Shown piece after piece: positions 1 through 64,000 of a stretch of DNA of 64,000 nt. The translations under genes and the position numbers were made by a program. The notes under the pieces were generated by a model. The model was not told the origin of the DNA, did not search any database, and was given only the letters and a program-made list of their open reading frames with translations. The stretch covers positions 515,493 to 579,492 of the forward strand of contig NZ_PZOX01000005.1 in the NCBI RefSeq assembly GCF_003044305.1, read 5' to 3'. How positions within the stretch are numbered: position 1 is the stretch's first letter; every line of letters starts with the position of its first letter. Source of the stretch: Vitiosangium sp. GDMCC 1.1324. GTDB taxonomy: Bacteria > Myxococcota > Myxococcia > Myxococcales > Myxococcaceae.

Positions 1-3000
1 CCCGCCGAAGTAGTCCTTCGCCGGGGTGTAGGTCAGGTTCGGCGCAGTGCCAGAAAGCGTGCCGTGCGCGGGCGGAGCGACCACGGAGAAGGTCAGCGGA
101 GCCCCCAGGCGGCTCGAGGCCACCAGCGTCACCGCCACGGGCATATCCTCGTCCGTGGAGGCCACGGCGTCCGGAGCCGTCACCGTGCCGGGCTGGAGCC
201 GCACCACGCGCCCGCCCGGAATGCCGTTCACCGTGACGGACAGCAGATAGTGCCCCGGCGCGAGCCCGGGCGTGATGGCGCTCACCGAGGTGCTCGAGAA
301 CGCCGTGGGCGTCACCCGCGTGACAGCGCCCCCTCCCACGGGCATGAGCGACACCCAGGCGGGGAAGTCCGTGCCGGGAGAACTGGCCTTGCCACCACCC
401 GCCTCGGAGATCCCCCGGAAGCGGCTGCCACTCGCGACGAAGGGCGAGCCCTGGAAGAGGTCCGTGGGCAGGGTGACGGACGGGCGCCAGGCATCGCTCG
501 CGCCCACCGCGTCGTAGACCTCGTTCGCGGCGAGCGGAGTGGTTCCCCCACCGCCCAGCAGCAGCACGCGGCCCGAGGGCAGCGGCACGGCCACATGCGC
601 GTGCCGGCCCGCCGCCAGGGACACGGTGCCCACCGTCCAGCCGTTCGTCCGGGGCTCGTAGACCTCCAGCGAGGTGAGTCCGGCCCCCGAGGTGTCGCTC
701 CGGCCACCGGCCACCAGCGCCTGGCCCGACGGCAGCAGCGTGGCCGTGGCGGAGTCACGCGCCGTCGTGAGGTTGCCCGCGGCGCTCCAGGTGCCCGTGG
801 CCGGGTCATACCGCTCCGCCGAGGCGAGGAAGCTCCCCGAGGTGGTCCGGCCCCCGACCACCAGCACCTGCCCCGCGGCCAGGAGCACGCCGCCCGCTCC
901 CACGCGCGCCGTCGCGAGGCTCCCCGTGGGGCTCCAGGTGCCCGTGGCCGGGTCGTACACCTCCGCCGAGGCGAGCGCTCCCGCCGTCCCATTGCCCGCG
1001 GCCACCAGCACCTTGCCATTGGGCAGCGACAGGGCGATGTGCCCCTCGCGCGCCACGCTCAGGGCCCCCGTGGGGCTCCAGGTGCCCGTGCCCGGGTCAT
1101 ACACCTCCGCCGAGGCGAGCGGGACTCCCGCGTCATCCACGCCGCCGGTGACCAGGACCCGGCCATCGCGCAGGAGCGTCGCCGTCTGCCGCGAGCGCGG
1201 CACGCCCAGACTGCCCGTGGCGCTCCACGCATTGGCCTCGGGATCGTACTGCTCCACCACGGCGCTCGAGACGCCGGAGGCACTTCCCCCGGCCACCAGC
1301 ACCCGTCCGTTGGGCAGCAGCGTGACCGTGGCGCCCGTGCGCGGCACCGCCGGCCCGGCCACGGTGCTCGCGCTGGACGTCTCGGGCACGAACAGCTCCG
1401 TGGGGGCAACGGCCCCGCTGGAGGTCAAGCCCCCGACCACGAGCACCTTGCCCGAGGGCAGCAGGGTCGCGCTGGGGATGGAGCGGGCCGTCAGCAGGGC
1501 CCCCGACACGAGCCGGGTGGCGTTGGAGGGCTCGTAGATCTCCGCGCTGGTGGCGGTTTTGGAGCCTCCCATGATGAGCACCCGCCCATCGGGGAGCAGG
1601 AGCGAAGAGTGGGAGTAGCGCGCCACGGACATGAGCGGAGTCACGGTCCAGAGGGCCGCGGTGGGGTCGTAGACCTCGCCGCTGTTGGTGGCCATGAAAT
1701 AGAGGTACCCGTCGAAGCCGCCCACGAGCAGCACCTTGCCGTTGGGCAGCAGGGTCGCCGTGGCGAGGGCTCGCTTGTAGATGGTGTTCTTGGTGGTGGA
1801 CCAGGTGCCCGTGGCCGGGTCGTACAGCTCGCAGCTGGTGAGGGCCTGGTAGGTATCCGTGCCGAGCCCGCCCGCAACCAGGACCTTGCCATCGGGCAGC
1901 AACGTCGCCGTGGACATGCGCCGGGCCGTGGCGAGTCTGCCGGTGGCCGACCAGGTGGACGTGCTCGGATCGTACACGGTGGCCAGGGCGCTCACCGCGC
2001 CGTTGACGTCACCTCCCGCGACGAGCACCTTGCCATTGGCCAGCAGGACGGCCACGTGTCCGCTGTGCCGCTGGGGCATGTAGCCCGTGGAGGTCCAGGT
2101 CCCCGTGGCCGGGTCATACAGCTCAGCGATGTCCAGGCTGACGCTGACGATGCCTCCGGCGACGAGCACCCGGCCATCGGTGAGGACGGTCGCCGTGTGA
2201 TAGGTGCGGCTGGCCGTCATCGGGCTCGTGAGGGACCAGGTGCCCGTGGCGGGGTCATACAGCTCGGCGGTGGGCGTGCCCGTCGAGGGCGTATAGCCGC
2301 CGGTGACCAGGACCTTGCCGTTGGACAGCGTGGTCATCGTGTGCGCGAACCGCACCACGTTCATCGAACCGGTGGAGGACCAGGTGCCCGTGGCGGGGTC
2401 ATACAGCTCCGCCGCGGCGGAGGCGCCCGAGCCGGCGCGTCCGCCAACGGCGAGGACCTTGCCCCCAGGCAGCAGCGCCGTCGTGAACTCCGGGCGGCTG
2501 ACCGCCATGGTGCCGGTCGAGGACCAGCCCGGATCCACCACGAGGGGACCCGTCATTCCCTCCAGCCCGAGCACCAGTTCCACCGCCAGTGTGCGCTCCA
2601 CGAGCGCATAGCGCGCGGGCTCGCGGTGGGTGGCCACCACGCCCCGCAGCCGCGTCTCGCCCTGGCGCGCGAGGCCCCGGACATCCCGGACCACGCCGTA
2701 GTGCATGCGCAGCACCGGCACCTCCCGGGCATCGAGGAACTCGAGGTAGGACCCCGCGTCCCGCACCGCCACGACCCCCTCTGGCACCGTCACCTCGTAG
2801 CGGACGCGGTGCTCCCGGGTGCCCTCGGGCAGCACCACGTACTCCTCCACGCGCTGACTTCCCTGCCCCGCCATGCTCCACAGGTGCCCGGAGCCATAGA
2901 AGACGGCGCCCTCGAAGGTGCGCCGGGGAGCGCGCGCCCCACGGGTGTCCGCCTTCACCTGGAAGACGTGGCCCCGGGTGGACAGCGTCATCGCCTCCCC

Positions 3001-3309
3001 CTCGGCTGCGGGCCACTCCACCTTCAAGGCGGCCTCTGGAGGGACGAAGGCCGTGCCCTCTCCCTCGAAGAACTCGGGGTAGTACGCCCGGGCGAACCCG
3101 AGCGCCGTGGACTCCTCGCCCTCGCCCGTCTTCACCACCTTGGGGGGAGCGGAGAGACCCTGAGGAAGCTCACCAGGGTGTCCGAGCCGCACCCAGTCCC
3201 GGGCCACGCCAGGCGAAGAGGAGGACTCGACCGCGGACGGACTTGAATCCTGGCAGGCCACCAGGGCCAGGGCCGCGACAAGAAAGACTCGCAATGAAGT
3301 GGATGTCAT
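1..3309 (-). CDS. Kelch-repeat lipoprotein; start codon at 3309, 3' end beyond window start
   Basis: Reverse-strand translation from ATG at 3309 gives MTSTSLRVFLVAALALVAC (lipobox LVAC), followed by many approx. 47-aa repeats with ELYDPATGTWS...LPNGKVLVAGG, a Kelch/galactose-oxidase-like beta-propeller pattern. The frame is open to position 1. The ORF track omits it, probably because it runs off the edge, and the 64..3246 (+) ORF is its antisense shadow. Confidence 0.8.
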   Translation of the reverse strand, partial: MTSTSLRVFLVAALALVACQDSSPSAVESSSSPGVARDWVRLGHPGELPQGLSAPPKVVKTGEGEESTALGFARAYYPEFFEGEGTAFVPPEAALKVEWPAAEGEAMTLSTRGHVFQVKADTRGARAPRRTFEGAVFYGSGHLWSMAGQGSQRVEEYVVLPEGTREHRVRYEVTVPEGVVAVRDAGSYLEFLDAREVPVLRMHYGVVRDVRGLARQGETRLRGVVATHREPARYALVERTLAVELVLGLEGMTGPLVVDPGWSSTGTMAVSRPEFTTALLPGGKVLAVGGRAGSGASAAAELYDPATGTWSSTGSMNVVRFAHTMTTLSNGKVLVTGGYTPSTGTPTAELYDPATGTWSLTSPMTASRTYHTATVLTDGRVLVAGGIVSVSLDIAELYDPATGTWTSTGYMPQRHSGHVAVLLANGKVLVAGGDVNGAVSALATVYDPSTSTWSATGRLATARRMSTATLLPDGKVLVAGGLGTDTYQALTSCELYDPATGTWSTTKNTIYKRALATATLLPNGKVLLVGGFDGYLYFMATNSGEVYDPTAALWTVTPLMSVARYSHSSLLLPDGRVLIMGGSKTATSAEIYEPSNATRLVSGALLTARSIPSATLLPSGKVLVVGGLTSSGAVAPTELFVPETSSASTVAGPAVPRTGATVTLLPNGRVLVAGGSASGVSSAVVEQYDPEANAWSATGSLGVPRSRQTATLLRDGRVLVTGGVDDAGVPLASAEVYDPGTGTWSPTGALSVAREGHIALSLPNGKVLVAAGNGTAGALASAEVYDPATGTWSPTGSLATARVGAGGVLLAAGQVLVVGGRTTSGSFLASAERYDPATGTWSAAGNLTTARDSATATLLPSGQALVAGGRSDTSGAGLTSLEVYEPRTNGWTVGTVSLAAGRHAHVAVPLPSGRVLLLGGGGTTPLAANEVYDAVGASDAWRPSVTLPTDLFQGSPFVASGSRFRGISEAGGGKASSPGTDFPAWVSLMPVGGGAVTRVTPTAFSSTSVSAITPGLAPGHYLLSVTVNGIPGGRVVRLQPGTVTAPDAVASTDEDMPVAVTLVASSRLGAPLTFSVVAPPAHGTLSGTAPNLTYTPAKDYFGG

Positions 3310-3564
3310 GAATGTGCCGGTGAAAGAGATTCAGGAGCCGTTCACGGGTATCGGTCCGGCTCGCCTCGGTCTTGGTCTGGGTAAGCTTGTAGCGGGGCAC
3401 CAGCAAGCGGCGTACCAGCACGACGAACGGACCGGGCTCGCGGCGCTCGCGGATTCTGTCCCTGAGACGTAGACGGACGGTGCGCTGGAACGCCTCAGCG
3501 CTGGTTCGCAGCACGTGGGCTCCCATGAGGGGCGCCTCTGCGCCGGAAGGTTGCGTAGTGCCGT

Positions 3565-3597
3565 AACGCCGATGCGTGTTGAGGACACGCATCGGCG
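3565..3597. other. Perfect 13-bp inverted repeat (CGCCGATGCGTGT-tgagg-ACACGCATCGGCG) in the intergenic region
   Basis: Read directly from the sequence. It has no flanking T/U tract, so it is a stem-loop or protein-binding palindrome rather than a canonical intrinsic terminator. Confidence 0.6.
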
Positions 3598-3709
3598 CGG
3601 GGCGCCGCCCTTCGCCAGAGCCCTCGCAATCACTGATGCGCCTTGCCGCCGCCCGACGCGGTGAACGGTTACTTTCCCCTTTGGAGGCGGAACGAGGCGT
3701 TGTCTGGTT

Positions 3710-4141
3710 TCACGGTGACTGCCGAGCCCTCTTCCTTTGCGCTCCAATCGCTCCAGACGCGGCGGCACGCAGGATGCGGCGGAAGGTGGGGCATTCCATG
3801 TGACTCGGCGCGGGGCAGGCAGCGGCGTGCCGTAGGCCGTCGCGCATGGCGCTGAGTTCGCGGATCGTCCTGTCCAGCTCCTCCGCCTTGGCCGCGAGCA
3901 TCTGTCGGTCGATGCGCGGCCGCCCGTCCGGCGCGAACATCAGCGCGATCTCATCGAGCGAGAAGCCGGCTGCGCGCCCCAGCGCGATCATCGCCAGCCG
4001 TTCCAGCACGCCAGGATCGAACAGACGGCGCAGGCCTCGCCTGCCGGTAGAGGCGATCAGCCCCTTTTCCTCATAGAACCGCAGCGTCGAGGCAGGAACG
4101 CCGGATCGCTGCGCCACCTCAGTGATGTCCAGGTCTCTCAC
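3710..4141 (-). CDS. MerR-family transcriptional regulator
   Basis: N-terminal HTH MRDLDITEVAQRSGVPASTLRFYEEKGLI is typical of MerR, and a C-terminal Cys/His region could bind an effector. Confidence 0.85.
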   Translation of the reverse strand: MRDLDITEVAQRSGVPASTLRFYEEKGLIASTGRRGLRRLFDPGVLERLAMIALGRAAGFSLDEIALMFAPDGRPRIDRQMLAAKAEELDRTIRELSAMRDGLRHAAACPAPSHMECPTFRRILRAAASGAIGAQRKRARQSP

Positions 4142-4144
4142 CCT

Positions 4145-4170
4145 CTTGACCTCAAGTCGACTTGAACTGG
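4145..4170 (+). promoter_or_regulatory. MerR-type operator/promoter candidate: TTGACC -35 followed by perfect 14-bp palindrome TCAAGTCGACTTGA within the spacer
   Basis: The palindrome at 4151-4164 sits immediately after the -35-like hexamer, between the divergent MerR and methyltransferase genes. This matches the classic MerR dyad-in-long-spacer architecture. Confidence 0.45.
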
Positions 4171-4216
4171 CACAGTACGGCTTTCAATTCTCGAAGGCAC
4201 GCAAAAGGAGACGCTC

Positions 4217-5080
4217 ATGAATGTCGCGAGCCAGACCGATGACGAGCAGATGGCGCTTTGGAATGGCCCCGCTGGACGCGCCTGGGTCGAGACGCAGGAG
4301 TTGCTCGACCAGATGTTCAAGCCGATTGAAGACCTGCTCGTCGAAGCGGTTTTCGCCAGCTCCGGGCGCCGGGTGCTCGACGTCGGCTGCGGTACGGGCA
4401 GCACGACGCTCGCCGTCGCGCGGCTGCTCGGCGAGAAGGGCCGCTGCACCGGCATCGACATTTCGGAGCCAATGCTCACCGCCGCCCAGGCCCGCGCCGA
4501 ACGGCAGAGCACGCCGGCAAGCTTCATCCGCGCCAACGCGCAAAACCACGCCTTCGAGCCTGCAAGCTTCGACATGCTCATTTCGCGCTTCGGCGTCATG
4601 TTCTTCGACGACCCCGTCCGGGCCTTTGCGAACCTGAGGCGTGCAGCAAAGGACGACGCCCAAATGCGGTTCCTCGCCTGGCGGAGTCCTTCGGAGAATC
4701 CGTTCATGACGACGGCCGAGCGCGCCGCGGCACCGCTCCTGCCGAACATCCCCGCCCGCCGGCCGGACGCGCCGGGGCAGTTCGCCTTCGCGGATCAGCG
4801 CCGGGTCCACCGCATTCTGGAGGAAAGCGGCTGGACCGAGATCGACATCCGGCCGATCGATGTTGCCTGCACCCTGCCCGAGAAGGAGTTGGTCCGTTAC
4901 CTGACCCGGCTCGGTCCCCTCGGCCGGATTCTTCACGAGGTGGACGACCGGACTCGCACCCAGGTCATCGAAACGGTCCGCGCCGCTTTTGAGCCCTATG
5001 TGCACGGAGCGGAAGTCCGCTTCACCGCCGCATGCTGGATGATCGGCGCCCGAGCGCCATCCGCGACAGCCGCGCCGTGA
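4217..5080 (+). CDS. Class I SAM-dependent methyltransferase
   Basis: Motif I VLDVGCGTGSTT, with acidic post-I and motif II regions. Confidence 0.85.
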   Translation: MNVASQTDDEQMALWNGPAGRAWVETQELLDQMFKPIEDLLVEAVFASSGRRVLDVGCGTGSTTLAVARLLGEKGRCTGIDISEPMLTAAQARAERQSTPASFIRANAQNHAFEPASFDMLISRFGVMFFDDPVRAFANLRRAAKDDAQMRFLAWRSPSENPFMTTAERAAAPLLPNIPARRPDAPGQFAFADQRRVHRILEESGWTEIDIRPIDVACTLPEKELVRYLTRLGPLGRILHEVDDRTRTQVIETVRAAFEPYVHGAEVRFTAACWMIGARAPSATAAP

Positions 5081-5093
5081 GGAGGGAGCGAGT

Positions 5094-5226
5094 GCCTGAG
5101 GTGGTGGACGCTCCTCTGACTCGAGTAGCCCCAGCCGAAACGAAGGCACTGCAAATCACCGGCTTCGGGGAGATGGCGTACCATCAGGGCTTCTCCATCC
5201 TCCGCGAGATGCTGGTGCGGCTGTGA
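5094..5226 (+). CDS. Small hypothetical ORF (about 44 aa, GTG start) directly upstream of the next gene
   Basis: VPEVVDAPLTRVAPAETKALQITGFGEMAYHQGFSILREMLVRL. It ends 13 bp before a perfect AGGAGG Shine-Dalgarno for the 5240 gene. Weak. Confidence 0.2.
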
Positions 5227-5239
5227 TGCAGGAGGCTTC

Positions 5240-6106
5240 ATGAGTGTCGCGGACGCATTCCTCACGTTTCATGGCCAGGTGTACGGGCTCTGGCCGTATG
5301 AGGCCTCCTCTGAGGCCCATCACTTCCTCTTCGAGGCGGACCCGCGTCGGCTCGCGGCGCTGGTCGGAGCCGTTCACGCCTTCGAGCGCACGGCCGAGGC
5401 GGCGACCCTGGTCGACTTCCTCGCCCGGGAGCGCCCCGGCTTCGACCTCGCGCTCGACGCAGTGCGGGGGCATGTGCTCGCGTCCGAGCTCGAGGCCGTA
5501 CTGCGCGAGGACGGCGACGCGCGCGCGGCGTGGCTGGACGCTCGGGAGGACGCGGGAGGTGTGCGGACGCACCGCTACCGGACGCTCCAGTTTGGTCTGC
5601 GGCGACTCCGCCAGCTCGAGGAACTGGGGGCGGCCCGGGAGATCATTCAGTTCGAGAGGGACGAGCTGCATCGGCTCGTGCGGGAGCCACCCGCTCCGGG
5701 GGCGCTCGTCCAGGCGGCCCGGGAGCGCGCCGAGGCAGGCTATCTGCACGAGGTCTTCGGGCTCTGCCTGCAGACGGCGCTGCTCCCGGAGGCGCGTGAT
5801 TGGGGGTATGGCGTTCTTCCGAGCCTCGACGTGGACGCGGGGCCGTGCCCGCTGCCTCGGACGCTCATCTCCGACGCGTCCGAGGCCCATGCCGCCCTGC
5901 TCTCGGACGGCCTCTACGAAAGCATGGGGGCCATCACCTGGGGCGCAGCGGAGGACCTCGAGCGGACGGCTCGCGGCCTCCAGACTTCGGACCTGGCGGA
6001 CAAGGGCTGGTATGGCTCGGCGGAGCTGGCGCCGGCGCTGGCCCGGATGGGTGCACGCGGCTCCTGCGCGGTGTCGTTCACGGCCATGCACGACACGGAG
6101 GATTGA
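5240..6106 (+). CDS. Hypothetical protein
   Basis: Protein-like composition, preceded by an AGGAGG RBS. The overlapping 5244..6128 frame is Arg/Ser-rich and was rejected. Confidence 0.55.
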   Translation: MSVADAFLTFHGQVYGLWPYEASSEAHHFLFEADPRRLAALVGAVHAFERTAEAATLVDFLARERPGFDLALDAVRGHVLASELEAVLREDGDARAAWLDAREDAGGVRTHRYRTLQFGLRRLRQLEELGAAREIIQFERDELHRLVREPPAPGALVQAARERAEAGYLHEVFGLCLQTALLPEARDWGYGVLPSLDVDAGPCPLPRTLISDASEAHAALLSDGLYESMGAITWGAAEDLERTARGLQTSDLADKGWYGSAELAPALARMGARGSCAVSFTAMHDTED

Positions 6107-6113
6107 GTGGGAA

Positions 6114-6431
6114 TCATTCCCGAGGTGAAGCGGAAGCGGCCTTGCCCCGCTCCTTGAGCGTCTTCATGAAGTCACGGAAGTGCGGCTGGAGCTGCTGGAA
6201 CAGCGGGTGCTCCCGGTTGCGCAGCATCACCTCGCTGAACAGCTTGAGACCCACCGCGAGCTCCCGTTGGTCTCCCTCGCTGAGGCCTTCCTGCCGCCGC
6301 ATGCGCGAGATGATCTCGAAGAGGTCATCGTGGTTCTCGAACTCGAAGACGACAGGCTCGGAGTGGAGTGTCTCGCCTTCCCGGCGGGTGGCCAGGTGCT
6401 CCAGGCTTCGGCTCCGCCCTCGCCGCTGCAT
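6114..6431 (-). CDS. Small hypothetical protein (about 105 aa from an internal Met)
   Basis: The C-terminal two thirds (VVFEFENHDDLFEIISRMRRQEGLSEGDQRELAVGLKLFSEVMLRNREHPLF...) look like real protein. The N-terminal extension of the listed 158-aa ORF is Arg-rich and likely spurious. Confidence 0.3.
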   Translation of the reverse strand: MQRRGRSRSLEHLATRREGETLHSEPVVFEFENHDDLFEIISRMRRQEGLSEGDQRELAVGLKLFSEVMLRNREHPLFQQLQPHFRDFMKTLKERGKAASASPRE

Positions 6432-6459
6432 CAGGTGGAGAGGAGAAGAACGAGGGGGT

Positions 6460-7083
6460 CTACCCGGCTCCGGTGGACGCTTTCTGAGCCAGTACCTCCG
6501 AGAGACTGCGGGCGCGCAGGGCCTGCTCGAACCAGAGGTCGAGCGTGGCCAGGTCGGTGCAGCCCAGAATGCGCTGACGGGACTCGTCATTCACGCGCAC
6601 ACCCCGGGAGGCAAGGATCCGAAGTATCCCCTCGGCCAGTCCTTCAGCCCGCCCCTCGGCCAGTCCTTTCCGGCGTCCCTCTGCCCTGAGTCGCTGTCCC
6701 ACCGTCCACATCAGTGCCTCCACTCGCTGCTCCCGCATCAAGCAACCTAACACCTGCTGGGTGACTTCACCAGTCACCTCCGTTCCACACTCCCGGAGGT
6801 AACAGACGACCGCCTCCAGCTCCCGCGCCCCTTGGGGTGAAGTGTAGACTTCCCTGAACAGGTCTACCTGCTGCGTCAGCCGCGCATTCAACTCCCGGGC
6901 GCTCGCCAGGCGCAGCAACACCAGGGCCAGCCTCACCAGGGGTGGGCAGGCGAGCGCCTTCAGTTCCCGTTCGCTGTGGGTCATCAGGTCGTACAGGACG
7001 TACTCCAGGCGTAACAGGTACTGGAGCCACACTGGCACAGAGGAAATCCGCGCCCACGCACCATCCACGCGGCTGGAAACCAT
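6460..7083 (-). pseudogene. DUF4351-type (Rpn/YhgA-like recombination-promoting nuclease family C-terminal module) protein, apparently N-terminally truncated
   Basis: The C-terminus AEGRRKGLAEGRAEGLAEGILRILASRGVRVNDESRQRILGCTDLATLDLWFEQALRARSLSEVL matches the characteristic DUF4351 tail. No PD-(D/E)XK N-terminal motifs are present. The upstream part of the listed ORF (7084-7221) is not protein-like. Confidence 0.5.
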
Positions 7084-7167
7084 CTCGGCACGAGTCGGCG
7101 TCGCCCAACGACGGTGGCGTATGCAGGCCTCTTCACGACTTCGAGGACTGGAGCGTCTCCAGGAGGT

Positions 7168-7305
7168 ATGTCCCTTCAATCCATCCTGAGCTTCCTGGCC
7201 CTGATGATTGCCCTCTTCCATGTGCTCACTGGAAGGGTGCCACTCTGGCTCGCCGTCATCCTGCTGGCGCTGGCGGTGCTTCTGCCCTCGTGGACACTAC
7301 GGTAG
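7168..7305 (+). CDS. Possible small two-TM membrane protein (45 aa)
   Basis: MSLQSILSFLALMIALFHVLTGRVPLWLAVILLALAVLLPSWTLR has two hydrophobic helices. It sits between minus-strand genes, and support is weak. Confidence 0.2.
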   Translation: MSLQSILSFLALMIALFHVLTGRVPLWLAVILLALAVLLPSWTLR

Positions 7306-7352
7306 CCCTCCGAGCCCGAGGGCCGAGCCGCCGTTTCTCGGAAGGCGGCCGT

Positions 7353-8600
7353 CTACGGGCCCTGCTGGAGTCGGCGAAGCAGCAGCATGCCCACCACCGC
7401 CACGAAGACCGAGGCGGACACGGCGAGCGAGATGTGGGTGTTGGTCACGCTTCCCAGGAGCCCCACCGTCACTCCGCTGAACGCCCTCAGGCCGGAGGCC
7501 GACATGCTGAAAAGCCCCAGGACGCGGCCCCGGATGGTGTCCGGCGCATTCAACTGCACGAGCGCCTGGGTCATGCTGCTGAAGGAGAGCTCGAGGAACC
7601 CGGCCAGGAACAGCACGCAGATCGCCGCCGGATACCAGCGCATGAACGAGAACGTGAAGAGCGAGCATCCCCACAGGAACGCAATCTTCAACGCGGAAGC
7701 CGCTGTCGTCGGCAGCCACGTACCGCGCGTCTCGAGCAGGACGCCCGCGAGCAGCGCACCGGCCGCATCCGCTCCCAGCAGGAGCGTATAGGCCATGCCG
7801 GGGTCTCCATGGCCCAGATCATGGGCGAAGCCCGGCATCTGCGCCTGGTAGCTATTGCCAATGAAGAAAGAGGCTGCCCCCGCCAGCAACACCATGGCAG
7901 AGACCACGGGCATCCCGCGCACGTCACGGAGGGTCTGGACGATGTCGGCGAGTCCCCGGACGGCACGCTTGGGGCCCGTCGTCCCCCCGCGAAAGTGCCG
8001 GCCATAGGGTGCGCTCACCAGCCAGAGGAGGAGGGGCAGATAGAACAGCGTGTTGACGAAGATGCCCCGGGTCGGCCCGAGCATCTGCATGATGATGCTG
8101 CCCACACCGGGGCCCACCAGGACGCCGAGGTAACGGGCCGTCGCGTTCAGGCGCACCGCGCTGGCCAGGAAACCCGGGCCCACGATGTCGTAGAGCAACA
8201 TCTGGCTGGAGGTGCCCCAGAGAACCCCCGCGCAGCCGTGGATGGTGAGGAGGACCATCGCGTGCCACATCTGCAAGGAGTCCGTGACGAAGAAGTATCC
8301 CCACCCCACGGAAGCGGTGATGAAGAGCACCATGCCGGCCTGAATGAGGCGCCTGGAATCGAACCGGTCATTGAGCGCGCCCACCGGCACCGAGAACATC
8401 AAGAAGGGGAGCCAGTGGGACACCACCGCGAACCCACCCAGCGCCGCCGAGTGGAACTTCTGGAACGCCACCCAGTAGCTGATCACGTGCTCGATGTTGT
8501 CGGCCATCATCGCCAACATGAACGTGATGAGAAAGGTCCGGTATCCAGGGGTGCGGAGCGCGCTCGATTCAGCGGGGGTGGAGGCCACGGTGGAGGTCAT
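7353..8600 (-). CDS. MFS transporter (EntS/enterobactin-exporter-like family)
   Basis: 415 aa with about 12 predicted TM segments and MFS signature loops. Confidence 0.85.
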   Translation of the reverse strand: MTSTVASTPAESSALRTPGYRTFLITFMLAMMADNIEHVISYWVAFQKFHSAALGGFAVVSHWLPFLMFSVPVGALNDRFDSRRLIQAGMVLFITASVGWGYFFVTDSLQMWHAMVLLTIHGCAGVLWGTSSQMLLYDIVGPGFLASAVRLNATARYLGVLVGPGVGSIIMQMLGPTRGIFVNTLFYLPLLLWLVSAPYGRHFRGGTTGPKRAVRGLADIVQTLRDVRGMPVVSAMVLLAGAASFFIGNSYQAQMPGFAHDLGHGDPGMAYTLLLGADAAGALLAGVLLETRGTWLPTTAASALKIAFLWGCSLFTFSFMRWYPAAICVLFLAGFLELSFSSMTQALVQLNAPDTIRGRVLGLFSMSASGLRAFSGVTVGLLGSVTNTHISLAVSASVFVAVVGMLLLRRLQQGP

Positions 8601-8724
8601 CGGTGATCACGGCACAGGGTAGTGGGGGGACCACCTTACCTCAGGCCTCCTCGGAGGGCCGGGTGTCCTGCCGCAGACCATCCGAAAGGGGCCCTTGGGC
8701 CGTGCCTCCCGTCTCCTGGATGCG

Positions 8725-9699
8725 TCAGTGGATCCGCAGCGCGAGCTTGCCCAGGTGGTGCTTGAGCACCTCCTGCTGCGCCCTGACGGCCTCCTCCATC
8801 GAATAGAGATGGCCGATCTCCAGATGGAAGGGACCTGCTTCGATCAGTTCGTTGAGCCGCTCGAGGATCTCCGGGCTGGGGATGCCATCGTAGGCAATGA
8901 CCTCGACCCCCTTGGGGCCGCGCGGGCGCGGATCCACGCCGTTCGGGTGAGCGATGCGGCCGCCCTGGCGAACGTGCTTCAACGCTGTCTGGCAGGTGTC
9001 ACCGCACGCCAGCACCAGCGCCGCGTCGAGTCCGTCCGGTGCGAAGTCGCGACAAACCTTCTCCACGTCACCGTGGTGGCCCTCGACGACTGCGTCCGCG
9101 CCGAGGCGACGGGCCAGTTCCACCCCGTCCTCGCCCGAGGCGCTTGCCAGCACCTTCGCCCCCAGCCGCCTGGCGAGCTGCAGCGCGATGTGGCCCACTC
9201 CGCCGCTGGCGCCGAAGATGAGCAGGCGTTGCCCCTTCTCGAGCTTGAGGTGCTCCTCGAGCCCGCGAAGCGCGGTGATGCCGTCCGCCGCGAGTGCCGC
9301 CGCCTGCTCCACCTTCATTCCCTTGGGAATCCGTGCCGTGTGCTTCGCCTTCACCGCGGCGAACTCCGCGTAGAAGCCTCCCTTGGGGTTTCCGAACGCG
9401 TAAGCATAGACGCGGTCATGCTCCTTGAAGCCCTGAACGTTCTTGCCCACCGCGAACACCTCACCCGCGCCATCGGAGCCAGGCACATAGGGGAACCGCG
9501 GCCCCCCTTCGATCATCTTGGCCATCACGCCTTCCCGCTCCCAGGGATCCCAGACCCCCACCCCGGCCGCCTCGACGCGGATGAGGATCTCGTCATCACC
9601 GCATTGGGGAACAGGCAACGTCTTGATGCTGAGGACCTCCGGGCCGCCGAAGCGGTCGAGCGCCGCGGCTTTCATCGTGCCAGGAATGGATGTGGCCAT
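8725..9699 (-). CDS. NADPH:quinone oxidoreductase / Zn-dependent alcohol dehydrogenase superfamily (MDR) protein
   Basis: Contains GASGGVGHIALQLARRLGAKV, a Rossmann fold of the quinone-oxidoreductase type. Confidence 0.85.
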   Translation of the reverse strand: MATSIPGTMKAAALDRFGGPEVLSIKTLPVPQCGDDEILIRVEAAGVGVWDPWEREGVMAKMIEGGPRFPYVPGSDGAGEVFAVGKNVQGFKEHDRVYAYAFGNPKGGFYAEFAAVKAKHTARIPKGMKVEQAAALAADGITALRGLEEHLKLEKGQRLLIFGASGGVGHIALQLARRLGAKVLASASGEDGVELARRLGADAVVEGHHGDVEKVCRDFAPDGLDAALVLACGDTCQTALKHVRQGGRIAHPNGVDPRPRGPKGVEVIAYDGIPSPEILERLNELIEAGPFHLEIGHLYSMEEAVRAQQEVLKHHLGKLALRIH

Positions 9700-9998
9700 G
9701 TCGATACTCCTCCTCGGGTGAATCCAACTCCCGAGAAGATGGGCACGCCCCGAGCAACCAGCAGTGCCCGTCCCTCCGAAGCCCGAGCATGGAATGCATG
9801 GGAGGGTACTTCGGCTGACGCAGGGCAGGAGTGGGAAGCAGGCCTCGGCCAGGTCGGCTGCACCGCGACGCCGCGCTGGAGCGGCAACTGCTGGCTCGGG
9901 TCTCCCAGCTGGCGCTGGTAGCCGCCCTGGAGCTGGACGACCCTACCCGAGCGGCTCCGATGTGTCGCTCATCGACCGCGCGGACCTGCTGCTGCCCA

Positions 9999-10445
9999 TC
10001 ATCCAGCGGTCACCGTTCGGCCGGCCGGGGCCTCCTCGGCCGAGGCGGCGGGCTCCACGCGAGCGCGCAGCATCGGCGCGAAGGCGGCGCGGTAGCTCCA
10101 CGCGAGGTACAGCTCCAGCGCGAGGAGGACGATGGGCATTGCAGGCGCCGGGGCGAGCACGAAGTGGAAGCCCGCGATGTTGATGAGGATGGGCGCGAGC
10201 ACGGTCAGCGCCAGGGGGACGAAGCGGTTCGCCAGCAGCGCGAGGCCCGCGGCAATCTCAATCGCCTTGATGAGCGGGAAGACGTAGCCCGTCACCATGA
10301 GCCCTTCGATGAACACGCCTGCCTCCTTGGGAGGCGGAGGCGGCTGCGGCAGGAAGTGGAGGAAGAAGTTGAGGCCGAACACGAAGAACACGAGGCCGAG
10401 CAGCGTGCGAGCCACGCGCGGGCCCCACCTGGCAACGAGAGACAT
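9999..10445 (-). CDS. DoxX-family membrane protein
   Basis: 148 aa with 4 TM helices. The DoxX-like pattern and its pairing with a LysR regulator and an oxidoreductase are typical. Confidence 0.8.
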   Translation of the reverse strand: MSLVARWGPRVARTLLGLVFFVFGLNFFLHFLPQPPPPPKEAGVFIEGLMVTGYVFPLIKAIEIAAGLALLANRFVPLALTVLAPILINIAGFHFVLAPAPAMPIVLLALELYLAWSYRAAFAPMLRARVEPAASAEEAPAGRTVTAG

Positions 10446-10525
10446 GGGGAATGCTCCTGTGAAGTTCTCGCCCCCAAGCTAACGGCCACCCCCGGGCTGC
10501 ACTAGTATGCCGGCGGGCAACGTAT

Positions 10526-10542
10526 TATTGCTGTGGGAGCAA
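10526..10542 (+). promoter_or_regulatory. Inverted repeat ATTGCT-gtggg-AGCAAT overlapping the LysR start codon (LTTR-box-like)
   Basis: A perfect 6-bp inverted repeat with a 5-bp spacer, read from the sequence. It lies in the DoxX/LysR divergent region. Confidence 0.3.
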
Positions 10543-11456
10543 TGGACCTGAACCGCGTCGCCACCTTCCTCCGCGTCGTCGAGGCCGGCTCCTTCACTGC
10601 CGCCGCGACGCGCCTCCAACTGCCCACGTCGTCCGTCAGCCGCAGCGTCGCGAAGCTGGAGGAGGACCTCGGCATCGTGCTGCTGGAGCGCACGACGCGG
10701 AAGATTTCCCTCACCGACGCCGGCCGCGCCTACTACGAGCGAGCCCGCGAGGCCGTCGCCGGGCTCGACGAGGCGACGCTGCTGGCGGGGGATGCCGCGC
10801 GCGAGCCGAGCGGTGTGGTGCGCCTCGCCGCGCCGCCCGAGCTGTCAGGGAAGCTCGCGCACACCCTGGGCGCGTTCGTCCGCCAGCACCCGAAGATTCA
10901 TGTCGACGTCATCCACACGGCGCGCGGCACGGAGCTCGTCGGAGGCCAGGTGGACATCGCCATCGTGGCCGGGCAACTCCAGGACTCGGACCTCATCGTG
11001 CGCAAGCTCGGGGTGAGCGTGCACCGGATGTACGCCTCCGCGACGTACCTCGAGCGACGCGGGATGCCCCGCACGGTGGCCGACCTGGCCCGCCACGAGG
11101 CGGTGCTGTACCGGGGCAACTCCGGGCAGGCGACATGGGAGCTCATCGGCCCGCGTGGCTCGGAGAGCGTCAAGGTCCAGGGCGCGCTGAGCGCGGACAG
11201 CGTGCAGTTCGTCTTCGAGGCGGTGATGGGAGGCCACGGTATCGGCCTGCTGCCCGAGCAGCTCCTCTCGTGCATCTCCGCGTCGAGCACGCTCCTCCAG
11301 CCTGTCCTGCCGAAGTACGTCTCCACCGGCACGCTGCAGTCGCTCGTGCACGCCTCCCGGCACCTGCCCAAGCGCGTGACGCTGCTGCGCGACTTCCTCT
11401 CCCAGCACCTCGTGTCCTGCGAGCGGGCCTTCGAGCGGCCCAGCCGGCCCGCGTGA
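10542..11456 (+). CDS. LysR-family transcriptional regulator
   Basis: N-terminal HTH MDLNRVATFLRVVEAGSFTAAATRLQLPTSSVSRSVAKLEEDLG with an LTTR substrate-binding domain. An alternative GTG start at 10533 is possible. Confidence 0.85.
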   Translation: MDLNRVATFLRVVEAGSFTAAATRLQLPTSSVSRSVAKLEEDLGIVLLERTTRKISLTDAGRAYYERAREAVAGLDEATLLAGDAAREPSGVVRLAAPPELSGKLAHTLGAFVRQHPKIHVDVIHTARGTELVGGQVDIAIVAGQLQDSDLIVRKLGVSVHRMYASATYLERRGMPRTVADLARHEAVLYRGNSGQATWELIGPRGSESVKVQGALSADSVQFVFEAVMGGHGIGLLPEQLLSCISASSTLLQPVLPKYVSTGTLQSLVHASRHLPKRVTLLRDFLSQHLVSCERAFERPSRPA

Positions 11457-11557
11457 CACCGTGGCCCAGCGGGACCCGGGCCACGGGCACGCTGCCCTCA
11501 AAGCACGAACGAGCGGGAGCGCCACTGGAGCCACACGGCAACGGAAGCGGCGCCACC

Positions 11558-12232
11558 TCAGAAAGACTCGAGGAACGGTAGGTCCAGCCGTCCAGGCCCA
11601 GTCTCGTTCTCTCTCGAATCCGGCGTTTCGAATCCTGTAACACCTGCTCCAGGTCCGGGCCTCGGGCAGTTCACCGGCTGATAGGCCCCTCCATTCCCTG
11701 TGTACGCGTAGGTGTCCATGGTCCCGTGCCCATCGACGAAGCCAAAGAACCCGCTGCCGGACTTGGCGATCGCCAGGTACGTGCCGGGAGGCACGAACAG
11801 CGCGTCGTACCAGCCGAACCCATGCTTCCTGCAGACATGAGTGAAGGGAACCTGCGCCGGGAAGGAGGCTTGCACCGAGGCCACGTCCTCTTGCGTGATG
11901 CTGGCGAGCTGGTCGGGAGTGCACTTGCCACGATTCTGGCAGAGCGCCGAGTCCGGTCCGATGCGGATGACGATGAAGCCCGTGCCCACGCAGGAGATGC
12001 CGAGCCGTAAGCGGCCCACATCAGGCATGGAGATGACGCGCGTGTCGGGGTTGGTGCGGTGGTAGTCCGAGGCCAGGTACACCGGCGTGCCCGGCACGGT
12101 CGTTTCTCCCTGGCAGGGCCCGGGATAATCCCTGCTGCTGGCTGCCTGGGACGCGCTGCCTCCCAAGAGGGCGAGGACGCTCAGCCCTACCCGCGTGAGC
12201 TCCCTCCGCTTGGATGTCATGTTGGCTTTCAT
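11558..12232 (-). CDS. Secreted hypothetical protein (signal peptide, Cys-rich)
   Basis: MKANMTSKRRELTRVGLSVLALLGGSASQA is a signal peptide. Its N-terminal 75 aa, promoter and stop-region motif are duplicated at 16289-16828. Confidence 0.7.
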   Translation of the reverse strand: MKANMTSKRRELTRVGLSVLALLGGSASQAASSRDYPGPCQGETTVPGTPVYLASDYHRTNPDTRVISMPDVGRLRLGISCVGTGFIVIRIGPDSALCQNRGKCTPDQLASITQEDVASVQASFPAQVPFTHVCRKHGFGWYDALFVPPGTYLAIAKSGSGFFGFVDGHGTMDTYAYTGNGGAYQPVNCPRPGPGAGVTGFETPDSRENETGPGRLDLPFLESF

Positions 12233-12381
12233 TGGATCGACGCTCTCCTTTCGGCAGCGGGTGCTGCACTACCGTGGGTACGAGAGCGAGCAAGAATTGG
12301 ATGAAGGCCTTCTCACGGGCCGCGGAAGCAGCACGAAGAGCAGAGGAGGAAGCTCGGCTGCCATGTTGCGTGGAGGTCCGC
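12005..12381. repeat. Direct repeat copy 1 (about 377 bp; 5' end plus upstream region of secreted-protein gene)
   Basis: About 95% identical to 16451-16828 by manual alignment, with one 1-bp indel. Confidence 0.8.
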
Positions 12382-12410
12382 GTCCCACGGCACCGCCCCT
12401 TGTTCGGCGT

Positions 12411-12494
12411 ATCGGCGGCTGTCGCCGACAAATCGGCGGCTGTCGCCGACAAATCGGCGGCTGTCGCCGACAAATCGGCGACTGTCGCCGACAA
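12411..12494. repeat. Tandem array of four 21-bp units (ATCGGCGGCTGTCGCCGACAA)
   Basis: Four head-to-tail copies, the 4th with one G>A change. The array contains alternating half-sites TCGGCG / CGCCGA forming overlapping palindromes at about 10.5-bp spacing, in a divergent promoter region. Confidence 0.85.
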
Positions 12495-12753
12495 ATTGTG
12501 GCGGGTCACCGGATTGGGGCTGGCGCCGGTTCATTGGACAGCTCGAGCAAGCTGCTGGCTGTGCCCGTCGAGGCGGCGAGCTCGAATCCCGCCGAGCTGA
12601 GAGAGCCCGGCTTCGGCTCTGCCCCCAGTCAGCCCGGCGCGAGTCCACTGGCGCGCCCCGTGCAATGACTGGATTTCGCGCCGGCTGGCGCAGGGAGCAG
12701 TCCCCCCGGCAGTCACGCCCTCCACGTCGGCACCCTCTACACGGGAGAAATCA

Positions 12754-14415
12754 ATGTCGCGAGAACACAATCGTCCAGGAGTCCCGAGGTCTTCGAGGTT
12801 CGTGCGCTGGTCGTCGGCGCTGTGTGTCTTCCTTGGCGCATGCACCACTCAGGACGGTCTACCTGAAGCGAATCTCCAATCCTCGACCCAGGAGATCATC
12901 AACGGCACTCCGTACGAGGCGGAGAACAGCGGCTTCGTCATGATGGTCAGCAATGGCTCGCTCTGCAGCGCCACGTTGCTCAACAACGAGTGGGTGCTCA
13001 CCGCGAAGCATTGCAACGTCGTCGCGGGAGCGACGGCGTATATGGGCTCGCAGTCCCGCGGGGTGATTCAGGTGGTCAACCACCCGAACCTGGATGTCAC
13101 CCTGGCGCACCTGCAGAGCCCGATGAGCATGCGGAACTCGAGCAACGCATACGCCAGGGCGCTGCGCACCACGCCGCTCGCGGTGGGGGAAGCGGTGCAG
13201 TGCTTTGGCTACGGCCTCAACACCTTCGACGCGGGTGCTGGCACGCTGCGCACGGCGGCCCTGAGCCTCAGCAGCCTGACGGCGACCGAATACAACTTCG
13301 ACCGGAACGGCTCGGGCCAGGTGCAGTGGAAGGGGGACTCTGGCGGCCCCTGCATCGACAGCGAGGGCAGGGTCGTCAGCGTCGCGTCCTACTGCTGGTA
13401 CGGGAACAACGAGGTGTATTCCTGTGCCGTGGTGCGCTCCGATGTGTTCGCGAGCTGGGCGAATGACTACACCAACCTCCGGACCGGTGCCAGCTATCGC
13501 ATCCAGGTGAAGGCGGATGGCCGCTTCCTCCACGAGGATGGATGGGGTGACAAGTTGCTCAGCACGCGCTACCAGCCCAACGACGACTACACCCAGTTCA
13601 TCCTGGAGCCCAATGGCGAAGGCTGGCGGATCAAGGTGAAGGCGGATGGCCGCTTCCTCCACGAGGATGGATGGGGTGACAGGTTGGTCAGCACGCGCGT
13701 CCAACCCAACGATGATTTCACCGTGTTCATGTTCACTCCGTCCGGAGATGGGAGCTGGCGCATCTCTGTCAAGGCAGACGGCCTCTTCCTCCACGAGGAT
13801 GGATGGGGTGACAAGTTGCTCAGCACGCGCTACCAGCCCAACGATGACTTCACCCGGTTCTATCTGACGCGGGTCGACATCCCGGTGAACTTCGAGTTCG
13901 GGGATGCGCGCCGTACCACCTCCACCGGCGACTGGGCCGCCTTCAGCTACAAGTCCGAGTGCGCCAGCGGTGAGATGGTGGCCGGCCTGTCCCTCAACCC
14001 CACCTCGCGCAATACCCGCGTCGCGCTGTGCCGCGCCAGCGGTGACTCCCGCTTCCCGCACAACGGCTGCTACACCCGGCACTTCTCCTCCGGCGACAGC
14101 CGCGGAACCCTCGCCACCGGCGACTGGGATAACGGGTACTACAAGGGGGAGTGCGGCACGAACGAGTTCGTCGCCGGTGTAGCCCAGGACGCCGCCCATG
14201 GAATCACCGCCATGCTCTGCTGCCCCGGCACGGTGGCCCACAACTCCTGCGTCGCCCGCGTCTTCGACGGCCAGAATGGAGGCTGGAACCCCGCCTCGGG
14301 CGACTGGGACCCCGGGAATTGGAAGGGCGAGTGCGGTCCCGGCAGCTACACCGCGGGCCTCTCCCGCAACACCTCCACCGGCACGCCCCACGCGCTGCTC
14401 TGCTGCAATCCTTAA
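12754..14415 (+). CDS. Secreted trypsin-like (S1) serine protease lipoprotein with beta-trefoil (ricin-B-like) triple repeat and a novel C-terminal 3x Cys-rich repeat domain
   Basis: Lipobox FLGAC; catalytic His in TAKHC and Ser in GDSGGP. Three approx. 45-aa repeats (ADGRFLHEDGWGDKLLSTRYQPNDD...W) follow, then three repeats of GDW..G.ECG....AG.......LCC. Confidence 0.85.
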   Translation: MSREHNRPGVPRSSRFVRWSSALCVFLGACTTQDGLPEANLQSSTQEIINGTPYEAENSGFVMMVSNGSLCSATLLNNEWVLTAKHCNVVAGATAYMGSQSRGVIQVVNHPNLDVTLAHLQSPMSMRNSSNAYARALRTTPLAVGEAVQCFGYGLNTFDAGAGTLRTAALSLSSLTATEYNFDRNGSGQVQWKGDSGGPCIDSEGRVVSVASYCWYGNNEVYSCAVVRSDVFASWANDYTNLRTGASYRIQVKADGRFLHEDGWGDKLLSTRYQPNDDYTQFILEPNGEGWRIKVKADGRFLHEDGWGDRLVSTRVQPNDDFTVFMFTPSGDGSWRISVKADGLFLHEDGWGDKLLSTRYQPNDDFTRFYLTRVDIPVNFEFGDARRTTSTGDWAAFSYKSECASGEMVAGLSLNPTSRNTRVALCRASGDSRFPHNGCYTRHFSSGDSRGTLATGDWDNGYYKGECGTNEFVAGVAQDAAHGITAMLCCPGTVAHNSCVARVFDGQNGGWNPASGDWDPGNWKGECGPGSYTAGLSRNTSTGTPHALLCCNP

Positions 14416-14493
14416 CAACACATCCGTATCGAGGAACCCAATCCCCATTCCGGCTCAGATGAGCCCGGCACATCGAAACTCACGAGGAGACCC

Positions 14494-16317
14494 ATGAACG
14501 TTTCCCCCTTCTGTTCGATTCGAGCATCCCTCGCGGCGGCCTTGCTGCTCCTGTCCGCCTGTCAGCCCCCCGAGTCCCCCGAGCCCGGCGTCGAGTCCGC
14601 GCTGCCTGGGACGGGCGGGGCCAGCGGCACGAGCGAGGAGGTGCGCACCGTGGTCCAGGCCGTCGACATCCCCTCCAACTACGACTCCGGCATCTGGGCC
14701 ATTCCCAGCGAGGGAAACCTCTACGCGGACCGGCTGTATGGCGTGAGCGCCCAGTCCTGCGCCGATCTGTGCAGCGCGAGGCAGGACTGCACCGGCTTCT
14801 ACGCCTTCACCGATTGGGATACCTGCCAGCTCTATGGCGCGCAGGCCGAGACCGCCGGCCGTATCGGGCCCTGGAACAACATCAAGATGTACTGGAAGCG
14901 CAAGAGCGTGAATGCGCAGCAGTACGCCTCGGGCATCTGGGCCGTCCCCAACGAGGGGTACATCTCGGACACGCTGTATGGGTACACGCCCGCCCAGTGC
15001 TCGCAGCTCTGCGAGTCCAAGGCCGATTGCACCGGTTTCTACGCGTTCACCGACAGGCTGCAGTGCCGCCTCCACGGCCCGGCCTCCGAGAAGTCCGCCA
15101 CCAACGGCCCGTGGACGAACCTCATGGAGTACCAGCGCAAGCGCGCGACCCGGGCATTCCTCGTGGATTTGAAGGTCCTCACCACCTCCAGCGGCGGGAA
15201 CGAGTTCTGGAGCGAGGCGCATGCCCGCAACGTGCTCGCCGAGGCGACGAAGCTGATGCAGGGCGAGGTGGCCTTCAGCCTGGCGACCTACACGCGCGTC
15301 GTCGATGACGCGCGTTACAACGGCAACTCGCAGTACGACATCCTCCTGGCCTATGGGAACACGACGCAGAGCGGCCGGATGACCGTCTACGTCTCCAGCC
15401 CAAATACCTACGACTCCGCCGGTGTGGCCTGGCAGGGCGCGCAGTTCGCGCCGTACTTCGTGATGCGCTCGCGGCAGAACAATGGCAGCGCGAGCGACCT
15501 CGACGAGACGGCCCGCATCTTCCTGCATGAGTTCGGGCACAACCTGAACTTCTCGCACGGGGCCGCCACCGAGCAGGACCCCTTCCACACGGACTGGTAC
15601 TGGAACGTCGCCCAGGCCCGGCAGGTCGTCACCCGGCTCGCGGACTGGTCCCGGCTCTACCTCATGGGGACCAGCCCGAACATCAAGACCGACAGCCTCG
15701 ACTGTGGTTGGGGCTGGGGTGTCCCCACCCAAGGAGCCCTGACGGAGCCGCAGTTCTACGCGCCCACGGCGCTGGCGTGTGCCGCGCGATGCGCCCAGAC
15801 CTCGGAATGCGCGAGCTCCCACTGGCGTGATGATGGGGCATGCGTCCTCTATGGCGCAGACAGCATCGGCCATACCGGCATGGGCTGGTCCAACGTGGAG
15901 GTGTGCTGGAAGAAGTCCGATGGGACGGACCTGGCGCTCGCGCGCCCCACGCTCCAGTCCAGCACCGATTGGGGCGGCGCCGCGTCGCGCGCCGTGGACG
16001 GCAACATGGATGGCAACTTCAACGCGGGCTCCGTCACCCACACCGCCACCGAGTCCCAGCCCTGGTGGCAGGTCGACCTCCAGAGCTCCCGGTTCATCAA
16101 CAAGGTCGTGGTCCGCAACCGCACCGACTGCTGCTCCGACCGGCTGAACAACTTCAAGGTCCTGGTCTCGGAGGATGGGAGCACCTGGCAGGCGTACAGC
16201 TTCCCGAACGTGGCGCCGCAGCAGACCGAGTTCCCGGTGGGGAGGACCGGCCGCTTCGTGAAGGTGCAGCTCGACGGCTCGGGCGTCCTCAGCCTGGCCG
16301 AAGTGAAGGTGCTCTAG
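14494..16317 (+). CDS. Secreted zinc metalloprotease lipoprotein with PAN/apple-like domains and C-terminal F5/8 type C (discoidin) domain
   Basis: Lipobox LLSAC, a repeated Cys pattern C..C..DCTGFYAF.....C (PAN-like, about 3 copies), HEFGHNLNFSH (HExxH), and a C-terminal discoidin-like segment WWQVDL...RFVKV. Confidence 0.85.
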   Translation: MNVSPFCSIRASLAAALLLLSACQPPESPEPGVESALPGTGGASGTSEEVRTVVQAVDIPSNYDSGIWAIPSEGNLYADRLYGVSAQSCADLCSARQDCTGFYAFTDWDTCQLYGAQAETAGRIGPWNNIKMYWKRKSVNAQQYASGIWAVPNEGYISDTLYGYTPAQCSQLCESKADCTGFYAFTDRLQCRLHGPASEKSATNGPWTNLMEYQRKRATRAFLVDLKVLTTSSGGNEFWSEAHARNVLAEATKLMQGEVAFSLATYTRVVDDARYNGNSQYDILLAYGNTTQSGRMTVYVSSPNTYDSAGVAWQGAQFAPYFVMRSRQNNGSASDLDETARIFLHEFGHNLNFSHGAATEQDPFHTDWYWNVAQARQVVTRLADWSRLYLMGTSPNIKTDSLDCGWGWGVPTQGALTEPQFYAPTALACAARCAQTSECASSHWRDDGACVLYGADSIGHTGMGWSNVEVCWKKSDGTDLALARPTLQSSTDWGGAASRAVDGNMDGNFNAGSVTHTATESQPWWQVDLQSSRFINKVVVRNRTDCCSDRLNNFKVLVSEDGSTWQAYSFPNVAPQQTEFPVGRTGRFVKVQLDGSGVLSLAEVKVL

Positions 16318-16678
16318 GCGGGCCCCGCGGCTCCAGAGCCCGGGCGGCGCGGTGGGGGCCGCCCGGGAGCTCGAAGCGCGCGTCCACCTTCTCCACCTCG
16401 TGGTTGTCTCCGGGTTGGACGGATTGCGACGGTAGGTCCAACCGTCCAGGCCGTAAGCGGCCGACATCAGGCATGGAGATGACGCGCGTGTCGGGGTTGG
16501 TGCGGTGGTAGTCCGAGGCCAGGTACACCGGCGTGCCCGGCACGGTCGTTTCTCCCTGGCAGGGCCCGGGATAATCCCTGCTGCTGGCTGCCTGGGACGC
16601 GCTGCCTCCCAAGAGGGCGAGGACGCTCAGCGCTACCCGCGTGAGCTCCCTCCGCCTGGATGTCATGTTGGCTTTCAT
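16289..16678 (-). pseudogene. Truncated paralog of the 11558-12232 secreted-protein gene (internal-deletion derivative)
   Basis: The first 75 aa are almost identical to gene 11558-12232 (one K>R change). It then joins to a 23-bp motif matching the stop region of the full-length gene (CGGTAGGTCCA(A/G)CCGTCCAGGCC) and reads through antisense to the 3' end of the metalloprotease gene. Confidence 0.5.
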
Positions 16679-16828
16679 TGGATCGACGCTCTCCTTTTGG
16701 CAGCGGGTGCTGCACTACCGCGGGTACGAGAGCGAGCAGGAATTGGATGAAGGGCTTCTCAAGGACCGTGGAAGCAGCACGGAGAGCAGAGGAGGAAGCT
16801 CGACTTGCCATGTTGCGTGGAGGTCCGC
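16451..16828. repeat. Direct repeat copy 2 (about 378 bp)
   Basis: Matches 12005-12381. It lacks the 21-bp tandem array found beyond copy 1. Confidence 0.8.
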
Positions 16829-17055
16829 ACGAGCAGCAAGACTCCGAGTGAGAGCCCGCGGCAACCGCGTCCAGACCCGCATCAGTCCGGGGACACTATT
16901 ATTTCTGGAATGAACTCGATTCCTGATTGATTCGGAAAAGCTGGTTTTCGTTTGACGGAGCGTGAAAACATTGGGAATCCTCTTCTCGGCCACTGCTCCG
17001 TGGTCTGTGCGCCACCGTGGTGCGCTCACCCCCCAAAGAAACCGAGGACAATCCC

Positions 17056-17484
17056 ATGAAGAGCTTCCGCCTCCTGAGCACGCTGTGCGTTCTGTTCCCC
17101 GCCCTGGCGTGGAGCGGCCCGGTCCACAACGTCTGGTCGACGTCGCCGTTCTTCATCAAGGACGGGAACAACACCTACAACGCCACCTCCGGCAACAGCG
17201 CGTTGAGCTGGAACGAGTCCACCGGCTATGCGTTCGCCAATGCCCGCGCCACCAGCAGCCTCGGTGACGTCTACGAGTTCCAGCTCGTCTCCACGACGGC
17301 CACCACGACGAGCTACGAGATCGTCGGCACCTGGAACGTCACCAAGAACGGCAGCCCGCTGTGCACCAACTGCACGGGCTCGGCCTACGGGCTGAACATG
17401 GGGGTTGGCAGCTACTTCAAGATCTACGTCAGCGGTGAGACCTATGGCCTCAGCGCTTACGTCACGAGCGTCTTCAACTACTGA
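17056..17484 (+). CDS. Small secreted protein (hypothetical)
   Basis: MKSFRLLSTLCVLFPALAWSGP is a signal peptide, followed by a Ser/Thr/Asn-rich mature part. A GAGGA RBS and an upstream AT-rich region are present. Confidence 0.65.
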   Translation: MKSFRLLSTLCVLFPALAWSGPVHNVWSTSPFFIKDGNNTYNATSGNSALSWNESTGYAFANARATSSLGDVYEFQLVSTTATTTSYEIVGTWNVTKNGSPLCTNCTGSAYGLNMGVGSYFKIYVSGETYGLSAYVTSVFNY

Positions 17485-17561
17485 GACGGGCTCCTCGGCG
17501 GTGCGCGCGTGGGCCGGGACGCGCGCACCCGCTCGCGCGTGCTGTATAAATGCGCTCCGAC

Positions 17562-18542
17562 ATGAGCACGTCCACCTCGCCTCTCCTGCCCCCCGCGAAG
17601 CTGCCCGGTCCCAACGAACCCTGCTGGTGCGGAAGTGGGACGAAGTACAAGAAGTGCCACCGGGGCGAGGACTCGCAGGCCCGCGCACCCGTGCCCGCCT
17701 CGCGGCGTGTGCAACCCGGAGTGGTGAGCCCGCGCCGCCCGGTGCCTGCTCACATCCCTCGGCCCGACTACGCGGAGACAGGCCGTCCCGGTCCCGGAGT
17801 CCTGGGCGATCCGACGACCCGCCTGACGCGGATGCGGAGGGCCTGCCGCGCCGCCGCCGAGGTCCTCCAGGTGACGGGCGCCGCCGCACAGCCGGGCATC
17901 ACGACGGACGCGCTCGATGCCCTCGCGCACGAGGAGTACATCCGCCGCGGAGGCTACCCGAGCACGCTGGGCTACCACGGGTTCCCCAAGTCCCTCTGCA
18001 CCTCGGTCAACGAGGTCATCCTCCACGGCATCCCGGACAGCCGGGCCCTGGAGGATGGGGACATTGTCAACCTCGACATCACCATCTACCTCGATGGGAT
18101 GCACGGCGACTGCTCAGCGACCTTCCCCGTGGGGAAGATCGACGCGGCCTCCGAGCAGCTGCTCCGGGTGACCCGCGAGTGCCTGATGCTGGGCATCGAG
18201 GCGGTACGTCCGGGCCTCCCCATCAACGTCATCGGCCGGGCCATCGAGGCCCACGCCAAACGTCATGGCTATGGCGTGGTGAACGCATACTGCGGGCACG
18301 GCATCGGCGAGGTGTTCCACCGCTCGCCGCAGGTCTGCCATGCGTTCGATCCCCACGCGACCGACATCATCGAGGAGGGCATGTTCTTCACCATCGAGCC
18401 CATGCTCACGATGGGCGCCATCCACCATCGGGATTGGGATGATGGGTGGACGGTGGTCACCGCGGATGGCAGGCGCTCGGCGCAGTTCGAGCACACCATC
18501 TTCGTGACGCGCGATGGCGCGGAGATCCTGACCCAGGTGTAA
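17562..18542 (+). CDS. map: Type I methionine aminopeptidase with N-terminal SEC-C-like zinc-binding motif
   Basis: Conserved MetAP metal ligands (D..D..H..E..E), and an N-terminal CWCGSGTKYKKCH. The ATG at 17550 overlaps a TATAAA box, so the 17562 start is preferred. Confidence 0.9.
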   Translation: MSTSTSPLLPPAKLPGPNEPCWCGSGTKYKKCHRGEDSQARAPVPASRRVQPGVVSPRRPVPAHIPRPDYAETGRPGPGVLGDPTTRLTRMRRACRAAAEVLQVTGAAAQPGITTDALDALAHEEYIRRGGYPSTLGYHGFPKSLCTSVNEVILHGIPDSRALEDGDIVNLDITIYLDGMHGDCSATFPVGKIDAASEQLLRVTRECLMLGIEAVRPGLPINVIGRAIEAHAKRHGYGVVNAYCGHGIGEVFHRSPQVCHAFDPHATDIIEEGMFFTIEPMLTMGAIHHRDWDDGWTVVTADGRRSAQFEHTIFVTRDGAEILTQV

Positions 18543-18551
18543 CGCCTGGCG

Positions 18552-18815
18552 TCAGTTCAGGGGCTCTGTCCCTCCTGGCCGACGCAGCCTGTAGAGCTCT
18601 TTCACGAAGGAGACGAAGCTGCGGGGCCCCTCGCACACGAGTGTGGCGATCAAGAAGAACCCCAGAGCGATAAACGGGCCTGAGTGGTACCCGATGAAGC
18701 CGCCCGCGAAGAATCCTCCCACACTCATCAGAGGGTGGAAGGAGAACCCGAGCGTGGCTCCGACAACAGCGCCGACAAGCGTGCAAAGCAACGCCATGAA
18801 TTCAAAGACGTTCAT
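18552..18815 (-). CDS. Small membrane protein (hypothetical)
   Basis: MNVFEFMALLCTLVGAVVGATLGF... has three hydrophobic helices. It lies downstream of and co-oriented with the flotillin gene. Confidence 0.45.
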   Translation of the reverse strand: MNVFEFMALLCTLVGAVVGATLGFSFHPLMSVGGFFAGGFIGYHSGPFIALGFFLIATLVCEGPRSFVSFVKELYRLRRPGGTEPLN

Positions 18816-18948
18816 GGCGCGGTGCCTTTCAAGATGCACGCCATGACGTGCGCTCCTCCCGAGAAGCAGCAAGAGTCGAGGAGCGCGCCGCCAGACTGAC
18901 ATCCGACAGCGCGTCGAGGCGACACGCTGTCACTCCCGCCAGCGAGGG

Positions 18949-20703
18949 CTACGCGGCCGGGTCCTTCTTCGGCGCCGTGGGCACCTGCAGGCCCGCCGAG
19001 CGCGCCAGGCCCATCACGCCCTCCACCGCCGCCGCGATGTAGCCGAACGGATTGGCTCCATCCACGGCCGTCACGTGCACCTCGCCCATCTTCTGCTGGA
19101 ACGCCGCCGCCACCTGCGGCAACTGCTGCGCCAGCACCAGTTGGATCGACTCCGGCGACAGCGTGTTGTCGATCTCCCGCAGCGCCCTCGCCCTCGCCAG
19201 CTCCGGGTCCTGCGTGATGCGGGCCTTGCGCGCATCCATCTCCGCCATCGCCAGTTCCGCCTCGGCAATGGCACACCGCGCCTCCGCCACCTTCGCCTGC
19301 GCCCTCGCCCGCTCCGCCTCCTGCTGCAACACCGCCATCATCGCCGCGTGCCGCGCCGTCTGCGCCTGCTGCTCCTGGTGCAGCTTCTCCAGATCCGCCT
19401 CCGCCTTCACCACCGCCATCTGCCGCTCATGCGCCAGGCGCGCCGCCTCCGCCTCCTGCTCCAGCTTCAGCCTCTCCAGCTCCGCCTGCGCCTTCGCCAC
19501 CGACAGCGCCCGCTCATTCGTCAGCTTCGCCGTCTGCGCATGCTGCTCCAGCTTCAGCCTCTCCAGCTCCGCCTGGGACCTCGACGCCGCCAGCCCCCGC
19601 TCCTGCGCCAGCTTCGCCTCCGCCATCCGCCGCTCGGCCTCGAGCTGCGCCAGCTTCTGCGCCTCCTCCGCCTTCGTCTTCTGCTCCCTCACCTCCAGCT
19701 CGGCGTTCAGCTTCGCCAGCGCCGTCTCGCGCTCCAGCGTCACCTGCGCCTGCCGCGTGCTCCGCTCCTTCGCGACCCGCGCCTCCTCCACGCGCGACTC
19801 GATCGCCAGCGCCTCCAGCTTCGCCTGCTCCTCCGCCTCCTGCCGCTTGTGCCGGACCTCCTCCTCCGTCGCCAGCCGCGTCAGCGAAATCTGCCGCTCC
19901 GCCTCCGCCTCCTCCTTCCGGATGAAGCGCTCCTTGGCCAGCTCCGCCTCGCGCGCCACCCGCTCCTGCTCCTCCCGGAAGCGCGCCTGCATGTTCGCGA
20001 ACACCGTCTCCGACAGCACCCGCACGTCCTGGATCTCAATCGTGTCCAGGACCACGCCCCACCCCGTGGCCGCCCGGTCCTCCGGCCTCCCCTTCCCCGA
20101 CACCACCGGCGCGATCTCCCGCATCAGCTCCGTGGCGATTCCCTCCTTGCGCTTGGAGAGGCACTCCTCCACCGACAGGTTCGCCACCAGCCGCCGCACC
20201 GCTCCCACGAACATCTCCCGCAGCAGCTCCGCCAGCTTCTGCTGCGCCCGCTCCGGGAAGGAGAAGTTCAGCATCCGGAAGGCCACCAGCGGATCGACAA
20301 TCCGGTACACCGCCAGGCCCGTCACCTGCACGCCCACCTTCTCGCTCGTCACCTGGTCCGCGGTGAACTGCAGCCGCTGCACGCTCGTGGGGACGATCGC
20401 CACCGCGTCCCCCGGCAGCTTGAAGCACGAGGCCCCCTGCCCGCTCACCTCGCGCACCCGGCCCCGGCGCATGTGGATGAGGAACTCGCTCGGCCTCGCG
20501 GTGACCAGGCCCCACTTCTTCATCTTCTCCGGGTCCTCCTCCGGCTTGCCCGCCCTCCACCCGCCCTGGTACCGCCGCAGGTCCTCCCCGCCCCCCTGCG
20601 GCTCGCCCCCGCCACTGCGCACCAGCTCCGACCGCCCTCCCACCGACAGCTCCATGGCCCCCACGGCGTTCAGCTTCATTGCCCGCTTCTCATTCGTGCT
20701 CAT
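18949..20703 (-). CDS. Flotillin-like SPFH/Band-7 domain protein
   Basis: An SPFH domain followed by a long EA-rich coiled coil. The start is taken at MSTNEKRAMKLNAV, since the upstream extension of the listed ORF is not protein-like. Confidence 0.85.
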   Translation of the reverse strand: MSTNEKRAMKLNAVGAMELSVGGRSELVRSGGGEPQGGGEDLRRYQGGWRAGKPEEDPEKMKKWGLVTARPSEFLIHMRRGRVREVSGQGASCFKLPGDAVAIVPTSVQRLQFTADQVTSEKVGVQVTGLAVYRIVDPLVAFRMLNFSFPERAQQKLAELLREMFVGAVRRLVANLSVEECLSKRKEGIATELMREIAPVVSGKGRPEDRAATGWGVVLDTIEIQDVRVLSETVFANMQARFREEQERVAREAELAKERFIRKEEAEAERQISLTRLATEEEVRHKRQEAEEQAKLEALAIESRVEEARVAKERSTRQAQVTLERETALAKLNAELEVREQKTKAEEAQKLAQLEAERRMAEAKLAQERGLAASRSQAELERLKLEQHAQTAKLTNERALSVAKAQAELERLKLEQEAEAARLAHERQMAVVKAEADLEKLHQEQQAQTARHAAMMAVLQQEAERARAQAKVAEARCAIAEAELAMAEMDARKARITQDPELARARALREIDNTLSPESIQLVLAQQLPQVAAAFQQKMGEVHVTAVDGANPFGYIAAAVEGVMGLARSAGLQVPTAPKKDPAA

Positions 20704-20938
20704 TGGCGCACCCTCCGGAAGTCCCGGACTCCCGGAATTGCAGCCTGCTGGCCAACGCCCCGCTGCCCTGAAATCGCGCACTTGGCCACTCGGGGTGTTC
20801 CAGGCTGGCGCACCTGCTCCAGAGTGGAGCGCTCCGCTCCGGTACAACCCGTGATAGAGGACTGAATCGGTCTGATTCGCGGTTGATACAGCCTGGGGCG
20901 CCCCGCCCTTATGTCAGCTTGACCGGGAGGGTCCCGAT

Positions 20939-20965
20939 TTTATAATTGACCGGTCCAGTCCACAT
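20939..20965 (+). promoter_or_regulatory. Palindromic element (TTGACCGGTCCAGTC core, contains GACCGGTC palindrome) upstream of iscS; loose resemblance to IscR type-1 site
   Basis: Sequence reads ATAATTGACCGGTCCAGTCCACAT, about 17/25 matches to the ATASYYGACTRwwwYAGTCRRSTAT consensus. It lies about 90 bp upstream of the iscS start. Confidence 0.25.
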
Positions 20966-21055
20966 TAGGTGTGCCCAGGTAGGACATCCTAGGACCTCGC
21001 GGGGTTACCGGCACCCGCGGCGAGGGGACGAACAGTTGCCCGGAAGGTTTACCGA

Positions 21056-22421
<1,366 letters not shown>

Positions 22422-22531
22422 CCCCGTCCCGGGCCCTCCCCTGGTTGGAGGGCAGGCGGGCACCCGACCCCGGCACGGTTGCCGGGCAACGGACCCGGTG
22501 ACAAGCGTTCATAAGGGAGTAGCGAGTACCC

Positions 22532-22930
22532 ATGGCCTACAGCGACAAAGTCATCGACCACTACGAGAACCCCCGCAATGTCGGCACGCTCGACAAGGCC
22601 GACCCCAACGTGGGCACCGGTCTGGTGGGGGCTCCCGCGTGCGGCGACGTGATGCGCCTGCAGCTGAAGATCACCGACGAGGGCATCATCGAGGATGCCA
22701 AGTTCAAGACCTTCGGGTGCGGCTCGGCCATCGCCTCCAGCTCGCTGGTGACCGAGTGGGTCAAGGGCAAGACGGTGGACGAGGCGATGACCATCTCCAA
22801 CAAGGACGTGGCCCGCGAGCTGGCGCTGCCGCCGGTGAAGATCCACTGCTCGGTGCTGGCCGAGGACGCCATCAAGGCCGCCATCGACGACTTCAAGAAG
22901 AAGCGCGCGGCGCGGCAGCAGAAGGCCTGA
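22532..22930 (+). CDS. iscU: Fe-S cluster assembly scaffold IscU
   Basis: MAYSDKVIDHYENPRNVG...GAPACGDVM...CGSAIASSSL is canonical IscU. Confidence 0.95.
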   Translation: MAYSDKVIDHYENPRNVGTLDKADPNVGTGLVGAPACGDVMRLQLKITDEGIIEDAKFKTFGCGSAIASSSLVTEWVKGKTVDEAMTISNKDVARELALPPVKIHCSVLAEDAIKAAIDDFKKKRAARQQKA

Positions 22931-22952
22931 GCAGGACCGAAGGAGGAGGCGC

Positions 22953-23357
22953 GTGATGAGCGAGCAGGCGACAACCCAGACGAGCCAGACGCAGACGGCG
23001 CCTGCCCCCACGGCCGCGAAGCCGGCGGCACGGGGCATCACGCTGCACGACACCGCGGTGGAGCAGCTCAAGAAGCTGCTGGCCGAGCGGCAGACGCCCG
23101 AGGCGGGCTTGCGCGTCGCGGTGCGCGGCGGCGGGTGCTCGGGGCTGGCGTACGTGATGGAGTGGGCGGAGAAGCCGCGCGAGAAGGACAAGATCTTCGA
23201 GCGGGATGGCGTGCGCGTGTTCGTGGACCCGAAGAGCTACCTGTACCTGCTCGGCACGGAGATCGCGTACGAGTCCACGCTGATGGCCTCCGGCTTCAAG
23301 CTGAACAACCCCAACGTGAAGAGCGCGTGCGGCTGCGGCGAGAGCTTCTCCGTCTGA
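22953..23357 (+). CDS. iscA: Fe-S cluster insertion protein IscA/HesB family
   Basis: C-terminal CGCGESFSV and an internal GGGCSG motif. Confidence 0.9.
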   Translation: MMSEQATTQTSQTQTAPAPTAAKPAARGITLHDTAVEQLKKLLAERQTPEAGLRVAVRGGGCSGLAYVMEWAEKPREKDKIFERDGVRVFVDPKSYLYLLGTEIAYESTLMASGFKLNNPNVKSACGCGESFSV

Positions 23358-23441
23358 GGGGCTCGCTCATCCCAGGTTGGCTCCGGGGCTCGGCCGAGGA
23401 AAGCCGAGCCCCTTCGTTTTGCCCCGGAAAGGGGACCCGAA

Positions 23442-24067
23442 GTGAAGTGCTGGAACTGTGAGAAGGACACGGCCGGGCGCCCCTTCTGCCCGGCGTGTGG
23501 AAAGATCGCGGCCCGTCCCCCGGGAGCCACCCACTTCGACGTGTTCGGCCTGCCCCGGGCGTACGACGTGGACCTGCCCGCGCTGGAGAAGCAGTACCGG
23601 GAGCTGTCGCTGCAGCTCCACCCGGACCGGTTCGCCCAGGCGGAGGCACGCGAGCGCCGGCTGTCCCTGGAGCAGACCACGGCGCTCAACGAGGCCTTCA
23701 AGACGCTCAAGGACGGCACGAAGCGGGCCTTCTACCTGCTCAAGCTGCTCGGGGTGGACCTGGAGCGGGAGGACGCCGGCACGCAGAAGGACATGCCCCT
23801 CGAGTTCCTCGAGGAGGTGATGGAGCTGCGCGAGGCGCTCGACGAGGCCATGGAGGCCCGGGACACCGAGCGGGCCCGGAAGATGGCCTCGGACGTGGCG
23901 AGCCGCCGCAAGGCCGCCCTCCAAGAGGCCGTGGACACGCTGCGCACCCTGGAAAAGGGCGTGCCGGTCGAATCGTCGGTGAAAAAGGCATCGCACGCCC
24001 TGGGACGGGTGCGGTACTTCACGCGCTTCCTCGAACAGGTCGACGCGTTCGAGGAGGAGATGCTGTC

Positions 24068-24071
<4 letters not shown>
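23442..24071 (+). CDS. hscB: Co-chaperone HscB (J-domain) with N-terminal tetracysteine zinc-finger
   Basis: [32 protein letters not shown] is a J-domain with an HPD tripeptide. N-terminal CWNC-x11-CPAC. Confidence 0.85.
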
Positions 24072-25912
<1,841 letters not shown>

Positions 25913-25913
25913 C

Positions 25914-26291
25914 GTGCCCAAGGTCCACTTCAAGAGCCCCCTGGATGACGTCACCGTGGAGGTGACGACGGGGACCACCCTGCTGGACGCCGCCGAGAAG
26001 GCCGGCGCCCAGGTGGGTCACTCCTGCGGCGGAGTCTGCGCCTGCTCCACCTGCCATATCTGGGTGCGCAAGGGCCTCGAGTCGCTCTCCGAGCAGACGG
26101 ACCAGGAGATGGACCGGCTGGACATGGGCTTCGACGTGCGCCCGTACTCCCGCCTGTCCTGCCAGAGCGAGATCGGGAATGAGGACATCCTCGTGGAGAT
26201 TACCGAGGAGTCCCTCTCGGCCTTCATGGACGAGAACCCCGCCGTCCGGCGCCGGCTCGAGTCCGAAGGGAAATGGCCGTTGAAGAAGTGA
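25914..26291 (+). CDS. fdx: [2Fe-2S] ferredoxin Fdx (ISC type)
   Basis: Cys ligands at CGGVCACSTCH ... LSCQ. Confidence 0.9.
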   Translation: MPKVHFKSPLDDVTVEVTTGTTLLDAAEKAGAQVGHSCGGVCACSTCHIWVRKGLESLSEQTDQEMDRLDMGFDVRPYSRLSCQSEIGNEDILVEITEESLSAFMDENPAVRRRLESEGKWPLKK

Positions 26292-26376
26292 GGTTGAAAC
26301 AACTGCTTGACGGGGACGGTTCAGGCATCTATACACCGCACCCGTCGACGCAACGCACCGCCGAGACGCACCGCCT

Positions 26377-26460
26377 GCCCAGGTGGTGGAATTGGTAGAC
26401 ACACTAGATTCAGGGTCTAGCGCCTGCAAGGGCATGGAGGTTCGAGTCCTCTCCTGGGCA
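26377..26460 (+). tRNA. tRNA-Leu (anticodon CAG), long variable arm; no encoded CCA
   Basis: Acceptor stem GCCCAGG/CCTGGGC, T-loop GGTTCGAGTCC, and anticodon loop TTCAGGG by manual folding. Confidence 0.9.
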
Positions 26461-26468
26461 CTGAAAAA

Positions 26469-26504
26469 GGCTCCGACTGAAAAGTCGGGGCCTTTTTCTT
26501 TTTC
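26469..26504. terminator. Rho-independent, probably bidirectional, terminator
   Basis: GGCUCCGAC-ugaaaa-GUCGGGGCC hairpin followed by UUUUUCUUUUU. The reverse strand also has a T-run, and convergent genes lie on both sides. Confidence 0.6.
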
Positions 26505-26527
26505 AGCACTCCGCTGTCCCCTCGGCC

Positions 26528-27610
26528 TCAGCTCGGGGCGTGAACGGGCTCCACCGCCTCGTGGGCCACGTGGCTCGCCGCCTCCCGAGCCAGGCTGCCG
26601 CCCTTGCGGAGATCCTTGATGCGGATGCCGCGCAGCCGCACGGAGAGTGCCCCCAGCAGTACCTGACTCAACACCGTGCCCAGATGGGTGAGCGTGGAGA
26701 AGGCCGCCGCGTCCTCGGCCGAGGCTCCCAGGTTCCGCGCCGCCCAGCTCGTGACGAAGTAGTAGATGCCCATGCCCGCCGGAATCCCGGGAAGCGACTG
26801 GCCCAGCGCGATGGCCCCCAGCACCACGGTACCGGCGAAGAGGCCTCCCCGCACCCCGATGCCCCGCAGGGCCAGCCCATAGGCCAGCGCGGGGGCCAGC
26901 ACCGACGGGATGGAGAACACCAGCGCCTTCGCCATGCCTCGGAAGCTGCGCGCGGTGCCCAGCCCCTCGGAGATGTGCCCCAGCAGGTGCTGCAACCGCG
27001 GCAGCTTCTTCTTGCGCTCCAGCAGGCGCGCCAGCGGCAGCGAGTAGTGGGCCAGCAGCACCACCAGCACCACCAGCCCCACGCACACCCCCACGGCGAT
27101 CCGCAGAGGACCGGCGAAGTGGGACATCGTCGCGCCGAACGGCCCCGCGAAGGACAGGGCCACCAGCCCCATCAGCACGGCGAACTCCAACAGCTTGCAT
27201 ACCGCCACCGAGCCCAAGGCCTGGAGGAACGGAATGCGCTGGGTGCGCGACAACAGAAAGGACCGGATGAAGTCCCCCAGCTTCCCGGGCAGCGCGTTGT
27301 GCGTGAAGGCGCCGATCGCCACCAGGTGGTAGCGCTCGCGGAAGGGCACCGGCTTGCTCAGCGTCGTCTGCCACTGCACCGCCCTCGCCGGGAGGATGGA
27401 CGCGGACAGCAACAGGAAGGGAATGAACCAGTGCAGGTGGCCCGGTAGCGCCCGGACGAACTTCCGCAGCGAGAAGCGCGGACTGACCAGGGGCCCTTCC
27501 CTGAACAGGTTCCACTTGAAGAAGGCACTGGAGATGAGGAGGACGGTCAGCACCACCCCCAACAGCACCAGCAGTGCCTTGAGATACGCCCAGCCCGCCG
27601 GCCGCCTCAT
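26528..27610 (-). CDS. Lysylphosphatidylglycerol-synthase-TM-region-like (UPF0104 / flippase-like) membrane protein
   Basis: About 8 TM helices in an MprF-N-terminal-like pattern. The start is taken at MRRPAGWAYLK, which overlaps the upstream gene stop by ATGA. Confidence 0.7.
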   Translation of the reverse strand: MRRPAGWAYLKALLVLLGVVLTVLLISSAFFKWNLFREGPLVSPRFSLRKFVRALPGHLHWFIPFLLLSASILPARAVQWQTTLSKPVPFRERYHLVAIGAFTHNALPGKLGDFIRSFLLSRTQRIPFLQALGSVAVCKLLEFAVLMGLVALSFAGPFGATMSHFAGPLRIAVGVCVGLVVLVVLLAHYSLPLARLLERKKKLPRLQHLLGHISEGLGTARSFRGMAKALVFSIPSVLAPALAYGLALRGIGVRGGLFAGTVVLGAIALGQSLPGIPAGMGIYYFVTSWAARNLGASAEDAAAFSTLTHLGTVLSQVLLGALSVRLRGIRIKDLRKGGSLAREAASHVAHEAVEPVHAPS

Positions 27611-29212
27611 GTCGCCTCCGCCCACCTCGTCTCCGGGATGATCAACGGCTTCGCCCCGTCGCGGTACACCTCGGACAGCCGCTCGTGCAGTTGCGTGCAG
27701 TGGCTCAGCGCCGACAGGTCCACCGGAAGCTCTCTCGGCCAGCAGATGAGGCTGGAGGTCTCCGTGCGCGTGAGCCCACCGTGCGAGCCGAACTCCCACG
27801 CGAAGCCCACCGTGCCACCCCGAGGCACCGCCTGGCCAAAGAGCACCAGGTCTCCCGCCGTGGACATGTAGGGCAGCTCGCGCAGGAAGTCCGCCACCGC
27901 CCGGCGCGAGAACTCCGCATCCAGTGGCGCGCTGTCGATTTCGCCCGGCCCGTACACTCCTCCGTTGATGACGGCCACCGCCGAGTCACCCCGGCGCACC
28001 GCCACGATGGCGATGTCCGGATGGCGCGCGGCCCTCGCGATCACCTCCGGGTGGCGCGCCACCAGCTGCGCCGCCTCGAGCGGCTTCTGCTCCCGCGTCA
28101 GGTAGACGTGGGAGAAGTTGCCGGACTCGACGACCACCGGCTCCTCCGGAGCCCCTGCCAGTCCGACCACCGGATGCGGGCGGCCATCGAGCAGCCCCCG
28201 TGCCACGTCCTCGGAGAGCGGCAGGGGCTCGCCTCGCAGGAGGATGTCCTCGAGCCGCTGGCCCCCGCGCTGCTCGATGGGGTGGCTGTCCACGTGACCG
28301 TGGTCCGTGAGGAAGATGAGATCGTACCCGGGCTCCACCACCTGGGCCACCGCGTAGAGCTCCGCGAGGTAGGCGTCCACACGCTGCAACTCCGCGAGCG
28401 CCTGCGCCGAGTGCGGGCCGCGGCGGTGGGCCACCTCGTCATAGTTGCCGTAGACGAGGTAGACGATGGGCACGCCGCGAACCATGTCCAGCAGGCTCTT
28501 GGAGTGGACGAAGCTCCACCCGAGCCGCTGCAACACCACCCGGCTCATGAGGAAGCCGCTCTCATGGCGCCAGTCCCGGAGCGCGCGGGCCCAGCCGTAC
28601 ACCTCGGTGAAGGCCTTCCACGCGTCGCGGCCGAGCGAGCGCAGATAGGAGAGCGGCGTCTGCGTGCGCGCCGCGAGAATGCCCGCCATCTCGTACTTGA
28701 AGTTCTTCGCCATCAATCTGTAGCTGCCCAGCGTGCTCATGCACATGCGATTGCTGGCGTCCGCCTTGAAGAGCGAGAAGTACGTGTGCCCGCCACTCGA
28801 CAGAAGGCTCCCGCCGGGGCAGCTCCGCAGCCGGGCCTCGACCGCGAGCGTGTCGCTCGGCATGTTCATCTGGACCTTGCGGCCGAGCTCCCGGTCGAAC
28901 CAGCTGTAGGCCGGCAGGTTGGGATGGCGCAGGCCATAGAGAAAACCCGCCTGGAAGAAGGGCGTGGAGGCAGGCGAGCCCCAGAACGCATCATCCATGG
29001 AGTAGGCGCCGGAGCGCATGAGCTTCGAGAAGAAGGGCATCCGCCCGGTGCGAACGGCATCCTCGAGATGTGACTTGGGGACCCCGTCCAGGTGGACGAC
29101 GAGCAGCTTGCGTCGACGAGAAGTCGACAGCGGGGCGACCTTCGCCCCCACGCGCCGCACGTACTCTCGAGCCCAGGCCTGCAACTGTGGGTTGATGACT
29201 TCGTTCACGGTC
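27607..29212 (-). CDS. Alkaline-phosphatase-superfamily phosphoesterase (type I phosphodiesterase/nucleotide pyrophosphatase-like)
   Basis: LVVHLDGVP ... LTDHGHV metal-ligand motifs. The start is a GTG near 29212, and the upstream part of the listed ORF is Arg-rich. Confidence 0.7.
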
Positions 29213-29360
29213 TCGCCTCCCCTCCCCCCGCGCCGAAGATGCGCACGGAGGAGGCCGCCAGCCGTGCGGTGCGAGTCAGGTCCGCCGGAGGGCAGCCGGA
29301 CGGACGCGGGCCCCAAACGTCAACGTGGTCCAGCCCCTCCGCGGCATGGCACCTTGAAGA

Positions 29361-30566
29361 TTGATGCTCACGACCGCGCTGCTGTTGACAACGCTGGCCA
29401 CTGCCCCCACCGCGCCCCCGAGCGCCCTCTCCACCACCACGGACTCGGCCTCGAGTCCGGCCCCGGCGGAACAATCCTCGAAGAAGGAGCGGGGCGTGGA
29501 CGCCATCGTCCTGCCCCTGGTGAGCTACAACTCGGACCTGGGCTTCACCTATGGCGGTGTGGCCGGCGCCTACGTGTACGCGCCGGGACATAAGCCGTAC
29601 CGGCATGGCATCGCCGTCCAGGCCATGTTCACCAGCCGCGGCCAGCAGAACCACTACCTGCGCTACGACGGGCCCCAGCTCATCGGCCCCTTACGGTTGG
29701 AGGCGCGCCTGGAGTACCGGCGCGAGCTGCACAGCCCCTTCTATGGGCCGGGCAACGTGTCCGCTCAAGGCTTCAACGGCGACGAGAGCCAGGAGTTCTA
29801 CAACTACAAGAAGGGCTCGCCGAGCGCGTTCGTGCGCCTGCGCGGCCATCCCTGGGGAGAGGACCACCCGCTCCAGACCTACGTGGGCTACTCGTGGCGG
29901 TACACGCAGGTGGATCCCTTCGAGGTCTCGGCGCTGGCGCAGCTCAAGCCGGTGGGCATCGAGGGAGGGCCCACGGGGCAGATCATGGCGGGCGTGCTCT
30001 GGGACACTCGGGACAACGAGTCGGATCCCGTGCGCGGCGGTGTGGAGGAGCTGGCCCTGCGGGTGTCGGGGAGCGCCACGGGCAGCCGCTACCAGTACGC
30101 GGGCGTGACGCTGAGCGAGCGGCGCTTCTGGCAGCTGGGCCCGCGCTTCGTCCTGGCGCAGCGGCTGACGCTGGACGCGCTGTTCGGCGAGGTGCCCTTC
30201 TTCGAGTGGGTGAACACGGGCGGCGTGAGCAGCTCCGAGGGCATTGGCGGCATGAGCACCGTGCGCGGCATCGAGCGCAACCGGTTCGCGGGCAACATCA
30301 AGGCGTTCTCGAACACGGAGCTGCGCGTCCGGGCCTTCGACTTCAAGCTGTTCGGCTCACCGGTGATCGTCGGCGGCGTGGCCTTCGTGGACCTGGGACG
30401 CGTGTGGCACCCGAACGTGGCGGACGGTCCGTGGTGGATGTGGCACCCGGGCCTGGGCGCCGGTCTGCGGCTCACCCGGCGCGCCGCGGTGGTGCGGTTC
30501 GATTGGGCCATGTCCCCGGAGTCGGGCCGCAGCCGCATCTACCTGAACTTCGGCCACATGTTCTGA
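29361..30566 (+). CDS. Outer-membrane beta-barrel protein (Omp85/bacterial surface antigen-like)
   Basis: A signal peptide, alternating beta-strand pattern, and a C-terminal ...YLNFGHMF aromatic terminus. Confidence 0.65.
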   Translation: MMLTTALLLTTLATAPTAPPSALSTTTDSASSPAPAEQSSKKERGVDAIVLPLVSYNSDLGFTYGGVAGAYVYAPGHKPYRHGIAVQAMFTSRGQQNHYLRYDGPQLIGPLRLEARLEYRRELHSPFYGPGNVSAQGFNGDESQEFYNYKKGSPSAFVRLRGHPWGEDHPLQTYVGYSWRYTQVDPFEVSALAQLKPVGIEGGPTGQIMAGVLWDTRDNESDPVRGGVEELALRVSGSATGSRYQYAGVTLSERRFWQLGPRFVLAQRLTLDALFGEVPFFEWVNTGGVSSSEGIGGMSTVRGIERNRFAGNIKAFSNTELRVRAFDFKLFGSPVIVGGVAFVDLGRVWHPNVADGPWWMWHPGLGAGLRLTRRAAVVRFDWAMSPESGRSRIYLNFGHMF

Positions 30567-30577
30567 GGGCCCGGGCC

Positions 30578-31894
30578 TCACGGATGGGCGTCGGCCGTCT
30601 GCTCCGCCAGGGCCAGGCTGAACGAGAAGGTCGAGCCCTTCCCCTCCTCGCTCTCGAACCAGATACGGCCGCCGTGGCGCTGGAGGATCTGCTCGCTCAG
30701 GTGGAGACCGATCCCCATTCCGCCGCGGTCACTCCCGAGCCCGGCATGGGCGCGGTAGAAGCGCTCGAAGACCTGGCCCTGCCGCTCCCGGGGAATCCCC
30801 ATTCCCTGATCCCGGATCGACACTTCCGCCAAGGAGCCCCGGCTCCTCACCCAGACCTCGATGTCTCCGCCCCCGGGCGAGTATTTGATGGCGTTGTCGA
30901 CCAGGTTGGTCAGCACCTGCTCGATCCGGTCCCGGTCCGCGTCGACGAACACGGGACCCTCCCGGTGGAGCACGAGCCGGTGCCGGGATGAAACGCCCTC
31001 CATCCGATCGAGCACCTCGCTCACCAGCTCGCCCAGCTCGAAACGCTGGCGCCGCAGCTCCAACCGGCCCAGCTGGAGCCGGGAGACCTCGAGCAGTTCC
31101 TGCACCAGCTCGCTGAGCCGATCACTCTGGCGGCTGAGGATCTGAAAGGCCTTGCCCTCTCGAGGCTCGTGCCCGCCCGGCGTCCAGCGGTCCAGGAGCT
31201 GCGCATACCCCTTGATGGTGGTGATGGGCGTCCTCAGTTCGTGGGCGGCGATGGAGAGGAACTCGTCCCGCATCCGCTCCAGGCGCTTGAGCTCGGTCAC
31301 GTCGCGGACCATCACCACCGCCAGCATGGGCGATGGATCCGCCTCGGAGACGACCGGGGAGGCAGTCACATGGATGTAGTGCAGCTCTCCGTCCTGGCGC
31401 CGGAATTGGAACTCCTCCTCGAGCACCGTCTCACCCCTCAAAGCCCTCCGGCTGGGCGTCTCGTCCCTCGGCACCCGGCTCCCATCCGGACGGCGGATGT
31501 CGAACAGTTCGACCAGGTGCTGGACATCCTCCGGCACCCTGCCCCCCTCCAGCTTGAACAACGTCCGCATGGCCCTGTTCGCCTCCACGATCCGCCCCTG
31601 GGAGTCGATCAGATAGAGCGCGTCGGCCATGCACTCCAGACTCGCCCGGTGACGAGCCTCGGATCGACGCAGGGCCAGGGTGTCCCGCCGGATGAGGGCG
31701 TACAGCAGGCCCGAGGTGGCGGCGACGAACACCCAGCCCTTGAGGATCTCCACCAGGGTGAAGTGGCCCACGCCCCCCACCACCAACGCGGTGAGCATGT
31801 CCGAGAACGTGATCCACAGCACGGCGACCACGGCATAGACGACAACGGGCCGCCAGGGGGTACGGAGCCGCCCTGCTTTCGCCGCATGGGACAT
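30578..31894 (-). CDS. Sensor histidine kinase (TM + PAS + HisKA + HATPase)
   Basis: H-box SIAAHELRTP; N, G1 and G2 boxes present. Confidence 0.85.
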   Translation of the reverse strand: MSHAAKAGRLRTPWRPVVVYAVVAVLWITFSDMLTALVVGGVGHFTLVEILKGWVFVAATSGLLYALIRRDTLALRRSEARHRASLECMADALYLIDSQGRIVEANRAMRTLFKLEGGRVPEDVQHLVELFDIRRPDGSRVPRDETPSRRALRGETVLEEEFQFRRQDGELHYIHVTASPVVSEADPSPMLAVVMVRDVTELKRLERMRDEFLSIAAHELRTPITTIKGYAQLLDRWTPGGHEPREGKAFQILSRQSDRLSELVQELLEVSRLQLGRLELRRQRFELGELVSEVLDRMEGVSSRHRLVLHREGPVFVDADRDRIEQVLTNLVDNAIKYSPGGGDIEVWVRSRGSLAEVSIRDQGMGIPRERQGQVFERFYRAHAGLGSDRGGMGIGLHLSEQILQRHGGRIWFESEEGKGSTFSFSLALAEQTADAHP

Positions 31895-32030
31895 GACAAT
31901 CTCCAACCTAAACGAGAGGCCGGTGCGGGAGCAGACTGTGAGCCAGGACCGCCCGTAGGGGATACGAGCGGGCGGGAAGGTAGGGGGTGGACAGTGCACT
32001 GGAGCACAGGGCACCGGGCCCGGCGCCGCC

Positions 32031-33389
32031 CTACTCCGCCTCTCCCTCGTGCACCAGGCCGTACTTCTTCAGCTTGTCGTGCAGGGTGGCTCGGCCGATG
32101 TCCAGCAGCCGCGCCGCCTCGCTGCGGTTGCCGTGCGCCTCCTCCAGCGCGGCGACGACGAGCGCCCGCTCGTAGGCCTCCACCTTCTCCTTGAGGCCCG
32201 CTCGCGGCGCTCCCTCGCGGCGCTCCTGCTCCGGCCCTCCTGGCAGCAGCGACAGGTCCAATGTCCCGTCCGGGCTCATGGCCACCGCGCTCTCCAGGGC
32301 GTTCTCCAGCTCACGCACGTTGCCCGGCCACCTCCACGCCGTCAGCCGCGCCATCAACTCCGGCGTCACCTGCACCGCCGGCACGTGGAAGCGCTCGGCG
32401 AAGCGCGTGAGGAAGTGCTTCGCCAGCGCGGCGAGATCCTCCGGCCGCTCCCTCAGGGGCGGCACGTGCAGGTTCACCACCTTCAGCCGGTAGAAGAGAT
32501 CCTCTCGGAAGCGCCCTTCCTTCACCCGCTGCGCGAGGTCCCGGTGCGTGGCCGCCAGGATGCGCACGTCCACCGGCCAGGCCCGATCCTCCCCCACCGG
32601 CCGCACCTCGCCCTCCTGCAGCACGCGCAGCAGCTTCGCCTGGGTGGCCGGCTCCAGCTCGCCCACCTCGTCCAGCAGCAGCGTGCCGCCGTCCGCCTCG
32701 CGGAACAGGCCCTGCCGCGCACGCACCGCCCCGGTGAAGGCTCCCCGGGCGTGGCCGAACAACTCCGCATCCGCGAGCTCGGGGGTGAGGGCGGCGCAGT
32801 TGAAGCGCACGAAGGGCCGGTCCGCCCGGGGAGAGGCGCGCACCAGCGCCTCGGCGATGCGCTCCTTGCCCGTGCCGCTCTCGCCGGTGATGAGCACCGT
32901 CACGTCGCGCGGCCCCACCCGCTTCACCAGCAGCGCCAGCCGGCTCATCGCCTCCGAGACGAAGACGAGCGAGCGCAGCAGGTTCACCTCCCCCGCCAAC
33001 TGCTCGTTCTTCGCCTCCAGCGCGAGGGTGCCCAGCACCCGGCGCACCACCACCAGCACGTCGTCCACCTCGAAGGGCTTGCGGAAGTAGTCCAGCGCGC
33101 CGAGCTTCATCGCCTCCACCGCGTGCCTCTCGCTGCCGTGCGCGGTGATGAGGATGACGCGCGGAACGGGCGAGAGCGCACGCCCCCGGCGCAGCAGTTC
33201 TATTCCGTCCACCTTCGGCATCCGCAGGTCGCTGATGACCAGGTCCACCGGGGGCTCCGCGGCCAGCCGCCGCAGCGCGGCCTCTCCGTCCCCCACCTCC
33301 TCCACCTCGAGCCCGTCGTCCTCGAGCAGCCCACGCAGCGTGTAGCGCACGCCCGCGTCGTCGTCCGCCACCAGCACTCGCGCCTTCAT
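32031..33389 (-). CDS. Sigma54-dependent response regulator (NtrC family: REC-AAA+-Fis HTH)
   Basis: The DDD...K REC domain, Walker A GESGTGKE, the GAFTGA motif, and a C-terminal HTH. Confidence 0.9.
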   Translation of the reverse strand: MKARVLVADDDAGVRYTLRGLLEDDGLEVEEVGDGEAALRRLAAEPPVDLVISDLRMPKVDGIELLRRGRALSPVPRVILITAHGSERHAVEAMKLGALDYFRKPFEVDDVLVVVRRVLGTLALEAKNEQLAGEVNLLRSLVFVSEAMSRLALLVKRVGPRDVTVLITGESGTGKERIAEALVRASPRADRPFVRFNCAALTPELADAELFGHARGAFTGAVRARQGLFREADGGTLLLDEVGELEPATQAKLLRVLQEGEVRPVGEDRAWPVDVRILAATHRDLAQRVKEGRFREDLFYRLKVVNLHVPPLRERPEDLAALAKHFLTRFAERFHVPAVQVTPELMARLTAWRWPGNVRELENALESAVAMSPDGTLDLSLLPGGPEQERREGAPRAGLKEKVEAYERALVVAALEEAHGNRSEAARLLDIGRATLHDKLKKYGLVHEGEAE

Positions 33390-34768
33390 GCCACGGCCTC
33401 CGTCCTCGCCTGCTGAGGCACCAGCTCCGCGGGCAGCACCAGCTCGGCCACACAGCCGCCGCCCTCTCGCGGGTGGAGCTCCAGCTCGCCGCCGTGCTGC
33501 CGCGCCAGCGCCCGCGCCAGGGCCAGCCCCAGCCCGTTGCCCTGGGGCTTCGTGGTGACACCCGGCTCAAAGACGCGCTCGCGCACCTCGGGCGCGATCC
33601 CCGGCCCCCGGTCACGCACCTCCACCCGTCCGCCTCCCTCGGGCGTGGGCAGGACCACCAGTTCCACCTCGCTCCCGCGTGGCGCGGCCTCCAGCGCGTT
33701 CTGCACCAGGTTGATGAGCAGTTGCTTCACTTTGCGTGGATCGCACCGGACAGCCACCGGCCGCTCGGCGAAGAGGCGCAGGCCCATGCCCCGCTCGCTC
33801 GCCATGCCCTCATGCAGCTCCACCACCTGCCGGCACAACCCCTCCAGCGAGGTGCGCTGCTCGTTGAGCGGGAGCAGGGGCCGGGAGAAGTTGAGGAAAC
33901 CCTCCAGAATCTCCTGCATCCGGTCCACCTCGCGCCGCAGCACCGCCAGGCGCTCGGCCGGCTTGCCCTCCACGTCTCGCGCCACCATGGCGGCCAGGCC
34001 CTTCACACTGGCCAACGGGTTCTTCAGCTCGTGGGCAATCTCCCCGCTGAGCAGGGTGAGCGCGTTGAGGGCCTCGGTGTGGGTGCGCAGCGTCTCGTCG
34101 CGCGCGTCCAGCGCGTCCTTCGCCATGCCCTGGAAGACGCCCCGCAGGAGGGAGCCAACGCCGGCAGAGAACGCCACCAGCACGCTCAGCACCGTCACGT
34201 AGGACAGCAGCAGGGCGTTATTGTGCCCGGCCCGTGCACCGCCCCCGTAGAGCTGCGGCAGCAGGTCCGGCACCACTCCGGTGAAGGAGACCACGGCCAG
34301 CCCCCACAGCGTCGCCACATACAAGAGCGCGAGAACCCATGCACCTCGAGTGGTGGTGAAGAGGGTGATGAAGAAGCTCACGAGGAGCAGCACCGGCGTG
34401 AGCGGCCCCTCGAGCCCGCCCGTCACCAGGAGCAGGCACCCATGAATCGGGAGGCCGACGCCGATGGCGTAGGTGAACTGGAATTCCTGGCGCGGCGTGC
34501 GGCGCAGGTAGTGGTAAAGCTCGATGCCCTCGACCACCACGAAGAGTCCCAGCAGCCCCCCGAGCAGCCACTTGCGCCAGACCGCCGGCTCTTGCACGAG
34601 GAAATAGAGGAGGAGGAAGAGGGACGGCGGCGTCATGTAGATGCGGACGCGCCCCATGCGCATGAAGAGGCGGGCGAAGGCCTCGCGCGACACCTGATCG
34701 AGGCCGCTCAGTGGCGGGGAGGCGGGGGAGGGTTTCACGGCGTCTCCTCGGGGGACGGACTTCTTCAT
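33386..34768 (-). CDS. Sensor histidine kinase (polytopic membrane sensor + HisKA + HATPase)
   Basis: H-box EIAHELKNPL. The stop overlaps the response-regulator start (ATGA). The listed 1003-aa ORF is an upstream read-through artefact. Confidence 0.85.
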   Translation of the reverse strand: MKKSVPRGDAVKPSPASPPLSGLDQVSREAFARLFMRMGRVRIYMTPPSLFLLLYFLVQEPAVWRKWLLGGLLGLFVVVEGIELYHYLRRTPRQEFQFTYAIGVGLPIHGCLLLVTGGLEGPLTPVLLLVSFFITLFTTTRGAWVLALLYVATLWGLAVVSFTGVVPDLLPQLYGGGARAGHNNALLLSYVTVLSVLVAFSAGVGSLLRGVFQGMAKDALDARDETLRTHTEALNALTLLSGEIAHELKNPLASVKGLAAMVARDVEGKPAERLAVLRREVDRMQEILEGFLNFSRPLLPLNEQRTSLEGLCRQVVELHEGMASERGMGLRLFAERPVAVRCDPRKVKQLLINLVQNALEAAPRGSEVELVVLPTPEGGGRVEVRDRGPGIAPEVRERVFEPGVTTKPQGNGLGLALARALARQHGGELELHPREGGGCVAELVLPAELVPQQARTEAVA

Positions 34769-34943
34769 CCTACGTCCGAGCTGCAAGTCGGATGCACGCC
34801 CTTCGTGCCCCCTCGCCCGGATGGGCCCGCTCGCTCGTACGAGGGCGCTGTCCGGAAACCCGGCACCCCGCCCCCCAGGGGGTGACGGAGGTCCGGACAG
34901 CCAGTTCCCCCACCCCGTTCCATTCCCAGAGGGAGAGAGGCGT

Positions 34944-34959
34944 TGGCATGTGAGGTGCT
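34944..34959 (+). promoter_or_regulatory. Candidate sigma54 promoter (TGGCAT-N6-GTGCT; GG and GC correctly spaced)
   Basis: TGGCATGTGAGGTGCT lies about 58 bp upstream of the FtsX permease start, divergent from the sigma54 activator operon. Confidence 0.45.
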
Positions 34960-35017
34960 CATGGGGTGGCCCAGGTCGCCAGCGACGGTGCGCTGGCCAG
35001 CCCTCCTGGAGCACTCG

Positions 35018-36229
35018 ATGTGGCCCCTCTTCCGCATTGCCCTTCGCAACGTCGCCCGTAATCGCCGCCGGACCCTCATCACCCTCGCGGCCCTCCTGGT
35101 GGGCGTGGGGGCGGCCGTGCTCACCCGCGCCATGATGAACGGGCTGCAGCGGGCCATGGTGACGAACATCACCGCCAGCGCCACCGGAGCCTTGCAGGTG
35201 CACCGGGCGGGCTACCTCGACAACGTCCTCTCCACCCCGCTGACCATGGACTTCGCCATCGACGAGGCCTTCCTCGCACGGGTGCGCGCCGTCGAGGGCG
35301 TCAAGGCGGTGTCCCCGCGCATCCAGTTCGCCGGCTCCCTCAACGCCAACGACGAGAGCCTCTTCCTCGCCGCCACCGCCATGGACCCCACCGCCGAGAG
35401 CACGGTGTGCCCCAGCCGCGCGAGCACATTCGTGCCGGGCTCGCGCTTCGACTCCACCGACGGCGTCCTGCTCGGCGAGGCGGTGGCCAACGCACTCGGC
35501 ACACAACAGGGCAGCGAGGCGGTGTTCCTCGCTCCGGATCGCGACGGCACCCTCAACGGCGAGCTGGTGCACGTCACCGGCGCCACCCGCTCGGTGATGC
35601 CCGGCGAGCCGAAGGCGGCCGTGGTTCCGCTGGCGCTCGCCCAGCGTCTGCTGCGCATGGAGGGGCGCGCCACCGAGCTCGCCGTGGCGGTGCACCAGCT
35701 GGAGGAGGCCCCCCAGGTGGCCGCCCGCCTGCGTGAGGCGCTCGGCCCCGAGTACGAGGTCCACACCTGGGACGACATCTTCGTTCAGGTAAAGGAGAGC
35801 CAGGCGCGCAACGACGCCTCCATGGGCCTCATCGCCGCCGTCTTCCTGGTGCTGATGCTGCTCGGTGTGGCCAACACCATGTTGATGAGTGCGCTCGAGC
35901 GCACGCGCGAAATCGGCACCATGATGGCGGTGGGCCTCCGGCGCGGGAAGGTGATGGGCCTCTTCGTCGCGGAGGCGGTGGTCCTGGGGGCGCTGGGGAG
36001 CACGGTGGGCGCGCTGCTCGGCGCCGGCCTCAGCGCGTGGCTGAACCACCGCGGCATCATCTTCAACGCCCCCACGATCAGCGTCCCGTTCGACATCCGC
36101 CCCTACGTGGACGTGGGTTACCTGGTGCGCATCGTCCTGCTCGCCACTGCCGGCGCGGCCGTCTTCTCCCTCTATCCCGCCTGGCGCGCCAGCCGCCTGC
36201 GCCCCATTGAGGCGCTCGCCGGCCGCTGA
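35018..36229 (+). CDS. ABC transporter permease, FtsX/LolE/MacB-like
   Basis: N- and C-terminal TM segments with a large periplasmic loop; conserved ...LERTREIGTMMAVG... motif. Confidence 0.85.
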   Translation: MWPLFRIALRNVARNRRRTLITLAALLVGVGAAVLTRAMMNGLQRAMVTNITASATGALQVHRAGYLDNVLSTPLTMDFAIDEAFLARVRAVEGVKAVSPRIQFAGSLNANDESLFLAATAMDPTAESTVCPSRASTFVPGSRFDSTDGVLLGEAVANALGTQQGSEAVFLAPDRDGTLNGELVHVTGATRSVMPGEPKAAVVPLALAQRLLRMEGRATELAVAVHQLEEAPQVAARLREALGPEYEVHTWDDIFVQVKESQARNDASMGLIAAVFLVLMLLGVANTMLMSALERTREIGTMMAVGLRRGKVMGLFVAEAVVLGALGSTVGALLGAGLSAWLNHRGIIFNAPTISVPFDIRPYVDVGYLVRIVLLATAGAAVFSLYPAWRASRLRPIEALAGR

Positions 36230-36269
36230 CCCGCCCCTCCCCCTGGAAACCTGGAAACCTGGAGACCCC

Positions 36270-37487
36270 ATGACTCCGCTCCTGATGCTCGCCGTGCGCA
36301 ACGTGGCCCGCAGCAAGGCCCGAAGCGCCCTCACCACCGGCGCCGTCACCTTCGGCATCCTGATGACGCTGCTGATCGGCGCCTTCATCCACGGCACGCA
36401 GCGCTACCTCATCGACGAAACGGTGAAGTCCTCCGTGGGCGCCTTGCAGGTGCACCACAAGGGCTACTTCGAGCAGCGCGACCGCCAACCGCTCAAGCTG
36501 GACCTCGAGGAGGGGGGCGCCTTGGAAGACGCCATGCGCCGCGTCCCCGGCATGGCCGCCGTCACTCCGCGGCTCGTCTTCTCCGGCCTGGTGAGCAACG
36601 GCAGCTCCGCCACCATCTTCATGGCCCAGGGCATCGACCCGGAGCGCGAGAAGCAGGTGCTGCCGTGGGCCACCCAGCAGGTGCGCGGCACCCGCCTTTC
36701 CGCCGACACCCCCCGCAGCGCCCTGATGGGCAGCGAGCTGGCCACGGCCCTCGGCGCCGATCCGGGCGCCTCCCTCACCCTGCAGGCCACCACGAAGGGA
36801 GGCAAGGAGAACGTCCTGGACGTGGACGTGGCCGGCACGCTGTCGGGCAACCTGCTCGCCCAGAGCAAGCGCGTCCTCTACGTGCCCCTCCCCTTCGCGC
36901 AGGAGCTGCTGCGCATGCGGGGCCGGGCCACCGAGTACGTGGTGGCCGTGGAGGAGGGCGCGGACGTGGATCAGGTGGCCGTCGGCCTGCGCGCGGCGCT
37001 CGGTGCGGACTACGAGGTGCGCACCTGGCGCGAGCTGCAGCCCGCCGTGGGCGAGACCATCCGCATCCAGCGCACCATCCTGCTGGCCATCGGCGCGCTC
37101 TTCCTCATCATCGCCATCTTCGGCGTGGCCAACACGCTGCTGATGAGCGTGCTGGAGCGCACCCGCGAGATTGGAACCATGATGGCGGTGGGCGTGCGGC
37201 GCGGGAGGATTGCCCTCCTCTTCGTCCTGGAGGCCGTGATGCAGGCGCTGCTCGGCGCCGTGCTCGGCGTGGGGGGAGCCTACGGACTGGTGGCCCTCGC
37301 GGTGGCGAAGGGCGGGCTCACCCTGCCCATCGACAAGACGCAGACCTTCACGCTGATCCCCGAGGTGGCCGGCTACCAGGTGGCCATCGCGGTGGTGGCC
37401 ACCACCGTGGGCGCCATCCTCGCCGCCGTCTCGCCCGCCCTGCGCGCCGCGCGCCTGCGCCCCGTGGAGGCCCTGCGCGGAGCGTGA
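36270..37487 (+). CDS. ABC transporter permease, FtsX/LolE/MacB-like (second copy)
   Basis: Paralogous to the previous gene, with the same LERTREIGTMMAVG motif. Confidence 0.85.
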   Translation: MTPLLMLAVRNVARSKARSALTTGAVTFGILMTLLIGAFIHGTQRYLIDETVKSSVGALQVHHKGYFEQRDRQPLKLDLEEGGALEDAMRRVPGMAAVTPRLVFSGLVSNGSSATIFMAQGIDPEREKQVLPWATQQVRGTRLSADTPRSALMGSELATALGADPGASLTLQATTKGGKENVLDVDVAGTLSGNLLAQSKRVLYVPLPFAQELLRMRGRATEYVVAVEEGADVDQVAVGLRAALGADYEVRTWRELQPAVGETIRIQRTILLAIGALFLIIAIFGVANTLLMSVLERTREIGTMMAVGVRRGRIALLFVLEAVMQALLGAVLGVGGAYGLVALAVAKGGLTLPIDKTQTFTLIPEVAGYQVAIAVVATTVGAILAAVSPALRAARLRPVEALRGA

Positions 37488-37522
37488 CGTTTCCCCTCCC
37501 AGGTTTCCCGAGGAACAAGACC

Positions 37523-38251
37523 ATGAAGACACACCTGAAGCTGCTGTCCCTGCTCATCCTGCTGCCCCTGGCCGCCGGCGCGGCCACCCCGAGCGCGGAG
37601 GAGCTCCTCCAGAAGTACGACGCCATCATGGGGCCCACCGACTTCGAGGCCACCATGACGATGGTGGCCCACCGCGATGACGGCTCCACCCGCGCCTACA
37701 AGATGCGGATGCTGAAGGCCGGCGACGACAAGGCTCGCATCTGGTTCCAGGAGCCGGCCGCCGCGCGAGGGCAGGAGATCCTGCGCCAGGGCGACAACGC
37801 ATGGCTGTACATGCCCAACCTCAAGCGCGCGGTGCGCATGGCCAACCGCGACTCCTTCCAGGGCGGCGACTTCAACAACGCCGATGTCCTGCGCACCAAC
37901 TACGCCCGCGACTACTCCGCCCAGGTGGTGGAGGACCCGTCCATGCCGGAGGCGTACCTGCTCGAGCTCAAGGCGAAGACGGAGGACGCCGCCTATGACC
38001 GCATCAAGCTGTGGGTGGCGAAGAAGGACGTCATGCCCCTCAAGGGCGAGTTCTACACCGCGAGCGCCAAGCTGCTGCGCGCCGCCGAGTTCCTCGAAGT
38101 GAAGAGCTTCAACGGCGTCAGGCGCCCCTCGCGCGTGGTGATGAAGAACATGATCGCCATCAAGCGCTTCAGCGAGCTGGCCGTCGACGCCTTCGACGTG
38201 CGCGTGCAGCCCGCCGCCGGCCGCTTCGTCCTCGACGACCTGGGCCGCTGA
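37523..38251 (+). CDS. LolA-like outer-membrane lipoprotein-sorting / carrier protein
   Basis: Signal peptide MKTHLKLLSLLILLPLAAGAA, about 240 aa, and a LolA-fold family pattern. Confidence 0.7.
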   Translation: MKTHLKLLSLLILLPLAAGAATPSAEELLQKYDAIMGPTDFEATMTMVAHRDDGSTRAYKMRMLKAGDDKARIWFQEPAAARGQEILRQGDNAWLYMPNLKRAVRMANRDSFQGGDFNNADVLRTNYARDYSAQVVEDPSMPEAYLLELKAKTEDAAYDRIKLWVAKKDVMPLKGEFYTASAKLLRAAEFLEVKSFNGVRRPSRVVMKNMIAIKRFSELAVDAFDVRVQPAAGRFVLDDLGR

Positions 38252-38287
38252 TCCCTCTCCCCGCCCCCACTCTCCCGGAGTCCCACC

Positions 38288-39829
38288 ATGAACGCCCTGC
38301 TCACCCTGCTGCTGCTGGCCACCGTCCCCCAGGAGACGGCGGCCCCCGAGGCCGAGGCGCCCGATGCGCAGGAGGAGGCCGCTCCGGAGGCGGAGCCGGA
38401 GACGAAGCTGGAGGCCACCACCACGGGCTACCTGGACACGCGCTTCACCGGCTCACACGTATCCTCCGCGGGACTGGTGCCCACCACCGGAGTGCCCGCG
38501 CTGGCCAACCTCAGCGAGGGCAACATGCAGGTGAAGCTGCGCTACGGCCCGGGGCTGTCGGCCGGCGCGGACCTGTCCCTCTACTGGCAGTGGGCGGGCC
38601 TCTTCCGCGGCGTGGATACGCGGGGCGAGGAAGTGGTGCTGTCCGAGCAGGACGTTCCGCTCTACCGGCCCTCGGCCGTGGTGAGCGAGTTGTTCGCCGC
38701 CTGGGAGGCCGCGCCCCACCTGCACCTCACCCTGGGCAAGAAGCGCGTGGTGTGGGGCAGCGGTATGGCCTTCAACCCCACGGACCTGCTCAACCCACCC
38801 AAGGATCCCACCGACCCGGCCGGGCAGCGCGCGGGCGCGTGGCTGGCGCGAGTGGAGATGCCCTTCGAGCGCTTCACCGTGTCGCTGGTGGGCGCGGCAA
38901 AGGTGCTGCGCCAGTACGCGGGCCTGCCCACCTCGCTGCTCGTCTACCCGGACTACCCCACCTCCGAGGCGGTGCAGAACCCGGCGCTGGACGACCGCGA
39001 CAACGAGGCGCACTGGGCCGCGGCCGCGCGTCTCTACGCCCTGGTGGCGGACACGGACGTCACGCTCACCTACCACTTCACCCACCTCTACAACGATCCC
39101 TTCCGGGAGAAGAGCCGGGTGGGCCTGTCCCTCTCGCGCGTCTTCGGCGCCACCGAGGTGCACCTGGAGGCGCTGGCTCAGACGGGCTCCTCCCGGCTGT
39201 ATGCGGCCCCCGCGTGCACGACGAGCACCGAGGCGCTCCTCGGATGCACGGTGTCCGGCACGCCGCCTCTGGCACGCACGCACGTGGATGACCGCGGCGT
39301 GCGCGCCAAGGTGCTGGTGGGGGCGCGCTATCTCTTCGAGGACAACGCCATGCTGTCCGCCGAGTATTACTTCAACGGCGAGGGCTACAGCGCTCGCGAG
39401 TTCGCCGACTACGTGGGGCTGCTGGGCCAGGGACGGCAGTTGCTGGCGCAGCTCACGCCCGAGCAGGCCGAGGCGCTCACCGCCCGCCTCAGTCCCACGG
39501 GCGCCGCCGCGGACCCCGGCTCGCCGCAAAAGTTCACCTTCGAGCCGCTGCGCCGCCACTACCTCCTGCTGCAATACAGCAAGCCCCAGGTGGCGGATGA
39601 CTTTGTCCTCGGCGCCTCGGCGGTGGTGAACCTCGGAGACCTCTCCGGCCAGCTCATCCCGCAGGTGTCCTGGAGCGCGCGCGAGTGGCTCACCCTCTCC
39701 GCCTCCGCCTTCATCCCCCTGCCCGGCGTGAAGTCCCTCGCCGCCGAGGTGGCCGGCCAGCGCATCACCGAGGCCAGTCTCTCCGCCTCCGACTGGCGTG
39801 CCCTGCTGAGCGCCCGCCTCTTCTTCTGA
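38288..39829 (+). CDS. Secreted protein, probably outer-membrane beta-barrel (C-terminal ...SARLFF)
   Basis: A signal peptide, an acidic Glu/Ala-rich linker, and a C-terminal aromatic residue. Confidence 0.6.
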   Translation: MNALLTLLLLATVPQETAAPEAEAPDAQEEAAPEAEPETKLEATTTGYLDTRFTGSHVSSAGLVPTTGVPALANLSEGNMQVKLRYGPGLSAGADLSLYWQWAGLFRGVDTRGEEVVLSEQDVPLYRPSAVVSELFAAWEAAPHLHLTLGKKRVVWGSGMAFNPTDLLNPPKDPTDPAGQRAGAWLARVEMPFERFTVSLVGAAKVLRQYAGLPTSLLVYPDYPTSEAVQNPALDDRDNEAHWAAAARLYALVADTDVTLTYHFTHLYNDPFREKSRVGLSLSRVFGATEVHLEALAQTGSSRLYAAPACTTSTEALLGCTVSGTPPLARTHVDDRGVRAKVLVGARYLFEDNAMLSAEYYFNGEGYSAREFADYVGLLGQGRQLLAQLTPEQAEALTARLSPTGAAADPGSPQKFTFEPLRRHYLLLQYSKPQVADDFVLGASAVVNLGDLSGQLIPQVSWSAREWLTLSASAFIPLPGVKSLAAEVAGQRITEASLSASDWRALLSARLFF

Positions 39830-39854
39830 CCCGCATTCCCCCAAGGAGCCAACC

Positions 39855-40571
39855 ATGGCCCTCATTCAGCTGAAAAACATCCACAAGGCGTACGAGCTGG
39901 GCAAGACCACCGTCACCGCGCTGCGCGGTGTGGACCTCGAGGTGCAGAGCGGCGAGTTCACCGTCGTGATGGGCCCCTCCGGGTCCGGCAAGACGACGCT
40001 GCTCAACATCATCGGACTGCTCGACCGAGCCTCCTCCGGCTCGTACCGGCTGGAGGGCGAGGAGGTGGGGGACCGCGACTTCAACGACCTGGCCGAGCTG
40101 CGCAACCGGAAGATCGGCTTCATCTTCCAGTCCTTCAACCTCATCCCCGTGCTGAACGTGCTGGAGAACATCGAGTTCCCCTGCCTCATCGCCGGCGAGC
40201 CGAGGCGGACGCTGCGCGAGCGCACCGAGCGCGTGGCCGCGGACGTGGGGCTGTCGCAGTTCCTGCACCACCGCCCGGACGAGCTGTCCGGCGGCCAGCG
40301 GCAGCGCGTGGCCATCGCGCGGGCGCTCGTCACCCAGCCGCAGCTGGTGCTCGCCGACGAGCCCACCGCGAACCTGGACTCCGCCACCAGCGAGCAGATC
40401 CTGGACCTGATGGAGGAGCTCAACCGCACCCGGCGCGTCACCTTCCTCTTCTCCACGCACGACCCTCGGGTGATGCGCCGCGCCCGCCGGGTGGTGCGGA
40501 TCGCCGATGGAGTGCTGGTGGACGGCACCGCCGAGGGCCGGCACGAGGCGCGGTCACTGGAGCTGGCCTGA
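39855..40571 (+). CDS. ABC transporter ATP-binding protein (LolD/MacB-type)
   Basis: Walker A GPSGSGKTT, signature LSGGQRQRVAIARAL, and Walker B LVLADEPT. Confidence 0.9.
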   Translation: MALIQLKNIHKAYELGKTTVTALRGVDLEVQSGEFTVVMGPSGSGKTTLLNIIGLLDRASSGSYRLEGEEVGDRDFNDLAELRNRKIGFIFQSFNLIPVLNVLENIEFPCLIAGEPRRTLRERTERVAADVGLSQFLHHRPDELSGGQRQRVAIARALVTQPQLVLADEPTANLDSATSEQILDLMEELNRTRRVTFLFSTHDPRVMRRARRVVRIADGVLVDGTAEGRHEARSLELA

Positions 40572-40598
40572 CCCCGCCTGAACCGGTCGTGGCGCCCC

Positions 40599-41477
40599 CT
40601 AGAACCGGCGGAGCGCGGACCAGGGGAAGGGCTTCCAGAAGGGCGTCGCCACCTCGTTGCCCTCCAGGGAGAACCACGGGCCGTCCTCGCCCGGGGAGAG
40701 CACGTGGAAGTCCTGCGCCGGGATGAACCCCTGGCCGAGCAGCGCCACCCGCTTGCCCTCCGCGTTGCGCGCCACGTCGAGCACCAGCACCGCATGCCCC
40801 GGGCTTCCTCCCAACACGAAGAAGTCCCCGGGGCGCACGTCCTCGCGCTTGGGGCGCTGCGCCTCAGCGGCCAGGGACAGCGTGCCCGCGTAGGTGAAGA
40901 CCAGGTCCAGGTATCCACGGAACGCGACGCGCGAGCCATCCACCGGCCCGCTCTTCACCCACGTCACCTTGGAGCCGGATACCCGGGCACGCTCTCCGGC
41001 CGCGTAGCGGGTCCACGAGGCCAGGTGCCCACTGGTGAAGTGGTACGCAATGCGATCCTTCTGGCTTCGCGACCACAGCCACTCGGCATGCAGACGGATG
41101 ATGGAATCCGCGCACTGCTGGATGTTCGCCGAGCCCACATCGAGCTCGGCCACCGCCGCGAGCGCGTCAGCATCCCCCGCCAGCACCTGCCCTCCCTGGA
41201 AGTCCCGCACCGGGGTGCCAGCCGGACGCAGGGGCAGGCCCCGCAGCCACGCCCCGAAGGAACCGTCCTCGACCGCCACCCGCGTGTAGCCGGACGGAGG
41301 AGGAATCGCCTCGGCGAGCGGGCGGATGGAGCGCTCCGCGGAGAGCCACGGGTAACGGGCCCGCTCCTCTTTCGTGGGCGCGCGGGGTTCAGCGGAGGCC
41401 TTCGCCACTCCTCCTGGAAGTCCCATGAGGGCGGCGAGCGACACGAGCAGAAACAGGGAAGGAGTCCTCTGACGCAT
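40599..41477 (-). CDS. Secreted hypothetical protein (DUF4846-like)
   Basis: A signal peptide after MRQRTPSLFLLVSLAALMG. The upstream extension of the listed ORF is probably not translated. Confidence 0.55.
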   Translation of the reverse strand: MRQRTPSLFLLVSLAALMGLPGGVAKASAEPRAPTKEERARYPWLSAERSIRPLAEAIPPPSGYTRVAVEDGSFGAWLRGLPLRPAGTPVRDFQGGQVLAGDADALAAVAELDVGSANIQQCADSIIRLHAEWLWSRSQKDRIAYHFTSGHLASWTRYAAGERARVSGSKVTWVKSGPVDGSRVAFRGYLDLVFTYAGTLSLAAEAQRPKREDVRPGDFFVLGGSPGHAVLVLDVARNAEGKRVALLGQGFIPAQDFHVLSPGEDGPWFSLEGNEVATPFWKPFPWSALRRF

Positions 41478-41619
41478 TCCCGCATCCAAGCAGAGATGGC
41501 GCGCGAACGCTCCCTCGAGTCCTTCCTCACCAGGAGAGAGCCCACCAGGCGCATGGGCTCGCTCGCGAGGTGTCCCGTGCCGCACCTTTCAGGCACGTCA
41601 TCGCCACAAGGAGGCCGTC

Positions 41620-41961
41620 ATGAGGGCCCGCTGGTTGAACCTTCTGTTGTCCGCCTGGCTCGTCGTCGCACCGTTGATCCTCGGCTTCGACTCGCCAGCG
41701 GCACGGGCCAACACCGTCACCGTGGGCCTCTGCCTCTTCCTCTTCGTGCTGGTGGCCGACTCCATTCCGGCCTTCCGCTTCGTCGACACCGCACTCGGCT
41801 TGTGGCTCGTGGTCTCGCCATTCCTGCTCGGCTACAGCCGTGAGGGGGGATCCACCGTGAACAGCATCATCGTGGGACTCGTCGTGGCGGCCCTGTCGCT
41901 CCTGCCCGCCAGGAGAGCCGGGCAGCTCTCCCTGCGCTCCTGGCGCGCAACCCACGTATAG
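41620..41961 (+). CDS. Small membrane protein (SPW-repeat-like)
   Basis: Four TM helices with repeated VSPFLLGY / APLILGF motifs. Confidence 0.55.
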   Translation: MRARWLNLLLSAWLVVAPLILGFDSPAARANTVTVGLCLFLFVLVADSIPAFRFVDTALGLWLVVSPFLLGYSREGGSTVNSIIVGLVVAALSLLPARRAGQLSLRSWRATHV

Positions 41962-42057
41962 CGATTCGAACCTGACAACCTCCCAGGGGACGGGCCGCTC
42001 CGCCGTCCTCCTGGCGACCGGCCACACAGAGTGGGGGTCAGACCCTCGCGCCGCGGC

Positions 42058-43137
42058 TCACCGCAGGGCGTCGAGCCAGGAGCGCAGCCGCGCGTCAGGC
42101 TGGGCCTCCCCACGCACGCCTGGCTCCACTTCGAGCTCCAGCGTGTGGAAGCCCCGCGCACGGATGCCCTCCAGCAGCGCGGCCCGCTTCTCCGCGTCCG
42201 GGGCGAACAGGATGCACCCGTCTCCGCCTCCGGCGCCGGACTGCTTGCCCACGCACCCGTACGCCGACGCCATGCCGAGCACCCGCCGCATCGGCTCGGT
42301 CTCCAGCGGGCCCAGCTCCTGGAGCAGCGCGTGCTGCTCGCGCACGGCCTCGGAGAAGGCGCGGAAGTCCCCTCCGCCGAGGCCCACTTCGATCTCATGT
42401 CCCAGCGCGTCCGAGCGCTCCACGAAGGCCCGGCGCCCCGCCTCGCCCATCTTCGCCTCCACCTGCGAGATGAGCACCCGCGTCGAGGCGCTCTCCCCGG
42501 TGAAGGCATACCCCAGGGACACCCGGGGCACGGGCAGCCGCCACACGTCCACCGTGGGGGCCACATCCAGCGCCGCGCGGTAGCCGCCAGCGCTCGAGGC
42601 CTCGATGAGCCCCGCCACCTCATAGCGCCGGTAGCGCACCACACCGCCCGCGAAGCTCGCGGCCACGTCGCCGCCACTGCCCTTCCCACCCTGAGCCGCC
42701 GCGTGGGAGACGAGCGCCACCTTCAGCGCGTCGAACTTCTCCTCCAGCACGAAGCGCACCGCGTCCGCCGCGAGCACCGTGGCGCACGCGCTGCCGCCCA
42801 TGCCCAGCTTGCGCCCGTTGGGCCCCACCGCCGACGGAGACACCGCCAGGTCGAAGCCCACGGACTCGCGCCCGTGCAGGCGCAGCGCCTCGTCCAACGT
42901 GCGCGCCACGAAGGAGAAACCCGGAGGCACCTCGCGCTCCCACTTCACGCCCCGAGGCGTCGTGCGCCCCGACAGCGTCCCCTCCTCCACGCACACGTGC
43001 ACCTGGCTGTCCGAGCGCCGCCGCACCAGCGCCGACGTCCGCGGGCCCACCGCCGCCACGCGCGACACGCCGCCCCACAGCACCGCGTACTCGCCTGAGA
43101 CGAACAGCTTCCCCGGGGCCGAGAGCGCGCGTTCCAT
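42058..43137 (-). CDS. Phosphomevalonate kinase (GHMP kinase family)
   Basis: GHMP motif GMGGSACATV, and it is the last gene of the mevalonate operon. Confidence 0.75.
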   Translation of the reverse strand: MERALSAPGKLFVSGEYAVLWGGVSRVAAVGPRTSALVRRRSDSQVHVCVEEGTLSGRTTPRGVKWEREVPPGFSFVARTLDEALRLHGRESVGFDLAVSPSAVGPNGRKLGMGGSACATVLAADAVRFVLEEKFDALKVALVSHAAAQGGKGSGGDVAASFAGGVVRYRRYEVAGLIEASSAGGYRAALDVAPTVDVWRLPVPRVSLGYAFTGESASTRVLISQVEAKMGEAGRRAFVERSDALGHEIEVGLGGGDFRAFSEAVREQHALLQELGPLETEPMRRVLGMASAYGCVGKQSGAGGGDGCILFAPDAEKRAALLEGIRARGFHTLELEVEPGVRGEAQPDARLRSWLDALR

Positions 43138-44129
43138 CAGAAGAGGTGCTCCGCCAGCAGCGCCGCGTCACCGCCCGGCACGCACCGCACCACCTCGGTG
43201 GCCCCGCACGCCCTCGCCACCGCCTCCGCCGCCACCTCGTTCGCCGCGTCCGTCAGGATGCAGGGGTTGGGCCCCGCGTCCAGCGTGAACCACACCGGCA
43301 CGCCCTTCTTCCGCTGCTCGCGCAGCGAGTGGATCAGCTCCAGCGTCTTCGGCATCAGGTAGCAGAGCGGAGGATCCGCCGCGAGCGACGTGGCATGCAT
43401 CCGCCACGCGTTGCGCTCGCACAGGTCCCCGAGCGCCTGCAGGTCCTTCCGGGCGATCAGCTCACGGGCGCGGACGACCTCGGCCTCGGCATCCTTCACC
43501 CACGCCGGGTAGTACGGGCTGGTCTCCACCGCGTTCTTCATGCCGTCGCGCGACTTCACTTCCTTCTCGTCACGGCTGACGATGGCCACCACCATGCGCA
43601 GCTCCGGCCAGTGCTTCTCGTCGAAGCGCTGCACCGCGTAGCTGTCCGTGCCATCCGGGCGCTCGCCCCGCATCCACTCGCAGAAGCCACCCTGGACGCT
43701 GCGGCACGCCGAGCCGCTGCCCAACCGGGACAGGATGCTCGCCGCCTTCGGATCCGCCGGCAGCCCCGCCGCGGCGCGAGCCGCCACCGCCAGGGCCGCG
43801 AAGCCCGCCGCACTGCTCGCCAGGCCCGCGGAGGCTGGGAAGTCCCCGCGCGACACCATCCTCGCCGGGCCGAGCTTCGCGTCCTTCGCCTCGGCGCGCA
43901 CCGCGTCCAGCACGCGCAGCACACGGTCGCGCTCGCTGCCCTTGGCCACGTAGCCGTTGAGCTCCACCTCGTCGGCCGAGCCCACGCCGAAGGCCACCGT
44001 CGTCCGCACCGACAGCGGCGACAGCGTCATCGACAGGCTGGACTGGTGCGGGAGGATGAGCGCGTCGTCGCGCTTGCCCCAGTACTTCACCAGCGCGAGG
44101 TTCGGATGAGCCCGGGCGGTCGCCTTCAT
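43137..44129 (-). CDS. mvaD: Diphosphomevalonate decarboxylase
   Basis: MKATARAHPNLALVKYWGKRD ... SAGLASSAAGFAAL. The true start is internal to the listed 598-aa ORF and overlaps the mvk stop (ATGA). Confidence 0.85.
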   Translation of the reverse strand: MKATARAHPNLALVKYWGKRDDALILPHQSSLSMTLSPLSVRTTVAFGVGSADEVELNGYVAKGSERDRVLRVLDAVRAEAKDAKLGPARMVSRGDFPASAGLASSAAGFAALAVAARAAAGLPADPKAASILSRLGSGSACRSVQGGFCEWMRGERPDGTDSYAVQRFDEKHWPELRMVVAIVSRDEKEVKSRDGMKNAVETSPYYPAWVKDAEAEVVRARELIARKDLQALGDLCERNAWRMHATSLAADPPLCYLMPKTLELIHSLREQRKKGVPVWFTLDAGPNPCILTDAANEVAAEAVARACGATEVVRCVPGGDAALLAEHLF

Positions 44130-45079
44130 GCCGCCCCCCGGGCGCCATCTGTGCGCGGTCCCGCGAGCTGGCTGTCGAAGCACCGGATGCCGAGCCGCGT
44201 GAGCTCGTGCACCACCGGCCCCGTGTCCTGGAAGAGGCCGATGACGGCGCCACCATCCCCTCCGGCCCCGGTCAGCTTGGCGCCCAGCGCGCCCATGTTG
44301 CGCAGCCGGTGCACCATGTCGTCCAGGCCCGGCGAGGACAGGCCCAGCGCCGCGAGCAGGCCGTGGTTGACGTTCATCACGTCCCCGAGCGCCTCCACGT
44401 CCCCCTCCTCCACGGCCTCGGCGCCCTCGGAGGCCAGCAGGCCGATCTCCCGGAAGATGCGCTGGTAGCGCTCCGACCAGCGCTTCTGCCGCTCGCGCAG
44501 CGCACCCACCGTCTGCTTCGTCGGGCTGCGCGCGCCCGCCATCACCACCACCAGCTTCACCGGCTTGGGGCTCTCCACCACCTTCGCCTTCCCCTGATCC
44601 GTGCCCGGCTTGCGGCGGTAGAGGATGAGCTGCTCCATGGCGCTCGTGGTGTGATCCACCCCCGACGGCGTCCCGTGGAACTCCTGCTCCATCTCCCACG
44701 CTACGGCCGCCACCTCGGTGGCCGTCGCCTTGCGTCCCGCCGCCTGCAGCAGCACCCGCGCGCACGCCACCGACAGCGCTCCGGAGCTGCCCAGGCCCAT
44801 GGACAGCGGGAGCTCCGTGTCGAACGACACCTTCACTCCGGGCTCGCCGCACGCCGCCATCGCCCGCCCGAAGGCCGCCTTCAGTACCTTGCGCTGCTCG
44901 CCCGTCAGCGCTTCCGGAATGACGAGCTGGCACCGGGCCGCCGGCTCACCGCGCGCCGTCACTCCGCGCGACAGCGGACCGGCCAGCGCCGGGTAGCCAT
45001 ACACCACGCTGTGCTCGCCCAGCAGGATGACCTTGCCAGCGCCGAAGCCGGTCAGGGGAGCAGTGTTGTTCGTTTCCAT
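44126..45079 (-). CDS. mvk: Mevalonate kinase
   Basis: GKVILLGEHSVVYG ... MGLGSSGALSVA, the GHMP motif. Confidence 0.85.
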   Translation of the reverse strand: METNNTAPLTGFGAGKVILLGEHSVVYGYPALAGPLSRGVTARGEPAARCQLVIPEALTGEQRKVLKAAFGRAMAACGEPGVKVSFDTELPLSMGLGSSGALSVACARVLLQAAGRKATATEVAAVAWEMEQEFHGTPSGVDHTTSAMEQLILYRRKPGTDQGKAKVVESPKPVKLVVVMAGARSPTKQTVGALRERQKRWSERYQRIFREIGLLASEGAEAVEEGDVEALGDVMNVNHGLLAALGLSSPGLDDMVHRLRNMGALGAKLTGAGGDGGAVIGLFQDTGPVVHELTRLGIRCFDSQLAGPRTDGARGAA

Positions 45080-45128
45080 GAATGTCCTTGGCCCTCACCC
45101 TGGCCCTCTCCCGAAGGAGAGGGGGGTT

Positions 45129-46457
45129 TCAGCTCTCGGTGCCGGTGGCCGCGCGGAAGTCCTCGGCCGACAGCGAGGCAATGATTTCCCGCGCCTTCTC
45201 CACCTTCACGTGACCCGCCGTCACCAGCAGCTCGGCGATCTTCTCCACCCAGTCGCCCCGCGCTCCCGCCGTCACCGCCACGCACCGCGCATGCAGCGCC
45301 ATGTGGCCCTTCTGGATGCCGATGGAGCCCAGTGCCCGCACCGCCGCGAAGTTCTGCGCCAGCCCCACCGCGGCGAACACCATCGACAGCTCGCGCGCGG
45401 ACTCCACGCGAAGAATCTTCATGGCCACCTGCACGCCCGGGTGCACCTTGATGGGGCCTCCCACCATGCCCAGCGCCATGGGCAGCTCGATGCGGCCCAC
45501 CAGGTGCCCATCATCCACGTGCCACGTCGACAGCGGCCGGTACTGCCCATCCCGGCAGGCGAAGGCGTGCGCACCCGCCTCGATGGCCCGCCAGTCCTGG
45601 CCCGCGGCGATGGCCGCCGAGTCGATGCCGTTCATGATGCCTTTATTGTGCGTGGCCGCCCGGTATGGATCGGCCAGCGCGAAACGGCTCGCCTGGTAGA
45701 TGCCCTCGGCGATGAGATCGCCCGGCAGGTCGAAGTCCGCCAGCGCCCCCACCGGGATGCGGCACGTGGCGCGCGCCAGCCGCCGATCCGCCAGGTTGGA
45801 GAGAATGCGCAGGAACACCTTGCCGCCGGTGAGCTGCTCCAGCAGCGGGGCCACGCCCTCGGCCATGGTGTTGATGAGGTTGGCCCCCATGGCGTCCTGC
45901 GTGTCGATGATCAAGTGGACGACGAGCAGCGGCTCGCCCCGAGGGCCTTCCGGGGCCGGGAGCACGCGCACCTCGATGTCCCTGCACCCACCGCCGCGCT
46001 TCACCATCGACGGGTGGAAGCTGTTGGCCAGCGCGAGCAGGGCCTCCTTGGCCGCGAGGATCTTCTTCGTCGCCTCGGTGGGATCCCCGTAGCGGGTGAG
46101 CTGCACCTGGCCAATCATGATGGGGCCATCCGCCTCGGCGGTGAAACCACCCGCCTCGCGGACGATCTTCGAGGCGAAGGACACCGCGGCCACCACCGAC
46201 GGCTCCTCCACCGCCATGGGCACCAGGTAGTCCCGCTCGTTGATCCGCAGGTTGAGCCCGAGCCCCAGCGGCAGCGAGAACGTGCCCACGGCGTTCTCGA
46301 TCATCTGGTTCGCCAGGCCCGGCTGGAGCGCACTGATGCCCTGGAGCTGCGCCAGGTCCATCTCATCCAGCCCCAGCATCTGAGCGAGCTTCTCGTGGCG
46401 CTCGACCATCGACAGCTTGTGGAAGCCAGACAACCGGGACGTCAGCGTTTCAGACAT
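45129..46457 (-). CDS. mvaA: Hydroxymethylglutaryl-CoA reductase (class II)
   Basis: Class II HMGR motifs ENAVGTFSLPLG and DAMGANLIN. Confidence 0.9.
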   Translation of the reverse strand: MSETLTSRLSGFHKLSMVERHEKLAQMLGLDEMDLAQLQGISALQPGLANQMIENAVGTFSLPLGLGLNLRINERDYLVPMAVEEPSVVAAVSFASKIVREAGGFTAEADGPIMIGQVQLTRYGDPTEATKKILAAKEALLALANSFHPSMVKRGGGCRDIEVRVLPAPEGPRGEPLLVVHLIIDTQDAMGANLINTMAEGVAPLLEQLTGGKVFLRILSNLADRRLARATCRIPVGALADFDLPGDLIAEGIYQASRFALADPYRAATHNKGIMNGIDSAAIAAGQDWRAIEAGAHAFACRDGQYRPLSTWHVDDGHLVGRIELPMALGMVGGPIKVHPGVQVAMKILRVESARELSMVFAAVGLAQNFAAVRALGSIGIQKGHMALHARCVAVTAGARGDWVEKIAELLVTAGHVKVEKAREIIASLSAEDFRAATGTES

Positions 46458-46505
46458 TCGTATCTCCGCTACGGAAGGGCGAATTCGGGGTCGCGGGAAT
46501 AATCC

Positions 46506-47594
46506 CTACAGCGCCGAGAGCCAGTCCTTCAACTGGCCCATGATGACGCGGGGTTTCTGCCTCAGTTCCCCACAGTTCCGGCTGCCTGTCAGCACGAGAG
46601 CCTGGCGAAGGCCGGAGAGGATGATGGCGAGCGCCTGCTCGGCCCCTTCCAGCCCGCCTGCCTGCTGGGCCCGGAAGAGAGGCAGCGCCATCCCGGCCAG
46701 ATCCGCTCCCAGTGCGAGCACCTTCGCCGCATCCAGTCCAGTGCGCAGCCCACCCGAGGCCACCAGACGCGGCTCCGGACCCACGGCCCTGCGCACGGAG
46801 GCGATGGCCGCCGCGGTGGGGATGCCCCAGCTCGAGAACTCGGCGCCCACCTGGGCCTGCACGCCCGTGGCGCGCAGCTGCTCCACCCGCACCCACGAAG
46901 TGCCGCCCAACCCCGACACGTCCACGTTGCGCACGCCCAGGTCCACCAGCCGGCGCGCCACCTCGGGGCCGATGCCGCACCCCGTCTCCTTCACCAGCAG
47001 GCGCGAGCCGAAGGCGCGCACCAGCCCCTCCACCACGTTGTACCCACCGCGGAAGTCCCGATCGCCCTCGGGCTGGGTCAGCTCCTGGCCCGCGTTGAGG
47101 TGCAGCGCCATGCCGTCCGCGCCAATGGCATCCGCCAGCCGCCGCACCCCGTCCACGCCCAGCTCTATCGCCTGGTACAGGCCGATGTTGCCCAGCAGCG
47201 GCACCGTGGGCGCCACGTGACGCACGGCATAGGACTCCGCTGCCTTCGGGTTCTCCGCCATGGCTCGCTGGCTGCCTACCCCGAAGGCCAGCCCGTGCCG
47301 CTCGGCCAGCAGCGCCAGGTCCCGGTTCACCACCCCGGCCCGCTCCGTGCCGCCCGTCATGCCGGTGATGAGCAGCGGGTAGCGAATCTTCTTGCCTAGG
47401 AACTCCGTGGAGAGGTCCACCTCTTCCACGGCCAGCTCCGGCATCGCGCAGTGCACCAGCCGCACGTACTCCAGCAGCGTGCTGTTCTCCGCCGGCTCGA
47501 CGTCTCCGGTCGCGCACAGGTCGAGGTGGGCGTCCTTGCGCTTCGCGGTCGCCTCCTCACCCGTCACATCCCGCCTGCCCTGTTTAGGAACCAT
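46506..47594 (-). CDS. fni: Type 2 isopentenyl-diphosphate delta-isomerase (FMN-dependent)
   Basis: TIM-barrel IDI-2 pattern, including motifs such as ITGMTGG and SGGLRTG. Confidence 0.9.
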   Translation of the reverse strand: MVPKQGRRDVTGEEATAKRKDAHLDLCATGDVEPAENSTLLEYVRLVHCAMPELAVEEVDLSTEFLGKKIRYPLLITGMTGGTERAGVVNRDLALLAERHGLAFGVGSQRAMAENPKAAESYAVRHVAPTVPLLGNIGLYQAIELGVDGVRRLADAIGADGMALHLNAGQELTQPEGDRDFRGGYNVVEGLVRAFGSRLLVKETGCGIGPEVARRLVDLGVRNVDVSGLGGTSWVRVEQLRATGVQAQVGAEFSSWGIPTAAAIASVRRAVGPEPRLVASGGLRTGLDAAKVLALGADLAGMALPLFRAQQAGGLEGAEQALAIILSGLRQALVLTGSRNCGELRQKPRVIMGQLKDWLSAL

Positions 47595-47733
47595 GTGCCT
47601 GGAAAATTACAAGAACGACGAGAGTGTCCGATATCCTCGAATCCCTAGCAAGTAGGGCAGGCAGGCGCAAGCCACGCCTGTTCAACGGAGCCCTACACCG
47701 GGTGCGGGTGGACGGTTGGAGAGAGCGGACGGT

Positions 47734-48156
47734 ATGAGGGCGGGCGTGAGCACGCCCGCGTCCAAGGTGGCGGTCTTCCTGCACAGTGGAGACTATGACC
47801 GAGTGCACCAGGGGTTGGCCATCGCCGCGGCCGCGGTGGCGTCGGGCCGGCGCGCGGAGGTGTACCTCTTCTGGTGGGCGCTCGAGCGCTTCCTCCAGGG
47901 TCGCCTGGACGAGCCGGACTTCCACCCTCCGCGAGAAGACGTGGTGGACCGCTTCGAGTCGCGCCGCATCCCCACCCTGCGCCAGTTGCTGGAGCACCTG
48001 CGTGAGTCCGGGCTGTGCACGGTGCAGGGGTGCACGGGCTCGCTGGGCGCGCTGGGGGCCGAGTCCCTGGCCGACAAGGGTCCGCTCGACGGCTGGGTCG
48101 GCTGGAGCGCCATCCTCCAGAGGACCGCGGGCGTGGTGGACCGCTTCTACCTCTAG
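47734..48156 (+). CDS. Hypothetical protein, DsrE/DsrF-like fold suspected
   Basis: KVAVFLHSGDYDRVHQGLAIAAAAVASGRRAEVYLFWWALERF. The family assignment is tentative. Confidence 0.4.
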   Translation: MRAGVSTPASKVAVFLHSGDYDRVHQGLAIAAAAVASGRRAEVYLFWWALERFLQGRLDEPDFHPPREDVVDRFESRRIPTLRQLLEHLRESGLCTVQGCTGSLGALGAESLADKGPLDGWVGWSAILQRTAGVVDRFYL

Positions 48157-48242
48157 CCCCACCCGGCACGTTTGACGCGTCCCGCCGCCTGCTTACGTTG
48201 TTCCCGACCCCGAGAGAGGGAAAGGAAAGGCAAGGCAACGTC

Positions 48243-49202
48243 ATGAGTGCTGGCGCGAGGTATGGATCGTCAATGCCCCAAGAGGGCCTGCGCGGGAGCG
48301 GCTGGGGACACCGGCTGAGCAACGCGCTGAAGACGACGGTGCTGCTGGCGGGACTCACGGCGCTCCTGTTGTGGGTAGGCGAGCGCCTGGGCGGCCCGCA
48401 GGGGCTCGTTGTCGCGGGCTTCTTCGTCGTGGTGATGAACTTCGTGTCGTACTGGTTCAGCGATCGGATCGCCCTGGCCATGCACGGGGCGCAACCCCTG
48501 GAGTACGCCGAGGCACCGTGGCTGCACCAGATGGTGGAGCGGCTGGCCGCGCGTGCGGGCCTCCCCAAGCCGAAGCTGTACCTGCTGCCCACCCGGACGC
48601 CCAATGCGTTCGCCACGGGCCGCAACCCGGAGCACGCCGCCGTGGCGGTGACGGCCGGTATCGTGGACCTGCTGGATCAGCGGGAGCTGGAGGGCGTGCT
48701 CGCGCACGAACTGTCGCACGTGAAGAACCGCGACACCCTCATCGGCACCGTGGCGGCCACGCTGGCGGGCGTCATCAGCTACGCGGCGCAGATGCTCTTC
48801 TGGTTCGGCGGCTCGATGCTCAGCCGCGATGACGACGAGGACGGGCTCGGCCACGCGCTCGGCAACCTGGGCGTGCTGCTGGTGGCGCCCATCGCCGCCA
48901 CCCTGCTGCAGCTCGCGGTGAGCCGCTCGCGCGAGTACGGCGCGGATGCCACCGGCGCGGAGCTGGTGGGAGACCCGGATGCCCTGGCCAGTGCGCTGAT
49001 GAAGCTGGAGCAGGGCGTGCACCTGATGCCCTATGACCGGGCGCCGGCCACCTCGCACCTCTTCATCGTCAACCCGCTGTCGGGCGGTGCCATCATGCAC
49101 CTCTTCTCCACGCACCCGCCCATCGCCGAGCGGGTGCGCCGCCTGCGCGAGATGAGGGGCCGCCTGAGCTCCTCGCGCGGCTGGAGCAACGCCTGGGCTT
49201 GA
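48243..49202 (+). CDS. htpX: M48-family zinc metalloprotease HtpX
   Basis: HELSH (HExxH), four TM segments and a ...EYGAD motif. The upstream part of the listed ORF is antisense-derived. Confidence 0.85.
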   Translation: MSAGARYGSSMPQEGLRGSGWGHRLSNALKTTVLLAGLTALLLWVGERLGGPQGLVVAGFFVVVMNFVSYWFSDRIALAMHGAQPLEYAEAPWLHQMVERLAARAGLPKPKLYLLPTRTPNAFATGRNPEHAAVAVTAGIVDLLDQRELEGVLAHELSHVKNRDTLIGTVAATLAGVISYAAQMLFWFGGSMLSRDDDEDGLGHALGNLGVLLVAPIAATLLQLAVSRSREYGADATGAELVGDPDALASALMKLEQGVHLMPYDRAPATSHLFIVNPLSGGAIMHLFSTHPPIAERVRRLREMRGRLSSSRGWSNAWA

Positions 49203-49248
49203 GGCTCCGGACGTGACGGGGCCCCGCCCATCCGGCCGGGTGGGGCTC

Positions 49249-50136
49249 CTACCCCGCGGCCGAGGCCGGTGGTGGCGGGGTCTCGGCCGGCAGCGCGGGG
49301 GCCACCTCGTCGAGCTTGTCGAAGTGCGCGAAGGGGTTCTCCAGCATCTCGCGCAGCGTGTTGGCCAGGATGCCGGCGTGGAAGCCGTCGATGAAGCGGT
49401 GATCGAACGAGGCGTTCACGTTCATGACCTTCCCCGGCACCACCTTCCCGTCCTCCACCACCGCCGCGTCCTTGATGGCGCCCGGGGCGATGAAGATGGG
49501 CACGCGCGTGTAGGGCACCAGCGGCACGTACGCCGTGTCCAGCCCCAGCGAGCCCACGTTGGTGATGATGGCCGAGCCAAACGCGTCCCGGGGCATGCCC
49601 GCCCACGTCATGTCCCAGTTCAGCGTGTACATGAAGAAGGACATCAACCAGGTGAAGACGTTGAGGAACATGTAGGGGATCTTCTGGATGCTCCCCTTGC
49701 CCTTCTCCATCATCTCGTCCTTGCGCTGGCGGACCCGCTGCACCGCCGCCTCCATCTCGGCGGCGATCTCCCGCAGCGACTTCTGCTCCGCGTCGTCGAG
49801 CTTCGCCGAGGTCAGGTCCACCTTCCCGCCATCCGTCTGCACCACCAGCGTGGAGACGGTCACCCGCTTGCGCAGGTAGATCTTGTTGAAGCGCAGGATG
49901 GCGTTGGCGTCCGGGCAACGGCGCAGCGCCTCGGCCATGGCCTTGACCAGCAGGTGCGTCACCGTGAGGCGGATGCCCGTCTTCTGGCGGAAGGCCTCGA
50001 TGTAGGCCAACGCCTTGTCCATCCGCAGCGTCATCGTCCCGTAGACGGTCGGGTCGTACGCGGTCTTCCAGCTTCCGATGGCGAGCTTGCGGAAGCTGGA
50101 GATGTTGTCCTTGGGAATGAGCTCCAGATGCGCCAT
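49249..50136 (-). CDS. 2-oxo-acid dehydrogenase acyltransferase (E2) catalytic-domain protein, standalone (no lipoyl domain)
   Basis: The C-terminal SFDHRFIDG catalytic motif, with the start taken at MAHLELIP. Confidence 0.7.
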   Translation of the reverse strand: MAHLELIPKDNISSFRKLAIGSWKTAYDPTVYGTMTLRMDKALAYIEAFRQKTGIRLTVTHLLVKAMAEALRRCPDANAILRFNKIYLRKRVTVSTLVVQTDGGKVDLTSAKLDDAEQKSLREIAAEMEAAVQRVRQRKDEMMEKGKGSIQKIPYMFLNVFTWLMSFFMYTLNWDMTWAGMPRDAFGSAIITNVGSLGLDTAYVPLVPYTRVPIFIAPGAIKDAAVVEDGKVVPGKVMNVNASFDHRFIDGFHAGILANTLREMLENPFAHFDKLDEVAPALPAETPPPPASAAG

Positions 50137-50417
50137 GACGCGGGGGTCCCTCCAGAAGGTGCGCGCGAGCCCTCCAGCATTACCTTTTTTCCAGTGCTTG
50201 GAGAAAGCCCCCCTGCCCCACTCACCGCCATCCGGGCCCTTCGAGCACTCCGCCACCCAGACTCCTAACTTGAGCAGCGGATCGCAGCTCTGCAGGGGTG
50301 GACGGGCGAGGTGGGGCCAGGTCCGCTGGACGATGGGCGAGCGACGAGACCTATTGACGTCCCGCCTCCGAACGTTAGGCTGCGCCGCTTTTTGCATCAT
50401 CCCCGGAGGTTTCCCTC

Positions 50418-51491
50418 GTGCTGGTAGCACTCCTCATCGTCGTCTCGCTGGGCTTCCTCATCACGCTCAGCATGCTGCTCTTTGGCTCGAAGCAGGCCGC
50501 GGCGCTCCCCTCCTCGACGCACCCCGTCAAGGCCGAGCTGGAGTCCGACACCAAGGCGCGCGCGCGTCTGGAGGCCGACCTGGAGCGCAAGCGCAAGGAG
50601 CTGGATGAACAGCGTACGCAGCTCCAGGATGTGAAGGAGCAGCTCAAGCAGGCCAAGCGGAAGATCTACGAGCAGAAGGAATCGGAGAAGGGCGAGAAGG
50701 ACCTGGTCAAGGCCCGCCTCGAGGTGGAGCGCACCGCCTCCACGCAGCTCGAGGTCGTCCGGGGCGAGTTGGCCCAGGCCGAGGCGGAGATTGCTCGGCT
50801 GAAGGCCGAGACCGAGATGGGCCGGGGTGGCCGCCGGGGTGGCGCTCCCGCCGCCGCACCTGCTCCTGCTCCTGCTCCCGCTCCCGCCGTGGCCGCCACG
50901 CCGGCGCCGCAGCAGCAGCTGTCCGCCCCCGCGCAGCCGGAGGAGCGGGTGGTGACCGCGACCACGACCGTGGTGCCCGCCGCCGCCGAGCCCGCGGCCG
51001 AGAAGGGGCAGCGCCGCTACCGTGATCTGAACGACGCCGACCGCGAGAAGATGGAGCGGCTGGAGGCGACGGCGAACAAGGAGCGCAGCCGGTCCGCCGA
51101 GCTGGAGCGCGAGCTCAAGCGCGTCAAGGGCCGTGCCGACTCGCAGCAGCGCATCTTCACCGCCAGCAAGAACGATCTGGAGCTGGTGAAGGACAAGTAC
51201 AAAGCGCTGGAGAAGCGCCTGAACCGCACGCTGCTGGAGCGTGATCTGCTGCGCCGGGCCATCAAGGACCTGGAGAAGAAGACGGGCATGCTGGCCGAGC
51301 GCACGGAGCTGACGCCGGACGAGATGGCCGCCAGCGATCGGAAGGTGGAGGAGGCCGCACAGGCCCGCACCGCCGCCGAGGCCGCGCAGCAGCAGGCCGT
51401 CGCCGCCGCCGAGCAGTCCAGCACCCCTGCCGAGCAACCCGCGACGGGCGAGTCCCAGCAGGACGAGAAGCCCTCGGCGCCGACCGCGTAG
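50418..51491 (+). CDS. Membrane-anchored coiled-coil protein (hypothetical)
   Basis: An N-terminal TM helix, long coiled coil, and an APAPAPAPA low-complexity linker. Confidence 0.6.
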   Translation: MLVALLIVVSLGFLITLSMLLFGSKQAAALPSSTHPVKAELESDTKARARLEADLERKRKELDEQRTQLQDVKEQLKQAKRKIYEQKESEKGEKDLVKARLEVERTASTQLEVVRGELAQAEAEIARLKAETEMGRGGRRGGAPAAAPAPAPAPAPAVAATPAPQQQLSAPAQPEERVVTATTTVVPAAAEPAAEKGQRRYRDLNDADREKMERLEATANKERSRSAELERELKRVKGRADSQQRIFTASKNDLELVKDKYKALEKRLNRTLLERDLLRRAIKDLEKKTGMLAERTELTPDEMAASDRKVEEAAQARTAAEAAQQQAVAAAEQSSTPAEQPATGESQQDEKPSAPTA

Positions 51492-51559
51492 TGGCGCGCT
51501 GGGAGGAGTGGGGTTCCACTCCTCCCACGCCGCGCTCAGCGTCGAGGCGGGTTTGAGTC

Positions 51560-52864
51560 TCAGCTGCCCAACATGCGCAGGAAGGGAGATGCCGACAGAC
51601 GTCCGCGCATCTCCCGGGCCTGCACCAGCCCGGTATGCTGGAGCTGCGTGAAGGCCCGCGTCTGGAGCTGACACGCCCCCTGACTGCGGAGGGAGAGCTC
51701 CAACGCGAGCACGTGCCGTCGCCGCATGGGGCCCTGCTCCAGTTCCTCCAGCAGGCCGTCCAGACTGAACGCGCGCCCGCGCAGGTAGCGGGTGCCACGG
51801 GCGAAGTCCTTCCGAGATTCCGACCACCACGCGGCCACCGCCTCTCTTGCCGGTACCGGTAGCGCATCCTCCGGCCGAGGCTCCAGATCCCGCGAAAGGT
51901 CCTCCACGAGCGGGGGCAACGGCTCTTCTTCTTTCCCCTCCCTCGCGTAGGCGCCTTCCAGCTTCAGCCCGGTGATGGCACTGAAGGCTTCGCCCGCCAG
52001 GGCCGCCACGGGTCCCGGCCCCATGAGCTCCAGGCACGCCTCGGCGGCCTCCACTCGGCCACTGAAACCCAGCGCCCAGAGGGCGTTCTCGCGCATCGCC
52101 TCCGCCCCGGTGCACGCCGACAGCCGCACCAGGTCACGCTCGTCGCCACCGAGCGCCAGCATTACCAGCGACATCCGATCCACCTTCGTGCGCGAATCCA
52201 CCGCCTTGCGGCACGCCTCCCAGGCGGCATGCACTCCAGACATCATCCCCGCCGCGATGGCGGCTTCCCGCACGCCAGGACGCGAGTCCGCCAGCAATCG
52301 GGGCAGCTCGCGCGAGGCCACGTCCCGGGGCAAGGACGGCATACCGCGGAGCACGGCCACCACCACCCGGGCGTCCGGGTGCCCGAGCAACTCCACCTCG
52401 ACACCGCGAGGGAGCTGACCCCTGGAAGCGAGGACCTCGAGGGCCCAGGCCTGGAGCACGGGCTCCGGGGTCTTCAGCAATGACAGCAGGGCCTCGCCCA
52501 CCTCCGGCCGTCCGTTCAGCTCCAGCGCCCGCCCGAGGGGGGCGAGCGGCCCTTCGGGAGCGGCGGCCTGTACCCGCTTCACCAGTTCGGCCAGTTCCAG
52601 GCGTCCGGGCTCGGCCAACAGCGCCCAGAGCGCAGCGGAGATGCGCGGCGGGTCCTCCGAGTCCAACGCGGGCAACAGCAACTCCCTGGCCACGGCCTCG
52701 CCGCCCACCACCAGCCCGTCCAGGTGAGCCAGCAGCCGCTCCTCCAGCGAGGCCACGTCCTCCAGGGAATAGTCTGGCGCCACCAGGGCGCGATTCCACT
52801 GCACCCAGAGGAAGCTCGCCTCGTCCAGGTGCTCCTCGTAGATGTCCATCAGCGGGGATGCCAT
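51560..52864 (-). CDS. Alpha-helical repeat (HEAT-like) protein, TIGR02270-like family
   Basis: Repeated LL..PD.RV..A.L.G units. The family assignment is from memory of myxobacterial paralog families and is tentative. Confidence 0.6.
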   Translation of the reverse strand: MASPLMDIYEEHLDEASFLWVQWNRALVAPDYSLEDVASLEERLLAHLDGLVVGGEAVARELLLPALDSEDPPRISAALWALLAEPGRLELAELVKRVQAAAPEGPLAPLGRALELNGRPEVGEALLSLLKTPEPVLQAWALEVLASRGQLPRGVEVELLGHPDARVVVAVLRGMPSLPRDVASRELPRLLADSRPGVREAAIAAGMMSGVHAAWEACRKAVDSRTKVDRMSLVMLALGGDERDLVRLSACTGAEAMRENALWALGFSGRVEAAEACLELMGPGPVAALAGEAFSAITGLKLEGAYAREGKEEEPLPPLVEDLSRDLEPRPEDALPVPAREAVAAWWSESRKDFARGTRYLRGRAFSLDGLLEELEQGPMRRRHVLALELSLRSQGACQLQTRAFTQLQHTGLVQAREMRGRLSASPFLRMLGS

Positions 52865-52867
52865 GGA

Positions 52868-53391
52868 TCAGTTCACCTGCACCGAGCCACCCTTGATGCG
52901 GTGGGTGCCCGAGGCGTGGCTTTCGATCTGGGTCCCCTTGATGACAACCCGGCCATTGCGCCGCAGGGTGATGCTGGCCTGGCCGCATCGCAAAACAATC
53001 TCATCCTGGCCCTCGATGACGACTCGTTTGCCATCGACATGAGCCTCCACGGGCTGCTCCTCGATGGGCGCGGACTGCGCAAGGACTGCGTCCAGCAACG
53101 GCGTGGAACTGGGTGTCTGCTCCAGCCCCACCACCAATGGCATCAAGGGATCTCCATTTTCGAAGAGCAATACCGCCCGCTGACGGGTAGCAATGGCATC
53201 CCGCAGCGCCTCGGGCTCCAACGGAACCGTGCGCCGGGCAGCCAACGGACGGCCGGTGCGATTTCCCTCGAAGTCCACCAGCAGCATTCCCGCCTCATCC
53301 GTCCCAACGACCCACCCCAACTTGCTTCCCCAGATGGGCTCGCGCGTTTCATCGTCCGACCCTGTTCCCAACGAATGCATGGGTACCTTCA
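52868..53391 (-). CDS. Hypothetical protein with C-terminal beta-strand repeat (DUF6484-like, tentative); co-transcribed with the TIGR02270-like gene
   Basis: A GGAGAC RBS then MKVPMHS. The C-terminus VDGKRVVIEGQDEIVLRCGQASITLRRNGRVVIKGTQIESHASGTHRIKGGSVQVN resembles beta-helix/spike-like repeats. Confidence 0.5.
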
Positions 53392-53536
53392 TCCGGTGTC
53401 TCCTCTGATTGTGCTGGGTCCCAGCCCTGCCCCCCCATGGGTAGGAATAGTCTATCAGGTGGAACACCTTCTCCAGGAGTCCCTACCAGTCGCTATCAGA
53501 GCAACGAGAGTGCTGGATGGCAAACACCTACAACGT

Positions 53537-53565
53537 TTGACATATGCATCTGAATTTATCTAACG
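53537..53565 (+). promoter_or_regulatory. AT-rich promoter candidate (TTGACA -35-like hexamer, TATCTA/TCTAAC -10-like) for the DUF2169 operon
   Basis: The only strongly AT-rich stretch in the 53.4-53.6 kb divergent region. Hexamer spacing is suboptimal. Confidence 0.25.
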
Positions 53566-53595
53566 TCACTCCTCCGAAGTAGGGGGGATTAAACA

Positions 53596-54606
53596 ATGTG
53601 GGGGCTGAAGAATCGCACGGCCTACGCCGCAGAACGGAACTGGACGCGCGACAAGGACGGAGTCCATTGGTGGCTCGTCGCAGTCAAGGCAACGTTCGAC
53701 ATCGCTCCCGGGGGACGGCTCATGCTGGCGGACGAGCAACCGCCCCCGGTGCTGGCACCAGAGTATTTCGGCGAACCAGGCCGGTCGAGCTTGCGCTACG
53801 ACTCCGATCTCCTCGCGGCGAAGCCGGGCACGGACGTGCTGGTCGCCGCGCACGCGCACGCGCCGCATGGAAAACCTGCTCCCACGGTGCCGGTCTCGCT
53901 CCGTATCGAACGGCTCCACAAGGAGATACTCATACACGGGGAACGCCTCTACGACCGGGGGTTGCTCGGCGTGACGGTGACCCGGCCGCAGCCGTTCACC
54001 ACGCGCCCGATTCGATACGAATTCGCATTCGGTGGCAGCGACCTGTCCAACCCCGATCCCCAGAAGCAGCGTATCGATGAGCGGAACCCGATCGGACGCG
54101 GCTTCGCGCGGCGAACAACTGACGTCGTTGGGGAACTGGCCCACGCGATAGAGTATCCACGTGGCGCTCCAGCGGAGATGGGACCGGCGGGGTTCGGCCC
54201 GATCGATTCCTCCTGGATGCCGCGGCGCAAGCTCGCGGGGACATATGACGCACGGTGGGAACAATCGAAGAAGCCGCTGCTGCCTGATGACTTCGATCCC
54301 GCCTTCGCGCTGAGTGCCCCCACGGACCAGCGGACCGAGAAGCCCATCGTCGGCGAAGAGCGTGTCGAGCTCTTGAACATGACCCCCGACGGTGTCCTGC
54401 GCTTCGAGCTCCCGCGCATTTCGCTCGGCTTCACCACGCGCATCGGCACGCGGCGCGAGCAGCACGGCTCGCGACTGGTAACGGTGCTCGTGGAGCCCGA
54501 GGAGAGGCACCTCTCCCTGGTGTGGCAGAGCGTGCTGCGCGTTCCCGTCCCTGACGCGGACTATCTCGACGAAACGGAAATCGTCGAACAAAGGAGTACG
54601 ATGTGA
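53596..54606 (+). CDS. DUF2169-domain protein (T6SS effector adaptor family)
   Basis: MWGLKNRTAYAAE...WLVAVKATFDI is the characteristic DUF2169 N-terminus. A GGGGGG RBS precedes it. Confidence 0.8.
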   Translation: MWGLKNRTAYAAERNWTRDKDGVHWWLVAVKATFDIAPGGRLMLADEQPPPVLAPEYFGEPGRSSLRYDSDLLAAKPGTDVLVAAHAHAPHGKPAPTVPVSLRIERLHKEILIHGERLYDRGLLGVTVTRPQPFTTRPIRYEFAFGGSDLSNPDPQKQRIDERNPIGRGFARRTTDVVGELAHAIEYPRGAPAEMGPAGFGPIDSSWMPRRKLAGTYDARWEQSKKPLLPDDFDPAFALSAPTDQRTEKPIVGEERVELLNMTPDGVLRFELPRISLGFTTRIGTRREQHGSRLVTVLVEPEERHLSLVWQSVLRVPVPDADYLDETEIVEQRSTM

Positions 54607-55652
54607 ACGCCCAGGTCGAGGTGGTGGCCGTCGGCGCGCGAACCCCTGTCGGCCTCACCGCCGAGAGCAGTGCGGCGGCCGTGCGCGCTGGCATCACGCG
54701 GTACGCCGAGTATCCCTTCATCGACCCTCGCGGCGAACCGGTCGTGGTCGCCGCCGACCGGCTGCTCGAACCCAAGTTCGAGGGACGAGACCGTCTGGCG
54801 CCCATGGCCGAGAGTGTTCTCGAGGAGATTGAAGCCAAGATCGATCAGAAGATCCTCTACGGGGGCAGGCTCAGCGTGTTGCTCGCGCTTCCAGAAACCC
54901 GCCCGGGGTTCTCCGAGGACGACGCGGCCTGGGTGGCGAACGCCCTGGCTGCTCGGTTCCGAGCAAAAACGTCCAACGCGCACGTCGAGATCGCCGGGCG
55001 AGGGCACGCCGGAGCGATTCGGGCCGTCGAGCAGGTGGTGAGGGAGTGCTCCGAAAGCAGGGACAATCTGTTCCTGGTCGTTGGAGTCGACAGCTACCAC
55101 CACGCAGATACGTTCGCATGGTTGGAGCGCAGCCGCCGGTTCGCACAACCGGGGATTCGCAACGGGTTCACCCCGGGCGAGGGAGCTGGATGCCTCGCAC
55201 TGATGAGCGCGGGACTGCGCCGTCGCTTGCGCCTCCCCCAACTGGCCATCATGCGAGGGGCGAGCACCGCACAGGAGCGACTGCTGCGCGACAGTGACAC
55301 GGGCTCGTTCGGCGTCGGAATGACCCAGGCGCTCCAAGGCGCCATCGCTGGCCTCGACCGTCCCCGCGAGGGCGTCGACGCCGTGTACACGGATATCAAT
55401 GGTGAACGTTACCGCAGTGAGGAGTGGGGCTTCGTCGCGTTGCGTGCACCGTCGGTCTGGAAGACGCCCGGGTACAAGGCCCCGAGCGACTGCTGGGGTG
55501 ACGTGGGCGCTGCATTTGGGACGCTCGGGAGCATCCTGGCGGTCCAGGCGTTCGCGCGGAGCTACGCGCGAGGCCCGAGGGCTCTGGTGATGGCAGGCTC
55601 AGATGGCGGGCTGAGAGGGGCTATGCTCCTGCAAGCTCCCCAGGTGTCATGA
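54603..55652 (+). CDS. Ketosynthase (thiolase-fold)-like protein lacking the catalytic Cys (putative pseudoenzyme)
   Basis: VEVVAVGARTPVG / NGFTPGEGAGCLAL / GDVGAAFGTLGSILAVQAF parallel KAS I/II conserved blocks. The position equivalent to the active-site Cys reads IAGRGHAG. It overlaps the DUF2169 stop. Confidence 0.55.
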   Translation: MNAQVEVVAVGARTPVGLTAESSAAAVRAGITRYAEYPFIDPRGEPVVVAADRLLEPKFEGRDRLAPMAESVLEEIEAKIDQKILYGGRLSVLLALPETRPGFSEDDAAWVANALAARFRAKTSNAHVEIAGRGHAGAIRAVEQVVRECSESRDNLFLVVGVDSYHHADTFAWLERSRRFAQPGIRNGFTPGEGAGCLALMSAGLRRRLRLPQLAIMRGASTAQERLLRDSDTGSFGVGMTQALQGAIAGLDRPREGVDAVYTDINGERYRSEEWGFVALRAPSVWKTPGYKAPSDCWGDVGAAFGTLGSILAVQAFARSYARGPRALVMAGSDGGLRGAMLLQAPQVS

Positions 55653-55665
55653 GGAGGCAATCCGA

Positions 55666-56802
55666 ATGTCGAAAGTCTCTGTGAATACTCCGAAGACCCC
55701 GGTGACCGAAGGGACCAACGGGGTCGCCGCGGCGACGTTGCCCAACGTGTGCAAGATGCCGGGGCCGCCAGCTCCGTTTGTCCCGACCCCTCTGCCCAAC
55801 ATCGGCAAGAGCGGAACAGACCCGAAGAACTACTCCAAGAGCGTCACAATCGAAGGGAAGAAGGTGGCGATCAGGGGCGCCACCTTCGGTTCCATGGGTG
55901 ACGTGGCCAGCAAGGGGACCGGAGGCGGAATCGTCTCCTCCAACGTGGAAGGACCCACGAGCTTCGTGGGACCCGGGTCCATGGACGTGAAGATCGAGGG
56001 GAAGAACGTCCAACTGCTCGGCGACCCGATGCTCAACAACTGCGGGCCGAGCGGCAGCCCGGCGAACGCGGCGACAATGATGGGCGTGCTCCAAACGACC
56101 GGGTTCGTCACGGTCGTCAATGGGGAGGACAAATGCCCTTTGTGCAGGCAGCGACACGGTGAAGACGCTACTCTGAAAGAGGCTCCGTCGACGAAGGTCA
56201 ATGCCGGGCGACTAGCGCAGAGAGTCGCCAGGAAGGTGCGCTCTGGCGAATCTCCCCCTCTCGCGACAATGCTGGGGGTAGTCCAGTGCAAGTGTGGAAA
56301 AAAGAAAACCTATGCAGACCACTCGGGGGATACACTCCAATGTGTTTGCGACAGTATCGCGGAGCTAAAATGGGTGGGCCCCACGACTGCAACCAGTCCT
56401 GACATCAAAAAGAAAAAGGTCAAGAGTTTCCTTGAAGGTCGTTTCAGCCAACGAGGGGCAGACTTAGACAAGACGTGGCAGAAACTCACTCACCGCGCCC
56501 AAAAGAGCAAGCGCGGTGAGACCTCGTCTGCGGCCTACCCTCCGGGCTCTTGTGCTGGCCCAAGGGCACTCGTGCTCGCTCTAGAAGATAAAGCCTATCC
56601 GGCTGGCCTCACCGAACGATGGTTCCACAGCGGAAAGCAGCCGGTTGAGGCGAAGATCAGGTTCCGCGATGCGGAGAGCGGTGAAGAGGTCGAAGCTTAC
56701 TTCGACCATGGAAAGACCGTCCCGCCGTGTTTGACCTGCAATGTCATCATTCCTTCAATGCTCTGCCCCGAAGACAAGGAAATCGAATGTCAGCACCCTT
56801 AA
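55666..56802 (+). CDS. DUF4150 (PAAR-like) domain polymorphic toxin with Cys-rich C-terminal domain of unknown type
   Basis: N-terminus LPNVCKMPGPPAPFVPTPLPNIG ... IEGKKVAIRG ... IEGKNVQLLGDPMLNNCG is a typical DUF4150. The C-terminal approx. 220 aa carry CPLC, QCKCG, QCVC, SC, PPCLTC and C..C motifs, with GC content visibly lower than the flanks. Confidence 0.8.
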   Translation: MSKVSVNTPKTPVTEGTNGVAAATLPNVCKMPGPPAPFVPTPLPNIGKSGTDPKNYSKSVTIEGKKVAIRGATFGSMGDVASKGTGGGIVSSNVEGPTSFVGPGSMDVKIEGKNVQLLGDPMLNNCGPSGSPANAATMMGVLQTTGFVTVVNGEDKCPLCRQRHGEDATLKEAPSTKVNAGRLAQRVARKVRSGESPPLATMLGVVQCKCGKKKTYADHSGDTLQCVCDSIAELKWVGPTTATSPDIKKKKVKSFLEGRFSQRGADLDKTWQKLTHRAQKSKRGETSSAAYPPGSCAGPRALVLALEDKAYPAGLTERWFHSGKQPVEAKIRFRDAESGEEVEAYFDHGKTVPPCLTCNVIIPSMLCPEDKEIECQHP

Positions 56803-57542
56803 TGGAACTCGAGATGGAAGAACTGCTCCTGAGAATCGAGCCAGAACTCGCGGACCAGTGGCAGGGGGCGACTCCCGACATGATCGAGAAGATCGAGCGG
56901 CTTGCTGGTCACCCTTTGCCTCCATTCTATCGCTGGTTCCTAAGTCGCATGGGTAAGAGCATGGGGGCTCTGGCCTATCCGACTGTAGACTTCTCAGCGC
57001 AACGCGTGCTCGCCTGCTACGCCGAGAAGTTGGTCATGCCCGACCCCCGATTCTTGCTCATCGGATATGAATCCAATGAGATGATGCCTCTGCATGTCTT
57101 TTACGATTTCGATGCGCCGGCTCGAGAGGACGCCCTGGTGACGGAACGTTACGCCAAGGGAGGTGAACTTTACGACAGCTTCGAGACTTTGCGCGAAATG
57201 TTAGCATGGGGTGCGCTCTTGAAGTTCAGGGTCAACAAGATGCCGCAACAGTGTGAGGGCGTTCTCTCCAGCGATGATCCAGATCTCCTCTCACACCTCG
57301 ATCCGCTGATGAGTAGTCTTGGGTTCACCAAGCCGATTCCCACCGGGCCTCGCTGTGGCCTTTACGAGCGGCACGATTCGGTCCTGATATGCTCGCGTAC
57401 GCCGAGGGAAGAACTTATCGGCAATCAGGCCTTCACGCTCGGTGGACGCGACTCGGGAGTTCTCAGAAAGATTCTGGGCAGGATCACAACCGAGTCCTCG
57501 CTAGAGGTCGAAGTCGACGAGTGGACGCCAGCGCTCCGATGA
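56787..57542 (+). CDS. Immunity protein candidate (SUKH / SMI1-KNR4-like)
   Basis: It overlaps the toxin 3' end by 16 bp. DMIEKIERLAGHPLPPFYRWFLSRMG resembles the SMI1/KNR4 N-terminal signature, and GC content is lower. Confidence 0.65.
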   Translation: MSAPLMELEMEELLLRIEPELADQWQGATPDMIEKIERLAGHPLPPFYRWFLSRMGKSMGALAYPTVDFSAQRVLACYAEKLVMPDPRFLLIGYESNEMMPLHVFYDFDAPAREDALVTERYAKGGELYDSFETLREMLAWGALLKFRVNKMPQQCEGVLSSDDPDLLSHLDPLMSSLGFTKPIPTGPRCGLYERHDSVLICSRTPREELIGNQAFTLGGRDSGVLRKILGRITTESSLEVEVDEWTPALR

Positions 57543-57788
57543 AACGTCAGCTGTGCCCATGTTCCAGGGTTTATAAATCACCCGGCAGCAACGCTCGAAA
57601 ATCCACTTGATTTCGGGCATTTGGCCAATGCCAACGGTTGGTGACTTACGTTCTCTGGAACATTGCAAACCGCTGGCGCGGTGGAGAAAACCAGCGGCGG
57701 AAGGAAACGCCCAAGAATTCCAAGCGCTGACTCTGGGACCGAACGCAGCTCCGGGCATCGACCCTCCCCAAGAGGTGAAGAGGACCTG

Positions 57789-59357
57789 TCAGTCCAGCGG
57801 TACTGGCGTGTAGATGAACAGGTCCCCCAGTGTCGTCTGCCGGACCCCGTTGTCGTCCAGGCCGCCCACCACGAGCACCGAGCCGTCCTCCAGCACCGTG
57901 CACGTGTGCTGGTGACGCTCCCGCTCCAGCGGCTTCAACCCGAGCAGCGCCGTCGGGCCACCTTCCTTCCCGGGGACGAGCATCTCCACATGCGGGTCAC
58001 TCACGAGCCCACTCGTGCTGGACCCCAGCCCTCCCAGGGTCATCACCCGCCCATCCGGCAGCGCCACCGCGCACAGGTTGCTCCGGGCGAACACCTGGGG
58101 CCCCGCCGTCACCTGTGAGTCGCTCGCGGAAATGATCTCCGAGGAGGCCAGGAGCCTCACGTCCTCCACGCGGCCGGGCGAGTCGTAGCCCCCCAGGTAC
58201 GCCAGCCGCTCCGGCCCACCGAATGGCACGAGCGCCCCGTCGCGCCGGGGCTCCCGCAGCCGTGCGCCCTCGCCCACCGGAACGAAGCTGCCTCCCTCGT
58301 ACCCGAAGAACAGCACCTCCGGGCGCAACTCCGTCCCATCCCAGCCCCCCACCACGGCGATGCGCCGCCCCTCCTGCACCGCCATCACCCCCATGCCCAC
58401 CCGGGGCACCCGCGTGCTCACGGAGAACCCCTGGCCCGTCGTGCTGTCGTAGCCCTCGGCCTCCGACACCACCGCCCCCCCCTCCCCCACTCCCCCGACG
58501 AGCAGCACCCGCCCGCCCGAGTCCACCGCCGCCGCGTGGTGGCTGCGCGCCACCTTCAACTCCACCGCCGTGGACGTCCCCTGGGCCACGTCCAGCACCC
58601 GGGCATTCCGCATGGGCAACGTCCCCTCCGCCGACACCGCCTCGCCTCCCGCCACCAGCACCTTGCCTCCCGGCAGCCGCGTCGCGGTGTGGAATGCCCT
58701 CGGCGAGCCCAACCCCAGCCCCTGCTCCAGCGCGCCCGTCACCGGATCGAAGAGCTCCGTCGAGGACAGCGTCGTGCTGTCCCCGTTCAGGTCGAGCTGG
58801 ATGCCTCCGGCCAGCAGCACCCGCCCGTCCTCCAGCAGCGTCGCGGTGTGCCCCGCCCGGGGCTCCGCGAGCGTCACGCACGCATCATTCGCCCCGCCCG
58901 GCCTCACATACTCGTCCACACGGCGCACCGCGACGCGCACCGTCGGGCGGCCCTCGTCCGCCGACTCCGGCACGTCGAAGGGATGCGAGCGCCCCACGGA
59001 CACCACGCGGCCTCCCGCTCCAGGCAGGTCCGTGTAGCCGCGCACCTCCAGCACCCGACCCTTCCCCGAGGGGACCTCCGGCGGCTCCACCCGGCCCGGC
59101 TCCACCAGGACGTAGCGCTCCACGGGCTCCATCCCCACGCCGGTGACTCGGAAGCGCAGGTAACGCACCCCCTCCAGGGCCGGCGTCCCCGAGCACGCCT
59201 CCGTGCGGAGTTCCACCCCGTAGAGCCCCTCCCTCGGCCCACAGCCAGCGAGGAGCCCCATCGCCACCACCCAGGCCTTCCAGCCTGGCGACCGGGCCCT
59301 GCCCTGTCCGATGCCCCACCCGGCGGGCAAGGTCCACCCGTTGATACTCCGCCCCAT
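57789..59357 (-). CDS. Kelch-repeat lipoprotein
   Basis: ...AMGLLAGC lipobox, then repeated GRVLLAGG / GKVLVAGG / GRVLLVGG beta-propeller blades. The listed 862-aa ORF upstream extension was rejected. Confidence 0.7.
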   Translation of the reverse strand: MGRSINGWTLPAGWGIGQGRARSPGWKAWVVAMGLLAGCGPREGLYGVELRTEACSGTPALEGVRYLRFRVTGVGMEPVERYVLVEPGRVEPPEVPSGKGRVLEVRGYTDLPGAGGRVVSVGRSHPFDVPESADEGRPTVRVAVRRVDEYVRPGGANDACVTLAEPRAGHTATLLEDGRVLLAGGIQLDLNGDSTTLSSTELFDPVTGALEQGLGLGSPRAFHTATRLPGGKVLVAGGEAVSAEGTLPMRNARVLDVAQGTSTAVELKVARSHHAAAVDSGGRVLLVGGVGEGGAVVSEAEGYDSTTGQGFSVSTRVPRVGMGVMAVQEGRRIAVVGGWDGTELRPEVLFFGYEGGSFVPVGEGARLREPRRDGALVPFGGPERLAYLGGYDSPGRVEDVRLLASSEIISASDSQVTAGPQVFARSNLCAVALPDGRVMTLGGLGSSTSGLVSDPHVEMLVPGKEGGPTALLGLKPLERERHQHTCTVLEDGSVLVVGGLDDNGVRQTTLGDLFIYTPVPLD

Positions 59358-59471
59358 GGCGTTCCCCTTTTGCGGTTTCCGGCCACGGCTCAGCCAAAGA
59401 TGGCTTGCGCTCGGACCGCCGCGAGCGTAGCGATGCCCTCTGGCCGTGGTCAACGCGGCCCCTGTCCCCGA

Positions 59472-61013
59472 ATGAAGCTCTCGCTCGCCACCCGCATCTT
59501 CCTCGGTTACGCGGTGGTGCTCGTCACCTTCGGCGCCGTGTCCCTGTTCAGCGTGGCCGAGCTCCATCGCAACCGCCTGGAGATCCGCTTGGTGAGCCAG
59601 GGCTACCTGCAGCTCTCCCAGGACGCCGCCACGCTCGAGTCCATCCACGCCAATCAGGAGCGGGACACCGAGCGGTTGCTCGAGGAGGGCAGCGTGGAGA
59701 CGCGGCGGGCCCTCATCCGGCTCGCCCGGGTGTACCTGCCTACCCCCATGGAGCGGTTGCGGGCCGCCCAGGAACGGACCCGCGAGATGCGCGCCCTGGT
59801 CCCCGCGGGCGAGGTGCAGATCGTCATCCAGGAGCTGGAGTCGCGCTTCGGCGAGCTCGCCAACCGCTACCAGTCCTACGGCCGGGCGGCCGAGGCCGTC
59901 TTCACGGTGCTCTCCAGCGAGAGCCCCGCCACGGAGGAGGTGTCCCGCGCCACCGCCGAGCTGCGTCAGCATCAGGCCTCCATCGGCAGCGACATCCACC
60001 GCCTGCGCGCCGCCCTCAGCAACCGCATCCGCGAGCGCGTGGACGGGGCCGAGGACCGCGAGCGGCGCACGGGCCTGGCCATCATCACCCTGTCCGTGCT
60101 GGCCATCGGCGTGGGTCTGGGCGCCACCGCCTGGTCCGCCCGCACGCTGCGCCCGGTGCGCACCCTCATCGAGGGCGTGTCGCGCATCGGCCGCGGCGAC
60201 TACAGCGCGCAGCTCGGCGTGCGCGGCGACGACGAGGTGGCGGTGCTCGCCCGCAGCTTCGATGCCATGGCCCGCTCGCTCCAGGCGCGCGAGGCCCAGC
60301 TGAAGGCCCAGGCCGAGGCCCTCATGCGCGCCGAGCAGCTCGCCGCCGTGGGCCGCATCTCCGCCCAGGTCGCCCACGAGGTACGCAACCCCCTATCCTC
60401 CATCGGCCTCAACGTGGAGCTGATGCAGGACGCCTTCGAGCGCGCCACCTTCGAGTCCCCGGCCGATGCCCGCGAGGCGCGCGAGCTGCTCGCCGCCGTC
60501 ACCCGCGAGGTGGACCGGCTCACCGAGGTGACGGAGCAGTACCTGCGCATGGCCCGCCCGCCCAGGCCCAGCCTCGAGCCCACCGACGTCACCGAGGTGC
60601 TCGCCAGCGTGCTGGACTTCTCTCGCGAGGAGCTGGAGCGCGCCCACGTGGAGGTGGTGCGCGAGCTCACCCCGGACACGCCTCGCGCCCTGGCCGACGA
60701 GGGCCAGCTGCGCCAGGTGTTCCTCAACCTGCTGCGCAACGCCCGCGAGGCCATGCCCGACGGCGGCCGGCTCACCATCGCCACGCGCGTCCTCGAGCGC
60801 GAGCTGGAGGTCGCCCTCCAGGACACCGGCCGCGGCATGAGCGAGGCCGTGCGCTCGCGCATCTTCGAACCCTTCTTCTCCACCAAGGAAGACGGCACGG
60901 GGCTGGGCCTCGCCGTCTGCCAGCAGATCCTCAAGGCCCATGGCGGCGAGCTCTCGTGTCAGAGCGAGTCCGGCCAGGGCACCACCTTCTTCGTCAGGCT
61001 TCCCCGCGCATGA
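59472..61013 (+). CDS. HAMP-domain sensor histidine kinase
   Basis: An N-terminal TM, periplasmic region, second TM, HAMP domain, H-box AQVAHEVRNPL, and HATPase domain. Confidence 0.85.
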   Translation: MKLSLATRIFLGYAVVLVTFGAVSLFSVAELHRNRLEIRLVSQGYLQLSQDAATLESIHANQERDTERLLEEGSVETRRALIRLARVYLPTPMERLRAAQERTREMRALVPAGEVQIVIQELESRFGELANRYQSYGRAAEAVFTVLSSESPATEEVSRATAELRQHQASIGSDIHRLRAALSNRIRERVDGAEDRERRTGLAIITLSVLAIGVGLGATAWSARTLRPVRTLIEGVSRIGRGDYSAQLGVRGDDEVAVLARSFDAMARSLQAREAQLKAQAEALMRAEQLAAVGRISAQVAHEVRNPLSSIGLNVELMQDAFERATFESPADAREARELLAAVTREVDRLTEVTEQYLRMARPPRPSLEPTDVTEVLASVLDFSREELERAHVEVVRELTPDTPRALADEGQLRQVFLNLLRNAREAMPDGGRLTIATRVLERELEVALQDTGRGMSEAVRSRIFEPFFSTKEDGTGLGLAVCQQILKAHGGELSCQSESGQGTTFFVRLPRA

Positions 61014-62302
61014 GCTTCACCTACCACCGCGACGTCCTGCCCAACGGCCTGCGCGTCGTCACCGTCGAGACCCCGCACCTGCACACCGCCCTGCTCGCGG
61101 TGTACGTGCGCACCGGCAGCCGCCACGAGACGGCCGCCAACAACGGCGTCAGCCACTTCCTGGAGCACCTCTTCTTCCGCGGCACCGAGGGCTGGCCGGA
61201 TACCGTCAAGATGAACACCGCCGTGGAGGAGGTGGGCGGCAACCTCAACGGCGTCACCACCCGGGACCACGGCTACTACTACACCCCCCTGCACCCGGCG
61301 CACCTGGACGTGGGCCTGGCCATCATCGGCGACATGCTCACCCGACCCCGCCTCACCGACATGGAGGTGGAGCGCAACATCATCCTCGAGGAGATGCTCG
61401 ACGAGGTGGACGAGAAGGGCCGGGACATCGACATCGACAACCTGTCCAAGCGCGTGCTCTTCCCCGAGCACCCCCTGGCCTTCAAGATCGCCGGCACGAG
61501 CGAGTCCGTCTCGCGCCTCACCCACGAGCAGATTCGCGAGCACTTCGCTCGCCACTACGTCACCGGCAACCTGGTGGTGACGGCCGCGGGCCGGGTGAAG
61601 CGCGACGAGGTGCTCGCGATGGTGGAGCGCCACTTCGCGCGGCTGCCCCAGGGACCCGAGAGCCTCGACATCCCACCGCCCTCCACCCCCGCCGGGCCCC
61701 GCCTCCACATCGTCACCCATGACGAGTCCCAGACGGAGTTCCGCCTGAGCTTCCGCACCGTCCCCGAGCACCACGAGGACTGGCCCGCCCTGCAACTGCT
61801 GCGGCGCTTCCTGGATGACGGGCTGTCCTCGCGGCTGCCGTTTGAAATCGTGGAGAAGCGCGGGCTCGCCTATTCGGTGCATGCCTCGCTGGAGGCCTTC
61901 CACGACGCGGGCATCTTCGAGATCGAAGCCGCGAGCGCCCCGGAGCGGGCCTCGCTGGTGGTGGCGGAGACGTTCCGCGTGCTGGGCGAGCTGTGCGGCA
62001 CGGAGGTGAGCGAGGAGGAGCTGAACCGCGCCAAGCGGCGGCACCGGATGTTGCTGGAGTTCTCCCAGGACTCGCCGGGCGAGCTGGCCGGATGGTTCGG
62101 CGGCACGGAGCTGTTCCGCCGGCCCGAGTCCTTCGGCCTGCGCGCGGACCTGGTGGACGCAACGAGCGCGGCCCGGGTGCGCGAGGTGGCCCGGCGCTAC
62201 TTCGCCCGGGAGAACCTCACCGTGGTGGCCGTGGGCCAGCGCAAGGGCATCAAGGCCCTGGAGAAGGTGGTCGACACCGCCGAGGGGCTCCCGACCCGCT
62301 GA
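61010..62302 (+). CDS. M16-family (pitrilysin-like) zinc peptidase
   Basis: HFLEH inverted zincin motif. The start overlaps the kinase stop (ATGA). Confidence 0.85.
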   Translation: MSFTYHRDVLPNGLRVVTVETPHLHTALLAVYVRTGSRHETAANNGVSHFLEHLFFRGTEGWPDTVKMNTAVEEVGGNLNGVTTRDHGYYYTPLHPAHLDVGLAIIGDMLTRPRLTDMEVERNIILEEMLDEVDEKGRDIDIDNLSKRVLFPEHPLAFKIAGTSESVSRLTHEQIREHFARHYVTGNLVVTAAGRVKRDEVLAMVERHFARLPQGPESLDIPPPSTPAGPRLHIVTHDESQTEFRLSFRTVPEHHEDWPALQLLRRFLDDGLSSRLPFEIVEKRGLAYSVHASLEAFHDAGIFEIEAASAPERASLVVAETFRVLGELCGTEVSEEELNRAKRRHRMLLEFSQDSPGELAGWFGGTELFRRPESFGLRADLVDATSAARVREVARRYFARENLTVVAVGQRKGIKALEKVVDTAEGLPTR

Positions 62303-62540
62303 CTTCCACTTTCTCAAACTCAAAGAACACATCGTTGACAGGGAGATCCCCGCTCATCGAGGCTCTCCCCGAGACGTCGTCCGGGAGGCACGAGAAGAAC
62401 CCACCTCGGGAGTCAACTTCCGAGGCATCAAATGCCCGGAGAAGGTGATAGATGCCCATCGCCGAGGGGCGACCCAGCCCCGACGCTCGTCGCGGACGAT
62501 GGGGCTCCGAGCGGAGCCTCCTTCGCTCCAGGGATGCTCG

Positions 62541-63149
62541 ATGATGACCGCTGTCGCACCCCGGAAGGAACCCGTCATCTTCAGCCAGGTGGTGGAAGCG
62601 CTCTTCAAGCACGCCATCAAGAGGGAACGGTTCGACGAGAGCACCCGGAAGCGCCTCAAGACGATCGGCATCGACCTGGACCAGCCCTTCCTGGTCGCCT
62701 ACTCCATTCCCACCTGGTTCGCCGCCATCAACGTCTGTGCCGAGGTCCTCCACCCGGACCTCCCCAGCGAACAGGCCCGCTACCGGCTCGGCCGCCAGCT
62801 GGTGGATGGCTACGGGCAGACCACCATGGGCCGGGCCGTGTTCGCGATGCTCCGGATGCTCGGCTGGGAGCGGTCGCTGACGCGCATCTCCCGAGGGCTC
62901 CAGTCCGGGACCAACTACCTGGCGGCCCGGACCCGCTTCCTGGATGAAAACACCCTCGAGATGATCTTCGAGGTCATCCCCGAGTTCCACACCGCCCTCG
63001 GTCCGCAGCCTGGGATCGATCCGTACTTCATGAACGGCACGATGGACGGGATGATGGCACTGGTCGGCGCGCCGTTCGCGGGAGGCGAGCTGCAGCCCCT
63101 CGAGCCCGGCGCCCAGCACGTCGTCTACGTCCTGCGCCGCAAGGGCTGA
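62541..63149 (+). CDS. DUF2378/TIGR02265-like myxobacterial paralog-family protein
   Basis: Start taken at MMTAVAPRKEP. The family call is from memory and tentative. Confidence 0.6.
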   Translation: MMTAVAPRKEPVIFSQVVEALFKHAIKRERFDESTRKRLKTIGIDLDQPFLVAYSIPTWFAAINVCAEVLHPDLPSEQARYRLGRQLVDGYGQTTMGRAVFAMLRMLGWERSLTRISRGLQSGTNYLAARTRFLDENTLEMIFEVIPEFHTALGPQPGIDPYFMNGTMDGMMALVGAPFAGGELQPLEPGAQHVVYVLRRKG

Positions 63150-63159
63150 GCCTACGGGC

Positions 63160-63336
63160 TCACGCGTCCAGGGGCTCGAAGTCGGCCTTGGTCGCGCCGC
63201 ACTGGGGGCAGTACCAGTTGTCCGGAATCTTCTCGAAGGGAGTTCCCGGCGGGATGCCAGAGTCGGGATCGCCCTCGGCCGGGTCGTAGATGTGCTCGCA
63301 GACGGTGCAGCGGTAACGCTTGTTCATACCGTTCAT
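63160..63336 (-). CDS. Rubredoxin (58 aa)
   Basis: Manual reverse translation gives [58 protein letters not shown], with CxxC...CPxCG. It is below the length cutoff of the ORF track. Confidence 0.8.
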
Positions 63337-63392
63337 CTACCCTGTTCCCACCGGCCCCGCCCACCCTCTTGCGTCCATTGGAGCCCCAACGC

Positions 63393-64000
63393 TCAGCGCT
63401 CGCTCGCGTTCAGGTAACGGGTGATGCGCAGCTTCAGCGCCAACGGCGTGAGCGGCATGAACCAGGCGCCCAGCCGGTTGATGACGCCGGGCACCACCAC
63501 CGCCTTGCCTCGTACCAGGGCCCGGTAGCCCGCCTCGGCCACGTGCCGCGCGTCCCCACTCCCGAGCGGTCCACTGAAGAGACGGGGCCGCTGGTGCTCG
63601 GCCGCCCGCGCGGCGAACTCCGTCTCGGTGTACCCCGGACACAGGGCCGTCACCGTCACCCCCCGGCCCCTCAGCTCCTCGTGGAGTGCGGCGGAGAAGG
63701 ACAACACGTATGCCTTGGTGGCGTAGTACACGGACATGAACGGGCCAGGCTGGAAGGCCGCCGTCGACGCCACGTTGAGCACGTACCCGCGCCGCCTCGC
63801 CACCATCCCCGGGATGACCTCGCGGGTCAGCGAGGTGAGCGCCCGGATGTTGAGATCGAGCATCTCCAACTGCTGTCCGGCCGGTAGCTCGTCGAAGGGC
63901 CCCGCCAACCCGAAGCCGGCGTTGTTCACCAGCACCTCGACGTCGAGCTGGCGCTCCTTCACCTCGCGCATCACCGTGGCCACGCCCTCGGGCGCACCGA
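63393..64000 (-). CDS. Short-chain dehydrogenase/reductase (SDR), C-terminal part; N-terminus beyond window end
   Basis: LVNNAG, a YxxxK motif in YYATKAYV, and the frame stays open past 64000. Confidence 0.8.
   Translation of the reverse strand, partial: GAPEGVATVMREVKERQLDVEVLVNNAGFGLAGPFDELPAGQQLEMLDLNIRALTSLTREVIPGMVARRRGYVLNVASTAAFQPGPFMSVYYATKAYVLSFSAALHEELRGRGVTVTALCPGYTETEFAARAAEHQRPRLFSGPLGSGDARHVAEAGYRALVRGKAVVVPGVINRLGAWFMPLTPLALKLRITRYLNASER

What the first reader, a model, noticed from the sequence alone, without database searches (positions are those of the whole stretch)
12005..16828. Four-kb secreted-protease cassette bracketed by about 378-bp direct repeats that duplicate a gene's promoter and 5' end
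The segments 12005-12381 and 16451-16828 are about 95% identical direct repeats. Each contains the upstream region plus the first approx. 230 bp (signal peptide and 75 aa) of a secreted-protein gene on the minus strand. Copy 1 belongs to an intact 224-aa gene. Copy 2 belongs to a 129-aa derivative in which a 23-bp motif from the stop region of the intact gene (CGGTAGGTCCAGCCGTCCAGGCC at 11575-11597, matched at 16428-16450) is fused directly to the 5' segment. This is equivalent to a clean approx. 407-bp internal deletion. Between the repeats lie exactly two genes, the S1 protease/lectin and the PAN-metalloprotease/discoidin lipoproteins. The architecture suggests either a duplication-plus-insertion event that delivered the protease pair into a secreted-protein gene family, or a recombination-prone amplifiable unit. 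No transposase or integrase is present.
Basis: seen in the sequence. Interest (0 to 1): 0.55.

Follow-up and report, generated by a model that had tools for sequence, protein, structure and literature searches.

The report
Gene-stub repeats flanking inserted protease genes
Two protease genes sit between a working secreted-protein gene and a dead partial copy of that gene's start, which is an ordinary scar of DNA insertion and rearrangement in a large myxobacterial genome, not a new kind of mobile element.

Summary
R1 (12004-12381) and R2 (16450-16828) are direct repeats, 366/379 identical (96.6%). A 24-bp piece of the intact gene's 3' tail (11575-11598) abuts R2 (16429-16452) through a 3-nt GCC overlap, leaving 405 bp (in frame) missing. 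The window is from Vitiosangium sp. GDMCC 1.1324. R holds the promoter region, ribosome-binding site, signal peptide and first 76 codons of a secreted beta-sandwich protein (224 aa, no Pfam family). Copy 2 keeps about a quarter of that fold and reads antisense through the neighbour's hairpin, so it is a gene remnant.

The DNA between the repeats is not a conserved cassette. The PAN-metalloprotease gene, with its own upstream region, occurs alone at 96.5% nt identity in an Archangium genome. The S1 protease gene occurs alone at 94.7% in Cystobacter fuscus. In the window the S1 gene is a 1722-bp insertion into the other gene's leader. The repeats bracket this module to within 31 and 59 bp.

Best reading: a scar of insertion with duplication, probably a single crossover of a circularised fragment or an equivalent repair event. 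No transposase, integrase, plasmid or phage signal was found. The amplifiable-unit idea could not be tested. Interest is low to moderate.

The parts
11558..12232 (-). Intact secreted-protein gene 'sp224' (224 aa from the first ATG; NCBI aa). It has a signal peptide, a conserved beta-sandwich domain of about 150-160 aa, and a 31-aa tail that looks non-native.
11575..11598 (.). T1: a 24-bp segment in the 3' tail of sp224 (codons for PGRLDLP) that recurs next to R2.
11599..12003 (.). D: 405 bp of sp224 (135 codons, most of the folded domain) that is absent from copy 2.
12004..12381 (.). R1: direct repeat copy 1, made of the first 229 coding bp of sp224 plus 149 bp upstream (ribosome-binding site and promoter region).
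12382..12412 (.). 31-bp linker of unknown origin between R1 and the start of homology with the Archangium PAN-MP module.
12411..12496 (.). 21-bp tandem array (4.1 copies of ATCGGCGGCTGTCGCCGACAA, with a near-palindromic core). It is part of the PAN-MP upstream region; L010 has about 2 copies.
12649..12664 (+). Sigma-54-like -24/-12 element, TGGCGCGCCCCGTGCA, inside a 76-bp block that is 93% identical to L010.
   Evidence: 2 matches in the window against 0.45 expected; suggestive only
12706..14427 (+). S1 insertion: 1722 bp carrying the trypsin-like / ricin-lectin lipoprotein gene (12754-14415). It lies exactly between L010 positions 9907 and 9908, in the PAN-MP leader.
   Evidence: 94.7% nt and 91.7% aa identity to Cystobacter fuscus CP043492 (L011) over 12741-14427
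14494..16317 (+). PAN-MP gene: lipoprotein with PAN/Apple domains, an HEFGHNLNFSH zincin-like region and a discoidin (F5/8-C) domain.
   Evidence: 96.5% nt and 95.4% aa identity to Archangium violaceum GCA_042865265.1 (L010) over 14442-16369
16339..16367 (.). GC-rich hairpin (10-bp perfect stem) after the PAN-MP stop codon, present also in L010 and L006. Homology with L010 ends at 16369.
   Evidence: the fold is not more stable than shuffles, z=-1.2
16370..16428 (.). 59-bp segment of unknown origin between the module and T2.
16429..16452 (.). T2: copy of T1 (23/24) fused to R2 through a GCC overlap.
16450..16828 (.). R2: direct repeat copy 2.
16289..16678 (-). 129-aa ORF: the remnant of sp224 (residues 1-77 plus PGRLDLP) followed by read-through, antisense across the hairpin and the last 29 bp of PAN-MP.
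16829..17484 (+). Unique flank after R2: a comparatively AT-rich upstream region and the small secreted-protein gene 'sp155' (likely ATG at 17056).

Best explanation
The feature is a rearrangement scar. A mosaic DNA segment of about 4.05 kb (12382-16428) lies immediately upstream of the secreted-protein gene sp224. It consists of the PAN-metalloprotease gene with its own regulatory region, into whose leader the S1 protease gene had been inserted. On its far side lies a partial second copy of sp224's promoter and 5' end (R2), joined to the insert through 24 nt copied from sp224's 3' tail (T2).

Shown:
- The repeat, the junctions and the 3-nt microhomology.
- The independent history of both protease genes.
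- The near coincidence of the repeat edges with the module edges.
- The absence of mobile-element genes.
- Copy 2 retains only about a quarter of the folded domain.

Inferred:
- The structure arose by insertion with duplication. Most simply, a circularised DNA fragment carrying the module and a partial sp224 5' segment integrated by one RecA-type crossover inside the resident sp224 5' region (Campbell type). This automatically yields gene - R1 - insert - T - R2 - old flank.
- Under this view T is a short templated filler at the circle-closure or illegitimate joint, not evidence of a separate 405-bp deletion.
- The 129-aa ORF is a non-functional remnant that keeps a promoter, ribosome-binding site and signal peptide.
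- Because R1 and R2 share a 168-bp perfect run, they could recombine to delete the module, which would restore sp224 next to sp155, or to amplify it. This was not observed.
For: - Repeat and junction anatomy.
- Source organism, and only two family members in it.
- PAN-MP with its 21-bp repeat region and a conserved 76-bp promoter block is found alone, between unrelated genes, at 96.5% nt identity in L010. Homology runs 12413-12509, 12630-12705 and 14442-16369.
- S1 is found alone at 94.7% nt identity in L011, with homology limited to 12741-14427.
- PAN-MP homologues in L006 and L007 also lack S1 and sp224.
- R1 ends 31 bp or less from the module's left limit, and T2 starts 59 bp from its right limit. 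Insertion with duplication predicts this. An unrelated local copy event would produce it only by chance.
- The locus lies in lineage-specific DNA. Collinearity with the closest relatives (L008, L009, about 90% nt) starts at map (17561) and nothing to its left is shared.
- Precedent: in E. coli, donor DNA with one-sided homology mostly integrated by a single crossover of a circular molecule lacking part of the homologous fragment. This produced 109-950-bp duplications of the homologous locus flanking the foreign DNA (PMC3240628).
- Remnant status of copy 2: it keeps residues 1-77 of a beta-sandwich spanning about 40-190. All 3 coding differences are non-synonymous, and L77P hits a conserved residue. 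The ORF then runs antisense through the neighbour's hairpin and 3' end.
Against: - No genome with an empty site (sp224 directly next to sp155) or with the same filled site could be retrieved, so the ancestral state is inferred and not seen.
- The model needs a donor in which an sp224-like 5' segment lay next to the module. None of the four related loci shows that.
- No plasmid or phage relative of the insert was found, and the circular intermediate is hypothetical.
- Natural uptake or circularisation of DNA in this organism is assumed.
- The 3.4% divergence between the repeats is uneven: 3/229 in the coding part against 10/149 upstream, Fisher p=0.007. This could mean later gene conversion or a more complex history.
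- 31 + 59 bp at the insert edges remain unexplained.
Confidence: 0.5

Rival explanations
1. Local templated patch. The protease module was already resident between sp224 and sp155. Later, a replication template-switch or break-repair event copied two nearby pieces (24 bp, then 378 bp, joined at GCC) from 4.4-4.9 kb away into the intergenic region downstream of PAN-MP. On this view the repeats have nothing to do with how the proteases arrived.
For: The T|R joint has a 3-nt microhomology, and the two pieces come from the same nearby gene in the same order and orientation, as expected for short-range template switching. Only about 400 bp needs to be created. No donor with an sp224-like segment beside the module is needed, and none was found.
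Against: It requires chance to explain why the copied segment ends within 31 bp of the left limit of the independently inherited module. There is no microhomology at the other two joints.
Confidence: 0.25
2. Old tandem paralogues. sp224 was tandemly duplicated, as secreted-protein genes often are. The protease DNA later landed between the two copies. The second copy lost 405 bp by microhomology-mediated deletion, and gene conversion kept the 5' parts similar.
For: The in-frame 405-bp gap with GCC microhomology fits a slippage deletion. Lower divergence in the coding part than upstream could reflect a conversion tract.
Against: It needs three or more separate events and an insertion exactly at the duplication joint. 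No other family member shows tandem copies in five related loci. T1 lies in a low-GC3 tail that looks non-native, so the copied unit is itself recent.
Confidence: 0.12
3. Functional derivative. R2 is kept because its promoter drives a new small secreted peptide (signal peptide + 45 aa + new tail), or an antisense transcript that reads into the 3' end of PAN-MP and modulates it.
For: The promoter region, ribosome-binding site, ATG and signal peptide are intact, the T|R joint is in frame, and NCBI annotates the ORF.
Against: It retains only 2-3 strands of an 8-strand sandwich. The tail has no homologue. All three coding changes are non-synonymous, including a proline at a conserved leucine. Staying in frame has a 1-in-3 chance. 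No orthologue of the short form appears among 50 family hits outside this genome.
Confidence: 0.08
4. Assembly artefact: a mis-join or collapsed repeat in a draft assembly.
For: The source is a draft contig (719 kb) from one assembly.
Against: The copies differ at 13 positions and each has unique, sharp flanks, including a composite T|R joint. Assemblers do not invent such structures.
Confidence: 0.03

Closest known systems
Insertion-duplication (Campbell-type single-crossover integration), as seen experimentally with one-sided-homology donors in E. coli (PMC3240628)
   Same: Heterologous DNA is flanked by direct repeats of a few hundred bp of a resident gene. One repeat is continuous with the intact gene and the other is a truncated stub. 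The duplication size (378 bp) falls within the reported 109-950 bp. No transposase is needed.
   Different: This is a natural chromosome with no plasmid backbone or marker. The insert is a mosaic of two native-type protease genes. An extra 24-nt templated piece sits at the joint. The circular intermediate and the donor are inferred, not observed.
Homology-facilitated illegitimate recombination (HFIR) during uptake of foreign DNA
   Same: One end is anchored by homology and the other is joined illegitimately with 0-3 nt of microhomology. It delivers genes that have no homologue at the target site.
   Different: Classical HFIR replaces or deletes recipient DNA and does not duplicate the anchor. 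Competence or another uptake route is not known for this organism (my knowledge, not tested).
Microhomology-mediated template switching (FoSTeS/MMBIR-type complex duplications) and templated filler DNA at end-joining junctions
   Same: A composite joint built from two nearby, non-adjacent segments in the same orientation, with a 3-nt microhomology.
   Different: Those mechanisms are documented mainly in eukaryotes and in stressed E. coli. Only one of the three joints here shows microhomology.
Composite transposons / IS26-type translocatable units / integron cassettes
   Same: Cargo genes are bracketed by direct repeats that could excise the cargo as a circle.
   Different: The repeats are fragments of a host gene, not insertion sequences. 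There is no transposase, integrase, terminal inverted repeat or target-site duplication.

Membership tests
Insertion-duplication (single-crossover) product | Direct repeats that are copies of a segment of a resident gene flank DNA that is foreign to that gene | tested here: met
   R1 and R2 are the 5' end and upstream region of sp224 and flank 12382-16428.
Insertion-duplication (single-crossover) product | One repeat continues into the intact gene and the other is a truncated stub | tested here: met
   224-aa gene against a 129-aa remnant lacking 135 codons.
Insertion-duplication (single-crossover) product | The intervening DNA has an evolutionary history separate from its flanks | tested here: met
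   PAN-MP module at 96.5% nt in L010 and S1 at 94.7% nt in L011, both in unrelated neighbourhoods. The homology limits lie within 31 and 59 bp of the repeat edges.
Insertion-duplication (single-crossover) product | An empty site (gene + single repeat + old flank) exists in relatives, or a circular donor is identifiable | not testable with these tools
   The closest relatives retrieved (L008, L009) lose synteny left of map. The sp155 relative L012 is only 1 kb long and has a different upstream region. There is no plasmid or phage match.
Composite transposon / IS-bounded unit | Flanking repeats are insertion sequences that encode a transposase and have terminal inverted repeats | tested here: not met
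   The repeats encode a signal peptide and a domain fragment. Pfam finds no transposase or integrase from 1 to 20 kb, and no inverted repeats lie at the insert ends.
Integron cassette / genomic island | A site-specific integrase, attC or att sites, or a tRNA target | tested here: not met
   There is no integrase domain. The only tRNA is at 26377-26461, inside the conserved block. attC was not modelled explicitly.
Amplifiable unit / unstable tandem-duplication substrate | Direct repeats long and similar enough for RecA recombination | tested here: met
   378 bp at 96.6% identity, with a longest perfect run of 168 bp at 12018-12185.
Amplifiable unit / unstable tandem-duplication substrate | Copy-number or presence/absence variation of the bracketed segment among reads or strains | not testable with these tools
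   Only one assembly is available, and there are no reads.
Processed or truncated pseudogene (gene remnant) | Loss of an essential part of the fold, no conservation of the short form, and relaxed substitution pattern | tested here: met
   It keeps residues 1-77 of a domain spanning about 40-190. The short form is found only in this genome. The substitution count is 3 non-synonymous to 0 synonymous, including L77P at a conserved site; the numbers are small.

The most novel reading that the evidence does not exclude
The R1-module-T-R2 structure could be a working, transposase-free 'translocatable unit'. RecA recombination between the gene-stub repeats would release a circle (module + one stub). 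That circle could re-enter any genome carrying an sp224-type 5' end by a single crossover. Together with the gene-precise insertion of S1 into the PAN-MP leader, this would point to a homology-guided way of shuffling single secreted-enzyme genes among Archangiaceae genomes.
Probability: 0.06. Interest if true: 0.6.

Novelty: new member of a known kind. Interest (0 to 1): 0.25.

Why it matters
This locus is a clear, dated example of how a very large myxobacterial genome assembles its secreted-protease repertoire. The genes arrive as single-gene pieces joined by illegitimate and homologous recombination, without mobile-element genes, and they leave gene stubs behind. It also bears on annotation. 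The 125/129-aa 'hypothetical protein' is most likely a remnant. The S1 and PAN-metalloprotease genes probably form a recent operon under one inherited, sigma-54-like promoter. It opens no new mechanism and does not bear on a long-standing question.

Tried and rejected
- A scan of species-representative genomes with sp224 found only 35-68% identical homologues in MAGs, with unrelated neighbours.
- Exact-sequence look-ups of window ORFs (sp224, map, LysR, the 125-aa form) failed, probably because of start-codon choice or because the assembly is missing from the index.
- Stigmatella homologues (L004, L005) are not syntenic.
- A consistent sp224-protease association was considered, because L005 has two M35 proteases nearby. 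It was rejected, since L001-L004 show none.
- sp224 homologues were looked for downstream of PAN-MP in L006, L007 and L010, as a possible donor arrangement. None was found.
- The 31-bp and 59-bp linkers, the right flank of R2 and segment D were searched against the window and all loci. Only chance-level hits appeared.
- No homology was found between the upstream part of R and the region upstream of the L010 module.
- No flanking repeats surround the module in L010 or S1 in L011.
- The Rfam scan gave nothing above chance.
- The sigma-70 promoter scan found none, and the terminator scan was uninformative.
- Plasmid and phage collections gave no match.
- The base-composition profile shows only a mild GC dip (0.59-0.70 against a window mean of 0.686), which does not decide for or against foreign origin.
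- The metagenome scan with sp155 found one 1-kb contig whose upstream region differs.
- Calibrating horizontal transfer by comparing protease identity with map identity was abandoned, because relatives carry map paralogues.


Full report
**1. The observation**

The direct repeat exists and is far beyond chance. R1 (12004-12381) aligns with R2 (16450-16828) over 379 columns with 366 identities (96.6%). That is 12 substitutions and one 1-bp indel, with BLAST E=6e-180.

A 24-bp segment, T, occurs at 11575-11598 and again at 16429-16452, matching 23/24. T2 overlaps the first three bases of R2 (GCC), and GCC also begins R1. The T|R joint in copy 2 therefore carries a 3-nt microhomology. The piece missing relative to copy 1 is 11599-12003, exactly 405 bp (135 codons, in frame).

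Local alignment against shuffled controls finds no further similarity on either side: left of T, right of R, or between the missing piece and the flanks of copy 2. The edges are sharp. No other copy of R or T exists in the 64-kb window. Otherwise the description is accurate.

**2. What the repeated gene is**

The window comes from Vitiosangium sp. GDMCC 1.1324. The 224-aa ORF (11558-12232, minus strand) is 100% identical to a 220-aa hypothetical protein of that strain. The 129-aa ORF (16289-16678, minus strand) is annotated there as a 125/129-aa hypothetical protein. The S1 and PAN proteins match exactly.

The 224-aa protein (sp224) has no Pfam or NCBIfam family. About 50 relatives were found, mostly from Stigmatella and soil metagenomes. 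They share a signal peptide and a conserved domain of about 160 aa. After that domain they carry variable C-terminal parts: Cys-rich DUF4215-like repeats or a B-lectin domain.

The last 31 residues of sp224 have no counterpart in the family. They are predicted disordered and have GC3 of 0.52, against 0.80-0.94 for genes here. The 3' end of sp224 therefore looks like a read-through into formerly non-coding DNA, and T lies inside this tail.

Copy 2 keeps the upstream 149 bp, the ribosome-binding site, the signal peptide and residues up to 77. That is two to three strands of the sandwich. It then has PGRLDLP from T and 46 unrelated residues read antisense across the hairpin and the last 29 bp of the PAN gene.

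The three coding differences between the copies are all non-synonymous (K10R, G20A, L77P). L77P replaces a residue conserved in the family. I conclude that copy 2 is a gene remnant.

**3. What lies between the repeats**

One is a trypsin-like protease with a ricin-type trefoil and C-terminal Cys repeats (12754-14415). The other is a protein with PAN/Apple domains, an HEFGHNLNFSH zincin-like region and a discoidin domain (14494-16317). Both have lipobox-like signals.

They are not a conserved pair.
- A 95%-identical PAN protein in an Archangium violaceum assembly (L010) sits between an unrelated 295-aa gene and a P450 gene, with no S1 and no sp224.
- A 92%-identical S1 protease in Cystobacter fuscus (L011) sits between a GON-domain gene and a small gene next to a sigma-54 activator, with no PAN gene.
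- Two more distant PAN homologues (L006, L007) also lack both neighbours.

At the nucleotide level, the window matches L010 over three stretches:
- 12413-12509, the 21-bp tandem repeats.
- 12630-12705, at 93%.
- 14442-16369, at 96.5%.

The window matches L011 over 12741-14427 at 94.7%. Reading the junctions shows that window 12706-14427 (1722 bp, the S1 gene with its ribosome-binding site) is inserted exactly between L010 positions 9907 and 9908, in the leader of the PAN gene. Since three of three other PAN loci lack S1, the insertion is the derived state.

The PAN upstream block contains a sigma-54-like -24/-12 element, TGGCGCGCCCCGTGCA, at 12649-12664. It is one of two matches in the window against 0.45 expected. 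It lies downstream of the 21-bp array, which has 4.1 copies here and about 2 in L010. S1 and PAN probably now form one operon under that inherited promoter. This is an inference.

**4. Relation of the repeats to the module**

Homology with L010 starts no later than 12413, which is 31 bp after R1 ends. It stops at 16369, inside a conserved GC-rich hairpin and 59 bp before T2. No part of R resembles the region upstream of the L010 module. The repeats therefore bracket an independently inherited module almost exactly.

The whole region left of map (17561) has no counterpart in the closest relatives found. From map rightwards, about 11.5 kb is collinear with them at about 90% nt identity. The feature thus sits in lineage-specific DNA at a synteny break.

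Pfam finds no transposase or integrase from 1 to 20 kb. The only tRNA is far away, inside the conserved block. The plasmid and phage collections give no match, and there is no Rfam family.

**5. Mechanism**

The order is T-D-R1-insert-T-R2-flank. This is exactly what a single crossover produces when a circular molecule carrying insert + T-R recombines with a chromosome carrying T-D-R-flank.

The same outcome has been seen experimentally. In E. coli, donor DNA with homology at one end integrated mostly by a single crossover of a circular molecule lacking part of the homologous fragment. This gave 109-950-bp duplications of the target flanking the foreign DNA (PMC3240628).

Under this reading, T is a short templated filler at the illegitimate closure joint (GCC microhomology), not the trace of a separate 405-bp deletion. 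The in-frame outcome is then a one-in-three accident.

I rate this, or an equivalent break-repair event that inserted the module with duplication of the adjacent 5' gene segment, at about 0.5.

The rivals:
- Main rival (0.25): the module was already resident, and a template-switch event later copied T and R into the intergenic region downstream. This needs no special donor. But it has to treat the match between the end of R1 and the module edge as coincidence.
- Ancient tandem paralogues split by a later insertion (0.12). This needs more events.
- A maintained function for the 129-aa ORF, or for an antisense transcript from R2 (0.08). This is not excluded, but nothing supports it.
- Assembly error (0.03). 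This is unlikely given 13 differences and unique composite joints.

The divergence between the copies is uneven: 3/229 coding against 10/149 upstream, Fisher p=0.007. This could reflect a conversion tract or a crossover point. I could not resolve it.

**6. Stability**

The repeats share a perfect 168-bp run at 12018-12185. From general knowledge of RecA-dependent recombination, this is enough for loop-out deletion or unequal sister exchange. Deletion would leave an intact sp224 next to sp155. Amplification would multiply the protease module. Neither can be tested from one assembly.

**7. Comparison with known systems, and novelty**

The structure behaves like an insertion-duplication product and meets the three testable criteria for one. 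It fails the tests for composite transposons, integron cassettes and tRNA-linked islands. Partial gene duplicates that flank acquired DNA are a known kind of scar, so this is a new example and not a new kind.

The more interesting by-products are the gene-precise nesting of S1 into the PAN leader and the high identity (95-96.5% nt) of single protease genes found in different neighbourhoods in different Archangiaceae genomes. I could not show that this reflects horizontal transfer rather than rearrangement. The housekeeping calibration was confounded by map paralogues.

**8. Verdict**

Interest is 0.25.

Noticed in passing
window 12411-12496 (and L010 9737-9796): A 21-bp tandem array, ATCGGCGGCTGTCGCCGACAA, with 4.1 copies and a near-palindromic core TGTCGCCGACA. 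It lies about 150 bp upstream of a sigma-54-like promoter. The Archangium orthologous region has only about 2 copies, so copy number varies between genomes. It may be an array of activator-binding sites.
   Followed up: partly
window 12649-12664: A sigma-54-type -24/-12 match, TGGCGCGCCCCGTGCA, inside a 76-bp block that is 93% conserved with L010. It is one of 2 matches in 64 kb (0.45 expected). It would drive S1 and PAN-MP as one operon.
   Followed up: partly
window 12706-14427: The S1 protease gene is a clean 1722-bp insertion into the 5' leader of the PAN-metalloprotease gene relative to Archangium (L010 9907/9908). Its right end coincides with the end of homology to Cystobacter fuscus. 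No target duplication or flanking repeat is visible.
   Followed up: yes
window 11558-11653: The last 31 codons of the 'intact' 224-aa gene have GC3 of 0.52, are predicted disordered, and replace the Cys-rich or lectin C-terminal parts seen in all longer homologues. The intact gene is itself 3'-truncated or rearranged.
   Followed up: partly
window 17561-29050: Collinear at about 90% nt identity with Archangium violaceum CP043493 and a metagenome contig (map, flotillin-like gene, iscS-nifU-hscBA-fdx cluster). Nothing left of 17561 is shared, so this is a synteny breakpoint immediately upstream of map.
   Followed up: partly
window 13498-13860 and 13910-14336: The S1 protease contains three ~130-bp repeats (ricin beta-trefoil lobes, 82-89% nt identical to each other). 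These are followed by three ~190-bp repeats encoding a GDW...(Y/W)KGECG Cys motif that has no Pfam family.
   Followed up: no
window 16339-16367: A 10-bp perfect GC stem (CCCGGGCGGC / GCCGCCCGGG) after the PAN-MP stop codon is conserved in L010 and L006. Its predicted stability is not above shuffled controls in this GC-rich context (z=-1.2).
   Followed up: partly
window 735-1832 and 2240-2394: A short motif (about 12-16 nt) recurs many times in and around a 287-aa ORF (674-1537) that has no Pfam hit. This suggests an internally repetitive gene at the left end of the window.
   Followed up: no
L011 8773-9859 (Cystobacter fuscus): The GON-domain gene just upstream of the S1 orthologue carries a ~594-bp internal tandem duplication at 91-97% identity.
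   Followed up: no
whole window (source strain): The source strain, Vitiosangium sp. GDMCC 1.1324, is the one used for published bacterial gasdermin structural work. I did not look for a gasdermin locus in the window, and none of the genes examined in 1-20 kb resembled one.
   Followed up: no

Follow-up and report, generated by a model that had tools for sequence, protein, structure and literature searches.

The window analyzed here, a stretch of 64,000 nucleotides from Vitiosangium sp. GDMCC 1.1324, contains an array of four 21-bp units between two divergent genes, and the question raised by this locus is what the array does and which of its neighbors it serves. An earlier note had described it as a set of phased palindromes bound cooperatively by a transcription factor and controlling secreted hydrolases of the kind used in predation. 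The features of the locus are as follows.

11558–12232 (−): divergent gene for a 224-aa secreted protein, with a signal-peptide-like N-terminus and no Pfam family
12404–12409 (unstranded): extra (ninth) TCGGCG half-site immediately left of the array, read from the sequence
12411–12494 (unstranded): four tandem 21-bp units ATCGGCGGCTGTCGCCGACAA, together the proposed upstream activating sequence (enhancer)
12420–12430 (unstranded): dyad 1, TGTCGCCGACA, the conserved 11-bp core, common to loci L007, L010, L011, L012, and L133 (listed below)
12441–12451 (unstranded): dyad 2, TGTCGCCGACA
12462–12472 (unstranded): dyad 3, TGTCGCCGACA
12483–12493 (unstranded): dyad 4, TGTCGCCGACA, preceded by the variant TCGGCGAC, the same as in the second A. 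violaceum unit
12495–12509 (+): flank ATTGTGGCGGGTCAC, directly 3′ of the array; also found after the two-unit array of A. violaceum (L010)
12630–12702 (+): conserved promoter block CAGCCCGGCGCGAGTCCAC ... GCTGGCGCAGGGAGCAG, near-identical in L010 and L011
12649–12664 (+): sigma-54-type −24/−12 element TGGCGCGCCCCGTGCA, with GG-N10-GC, matching the consensus at 10 of 12 positions and located 90 bp ahead of the S1 ATG
12754–14415 (+): S1 (trypsin-like) peptidase gene, Trypsin plus ricin-type repeats, lipobox-like N-terminus; proposed first gene of an operon
14494–16317 (+): PAN/metalloprotease-like/discoidin (F5/8 type C) gene, 78 bp after the S1 gene; proposed second gene of the operon

Tandem Repeats Finder resolved the array into 4.1 copies of a period of 21 with the consensus ATCGGCGGCTGTCGCCGACAA, 98% matches, and no indels, extending it slightly to 12411–12496. 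In context, it reads ...TTGTTCGGCGT(ATCGGCGGCTGTCGCCGACAA)×3(ATCGGCGACTGTCGCCGACAA)ATTGTGGCGGGTCAC..., where units 1–3 are identical to one another and unit 4 (12474–12494) differs from them by one G>A change. No match to the unit was found elsewhere in the 64-kb window with up to three mismatches allowed, and none of 100 shuffles reached four unit matches. The palindrome TCGGCG-N5-CGCCGA occurs exactly four times in the window, always inside the array, and the junction palindrome CGCCGA-N4-TCGGCG occurs three times, in the array only. Because the exact matches to both patterns are confined to the array, the eight alternating half-sites, set in steps of 11 and 10 bp, are real, and the repeat finding and the exact counts bear out the phased arrangement of eight half-sites over four units that the earlier note had described. 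Over the 521 bp between the two genes (12233–12753), GC content is flat across the three codon positions (0.64–0.69), compared with GC3 values of 0.80–0.92 in the flanking genes; since it has no codon-position bias, this segment is intergenic and the array is non-coding. A coding repeat of 7-aa units was ruled out for the same lack of bias, and the overlapping ORFs contain no Pfam family. When folded as DNA, the array region forms two long hairpins (−39 kcal/mol, z = −7.3). Judged from these properties and from the comparisons below, the array is almost certainly cis-regulatory.

The window was scanned for promoters with the pattern TGGCACG-N4-TTGCW, in which GG and GC were required. Nine such sigma-54-type sites were found against 5.7 expected by chance, so that the element at 12649–12664, with 10 of 12 positions, is weak on its own. 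The same sequence, TGGCGCGCCCCGTGCA, is present without change in L010 and in the Archangium lansingense locus L011, and the variants TGGCACG-N4-GTGCT and TGGTACGCATGTTGCT occur across L007, L012, L133, and L008. In four of the five S1 loci, an element of this type lies 50–91 bp from the S1 start codon, namely, in the window, in L011, in the JGI contig L012 (TGGCACGACGCGTGCT), and in the Logan contig L008 (TGGTACGCATGTTGCT, positions 391–406, called strong). In the Cystobacter fuscus locus L007, a GON-domain gene precedes the S1 gene at a distance of 31 bp, and it is in front of this GON gene that the element (TGGCACGAGGCGTGCT) is found. A consensus scan of 11900–13000 detected no sigma-70-like promoter, which is weak evidence in a genome of 68% GC. 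Two further sigma-54-type elements were observed in other settings. One in the window (TGGCACGGGGGCTGCT, 28190–28205, minus strand, 11 of 12 positions) is unconnected to the dyad motif. The other, in L011, follows a gene for an XylR_N/V4R-type enhancer-binding protein (EBP; 15280–16911) and faces a tyrosinase gene (TGGCACGAGCCCTGCT, 17022–17037); it belongs to a separate unit, 7 kb from the S1 gene.

Every 21-bp unit contains the 11-bp dyad TGTCGSCGACA, and this dyad recurs in related loci, distributed as follows.

Window: four exact dyads, all within the array
L007 (C. fuscus): two exact dyads, abutting, upstream of GON-S1
L010 (A. violaceum): one exact dyad and a one-mismatch copy 21 bp away, upstream of the PAN/discoidin ortholog
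L011 (A. lansingense): two exact dyads, 21 bp apart, upstream of S1
L012 (JGI contig): one exact dyad and an abutting degenerate copy, upstream of S1
L133 (A. lansingense), GON module: one exact dyad and an abutting one-mismatch copy, upstream of GON
L133 (A. lansingense), Vps62 module: one exact dyad, upstream of a Vps62-domain gene
L008 (Logan contig): no exact dyad in the approximately 455 bp covered upstream of a more distant S1 ortholog
L009 (Stigmatella locus): no exact dyad; unrelated context

In 168,123 bp of myxobacterial DNA, the exact dyad occurs 12 times, against 0.13 expected from shuffles and 0.17 from a first-order Markov model, and all 12 copies fall within seven intergenic modules. 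Downstream of each of the seven, at 65–230 bp and on the same strand as the neighboring gene, lies a sigma-54-type element (GG-N10-GC, with 10 or more of 12 positions matched); these modules share ancestry and fall into two sequence classes, and therefore are not independent observations. Conversely, 7 of the 21 sigma-54-type elements in the 168 kb have a dyad upstream, where approximately 0.2 would be expected. Within these 168 kb, the motif is conserved and exclusively associated with sigma-54-type elements, and the genes that the modules face encode secreted proteins, with S1 peptidase, PAN/discoidin, GON, or Vps62 domains.

The class I modules (window, L010, and L011) have a 21-bp period and the promoter TGGCGCGCCCCGTGCA, and the class II modules (L007, 8445–8546; L133, 14777–14875 and 9844–9935, both on the minus strand; and L012, 118–219) have abutting 11-mers and a TGGCACG-N4-(G/A)TGCT promoter at a spacing of about 73 bp. 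Two additional blocks are conserved in class II: GCGACGTTTCGCGA, immediately 5′ of the dyads, and the palindrome GGGGGTTCTCCTC-N-GAAGAGCCCCC (G5...C5), in the interval from dyads to promoter; they could be the site of a second factor or a bending site. When five modules were aligned, the dyad block alone was conserved in all five, and the promoter blocks were conserved within each class; on this alignment, a dyad block kept amid otherwise diverged sequence is a phylogenetic footprint. The A. lansingense array can be aligned with that of the window in inverted orientation, and its near-palindromic unit also aligns in register without inversion. The module of L012 consists of a class II enhancer and promoter joined to a class I S1 leader, a mixed structure from which it follows that modules have been recombined.

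Taken together, these observations suggest, with a probability of about 0.65, that the array is the upstream activating sequence of the sigma-54 promoter at 12649–12664, driving the S1 gene and probably also the PAN/discoidin gene. The earlier proposal of a cooperative transcription-factor array controlling secreted hydrolases is supported by the recurrence of the dyad, in four further genomes or contigs, ahead of secreted-protein genes that are orthologous or similar in function; a role of these hydrolases in predation is conjecture. Since the partner promoter is of the sigma-54 type, the binder is most likely an NtrC-family EBP, which comes close to the multimerizing response regulator named in the earlier note, and the Fur-like and iteron-like systems also named there found no support. 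Similarly, of the divergent pair that the array was thought to control, the S1 side is the one to which it is tied, and no evidence was obtained for the 224-aa gene, which on the sequence comparisons appears to be only a neighbor.

Under the enhancer reading, in which we infer binding, looping, and activation from the sequence, dimers of an NtrC-family AAA+ EBP would bind the dyads through the core TGTCGSCGACA, a sequence that can equally be parsed into TCGGCG/CGCCGA half-sites at intervals of 10–11 bp. Because the 21-bp period corresponds to two helical turns, all bound dimers would share one face of the DNA, where the active ring could assemble. The 155–240 bp between the array and the promoter would loop out, and ATP hydrolysis by the ring would open the closed complex of the sigma-54 holoenzyme at 12649–12664, allowing transcription of S1 and, probably, of the PAN/discoidin gene that follows it. 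The binding register could be that of the 11-bp dyad, of the 17-bp TCGGCG-N5-CGCCGA, or of the 16-bp junction palindrome; in the 11-bp dyad, the half-site centers are separated by only 6 bp, an unusual spacing for a dimer of helix-turn-helix proteins.

A candidate for the activator is encoded beside several of the modules. In C. fuscus (L007), two genes beyond S1 lies the gene for a protein of 542 aa that combines Sigma54_activat, AAA lid, and HTH_8 domains; this protein has neither a receiver nor an FHA domain in Pfam and matched no named NCBIfam equivalog. An ortholog with 90% identity is encoded in L133 between the two modules, of which the Vps62 module lies less than 100 bp from the EBP gene and is divergent from it, and the GON module lies 3 kb away and adjoins a Ser/Thr kinase gene, as in C. 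fuscus. This kinase (1191–1193 aa, with TPR repeats) is encoded directly upstream of the GON module in both loci (L007, 4856–8431; L133, 14892–18473) and may be the signaling input. In L008, a truncated gene directly upstream of the S1 gene has an end homologous to the C-terminus of the candidate EBP. The Vitiosangium ortholog, P0104, is also 90% identical and is encoded on a different contig from the array, a separation that counts against the enhancer reading. The HTH_8 region and a second helix-turn-helix-like segment at the C-terminus are near-invariant among the orthologs. Judged by gene neighborhood only, P0104 would most likely be the binder of the array dyads. An NtrC-type response-regulator EBP encoded in the window (32031–33389, minus strand) was rejected as the regulator; its similarity (45–49%) is of the generic AAA+ kind only, and it is no ortholog of the EBP linked to the modules.

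The dyads might instead be operators of a repressor or co-regulator outside the EBP family that co-occurs with sigma-54 promoters, with the EBP binding elsewhere, an explanation that we regard as unlikely. The class II blocks, GCGACGTTTCGCGA and the G5...C5 palindrome, could be the real EBP site, but the dyad block is the sole upstream element common to both module classes and lies at the usual distance of an enhancer. The 6-bp spacing of half-sites in the 11-mer is atypical for dimers with a Fis-type helix-turn-helix. The locus L008 speaks for such an operator and against the enhancer reading, in that it has the EBP fragment and a sigma-54-type element without the dyad motif. The TCGGCG-N5-CGCCGA site in this locus lies inside coding sequence and was taken as a chance occurrence. 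A different tandem repeat was observed there (GGACGTAGATC, 11 bp, about 3.5 copies, positions 139–185), approximately 210–250 bp upstream of the sigma-54-type element and directly past the stop codon of the EBP-like gene fragment; it may be a diverged enhancer. A LysR-family gene 1 kb from the array (10533–11456) would offer another binder, but it is convergent with the 224-aa gene instead of divergent from its target, and the dyad contains no T-N11-A box; with the wrong gene orientation and no LysR-type box, it was rejected as the regulator.

The enhancer reading also has to accommodate the number of units, which in relatives is one or two. The A. violaceum module reads GGC-TGTCGCCGACA-AG-TCGGCGAC-TGTCGCCGGCA-T-ATTGTG..GGCGGGTCAC, and its two units agree with window units 3 and 4 in order and orientation; the right flank is shared as well. 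Window units 1–3 are of the GGC variant, as is the first A. violaceum unit, and unit 4 is of the GAC variant, as is the second, which suggests that unit 4 is the older one. Since units 1–3 are identical and relatives have one or two units, the four units represent a recent enlargement of a site that formerly had two. From these comparisons, the simplest history would be a two-unit enhancer whose first unit was recently triplicated in the Vitiosangium lineage by slippage or unequal exchange, processes that the strong hairpin potential of the array would favor. In the enhancer reading, the triplicated unit would add binding sites and should raise occupancy or cooperativity. The same facts can be read in favor of a minisatellite, that is, a neutral product of slippage of which at most the ancestral one or two units matter: the complete identity of units 1–3 suggests recent expansion, the relatives have fewer units, and a palindromic unit that folds so strongly (z = −7.3) would favor slippage. 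We consider this improbable as an account of the array, because the core is conserved in four other genomes or contigs at a fixed class of position relative to the sigma-54 element, so that the duplicated sequence is itself functional, and because a cooperative binder would scarcely fail to respond to additional sites in phase. For the two added units, neutral expansion is plausible; for the core, it is not.

The surroundings of the array show signs of rearrangement. A direct repeat of 378 bp (98% identical; 12004–12381 and 16450–16828) brackets the segment containing the array, the S1 gene, and the PAN gene. Its second copy contains a truncated 224-aa gene (the first ~76 codons and ~150 bp upstream) and no array; the absence of the array from this copy had been stated correctly before, and the direct repeat ends approximately 23–30 bp left of the array. 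The repeat has the look of a scar left when an insertion or duplication put the 4-kb cassette here. The S1 peptidase of the window is identical to PTL82691.1 of Vitiosangium sp. GDMCC 1.1324, and the neighborhoods of its orthologs (proteins of 83–93% identity) are unrelated in every genome examined; the Stigmatella homolog of the 224-aa gene likewise lies in an unrelated context and is uninformative for synteny. In A. violaceum, the PAN/discoidin ortholog lies directly behind the matching array-plus-promoter module, and the 78 bp before the PAN/discoidin gene of the window (14416–14493) match the promoter-proximal leader of this ortholog (L010, 9935–10000). Relative to A. violaceum, the S1 gene may have been inserted between the promoter and the PAN gene, or it may have been lost in A. 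violaceum. Two other tandem repeats were observed in the window, both within reading frames: a 132-bp repeat (13498–13860, 2.8 copies, 82%) in the S1 gene, which represents repeated ricin-type lectin modules, and an 87-bp repeat (19313–19655, ~3 copies, 78–81%) in a long high-GC3 ORF on the minus strand (18949–20913).

It is very improbable that the array marks one end of a mobile or recombined segment, with transposase or recombinase sites such as those of Tn7-type ends at the edge of the 4-kb cassette. The array is the outermost conserved element of 12382–16449, which the direct repeats bracket; the S1 and PAN genes occur in different contexts in every genome examined; and in low-GC metagenome contigs, a dispersed element has inverted-repeat ends composed of back-to-back TGTCGSCGACA 11-mers. 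However, no inverted partner array exists anywhere in the window, no transposase or integrase is found among the characterized genes adjoining the array, no phage or plasmid similarity was detected, and in every locus the position of the array is fixed relative to the promoter and not to a segment end.

It is scarcely credible that the array acts through DNA or RNA structure (as a cruciform, terminator, attenuator, or small RNA) or in replication as an iteron, because, although its predicted hairpins are strong and its four copies at a 21-bp period resemble plasmid iterons, the best Rfam scores were 17–22 bits against gathering scores of 47–100, no T-run follows the hairpins, the array is upstream of the predicted promoter and hence outside the S1 transcript, the neighbors are protease and secreted-protein genes with no rep gene among them, and no match was found in 72,556 plasmids.

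Wider scans placed the motif in other settings. The pattern TCGGCG-N5-CGCCGA-N4-TCGGCG-N5-CGCCGA had six matches in species-representative genomes, none of them myxobacterial; two are likely chance occurrences in GC-rich sequence and four are unrelated 21-bp duplications. As to a dispersed repeat of the REP or MITE type, which would be expected in many copies across a genome, the 64-kb window contains the unit at the array site only. Tandem 21-bp units with TCGGCG-N5-CGCCGA were seen in two Gemmatales MAGs (L004, 492–550; L005, 1152–1189), a Streptosporangiaceae MAG (L003, 2369–2406), and a Halobacteriales MAG (L002, 3717–3754); in these unrelated phyla, there are two or three units (e.g., TTCGGCGCTGAGCGCCGAAAG ×3), with the half-site and period of the array and different spacers. 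Among the matches listed, the metagenome scan for dyad pairs was dominated by a low-GC mobile-element family, and none of the high-GC matches listed has a sigma-54 element within 400 bp, so that these added no further modules. About 95% of the metagenome matches listed (L013–L132, GC 0.38–0.51) consist of two to four back-to-back TGTCGSCGACA 11-mers. In the matches listed, these stand in the fixed contexts tgtcggccaagatttggcgacatttggcga(11-mers)tgtggagctaag and its reverse complement, often at contig ends and sometimes as inverted pairs ~0.2–0.8 kb apart (e.g., L059, 1991–2012 and 2836–2857; L131, 3352–3384 and 3596–3628). This arrangement suggests a mobile element present in many copies in a low-GC organism, with the 11-mers in its terminal inverted repeats; no transposase was identified for it among the matches listed. 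A 619-kb metagenome contig with a GC content of 0.61 (L078) contains, at ~3560–4090, about 25 degenerate 21-bp repeats of GAACTG-N-CGCCGACAGCGATC, several with the exact TGTCGCCGACA core and with no sigma-54-like element nearby; this array may lie inside an ORF (3359–4147).

As a putative enhancer, the array can be compared with known upstream activating sequences of NtrC-family activators at sigma-54 promoters, such as the NtrC sites at glnAp2 and the three NorR sites at norV; these activators need several dimers to build the active AAA+ ring. Like these sequences, the array presents multiple dyads on one helical face ~70–250 bp upstream of a GG-N10-GC promoter, and it keeps a conserved position but varies in copy number and distance. 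In contrast, its sequence is unrelated to the sites of NtrC (TGCACC-N5-GGTGCA), NifA (TGT-N10-ACA), and NorR (GT-N7-AC), and it consists of exact tandem copies produced by repeat expansion instead of diverged sites. The array shares with plasmid iterons and Tn7-type ends about four direct repeats of roughly 21–22 bp in helical phase; unlike them, it has no replication initiator, transposase, or partner end nearby, and every locus shows it linked to a promoter. In Myxococcus xanthus, the EBP Nla28 binds tandem imperfect repeats of a short half-site, CT(C/G)CG(C/G)AG, often three to five per promoter and with variable spacers, upstream of TGGCACG-N4-TTGC(T/A), and many of its promoters are intragenic (PMC9765219). 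The array resembles this arrangement in placing tandem short half-sites upstream of a sigma-54-type promoter and differs from it in the core TGTCG(C/G)CGACA and the strict phase of 10–11 or 21 bp; compared with Nla28, the candidate EBP has no receiver domain and no named NCBIfam equivalog. A literature search with the motif strings returned only unrelated primers and constructs, and the motif, the small secreted-hydrolase regulon, and the candidate activator were not found in the literature searched.

A broader picture can be sketched tentatively, although we think it doubtful in its full form. The array and promoter might be a portable cassette that has been recombined before secreted-hydrolase genes (S1, PAN/discoidin, GON, and Vps62) in the Archangiaceae, with breakpoints between enhancer, promoter, and 5′ leader, and the number of sites (1, 2, or 4), changed by slippage, might serve as an evolutionary gain control. 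The binder would then be an uncharacterized EBP whose two C-terminal helix-turn-helix motifs contact consecutive 10.5-bp boxes, possibly under the control of a Ser/Thr kinase.

To our knowledge, myxobacteria have dozens of sigma-54 activators, most of them without a known DNA site or target genes. The locus described here most likely represents a familiar kind of bacterial switch, in which, by the literature searched, the motif, the candidate regulon, and the candidate activator are the new part. For one EBP, it brings together three concrete, testable elements: a site, which is TGTCGSCGACA set in phased arrays; a type of promoter; and a candidate activator, near whose gene a Ser/Thr kinase is encoded. 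It also defines a small candidate regulon of secreted hydrolases. Furthermore, the natural series of one, two, and four sites before homologous promoters would allow a direct test of how the number of sites relates to sigma-54 output.

Follow-up and report, generated by a model that had tools for sequence, protein, structure and literature searches.

The closest described counterparts of the module reported here are the carbohydrate-binding module (CBM) and lectin appendages, such as the ricin-B/CBM13 trefoils, PA14 and F5/8 type C domains. Like the module, these are non-catalytic units of about 130–180 residues that are usually C-terminal, are shuffled among catalytic domains including those of GH5, contain threefold repeats and also occur as stand-alone secreted forms. 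The β-prism proteins (jacalin-like lectins, VMO-I (1vmo) and Vip3/Cry) share with it an all-β architecture of three pseudo-symmetric four-stranded units, and VMO-I has, in addition, Cys-containing repeats of its own and a C-terminal CC. The C-terminal Cys/His-rich domain of PCSK9 and the resistin modules are also counted among the closest known systems. For the trefoil domain that precedes the module in the same protein, the nearest systems are the mytilectins and Mitsuba-1, a symmetric trefoil that was designed from MytiLec, a lectin of mussels. Each sub-domain of MytiLec carries the sugar-binding motifs HPxGG and HxDxH (PMC4913266).

The gene studied here lies in a window of 64,000 nucleotides, the whole stretch of DNA that was analysed. 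Translation of the window gives an ORF at 12754–14415 on the plus strand that encodes 553 aa, with coordinates exactly as in the preliminary description, and its third-position GC of 0.86, in a window with a GC content of 68%, makes it look like a real gene. Four parts make up the protein (Table 1). Behind the lipobox lies an intact S1 protease, and then come a near-symmetric β-trefoil lectin and a C-terminal module of 180 aa. The signal peptide ends in a lipobox of the type [LVI][ASTVI][GAS]C, in the form F-L-G-A-C with Cys30, which is kept as CLGAC in the ortholog or closest homolog (P0014). By sequence, the product is a lipoprotein-anchored S1A serine protease of an Archangium/Cystobacter-type myxobacterium, its lipidation being predicted.

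Table 1. Features of the gene and its product, with positions in the window
Feature	Position	Strand	Basis or motifs
Shine-Dalgarno-like GGGAG, 9 nt 5' of ATG	12740..12744	+	sequence read
Signal peptide, lipobox F-L-G-A-C at end, predicted lipidated Cys30	12754..12843	+	translation
S1 (chymotrypsin-fold) serine protease, residues 48–235	12895..13458	+	Pfam Trypsin
β-Trefoil lectin-type domain, residues 244–373, three 43–44 aa repeats	13483..13872	+	Pfam, DNA repeats, PDB match
Cys-repeat 1, residues 374–438	13873..14067	+	FEFGDARR..TGDW..YKSEC..VAGLS..ALC
Cys-repeat 2, residues 439–498	14068..14247	+	C..HFSSGDSRG..TGDWD..YKGECG..FVAGVA..MLCC
Cys-repeat 3, residues 499–553	14248..14412	+	C..VFDG....SGDWD..WKGECG..YTAGLS..LLCC

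The S1 catalytic domain is intact, as had been proposed from first inspection: Pfam Trypsin (PF00089) matches residues 48–235 with an E value of 6.6e-16 and 59.2 bits against a cut-off of 20.6, and the catalytic residues H86 (TAKHC), D114 (DVTLA) and S196 (GDSGGP) are in place in the order His-Asp-Ser. The six Cys residues of the domain are at the usual S1A positions. Its sequence matches in the PDB are snake-venom serine proteinases, Der p 3 and granzyme M; the nearest solved sequences are ordinary chymotrypsin-fold enzymes. A scan of the whole protein with NCBIfam returned a weak match to MarP protease as its sole hit.

The three repeats of about 45 residues previously assigned to the β-trefoil type are likewise recognised in the middle domain. 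Pfam RicinB_lectin_2 reaches 29.2 bits, above its cut-off of 25.6, and the best sequence match in the PDB is Mitsuba-1 (5xg5), with an E value of 8.9e-9; the domain also matches Pfam DUF3930. The repeats are 86–89% identical in DNA (repeat family D3, nt 13492–13860, three 108-nt repeats) and, as read from the translation, 70–75% identical in amino acids, an unusual degree of likeness that far exceeds that between the internal repeats of mytilectins and Mitsuba. The His of HPxGG is retained, whereas HxDxH is lost: relative to Mitsuba-1, HPKGG is replaced by HEDGW and HSDKH by P-NDD. The middle domain is a β-trefoil lectin-type domain that keeps these motifs only in part. In a 2023 survey, all the mytilectins described are metazoan (PMC10744619), so the occurrence of a trefoil resembling them in a myxobacterium may merit separate study.

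The C-terminal module (residues 374–553, ~180 aa) consists of three repeats spaced 64 and 60 aa apart, where the preliminary description had approximately 50 aa. The repeats themselves are well supported: in BLASTP comparisons repeat 2 is 40% identical to repeat 3 (E 1e-13) and repeat 1 is 40% identical to repeat 2 (E 1e-11), similarities that are far beyond chance, and they are also picked out by DNA repeat family D5. The strict conservation of motifs first ascribed to them does not extend to all three, since repeat 1 has SECA and ALCR in place of GECG and LCC, and repeat 3 has SGDW in place of TGDW. Over 163 instances of the domain, the signature of each repeat is F..GD.R.....GDW(D).G..K(G)EC.....V.G(V/L)S........(I/L)LC(C). 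The residue given earlier as either Glu or Lys, in G(E/K)CG, is always Glu across the family, and a conserved Lys lies two residues before it.

The module had been described as unassignable to any known domain, and this was confirmed with every collection that was searched. A Pfam scan of the C-terminal region at E<=10 returned no family, residues 374–553 had no match in NCBIfam, and a family profile run against all PDB sequences gave only noise (best E 0.16). The Pfam and NCBIfam models that thus left the region unmatched include those for lectins, sorting signals and myxobacterial Cys repeats. When 84 family members were scanned with Pfam, no model fell over the region of the module. None of the CBM families matched, in a comparison that covers those represented in Pfam, and no confident match of the C-terminal region to a known CBM or to a ricin-type family was obtained. 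Searches of the literature brought up no account of such a domain.

A model of the module was built with AlphaFold2 from a 12-sequence alignment. It has a pLDDT of 93.9 and a pTM of 0.91 and is all-β, with 12 strands arranged as three units of four in which the strand order is identical in all three repeats. Single-sequence structure prediction for one stand-alone family member (P0054) gave a pLDDT of 40, too low to be informative. In a Foldseek search of the PDB with the module model, the best E value was 0.18, with TM scores below 0.31. The corresponding search of BFVD gave borderline matches, M4QR88, A0A3G4ZV77 and A9YW57 (E about 1e-3, probability 0.99–1.0, TMq 0.45–0.5), which are uncharacterised proteins of prasinoviruses and other giant viruses. 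In these searches the module showed no significant sequence or structural likeness to any characterised lectin or CBM.

A structural test for a disulfide-rich β-sandwich had been suggested for this region. The model is all-β, and a disulfide map was derived from the presence or absence of Cys in 164 aligned sequences (the query and 163 domain instances). In domain numbering, C30/C53, C94/C116 and C154/C177 are present in nearly all 164 sequences. Two further pairs vary together: C66 and C117 are both present in 99 sequences and both absent in 63, with two exceptions, and C126 and C178 are both present in 151 and both absent in 10, with three exceptions. This co-occurrence points to one intra-repeat disulfide in each repeat (K-x-E-C...L-C), namely C403-C426 in repeat 1, C467-C489 in repeat 2 and C527-C550 in repeat 3, and to two predicted accessory pairs, C439-C490 in repeat 2 and C499-C551 in repeat 3, which would link a Cys in the first strand to the second Cys of the LCC of the same repeat. 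The confinement of the accessory pairs to repeats 2 and 3 would account for the ending of repeat 1, which is LC where the other two have LCC. The set of one disulfide per repeat and two accessory disulfides is particular to this family and, together with the lack of any sequence or fold match, distinguishes the module from the known CBM and lectin appendages.

A word-index search with the module found 12 relatives, whereas an exhaustive profile search of 1.84 billion representatives found 705 clusters (at 50% identity) with E<=1e-3, and 613 with E<=1e-10. A later word-index search with a diverse profile returned 30 short metagenomic proteins and left the taxonomic picture unchanged; a search of viral contigs for relatives of the module found none. 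The description of the repeat as novel therefore stands in the sense that it was unannotated, but not in the sense that it is unique. The homologs found with the repeat region come from several phyla and have many domain partners. Named taxa with the module are Archangium, Cystobacter, Myxococcus, Corallococcus, Duganella, Candidatus Dojkabacteria (L007) and Streptomycetaceae, and most other members are from soil-type metagenomes.

The match takes in all three repeats in every one of 155 proteins examined. The module ends no more than 12 aa from the C terminus in 127 of them, makes up the entire protein apart from a signal peptide in 20 and is present as two tandem copies in eight. Some members carry it internally or at the N terminus (P0080, P0044 and P0111 are N-terminal or tandem examples). 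A rough hydrophobicity test, applied to the sequences beginning with Met, detected a signal-peptide-like segment near the N terminus in 82 of 130. Among 84 members scanned with Pfam, the partners that are enzymes or of unknown function are Phi_1 (7), neprosin (5), CHAP (5), subtilase S8 (4) and PI-PLC-X (2), with M57, C25, C1 and trypsin as further enzyme partners; binding or adhesion partners are PAN (5), PA14 (2), B_lectin, sortilin/BNR and FG-GAP. To our knowledge, no biochemical function is known for Phi_1, the commonest partner. In one protein from a MAG (L003), the partner is a jacalin-like lectin. The C-terminal module is, then, a real and autonomous domain family, undescribed but widespread; its fold is predicted with confidence and has no significant neighbour in the PDB. 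On soil metagenome contigs (L009–L011), stand-alone members of 208 aa are encoded by two adjacent paralogous genes beside a gene for a 2OG-Fe(II) oxygenase.

The closest relatives of the gene as a whole are in Archangium lansingense (L001, 94% nucleotide identity) and a Cystobacter MAG (L002, 92%). The homology covers 12632–14427, stopping no more than about 15 nt past the stop codon and, on the other side, about 120 nt before the gene in L001 and about 50 nt before it in L002. The flanks are unrelated, which indicates that synteny is lacking and that the gene is in a variable region; comparison of gene order with these two genomes gave no hint of function. The DNA of the module itself is ~80% identical to the 3' ends of M57 'protease B' genes of Myxococcus and Corallococcus (L004–L006), whose catalytic parts are unrelated, and 84% identical to the 3' end of the gene for the jacalin-domain lipoprotein of the MAG (L003, 5344–6528). 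Identities of 80–84% across these genes indicate recent shuffling of the module among myxobacterial secreted proteins.

Several other features of the window were observed. The next gene, at 14494–16317 (+), begins 79 nt downstream. Its product, a secreted protein of 607 aa, has three PAN/apple domains and, at the C terminus, an F5/8 type C domain (NedA-like, galactose-binding), together with a region weakly resembling reprolysin-like (M12) metalloproteases. It is a second lectin-decorated protease, and its gene is possibly co-transcribed with the S1 gene. Both protease genes are bracketed by a 379-bp direct repeat (12004–12381 and 16450–16828, 96.6% identity) that contains the 5' end and upstream region of a minus-strand lipoprotein gene at 11558–12232. 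The second copy resembles a pseudogene that has lost its interior, since 16429–16452 matches the 3' end of the lipoprotein gene at 11575–11598. The arrangement points to recombination that inserted or duplicated a segment of 4.4 kb. Upstream of the S1 gene, the intergenic region at 12390–12515 contains four to five copies of a 21-nt tandem repeat (ATCGGCGGCTGTCGCCGACAA), each unit of which includes a small palindrome, TCGGCG..CGCCGA; similar 21-nt units in inverted orientation lie upstream of the A. lansingense ortholog (L001, 4593–4648). This repeat could be a regulatory or recombination element. Farther away, tandem repeats of ~87 nt (61–81% identity) are found at 19273–19837, inside a minus-strand SPFH/Band 7 gene (18949–20847), and an island of lower GC (~0.58–0.66) at 52868–57542 encodes DUF6484, DUF2169, a ketoacyl-synthase-like protein and a Tox-PAAR-like protein whose C-terminal region has no assignment, followed by a small ORF with no Pfam match. 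This gene set resembles a type VI secretion effector/immunity cluster.

The module is autonomous, threefold-repeated and disulfide-rich, is shuffled onto unrelated hydrolases and adhesion domains and is also secreted alone, features that argue for a binding or targeting role. The GH5 fusions point in the same direction. In Streptomyces and Kitasatospora, the module is C-terminal to enzymes of the GH5 cellulase family; the Kitasatospora gene adjoins genes for sugar ABC transporter permeases and a β-galactosidase. One solved relative of these GH5 enzymes is endoglucanase E1, which has a cellulose-binding module at the position matching that of the C-terminal module. On the evidence of these architectures, the module is, on balance, likely to be a multivalent binding module on secreted enzymes. 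That it binds glycans is a tentative proposal, which we rate a little short of an even chance, and the invariant D-W, K, E-C, G and S residues could be purely structural. A binding function, a carbohydrate ligand and a part in predation, for which the preliminary description had also argued, are what we infer for the module.

In the mechanism that we propose, each ~60-aa repeat would form four β-strands stapled by the invariant intra-repeat disulfide, and the module would keep the attached enzyme on its polymeric substrate or on the surface of a target cell. In the S1 protein, the protease would be tethered by its lipid anchor to the surface of the cell or of a vesicle, and the trefoil and C-terminal module together could engage prey or matrix polymers. 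In its fullest form, the proposal is that of a new lectin or CBM family with a fold absent from the PDB, three-fold pseudo-symmetric, disulfide-stapled and 12-stranded, with up to three glycan sites around GD.R/GDW/K.EC, by which soil bacteria of several phyla would bring proteases, cell-wall hydrolases, phospholipases and glycosidases to surfaces. Taken as a whole, this is somewhat less likely than not.

Most of the top, weak structural matches of the module are β-prism proteins, and it might be a very divergent member of a known β-prism family (VMO-I/VOMI or jacalin-like) and thus not new. Domain III of Vip3A, which may be the part that is matched, is a β-prism (PMC7414852), so that several of the weak neighbours have this fold. 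The sequence of VMO-I (1vmo), when checked, was found to have a similar W..C..G..LxC repeat and a CC terminus. Nevertheless, profile-profile comparison with a 121-sequence VOMI alignment returned a probability of 0.1%, and the module gave no structural match to the jacalin-like β-prism I fold over three Greek-key sheets; we consider such membership unlikely. A β-trefoil reading of the module was rejected as well: no trefoil was among its structural matches, and the trefoil of the middle domain was readily recognised.

A location at the extreme C terminus is also what a sorting signal or a pro-domain could show. In several secreted bacterial proteases, a C-terminal extension is removed on maturation, and the location of the module in 127 of 155 proteins and its many protease partners (S1, S8, M57, C25, C1 and neprosin) are compatible with a C-terminal pro-domain of this kind, serving as an intramolecular chaperone or protease auto-inhibitor. 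Such a role is made very unlikely by the ~20 secreted stand-alone members, by the others in which the module is N-terminal or tandem and by the many partners that are not proteases (GH5, PI-PLC, CHAP, PAN, Phi_1 and jacalin); a chaperone dedicated to a single catalytic fold would not move between folds that are unrelated. A secretion or sorting domain comparable to the T9SS C-terminal domain or to signals of the MYXO-CTERM/PEP-CTERM type would account for attachment to many unrelated secreted cargos as well as for the strong preference for the extreme C terminus. NCBIfam, which includes models for known C-terminal sorting signals, gave no match other than the weak one to MarP protease, however, and the hosts (Myxococcota, Actinomycetota, Betaproteobacteria and a CPR genome) differ greatly in their envelopes. 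Moreover, the module has 180 aa and five predicted disulfides, lacks a hydrophobic segment at its end, lies within the protein or at its N terminus in some members and, in the S1 protein, accompanies a predicted N-terminal lipid anchor, and no conserved sorting enzyme neighbours it in the loci examined, so that we place this reading lower still. Least probable of all is an effector role for the module itself, such as that of an antimicrobial or membrane-active toxin, with the protease and the other enzymes as accessories. The structural scores that might recall the Vip3 toxins are below significance, the module has no amphipathic or hydrophobic segments, no immunity-like gene is evident beside the stand-alone genes, and a GH5 fusion in a sugar-utilisation cluster does not suit a toxin. 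Each of these four alternatives is therefore disfavoured, by the domain architectures or by direct tests.

A binding module on secreted enzymes would be no new kind of biological system, as lectin-type appendages on proteases are already familiar; the architectural role, that of a targeting appendage, is a familiar one, and it is the family itself that is undescribed. If the proposal is correct, it would define a new domain family, and probably one of CBMs or lectins with a new fold, and would annotate the hitherto unexplained C-terminal 180 residues of hundreds of secreted bacterial enzymes, among them predatory proteases of myxobacteria, GH5 enzymes of Streptomyces and subtilases of CPR bacteria. 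Compact, disulfide-stabilised and trivalent binding modules of this type would be useful as glycan probes or targeting tags. For the myxobacteria, the finding points to how lipid-anchored hydrolases may reach the glycans of prey or matrix.

Follow-up and report, generated by a model that had tools for sequence, protein, structure and literature searches.

We analysed 64,000 nucleotides (64 kb) of DNA from Vitiosangium sp. GDMCC 1.1324, a stretch that is referred to below as the window, and identified in it the following genes and features around a ketosynthase-like (KS-like) gene:

51560–52864, minus strand: HEAT/armadillo-like repeat protein of the TIGR02270 family, 434 aa (Pfam HEAT_2, E = 1.4e-7; NCBIfam TIGR02270, score 339.8 bits where the cutoff is 206.8).
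52868–53467, minus strand: DUF6484 protein, TvpC-like, at most 199 aa, or shorter if translation begins at an internal start, as it may (Pfam DUF6484, E = 3.1e-20).
53468–53595, no strand: divergent intergenic region of 128 bp between the DUF6484–HEAT pair and the four-gene effector operon, presumed to hold promoters.
53596–54606, plus strand: DUF2169 protein, 336 aa, a TvpA-type chaperone of DUF4150/PIPY PAAR-like domains (Pfam DUF2169, E = 3.6e-86).
54603–55652, plus strand: KS-like gene, encoding a ketosynthase-fold pseudoenzyme of the TvpD family, 349 aa, the feature to which the earlier note had drawn attention.
55666–56802, plus strand: effector, 378 aa, with an N-terminal PAAR-like DUF4150/PIPY domain at residues 23–126 (Pfam Tox-PAAR-like, E = 2.4e-17).
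56802–57542, plus strand: probable immunity protein, 246 aa, with its ATG at 56802 overlapping the toxin stop as TAATG; weak SUKH/SMI1-KNR4 similarity.

The KS-like open reading frame is present as the earlier note described it, and the annotation of Vitiosangium sp. GDMCC 1.1324 contains an identical 349-aa protein, with the start at the same position in homologues. The GTG start of the gene lies inside ATGTGA, 5 nt downstream of an AAAGGAG Shine-Dalgarno sequence, and the first 4 bp of the gene are shared with the end of the DUF2169 gene, including the TGA with which the latter stops. Between the TGA stop of the KS-like gene and the effector ATG at 55666 lie 13 bp that contain GAGGAGG. The three junctions of the four-gene operon (DUF2169, KS-like, effector, immunity) are a 4-bp overlap, this 13-bp gap and a 1-bp overlap. 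The claim that both flanking genes overlap the KS-like gene holds upstream and fails downstream, where the genes are separated by the gap. Tight coupling of the KS-like gene to both neighbours is borne out, as are the identities that had been given to these neighbours, DUF2169 upstream and Tox-PAAR-like/DUF4150 downstream, at the E-values listed above.

In Pfam the DUF6484 protein reaches 73 bits, the gathering score being 27.6, and also has a weak DUF2345 match; its ORF is the only one in the window matched by VgrG queries (phmmer, E = 2.6e-8). DUF6484 proteins, or short TvpC, are OB-fold/beta-prism mimics of VgrG and a hallmark of class II Tvp. The HEAT-repeat gene lies 3 nt 3′ of the DUF6484 gene, the pair being divergent from the effector operon, and a HEAT/armadillo-like gene is the conserved fifth gene of the DUF2169 clusters termed ‘synteny type A’. 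The window thus holds the full accessory set of class II and synteny type A (DUF6484, TIGR02270 HEAT, DUF2169, KS-like, DUF4150 effector and immunity genes). Searches of the 64-kb window with VgrG queries and for the module returned no VgrG-like ORF besides the DUF6484 protein and no second copy of the module, and there were no T6SS core genes among the window ORFs scanned. Promoters are presumably located in the divergent intergenic region, which contains TTGACA at 53538; a sigma-70 consensus scan of this region (53468–53595) returned no site, and terminator-like sites were at chance level. The C-terminal toxin domain of the effector is Cys-rich, with a conserved Cys/His pattern, and is common to 34 of 58 clean modules. 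It had no significant match in Pfam, NCBIfam or a PDB profile search, and it resembles the zinc site of cytidine deaminase only insignificantly (E = 1.4).

The KS-like protein has a KS-type thiolase fold, as the earlier note proposed: the structure model shows it, and in a PDB sequence search, where the single sequence gives only E of about 0.3, a family profile reaches FabF (E = 4e-4). Identity to FabB/FabF and to the KS and CLF of type II PKS is 13–19%; with 349 aa against the 413 of FabF, the protein falls short by about 60 residues, and the global hhalign alignment has gaps in the FabF stretch ahead of the catalytic Cys. The GEGAG-type block and the N-terminal motif are retained as had been stated, the latter as VVAVGARTPVG, which is one residue shorter than the VVxxGxGxxxPxG quoted for it. 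The proposed loss of the active-site Cys at EIAGRGHAG (residues 129–137, with the elbow G132-R-G-H-A-G137) is confirmed, FabF Cys163 being opposite H135 (hhalign) or G134 (gapless manual register). An alternative MAFFT register with E. coli FabF, in which GHA of the window protein is paired with the G-H-A of FabF ten residues past the Cys, was rejected because it breaks the helix/strand correspondence of the model and conflicts with hhalign.

We also looked for a Cys-His-His/Asn triad displaced elsewhere in the KS-like protein and found none. Cys occurs only at positions 149, 197 and 297, none of which is conserved across the wider family, and His only at 127, 135, 166 and 167; as no His follows residue 167, a His-His or His-Asn pair cannot come from the C-terminal half. 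The residues opposite FabF His340 and Lys335 are D300 and S295, respectively. For the first catalytic His (FabF His303) the register is ambiguous between D264 (hmmsearch) and N266 (hhalign), with no His in either. The protein does not have the features of a KSQ or a chain-length factor either, with G or H rather than Gln at the Cys position and with the His residues absent. These changes bear on the reading of the gene as one for a true beta-ketoacyl-ACP synthase that works in fatty-acid or polyketide synthesis and lies beside T6SS genes by chance, a reading in keeping with the annotation of homologues as 3-oxoacyl-ACP synthase I, with the KS-type fold and with the retained GEGAG-type and N-terminal motifs. 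It is effectively refuted by the sequence, and we consider it vanishingly improbable: the nucleophilic Cys and the C-terminal-half His are missing, the match to Pfam ketoacyl-synt (N) stays below the gathering score (19.5 vs. 20.8 bits), the Pfam search returned no Ketoacyl-synt_C match, no gene for an ACP, an acyltransferase or a reductase lies beside the KS-like gene, and the gene sits between DUF2169 and DUF4150 genes in loci from several phyla, that is, in a T6SS context and not, as FabB/FabF and type II PKS KS/CLF, in one of lipid or polyketide synthesis.

Comparison with NCBIfam shows that the KS-like protein is a full-length homologue of NF004798/PRK06147 (E = 1e-59, 202.5 bits, residues 3–346 against model positions 4–344 of 349), with a score below the equivalog cutoff of 342 bits. 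Ten KS-like proteins from other loci scored 143–232 bits, all below the cutoff as well, whereas the member encoded in the T6SS main cluster of Rhizobium phaseoli scored 428 bits, above it; the window protein is 27.5% identical to this Rhizobium member over 100% of the Rhizobium protein length (E = 1e-13). The sub-cutoff scores of the window protein and the ten others indicate not equivalogs but a divergent subfamily, the behaviour of which could differ. On these profile scores, the gene is placed as a divergent-subfamily member of the already described PRK06147, “thiolase-like” or TvpD family, and the view that it belongs to no described T6SS accessory family has to be abandoned. In Liu et al. 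2020, PRK06147 homologues were put forward as T6SS adaptors of a fourth class (PMC7714669), Sachar et al. 2025 defined DUF2169 ‘synteny type A’ by a thiolase-like gene that follows the DUF2169 gene (PMC11883445), and Monlezun et al. 2026 named PA0098/PRK06147 TvpD, a predicted PAAR co-chaperone of class II Tvp (PMC13373197). The counterpart of Pseudomonas aeruginosa TvpD/PA0098 in Vibrio parahaemolyticus is VP1399. According to Liu et al. 2020, 74% of the PRK06147 homologues are found near DUF2169, more than 80% of these with DUF2169 as the first upstream gene, and 339 VgrG homologues were present around 407 PRK06147 genes (PMC7714669); vgrG linkage of PRK06147 genes is usual, not obligatory.

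The gene succession DUF2169, KS-like, PIPY recurs across 80 related loci from Myxococcota, Acidobacteriota, Planctomycetota, Beta- and Gammaproteobacteria, Bacteroidales, Rhodothermales and Nitrospirae, of which 58 are modules with strict adjacency, in agreement with the co-occurrence with DUF2169 and DUF4150 that the earlier note suggested examining in other genomes. The DUF2169 gene is immediately 5′ of the KS-like gene in most of these loci. Outside myxobacteria the order is vgrG-DUF6484-DUF2169-KS-like-PIPY, the DUF6484 family gene lying between vgrG and the DUF2169 gene, and Rhizobium has a similar arrangement in which vgrG-DUF6484 is divergent. In 39 of 81 loci a homologue of the TIGR02270 HEAT protein is encoded next to the module, on one strand or the other. 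A natural fusion of a KS-like protein to a TIGR02270 HEAT protein (P0168) was found once among 150 representatives, in a metagenome gene call, and the HEAT protein of the window is 33% identical to its C-terminal half (E = 8e-40). The evolutionary distances of KS-like proteins track those of DUF2169 proteins (mirror-tree r = 0.93; partial r = 0.84 given PIPY), correlations that are weak support because the genes are inherited as one linked module and share its history.

In the related loci, the toxin C-terminal domains encoded beside the KS-like gene are of at least 18 unrelated kinds, which indicates that the gene serves the constant part of the module and not one toxin. The same observation bears on whether the KS-like protein could be an additional immunity protein or antitoxin, counteracting the downstream toxin in the producer, as its position directly 5′ of the toxin gene and the translational linkage of the two might suggest. 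A separate downstream gene, however, co-varies with the toxin C-terminal domain: it co-occurs with the toxin domain of the window in about 47 loci, and its longer ORF has weak Pfam matches to SMI1_KNR4/SUKH_5 (E of about 5e-3). The constancy of the KS-like gene beside so many toxin domains is adaptor-like, not immunity-like, behaviour. An immunity function for the KS-like protein is accordingly rejected, and we assign it a very low probability.

Replacement of the catalytic residues did not leave the former active site unconserved. Across 121 representatives that are 33–55% identical to the window protein, the near-invariant residues are G134 (121/121), H135 (112/121, with Cys in 1/121), D264 (120/121), N266 (120/121), R271 (119/121) and D300 (116/121), and the subfamily is marked by GHAG at the elbow and by the motif D264-x-N-G-E-R-Y-R-S-E-E-W-G-F (DxNGERYRxEEWGF), where the canonical Rhizobium member has HGRPSG and DLIGETYWFKQ. 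This conservation of the replacements at the catalytic positions exceeds the strict needs of a passive scaffold. This could mean that the DxNGERYR subfamily has a site rebuilt from His135, Asp264, Asn266, Arg271 and Asp300, a putative pocket that would bind a ligand such as a metal or small molecule, or catalyse a step in the maturation or loading of PIPY effectors, and that the protein might also dock the TIGR02270 HEAT protein through this site or a surface near it, which would make the HEAT protein a fifth component of class II Tvp complexes, not included in models so far. We consider such a repurposed enzyme or ligand binder improbable. The polar cluster is not universal across the wider family, as positions 135, 266 and 300 are R, I and N in the canonical Rhizobium member, and a Burkholderia member keeps H135, N266 and D300 with a different remainder of the motif; further, the elbow has no conserved Cys or Ser nucleophile, and the shortening relative to FabF, with the gaps before its catalytic Cys, also speaks against it.

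Our preferred reading is that the KS-like protein is a TvpD-type T6SS accessory protein that carries out no acyl condensation and probably shields the PAAR-like domain of the effector together with DUF2169. The non-enzymatic role in effector loading that the earlier note proposed is, in this form, the best reading of the triad loss and the conserved context. From the literature and synteny, the prediction is that the KS-like protein and DUF2169 (TvpA) bind the downstream effector at its PAAR-like DUF4150/PIPY domain and shield this domain. By analogy with class II Tvp, the resulting complex of TvpA, TvpD and effector would first build on a DUF6484 (TvpC-like) trimer and would then be passed to a VgrG spike whose gene is located in another part of the genome, while the downstream immunity protein would shield the producer cell. 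In P. aeruginosa, delivery of Tse7 requires DUF2169 (PMC11883445), and AlphaFold modelling of PA0096-PA0097-PA0098-Tse7 places the PAAR domain of Tse7 within a groove made by PA0097 and PA0098 (PMC13373197); in Proteus mirabilis, pefDE do not suffice on their own, the complete pef operon being required (PMC5714391). The Tvp and PRK06147 literature cited here contains no direct experiment on TvpD (no single deletion of PA0098, VP1399 or pefC, and no pull-down), and the co-chaperone role is for every family member a prediction from synteny and AlphaFold complex models.

Tvp proteins have also been discussed as filling the baseplate cavity and staying in the final VgrG accessory complex (PMC13373197). 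The KS-like protein might accordingly be a structural passenger, which would remain on the loaded spike instead of leaving it, as a chaperone would, ahead of firing, fill the baseplate cavity or steady the VgrG-PAAR tip, may be co-secreted, and may act via the TIGR02270 HEAT protein, in line with the natural fusion and with retention of the HEAT gene in the 39 of 81 loci. Against this, neither PA0097 nor PA0098 touches VgrG1b in the P. aeruginosa model (PMC13373197), and the fusion is a single metagenome gene call among the 150 representatives. We regard the passenger function as unlikely, if somewhat less so than a rebuilt active site.

The window protein shares with TvpD/PA0098 the PRK06147 homology, the position between DUF2169 and DUF4150/PIPY genes, and the DUF6484 and HEAT/armadillo-like partners. 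The window differs from the PA0098 cluster in having no linked vgrG within 64 kb, in the inversion of DUF6484 and HEAT into a divergent pair, and in the toxin domain of the effector, which has no family assignment and is not Tox-GHH2. TsmK (AsaB) of Acinetobacter baumannii, a ‘pseudo-ketoacyl synthase’ needed for assembly of the T6SS membrane complex (PMC10564176), likewise combines a ketosynthase fold with the loss of catalytic residues and recruitment to a T6SS. As described, TsmK has TssM/TssL as its target, hardly occurs outside Acinetobacter and has its gene in the core T6SS cluster (PMC10564176), whereas the window protein goes with the DUF2169/PIPY module. Tla3, the adaptor of the P. 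aeruginosa effector Tle3 (PDB 8yz3; Berni et al. 2019, PMC6560169), is a DUF2875 protein, and the DUF2875 domain is absent from the window KS-like protein.

The TvpD/PRK06147 family has been recognised since 2020 and was named in 2026, so that the locus brings little that is new to the field; it adds to the family a myxobacterial example that is not linked to vgrG. For annotation, homologues are still labelled ‘hypothetical’ or ‘3-oxoacyl-ACP synthase’ although they are unable to condense acyl groups, and TvpD-family proteins reliably flag DUF4150/PIPY effector modules and their immunity genes. The polar cluster at the former active site could steer experiments on the TvpD family, and the fusion of TvpD to a TIGR02270 HEAT protein points to a partner that is absent from current Tvp models.

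The gene for the ketosynthase-like (KS-like) protein, which the earlier note had placed in a tight row between a DUF2169 adaptor gene and a PAAR-like toxin gene, was borne out in all essentials (reading frame, 4-bp overlap, 13-bp gap, and DUF2169 and Tox-PAAR-like neighbours). The features of the locus are as follows:

51560-52864 (-), TIGR02270-family HEAT-repeat gene, beginning 3 nt past the DUF6484 stop codon
52868-53467 (-), DUF6484 gene (DUF6484, E = 3.1e-20)
53596-54606 (+), DUF2169 gene, upstream of the KS-like gene (Pfam DUF2169, E = 3.6e-86)
54603-55652 (+), KS-like gene, 349-aa ORF, presence confirmed
from ATG 55666 (+), effector gene with an N-terminal Tox-PAAR-like/DUF4150 domain (E = 2.4e-17)
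56086-56799 (+), toxin domain of the effector (C-terminal 238 aa)

The GTG start of the KS-like gene lies inside ATGTGA, so that 4 bp are shared with the stop codon of the DUF2169 gene, and a ribosome-binding site (AAAGGAG) is found 5 nt before the start; after the stop codon come 13 bp with GAGGAGG and then the ATG of the effector gene. The start position is common to the KS-like protein and more than 100 homologues of equal length, an identical 349-aa protein is carried as hypothetical in the annotation of Vitiosangium sp. GDMCC 1.1324, and the ORF shows the third-position GC bias typical of a coding frame (G+C of the window, 68.6%). The four-gene operon runs in the order DUF2169, KS-like, effector with the PAAR-like (PIPY) domain, probable immunity gene, the last most likely starting at the ATG at 56802 in a TAATG overlap with the toxin stop. 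Divergent from it, across a 128-bp spacer, is the DUF6484-HEAT pair, and neighbour clustering across 80 related loci showed that both of these ORFs also belong to the module. The DUF6484 ORF was the sole ORF in the window matched by VgrG queries; the window contains no vgrG, and no T6SS core genes were found among the window ORFs scanned. G+C in the module stretch (53000-58000) is 0.56-0.67 vs. 0.69-0.75 in the flanks, with a minimum of 0.56-0.58 at the toxin C-terminus and immunity gene, and third-position GC is 0.79 vs. about 0.9 elsewhere, a pattern that fits either horizontal acquisition or fast turnover at the toxin-immunity end. Just past the HEAT gene is a coiled-coil-type protein of 357 aa (50418-51491, +) with only FPP and SMC-like matches. 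A mevalonate-pathway operon at 42058-47594 (-), unrelated to the KS-like finding, contains genes for diphosphomevalonate decarboxylase and HMG-CoA reductase, two genes of GHMP-kinase type, and one resembling FMN-dependent dehydrogenases that may encode a type 2 IPP isomerase.

As a single sequence, the KS-like protein gave marginal matches to known ketosynthases (19.5 bits with Pfam ketoacyl-synt, under the gathering score of 20.8, and E = 0.3 with phmmer against PDB sequences). The top solved relatives of a 118-homologue profile were FabF-type KAS II enzymes (E = 4e-4), and a more varied profile of 121 sequences, aligned by hhalign with E. coli FabF (sequence identical to PDB 6okg_A), gave E = 2e-5. 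The ketosynthase fold proposed in the earlier note is correct. With 349 aa against 413, the protein falls about 60 residues short of FabF, and in the global hhalign alignment gaps fall opposite the FabF segment ahead of the catalytic Cys. Strand 126-133 is followed in the model by helix 137-150, which identifies G134-H135-A136 as the nucleophilic elbow. FabF Cys163 stands opposite H135 in both the local and global modes of hhalign, and opposite G134 in a gapless manual register. The first catalytic His (FabF H303) is aligned to D264 (hmmsearch) or N266 (hhalign), the second (FabF H340) to D300, and FabF Lys335 to S295. Independently of any alignment, the only His residues of the KS-like protein are H127, H135, H166 and H167, and its Cys residues are limited to C149, C197 and C297, all of them unconserved in the wider family. 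An intact triad displaced elsewhere is therefore excluded, and the loss of catalysis, likewise claimed from the sequence at the outset, holds.

The protein is matched over its full length by NCBIfam NF004798 (PRK06147, '3-oxoacyl-ACP synthase'; E = 1e-59), with a score of 202.5 bits that falls short of the 342-bit equivalog cutoff; ten KS-like proteins of other phyla also stayed under it, at 143-232 bits. A homologue encoded within the main T6SS cluster on a plasmid of Rhizobium phaseoli scored 428 bits, above the cutoff, and is 27.5% identical to the window protein over the entire length (E = 1e-13). At 50% identity, the family comprises 3764 cluster representatives at E <= 1e-3 and 2368 at E <= 1e-10. 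The subfamily of the window protein is marked by the motif D-x-N-G-E-R-Y-R-x-E-E-W-G-F and the elbow G-H-A. We conclude with high confidence that the window protein belongs to the PRK06147/thiolase-like/TvpD family, as a divergent myxobacterial member without a linked vgrG. The suggestion that the accessory family had not been described is wrong, given the NF004798 match and three papers that already cover it (PMC7714669, PMC11883445, PMC13373197).

Among 121 representatives that are merely 33-55% identical to the window protein, residues at or beside the old active-site positions are near-invariant (G134 in 121/121, H135 in 112/121, D264 and N266 each in 120/121, E268 in 112/121, R271 in 119/121 and D300 in 116/121), and other invariant residues include legacy structural motifs common to KS enzymes (E193 of GEG/AA, G299, G302). 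A polar cluster in this place could represent a rebuilt ligand-binding or catalytic site, which we consider improbable. The canonical Rhizobium member lacks the cluster (R at 135, I at 266, N at 300) but has D264, G267, E268, Y270 and G299. The simplest interpretation is a hydrogen-bond/salt-bridge network or a binding surface specific to this subfamily.

Liu et al. (2020) surveyed the surroundings of T6SS spike and effector genes and put forward the PRK06147 homologues as a fourth class of adaptor; of 407 homologues, 74.4% adjoin DUF2169 homologues, which in more than 80% of these cases are the first upstream gene, and the next downstream gene encodes a PAAR-type protein in 52.3% of cases (PMC7714669). 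Sachar et al. (2025) assigned 28% of DUF2169 genes to 'synteny type A', defined by a thiolase-like gene 3' of DUF2169, with genes for DUF6484 and armadillo-like repeat proteins as companions, and reported that delivery of PIPY/DUF4150 effectors requires DUF2169 (PMC11883445). In the classification of Tvp accessory systems by Monlezun et al. (2026), class II (P. aeruginosa PA0096-PA0099) combines the DUF6484 protein TvpC with an 'additional predicted PAAR chaperone', PA0098/PRK06147, named TvpD, and an AlphaFold model places the Tse7 PAAR domain in a groove formed by PA0097 and PA0098 (PMC13373197). By these definitions the window carries a complete class II/synteny type A accessory set without vgrG. 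The whole pef operon is needed in Proteus mirabilis, where the effector-immunity pair alone is insufficient (PMC5714391). TsmK, which stabilises the Acinetobacter membrane complex, is a different pseudo-ketosynthase (PMC10564176). No direct experiment on TvpD is described in any of these five papers.

We compared 81 sources (80 loci and the window), with matches to DUF2169 in 73, to the KS-like protein in 80 and to PIPY in 74. A strict adjacency test (DUF2169, KS-like, PIPY) was passed by 58 modules, which come from Myxococcota, Acidobacteriota, Planctomycetota, Beta- and Gammaproteobacteria, Bacteroidales, Rhodothermales and Nitrospirae. Outside myxobacteria the genes usually run vgrG-DUF6484-DUF2169-KS-like-PIPY effector-immunity, and the HEAT gene lies beyond them on the downstream side. 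In 31 of 67 scored cases the DUF2169/KS-like junction has the spacing seen in the window, and most others fall within about 25 nt. Myxobacterial genomes carry several paralogous modules, some in tandem within 10 kb and some with truncated KS-like genes (loci L010, L020, L040, L052); separate modules number, for example, two each in Cystobacter fuscus, Archangium minus and Nannocystis punicea and three in N. pusilla, and Enhygromyxa salina has four loci over two strains, in agreement with the finding that adaptor copy numbers are highest in myxobacteria (PMC7714669). At eight non-myxobacterial loci (L051:7699-8997 and seven others; Gammaproteobacteria, Acidobacteriota, Planctomycetota), vgrG-DUF6484-DUF2169-KS-like-PIPY modules contain or adjoin a conserved gene for a SAM-dependent methyltransferase of about 430-470 aa, which the window lacks.

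The toxin C-terminal domain of the window effector has no family in Pfam or NCBIfam and is common to 34 of the 58 modules; its invariant residues (numbered by the domain alignment, A4) are C7-x-x-C10...H14, C58, C146-A147, E167, P203-x-C205-x-x-C208 and C217, a Cys/His pattern with a faint, insignificant likeness to the zinc site of cytidine deaminase (2d30, E = 1.4). Effector C-terminal domains of the 58 modules form at least 18 unrelated clusters, so the KS-like protein goes with the constant PIPY/DUF2169 part and not with a particular toxin, which speaks for an adaptor function and against one in immunity. In modules with other toxin domains, the gene after the effector encodes a protein of about 330 aa from one family (L051:12611-13585 plus 13 further ORFs, from 13 loci). 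The only member scanned, that of L051, is an immunity protein of the TsiV type (PF11876 in Pfam, 'Type VI immunity for VRR-NUC'); one accessory set thus serves different toxins, nuclease-type included.

Pairwise distances of the KS-like and DUF2169 proteins are strongly correlated (r = 0.93; partial r = 0.84 with PIPY controlled), and the correlation between KS-like and PIPY distances is gone once DUF2169 is controlled (partial r = -0.06). This pattern would fit a pairing of TvpA (the DUF2169 protein) with TvpD, TvpA being the main PIPY contact; the test is weak because the genes are inherited together. One cluster representative (P0168, 739 aa), a single metagenome gene call considered at the protein level, is a natural fusion of a KS-like/TvpD domain (residues 6-344) with a TIGR02270 HEAT-repeat domain that is 33% identical to the HEAT protein of the window (E = 8e-40). 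This Rosetta-stone type of fusion suggests that TvpD and the HEAT protein may interact; the HEAT component is absent from the published Tvp class II model (PMC13373197). Taken together, synteny across loci and the published AlphaFold models indicate that the earlier note was right about an accessory part in effector loading as the likely role. The KS-like protein would probably act as a non-catalytic co-chaperone, shielding the PIPY domain jointly with the DUF2169 protein; the domain would then be passed through a DUF6484 trimer to a distant VgrG.
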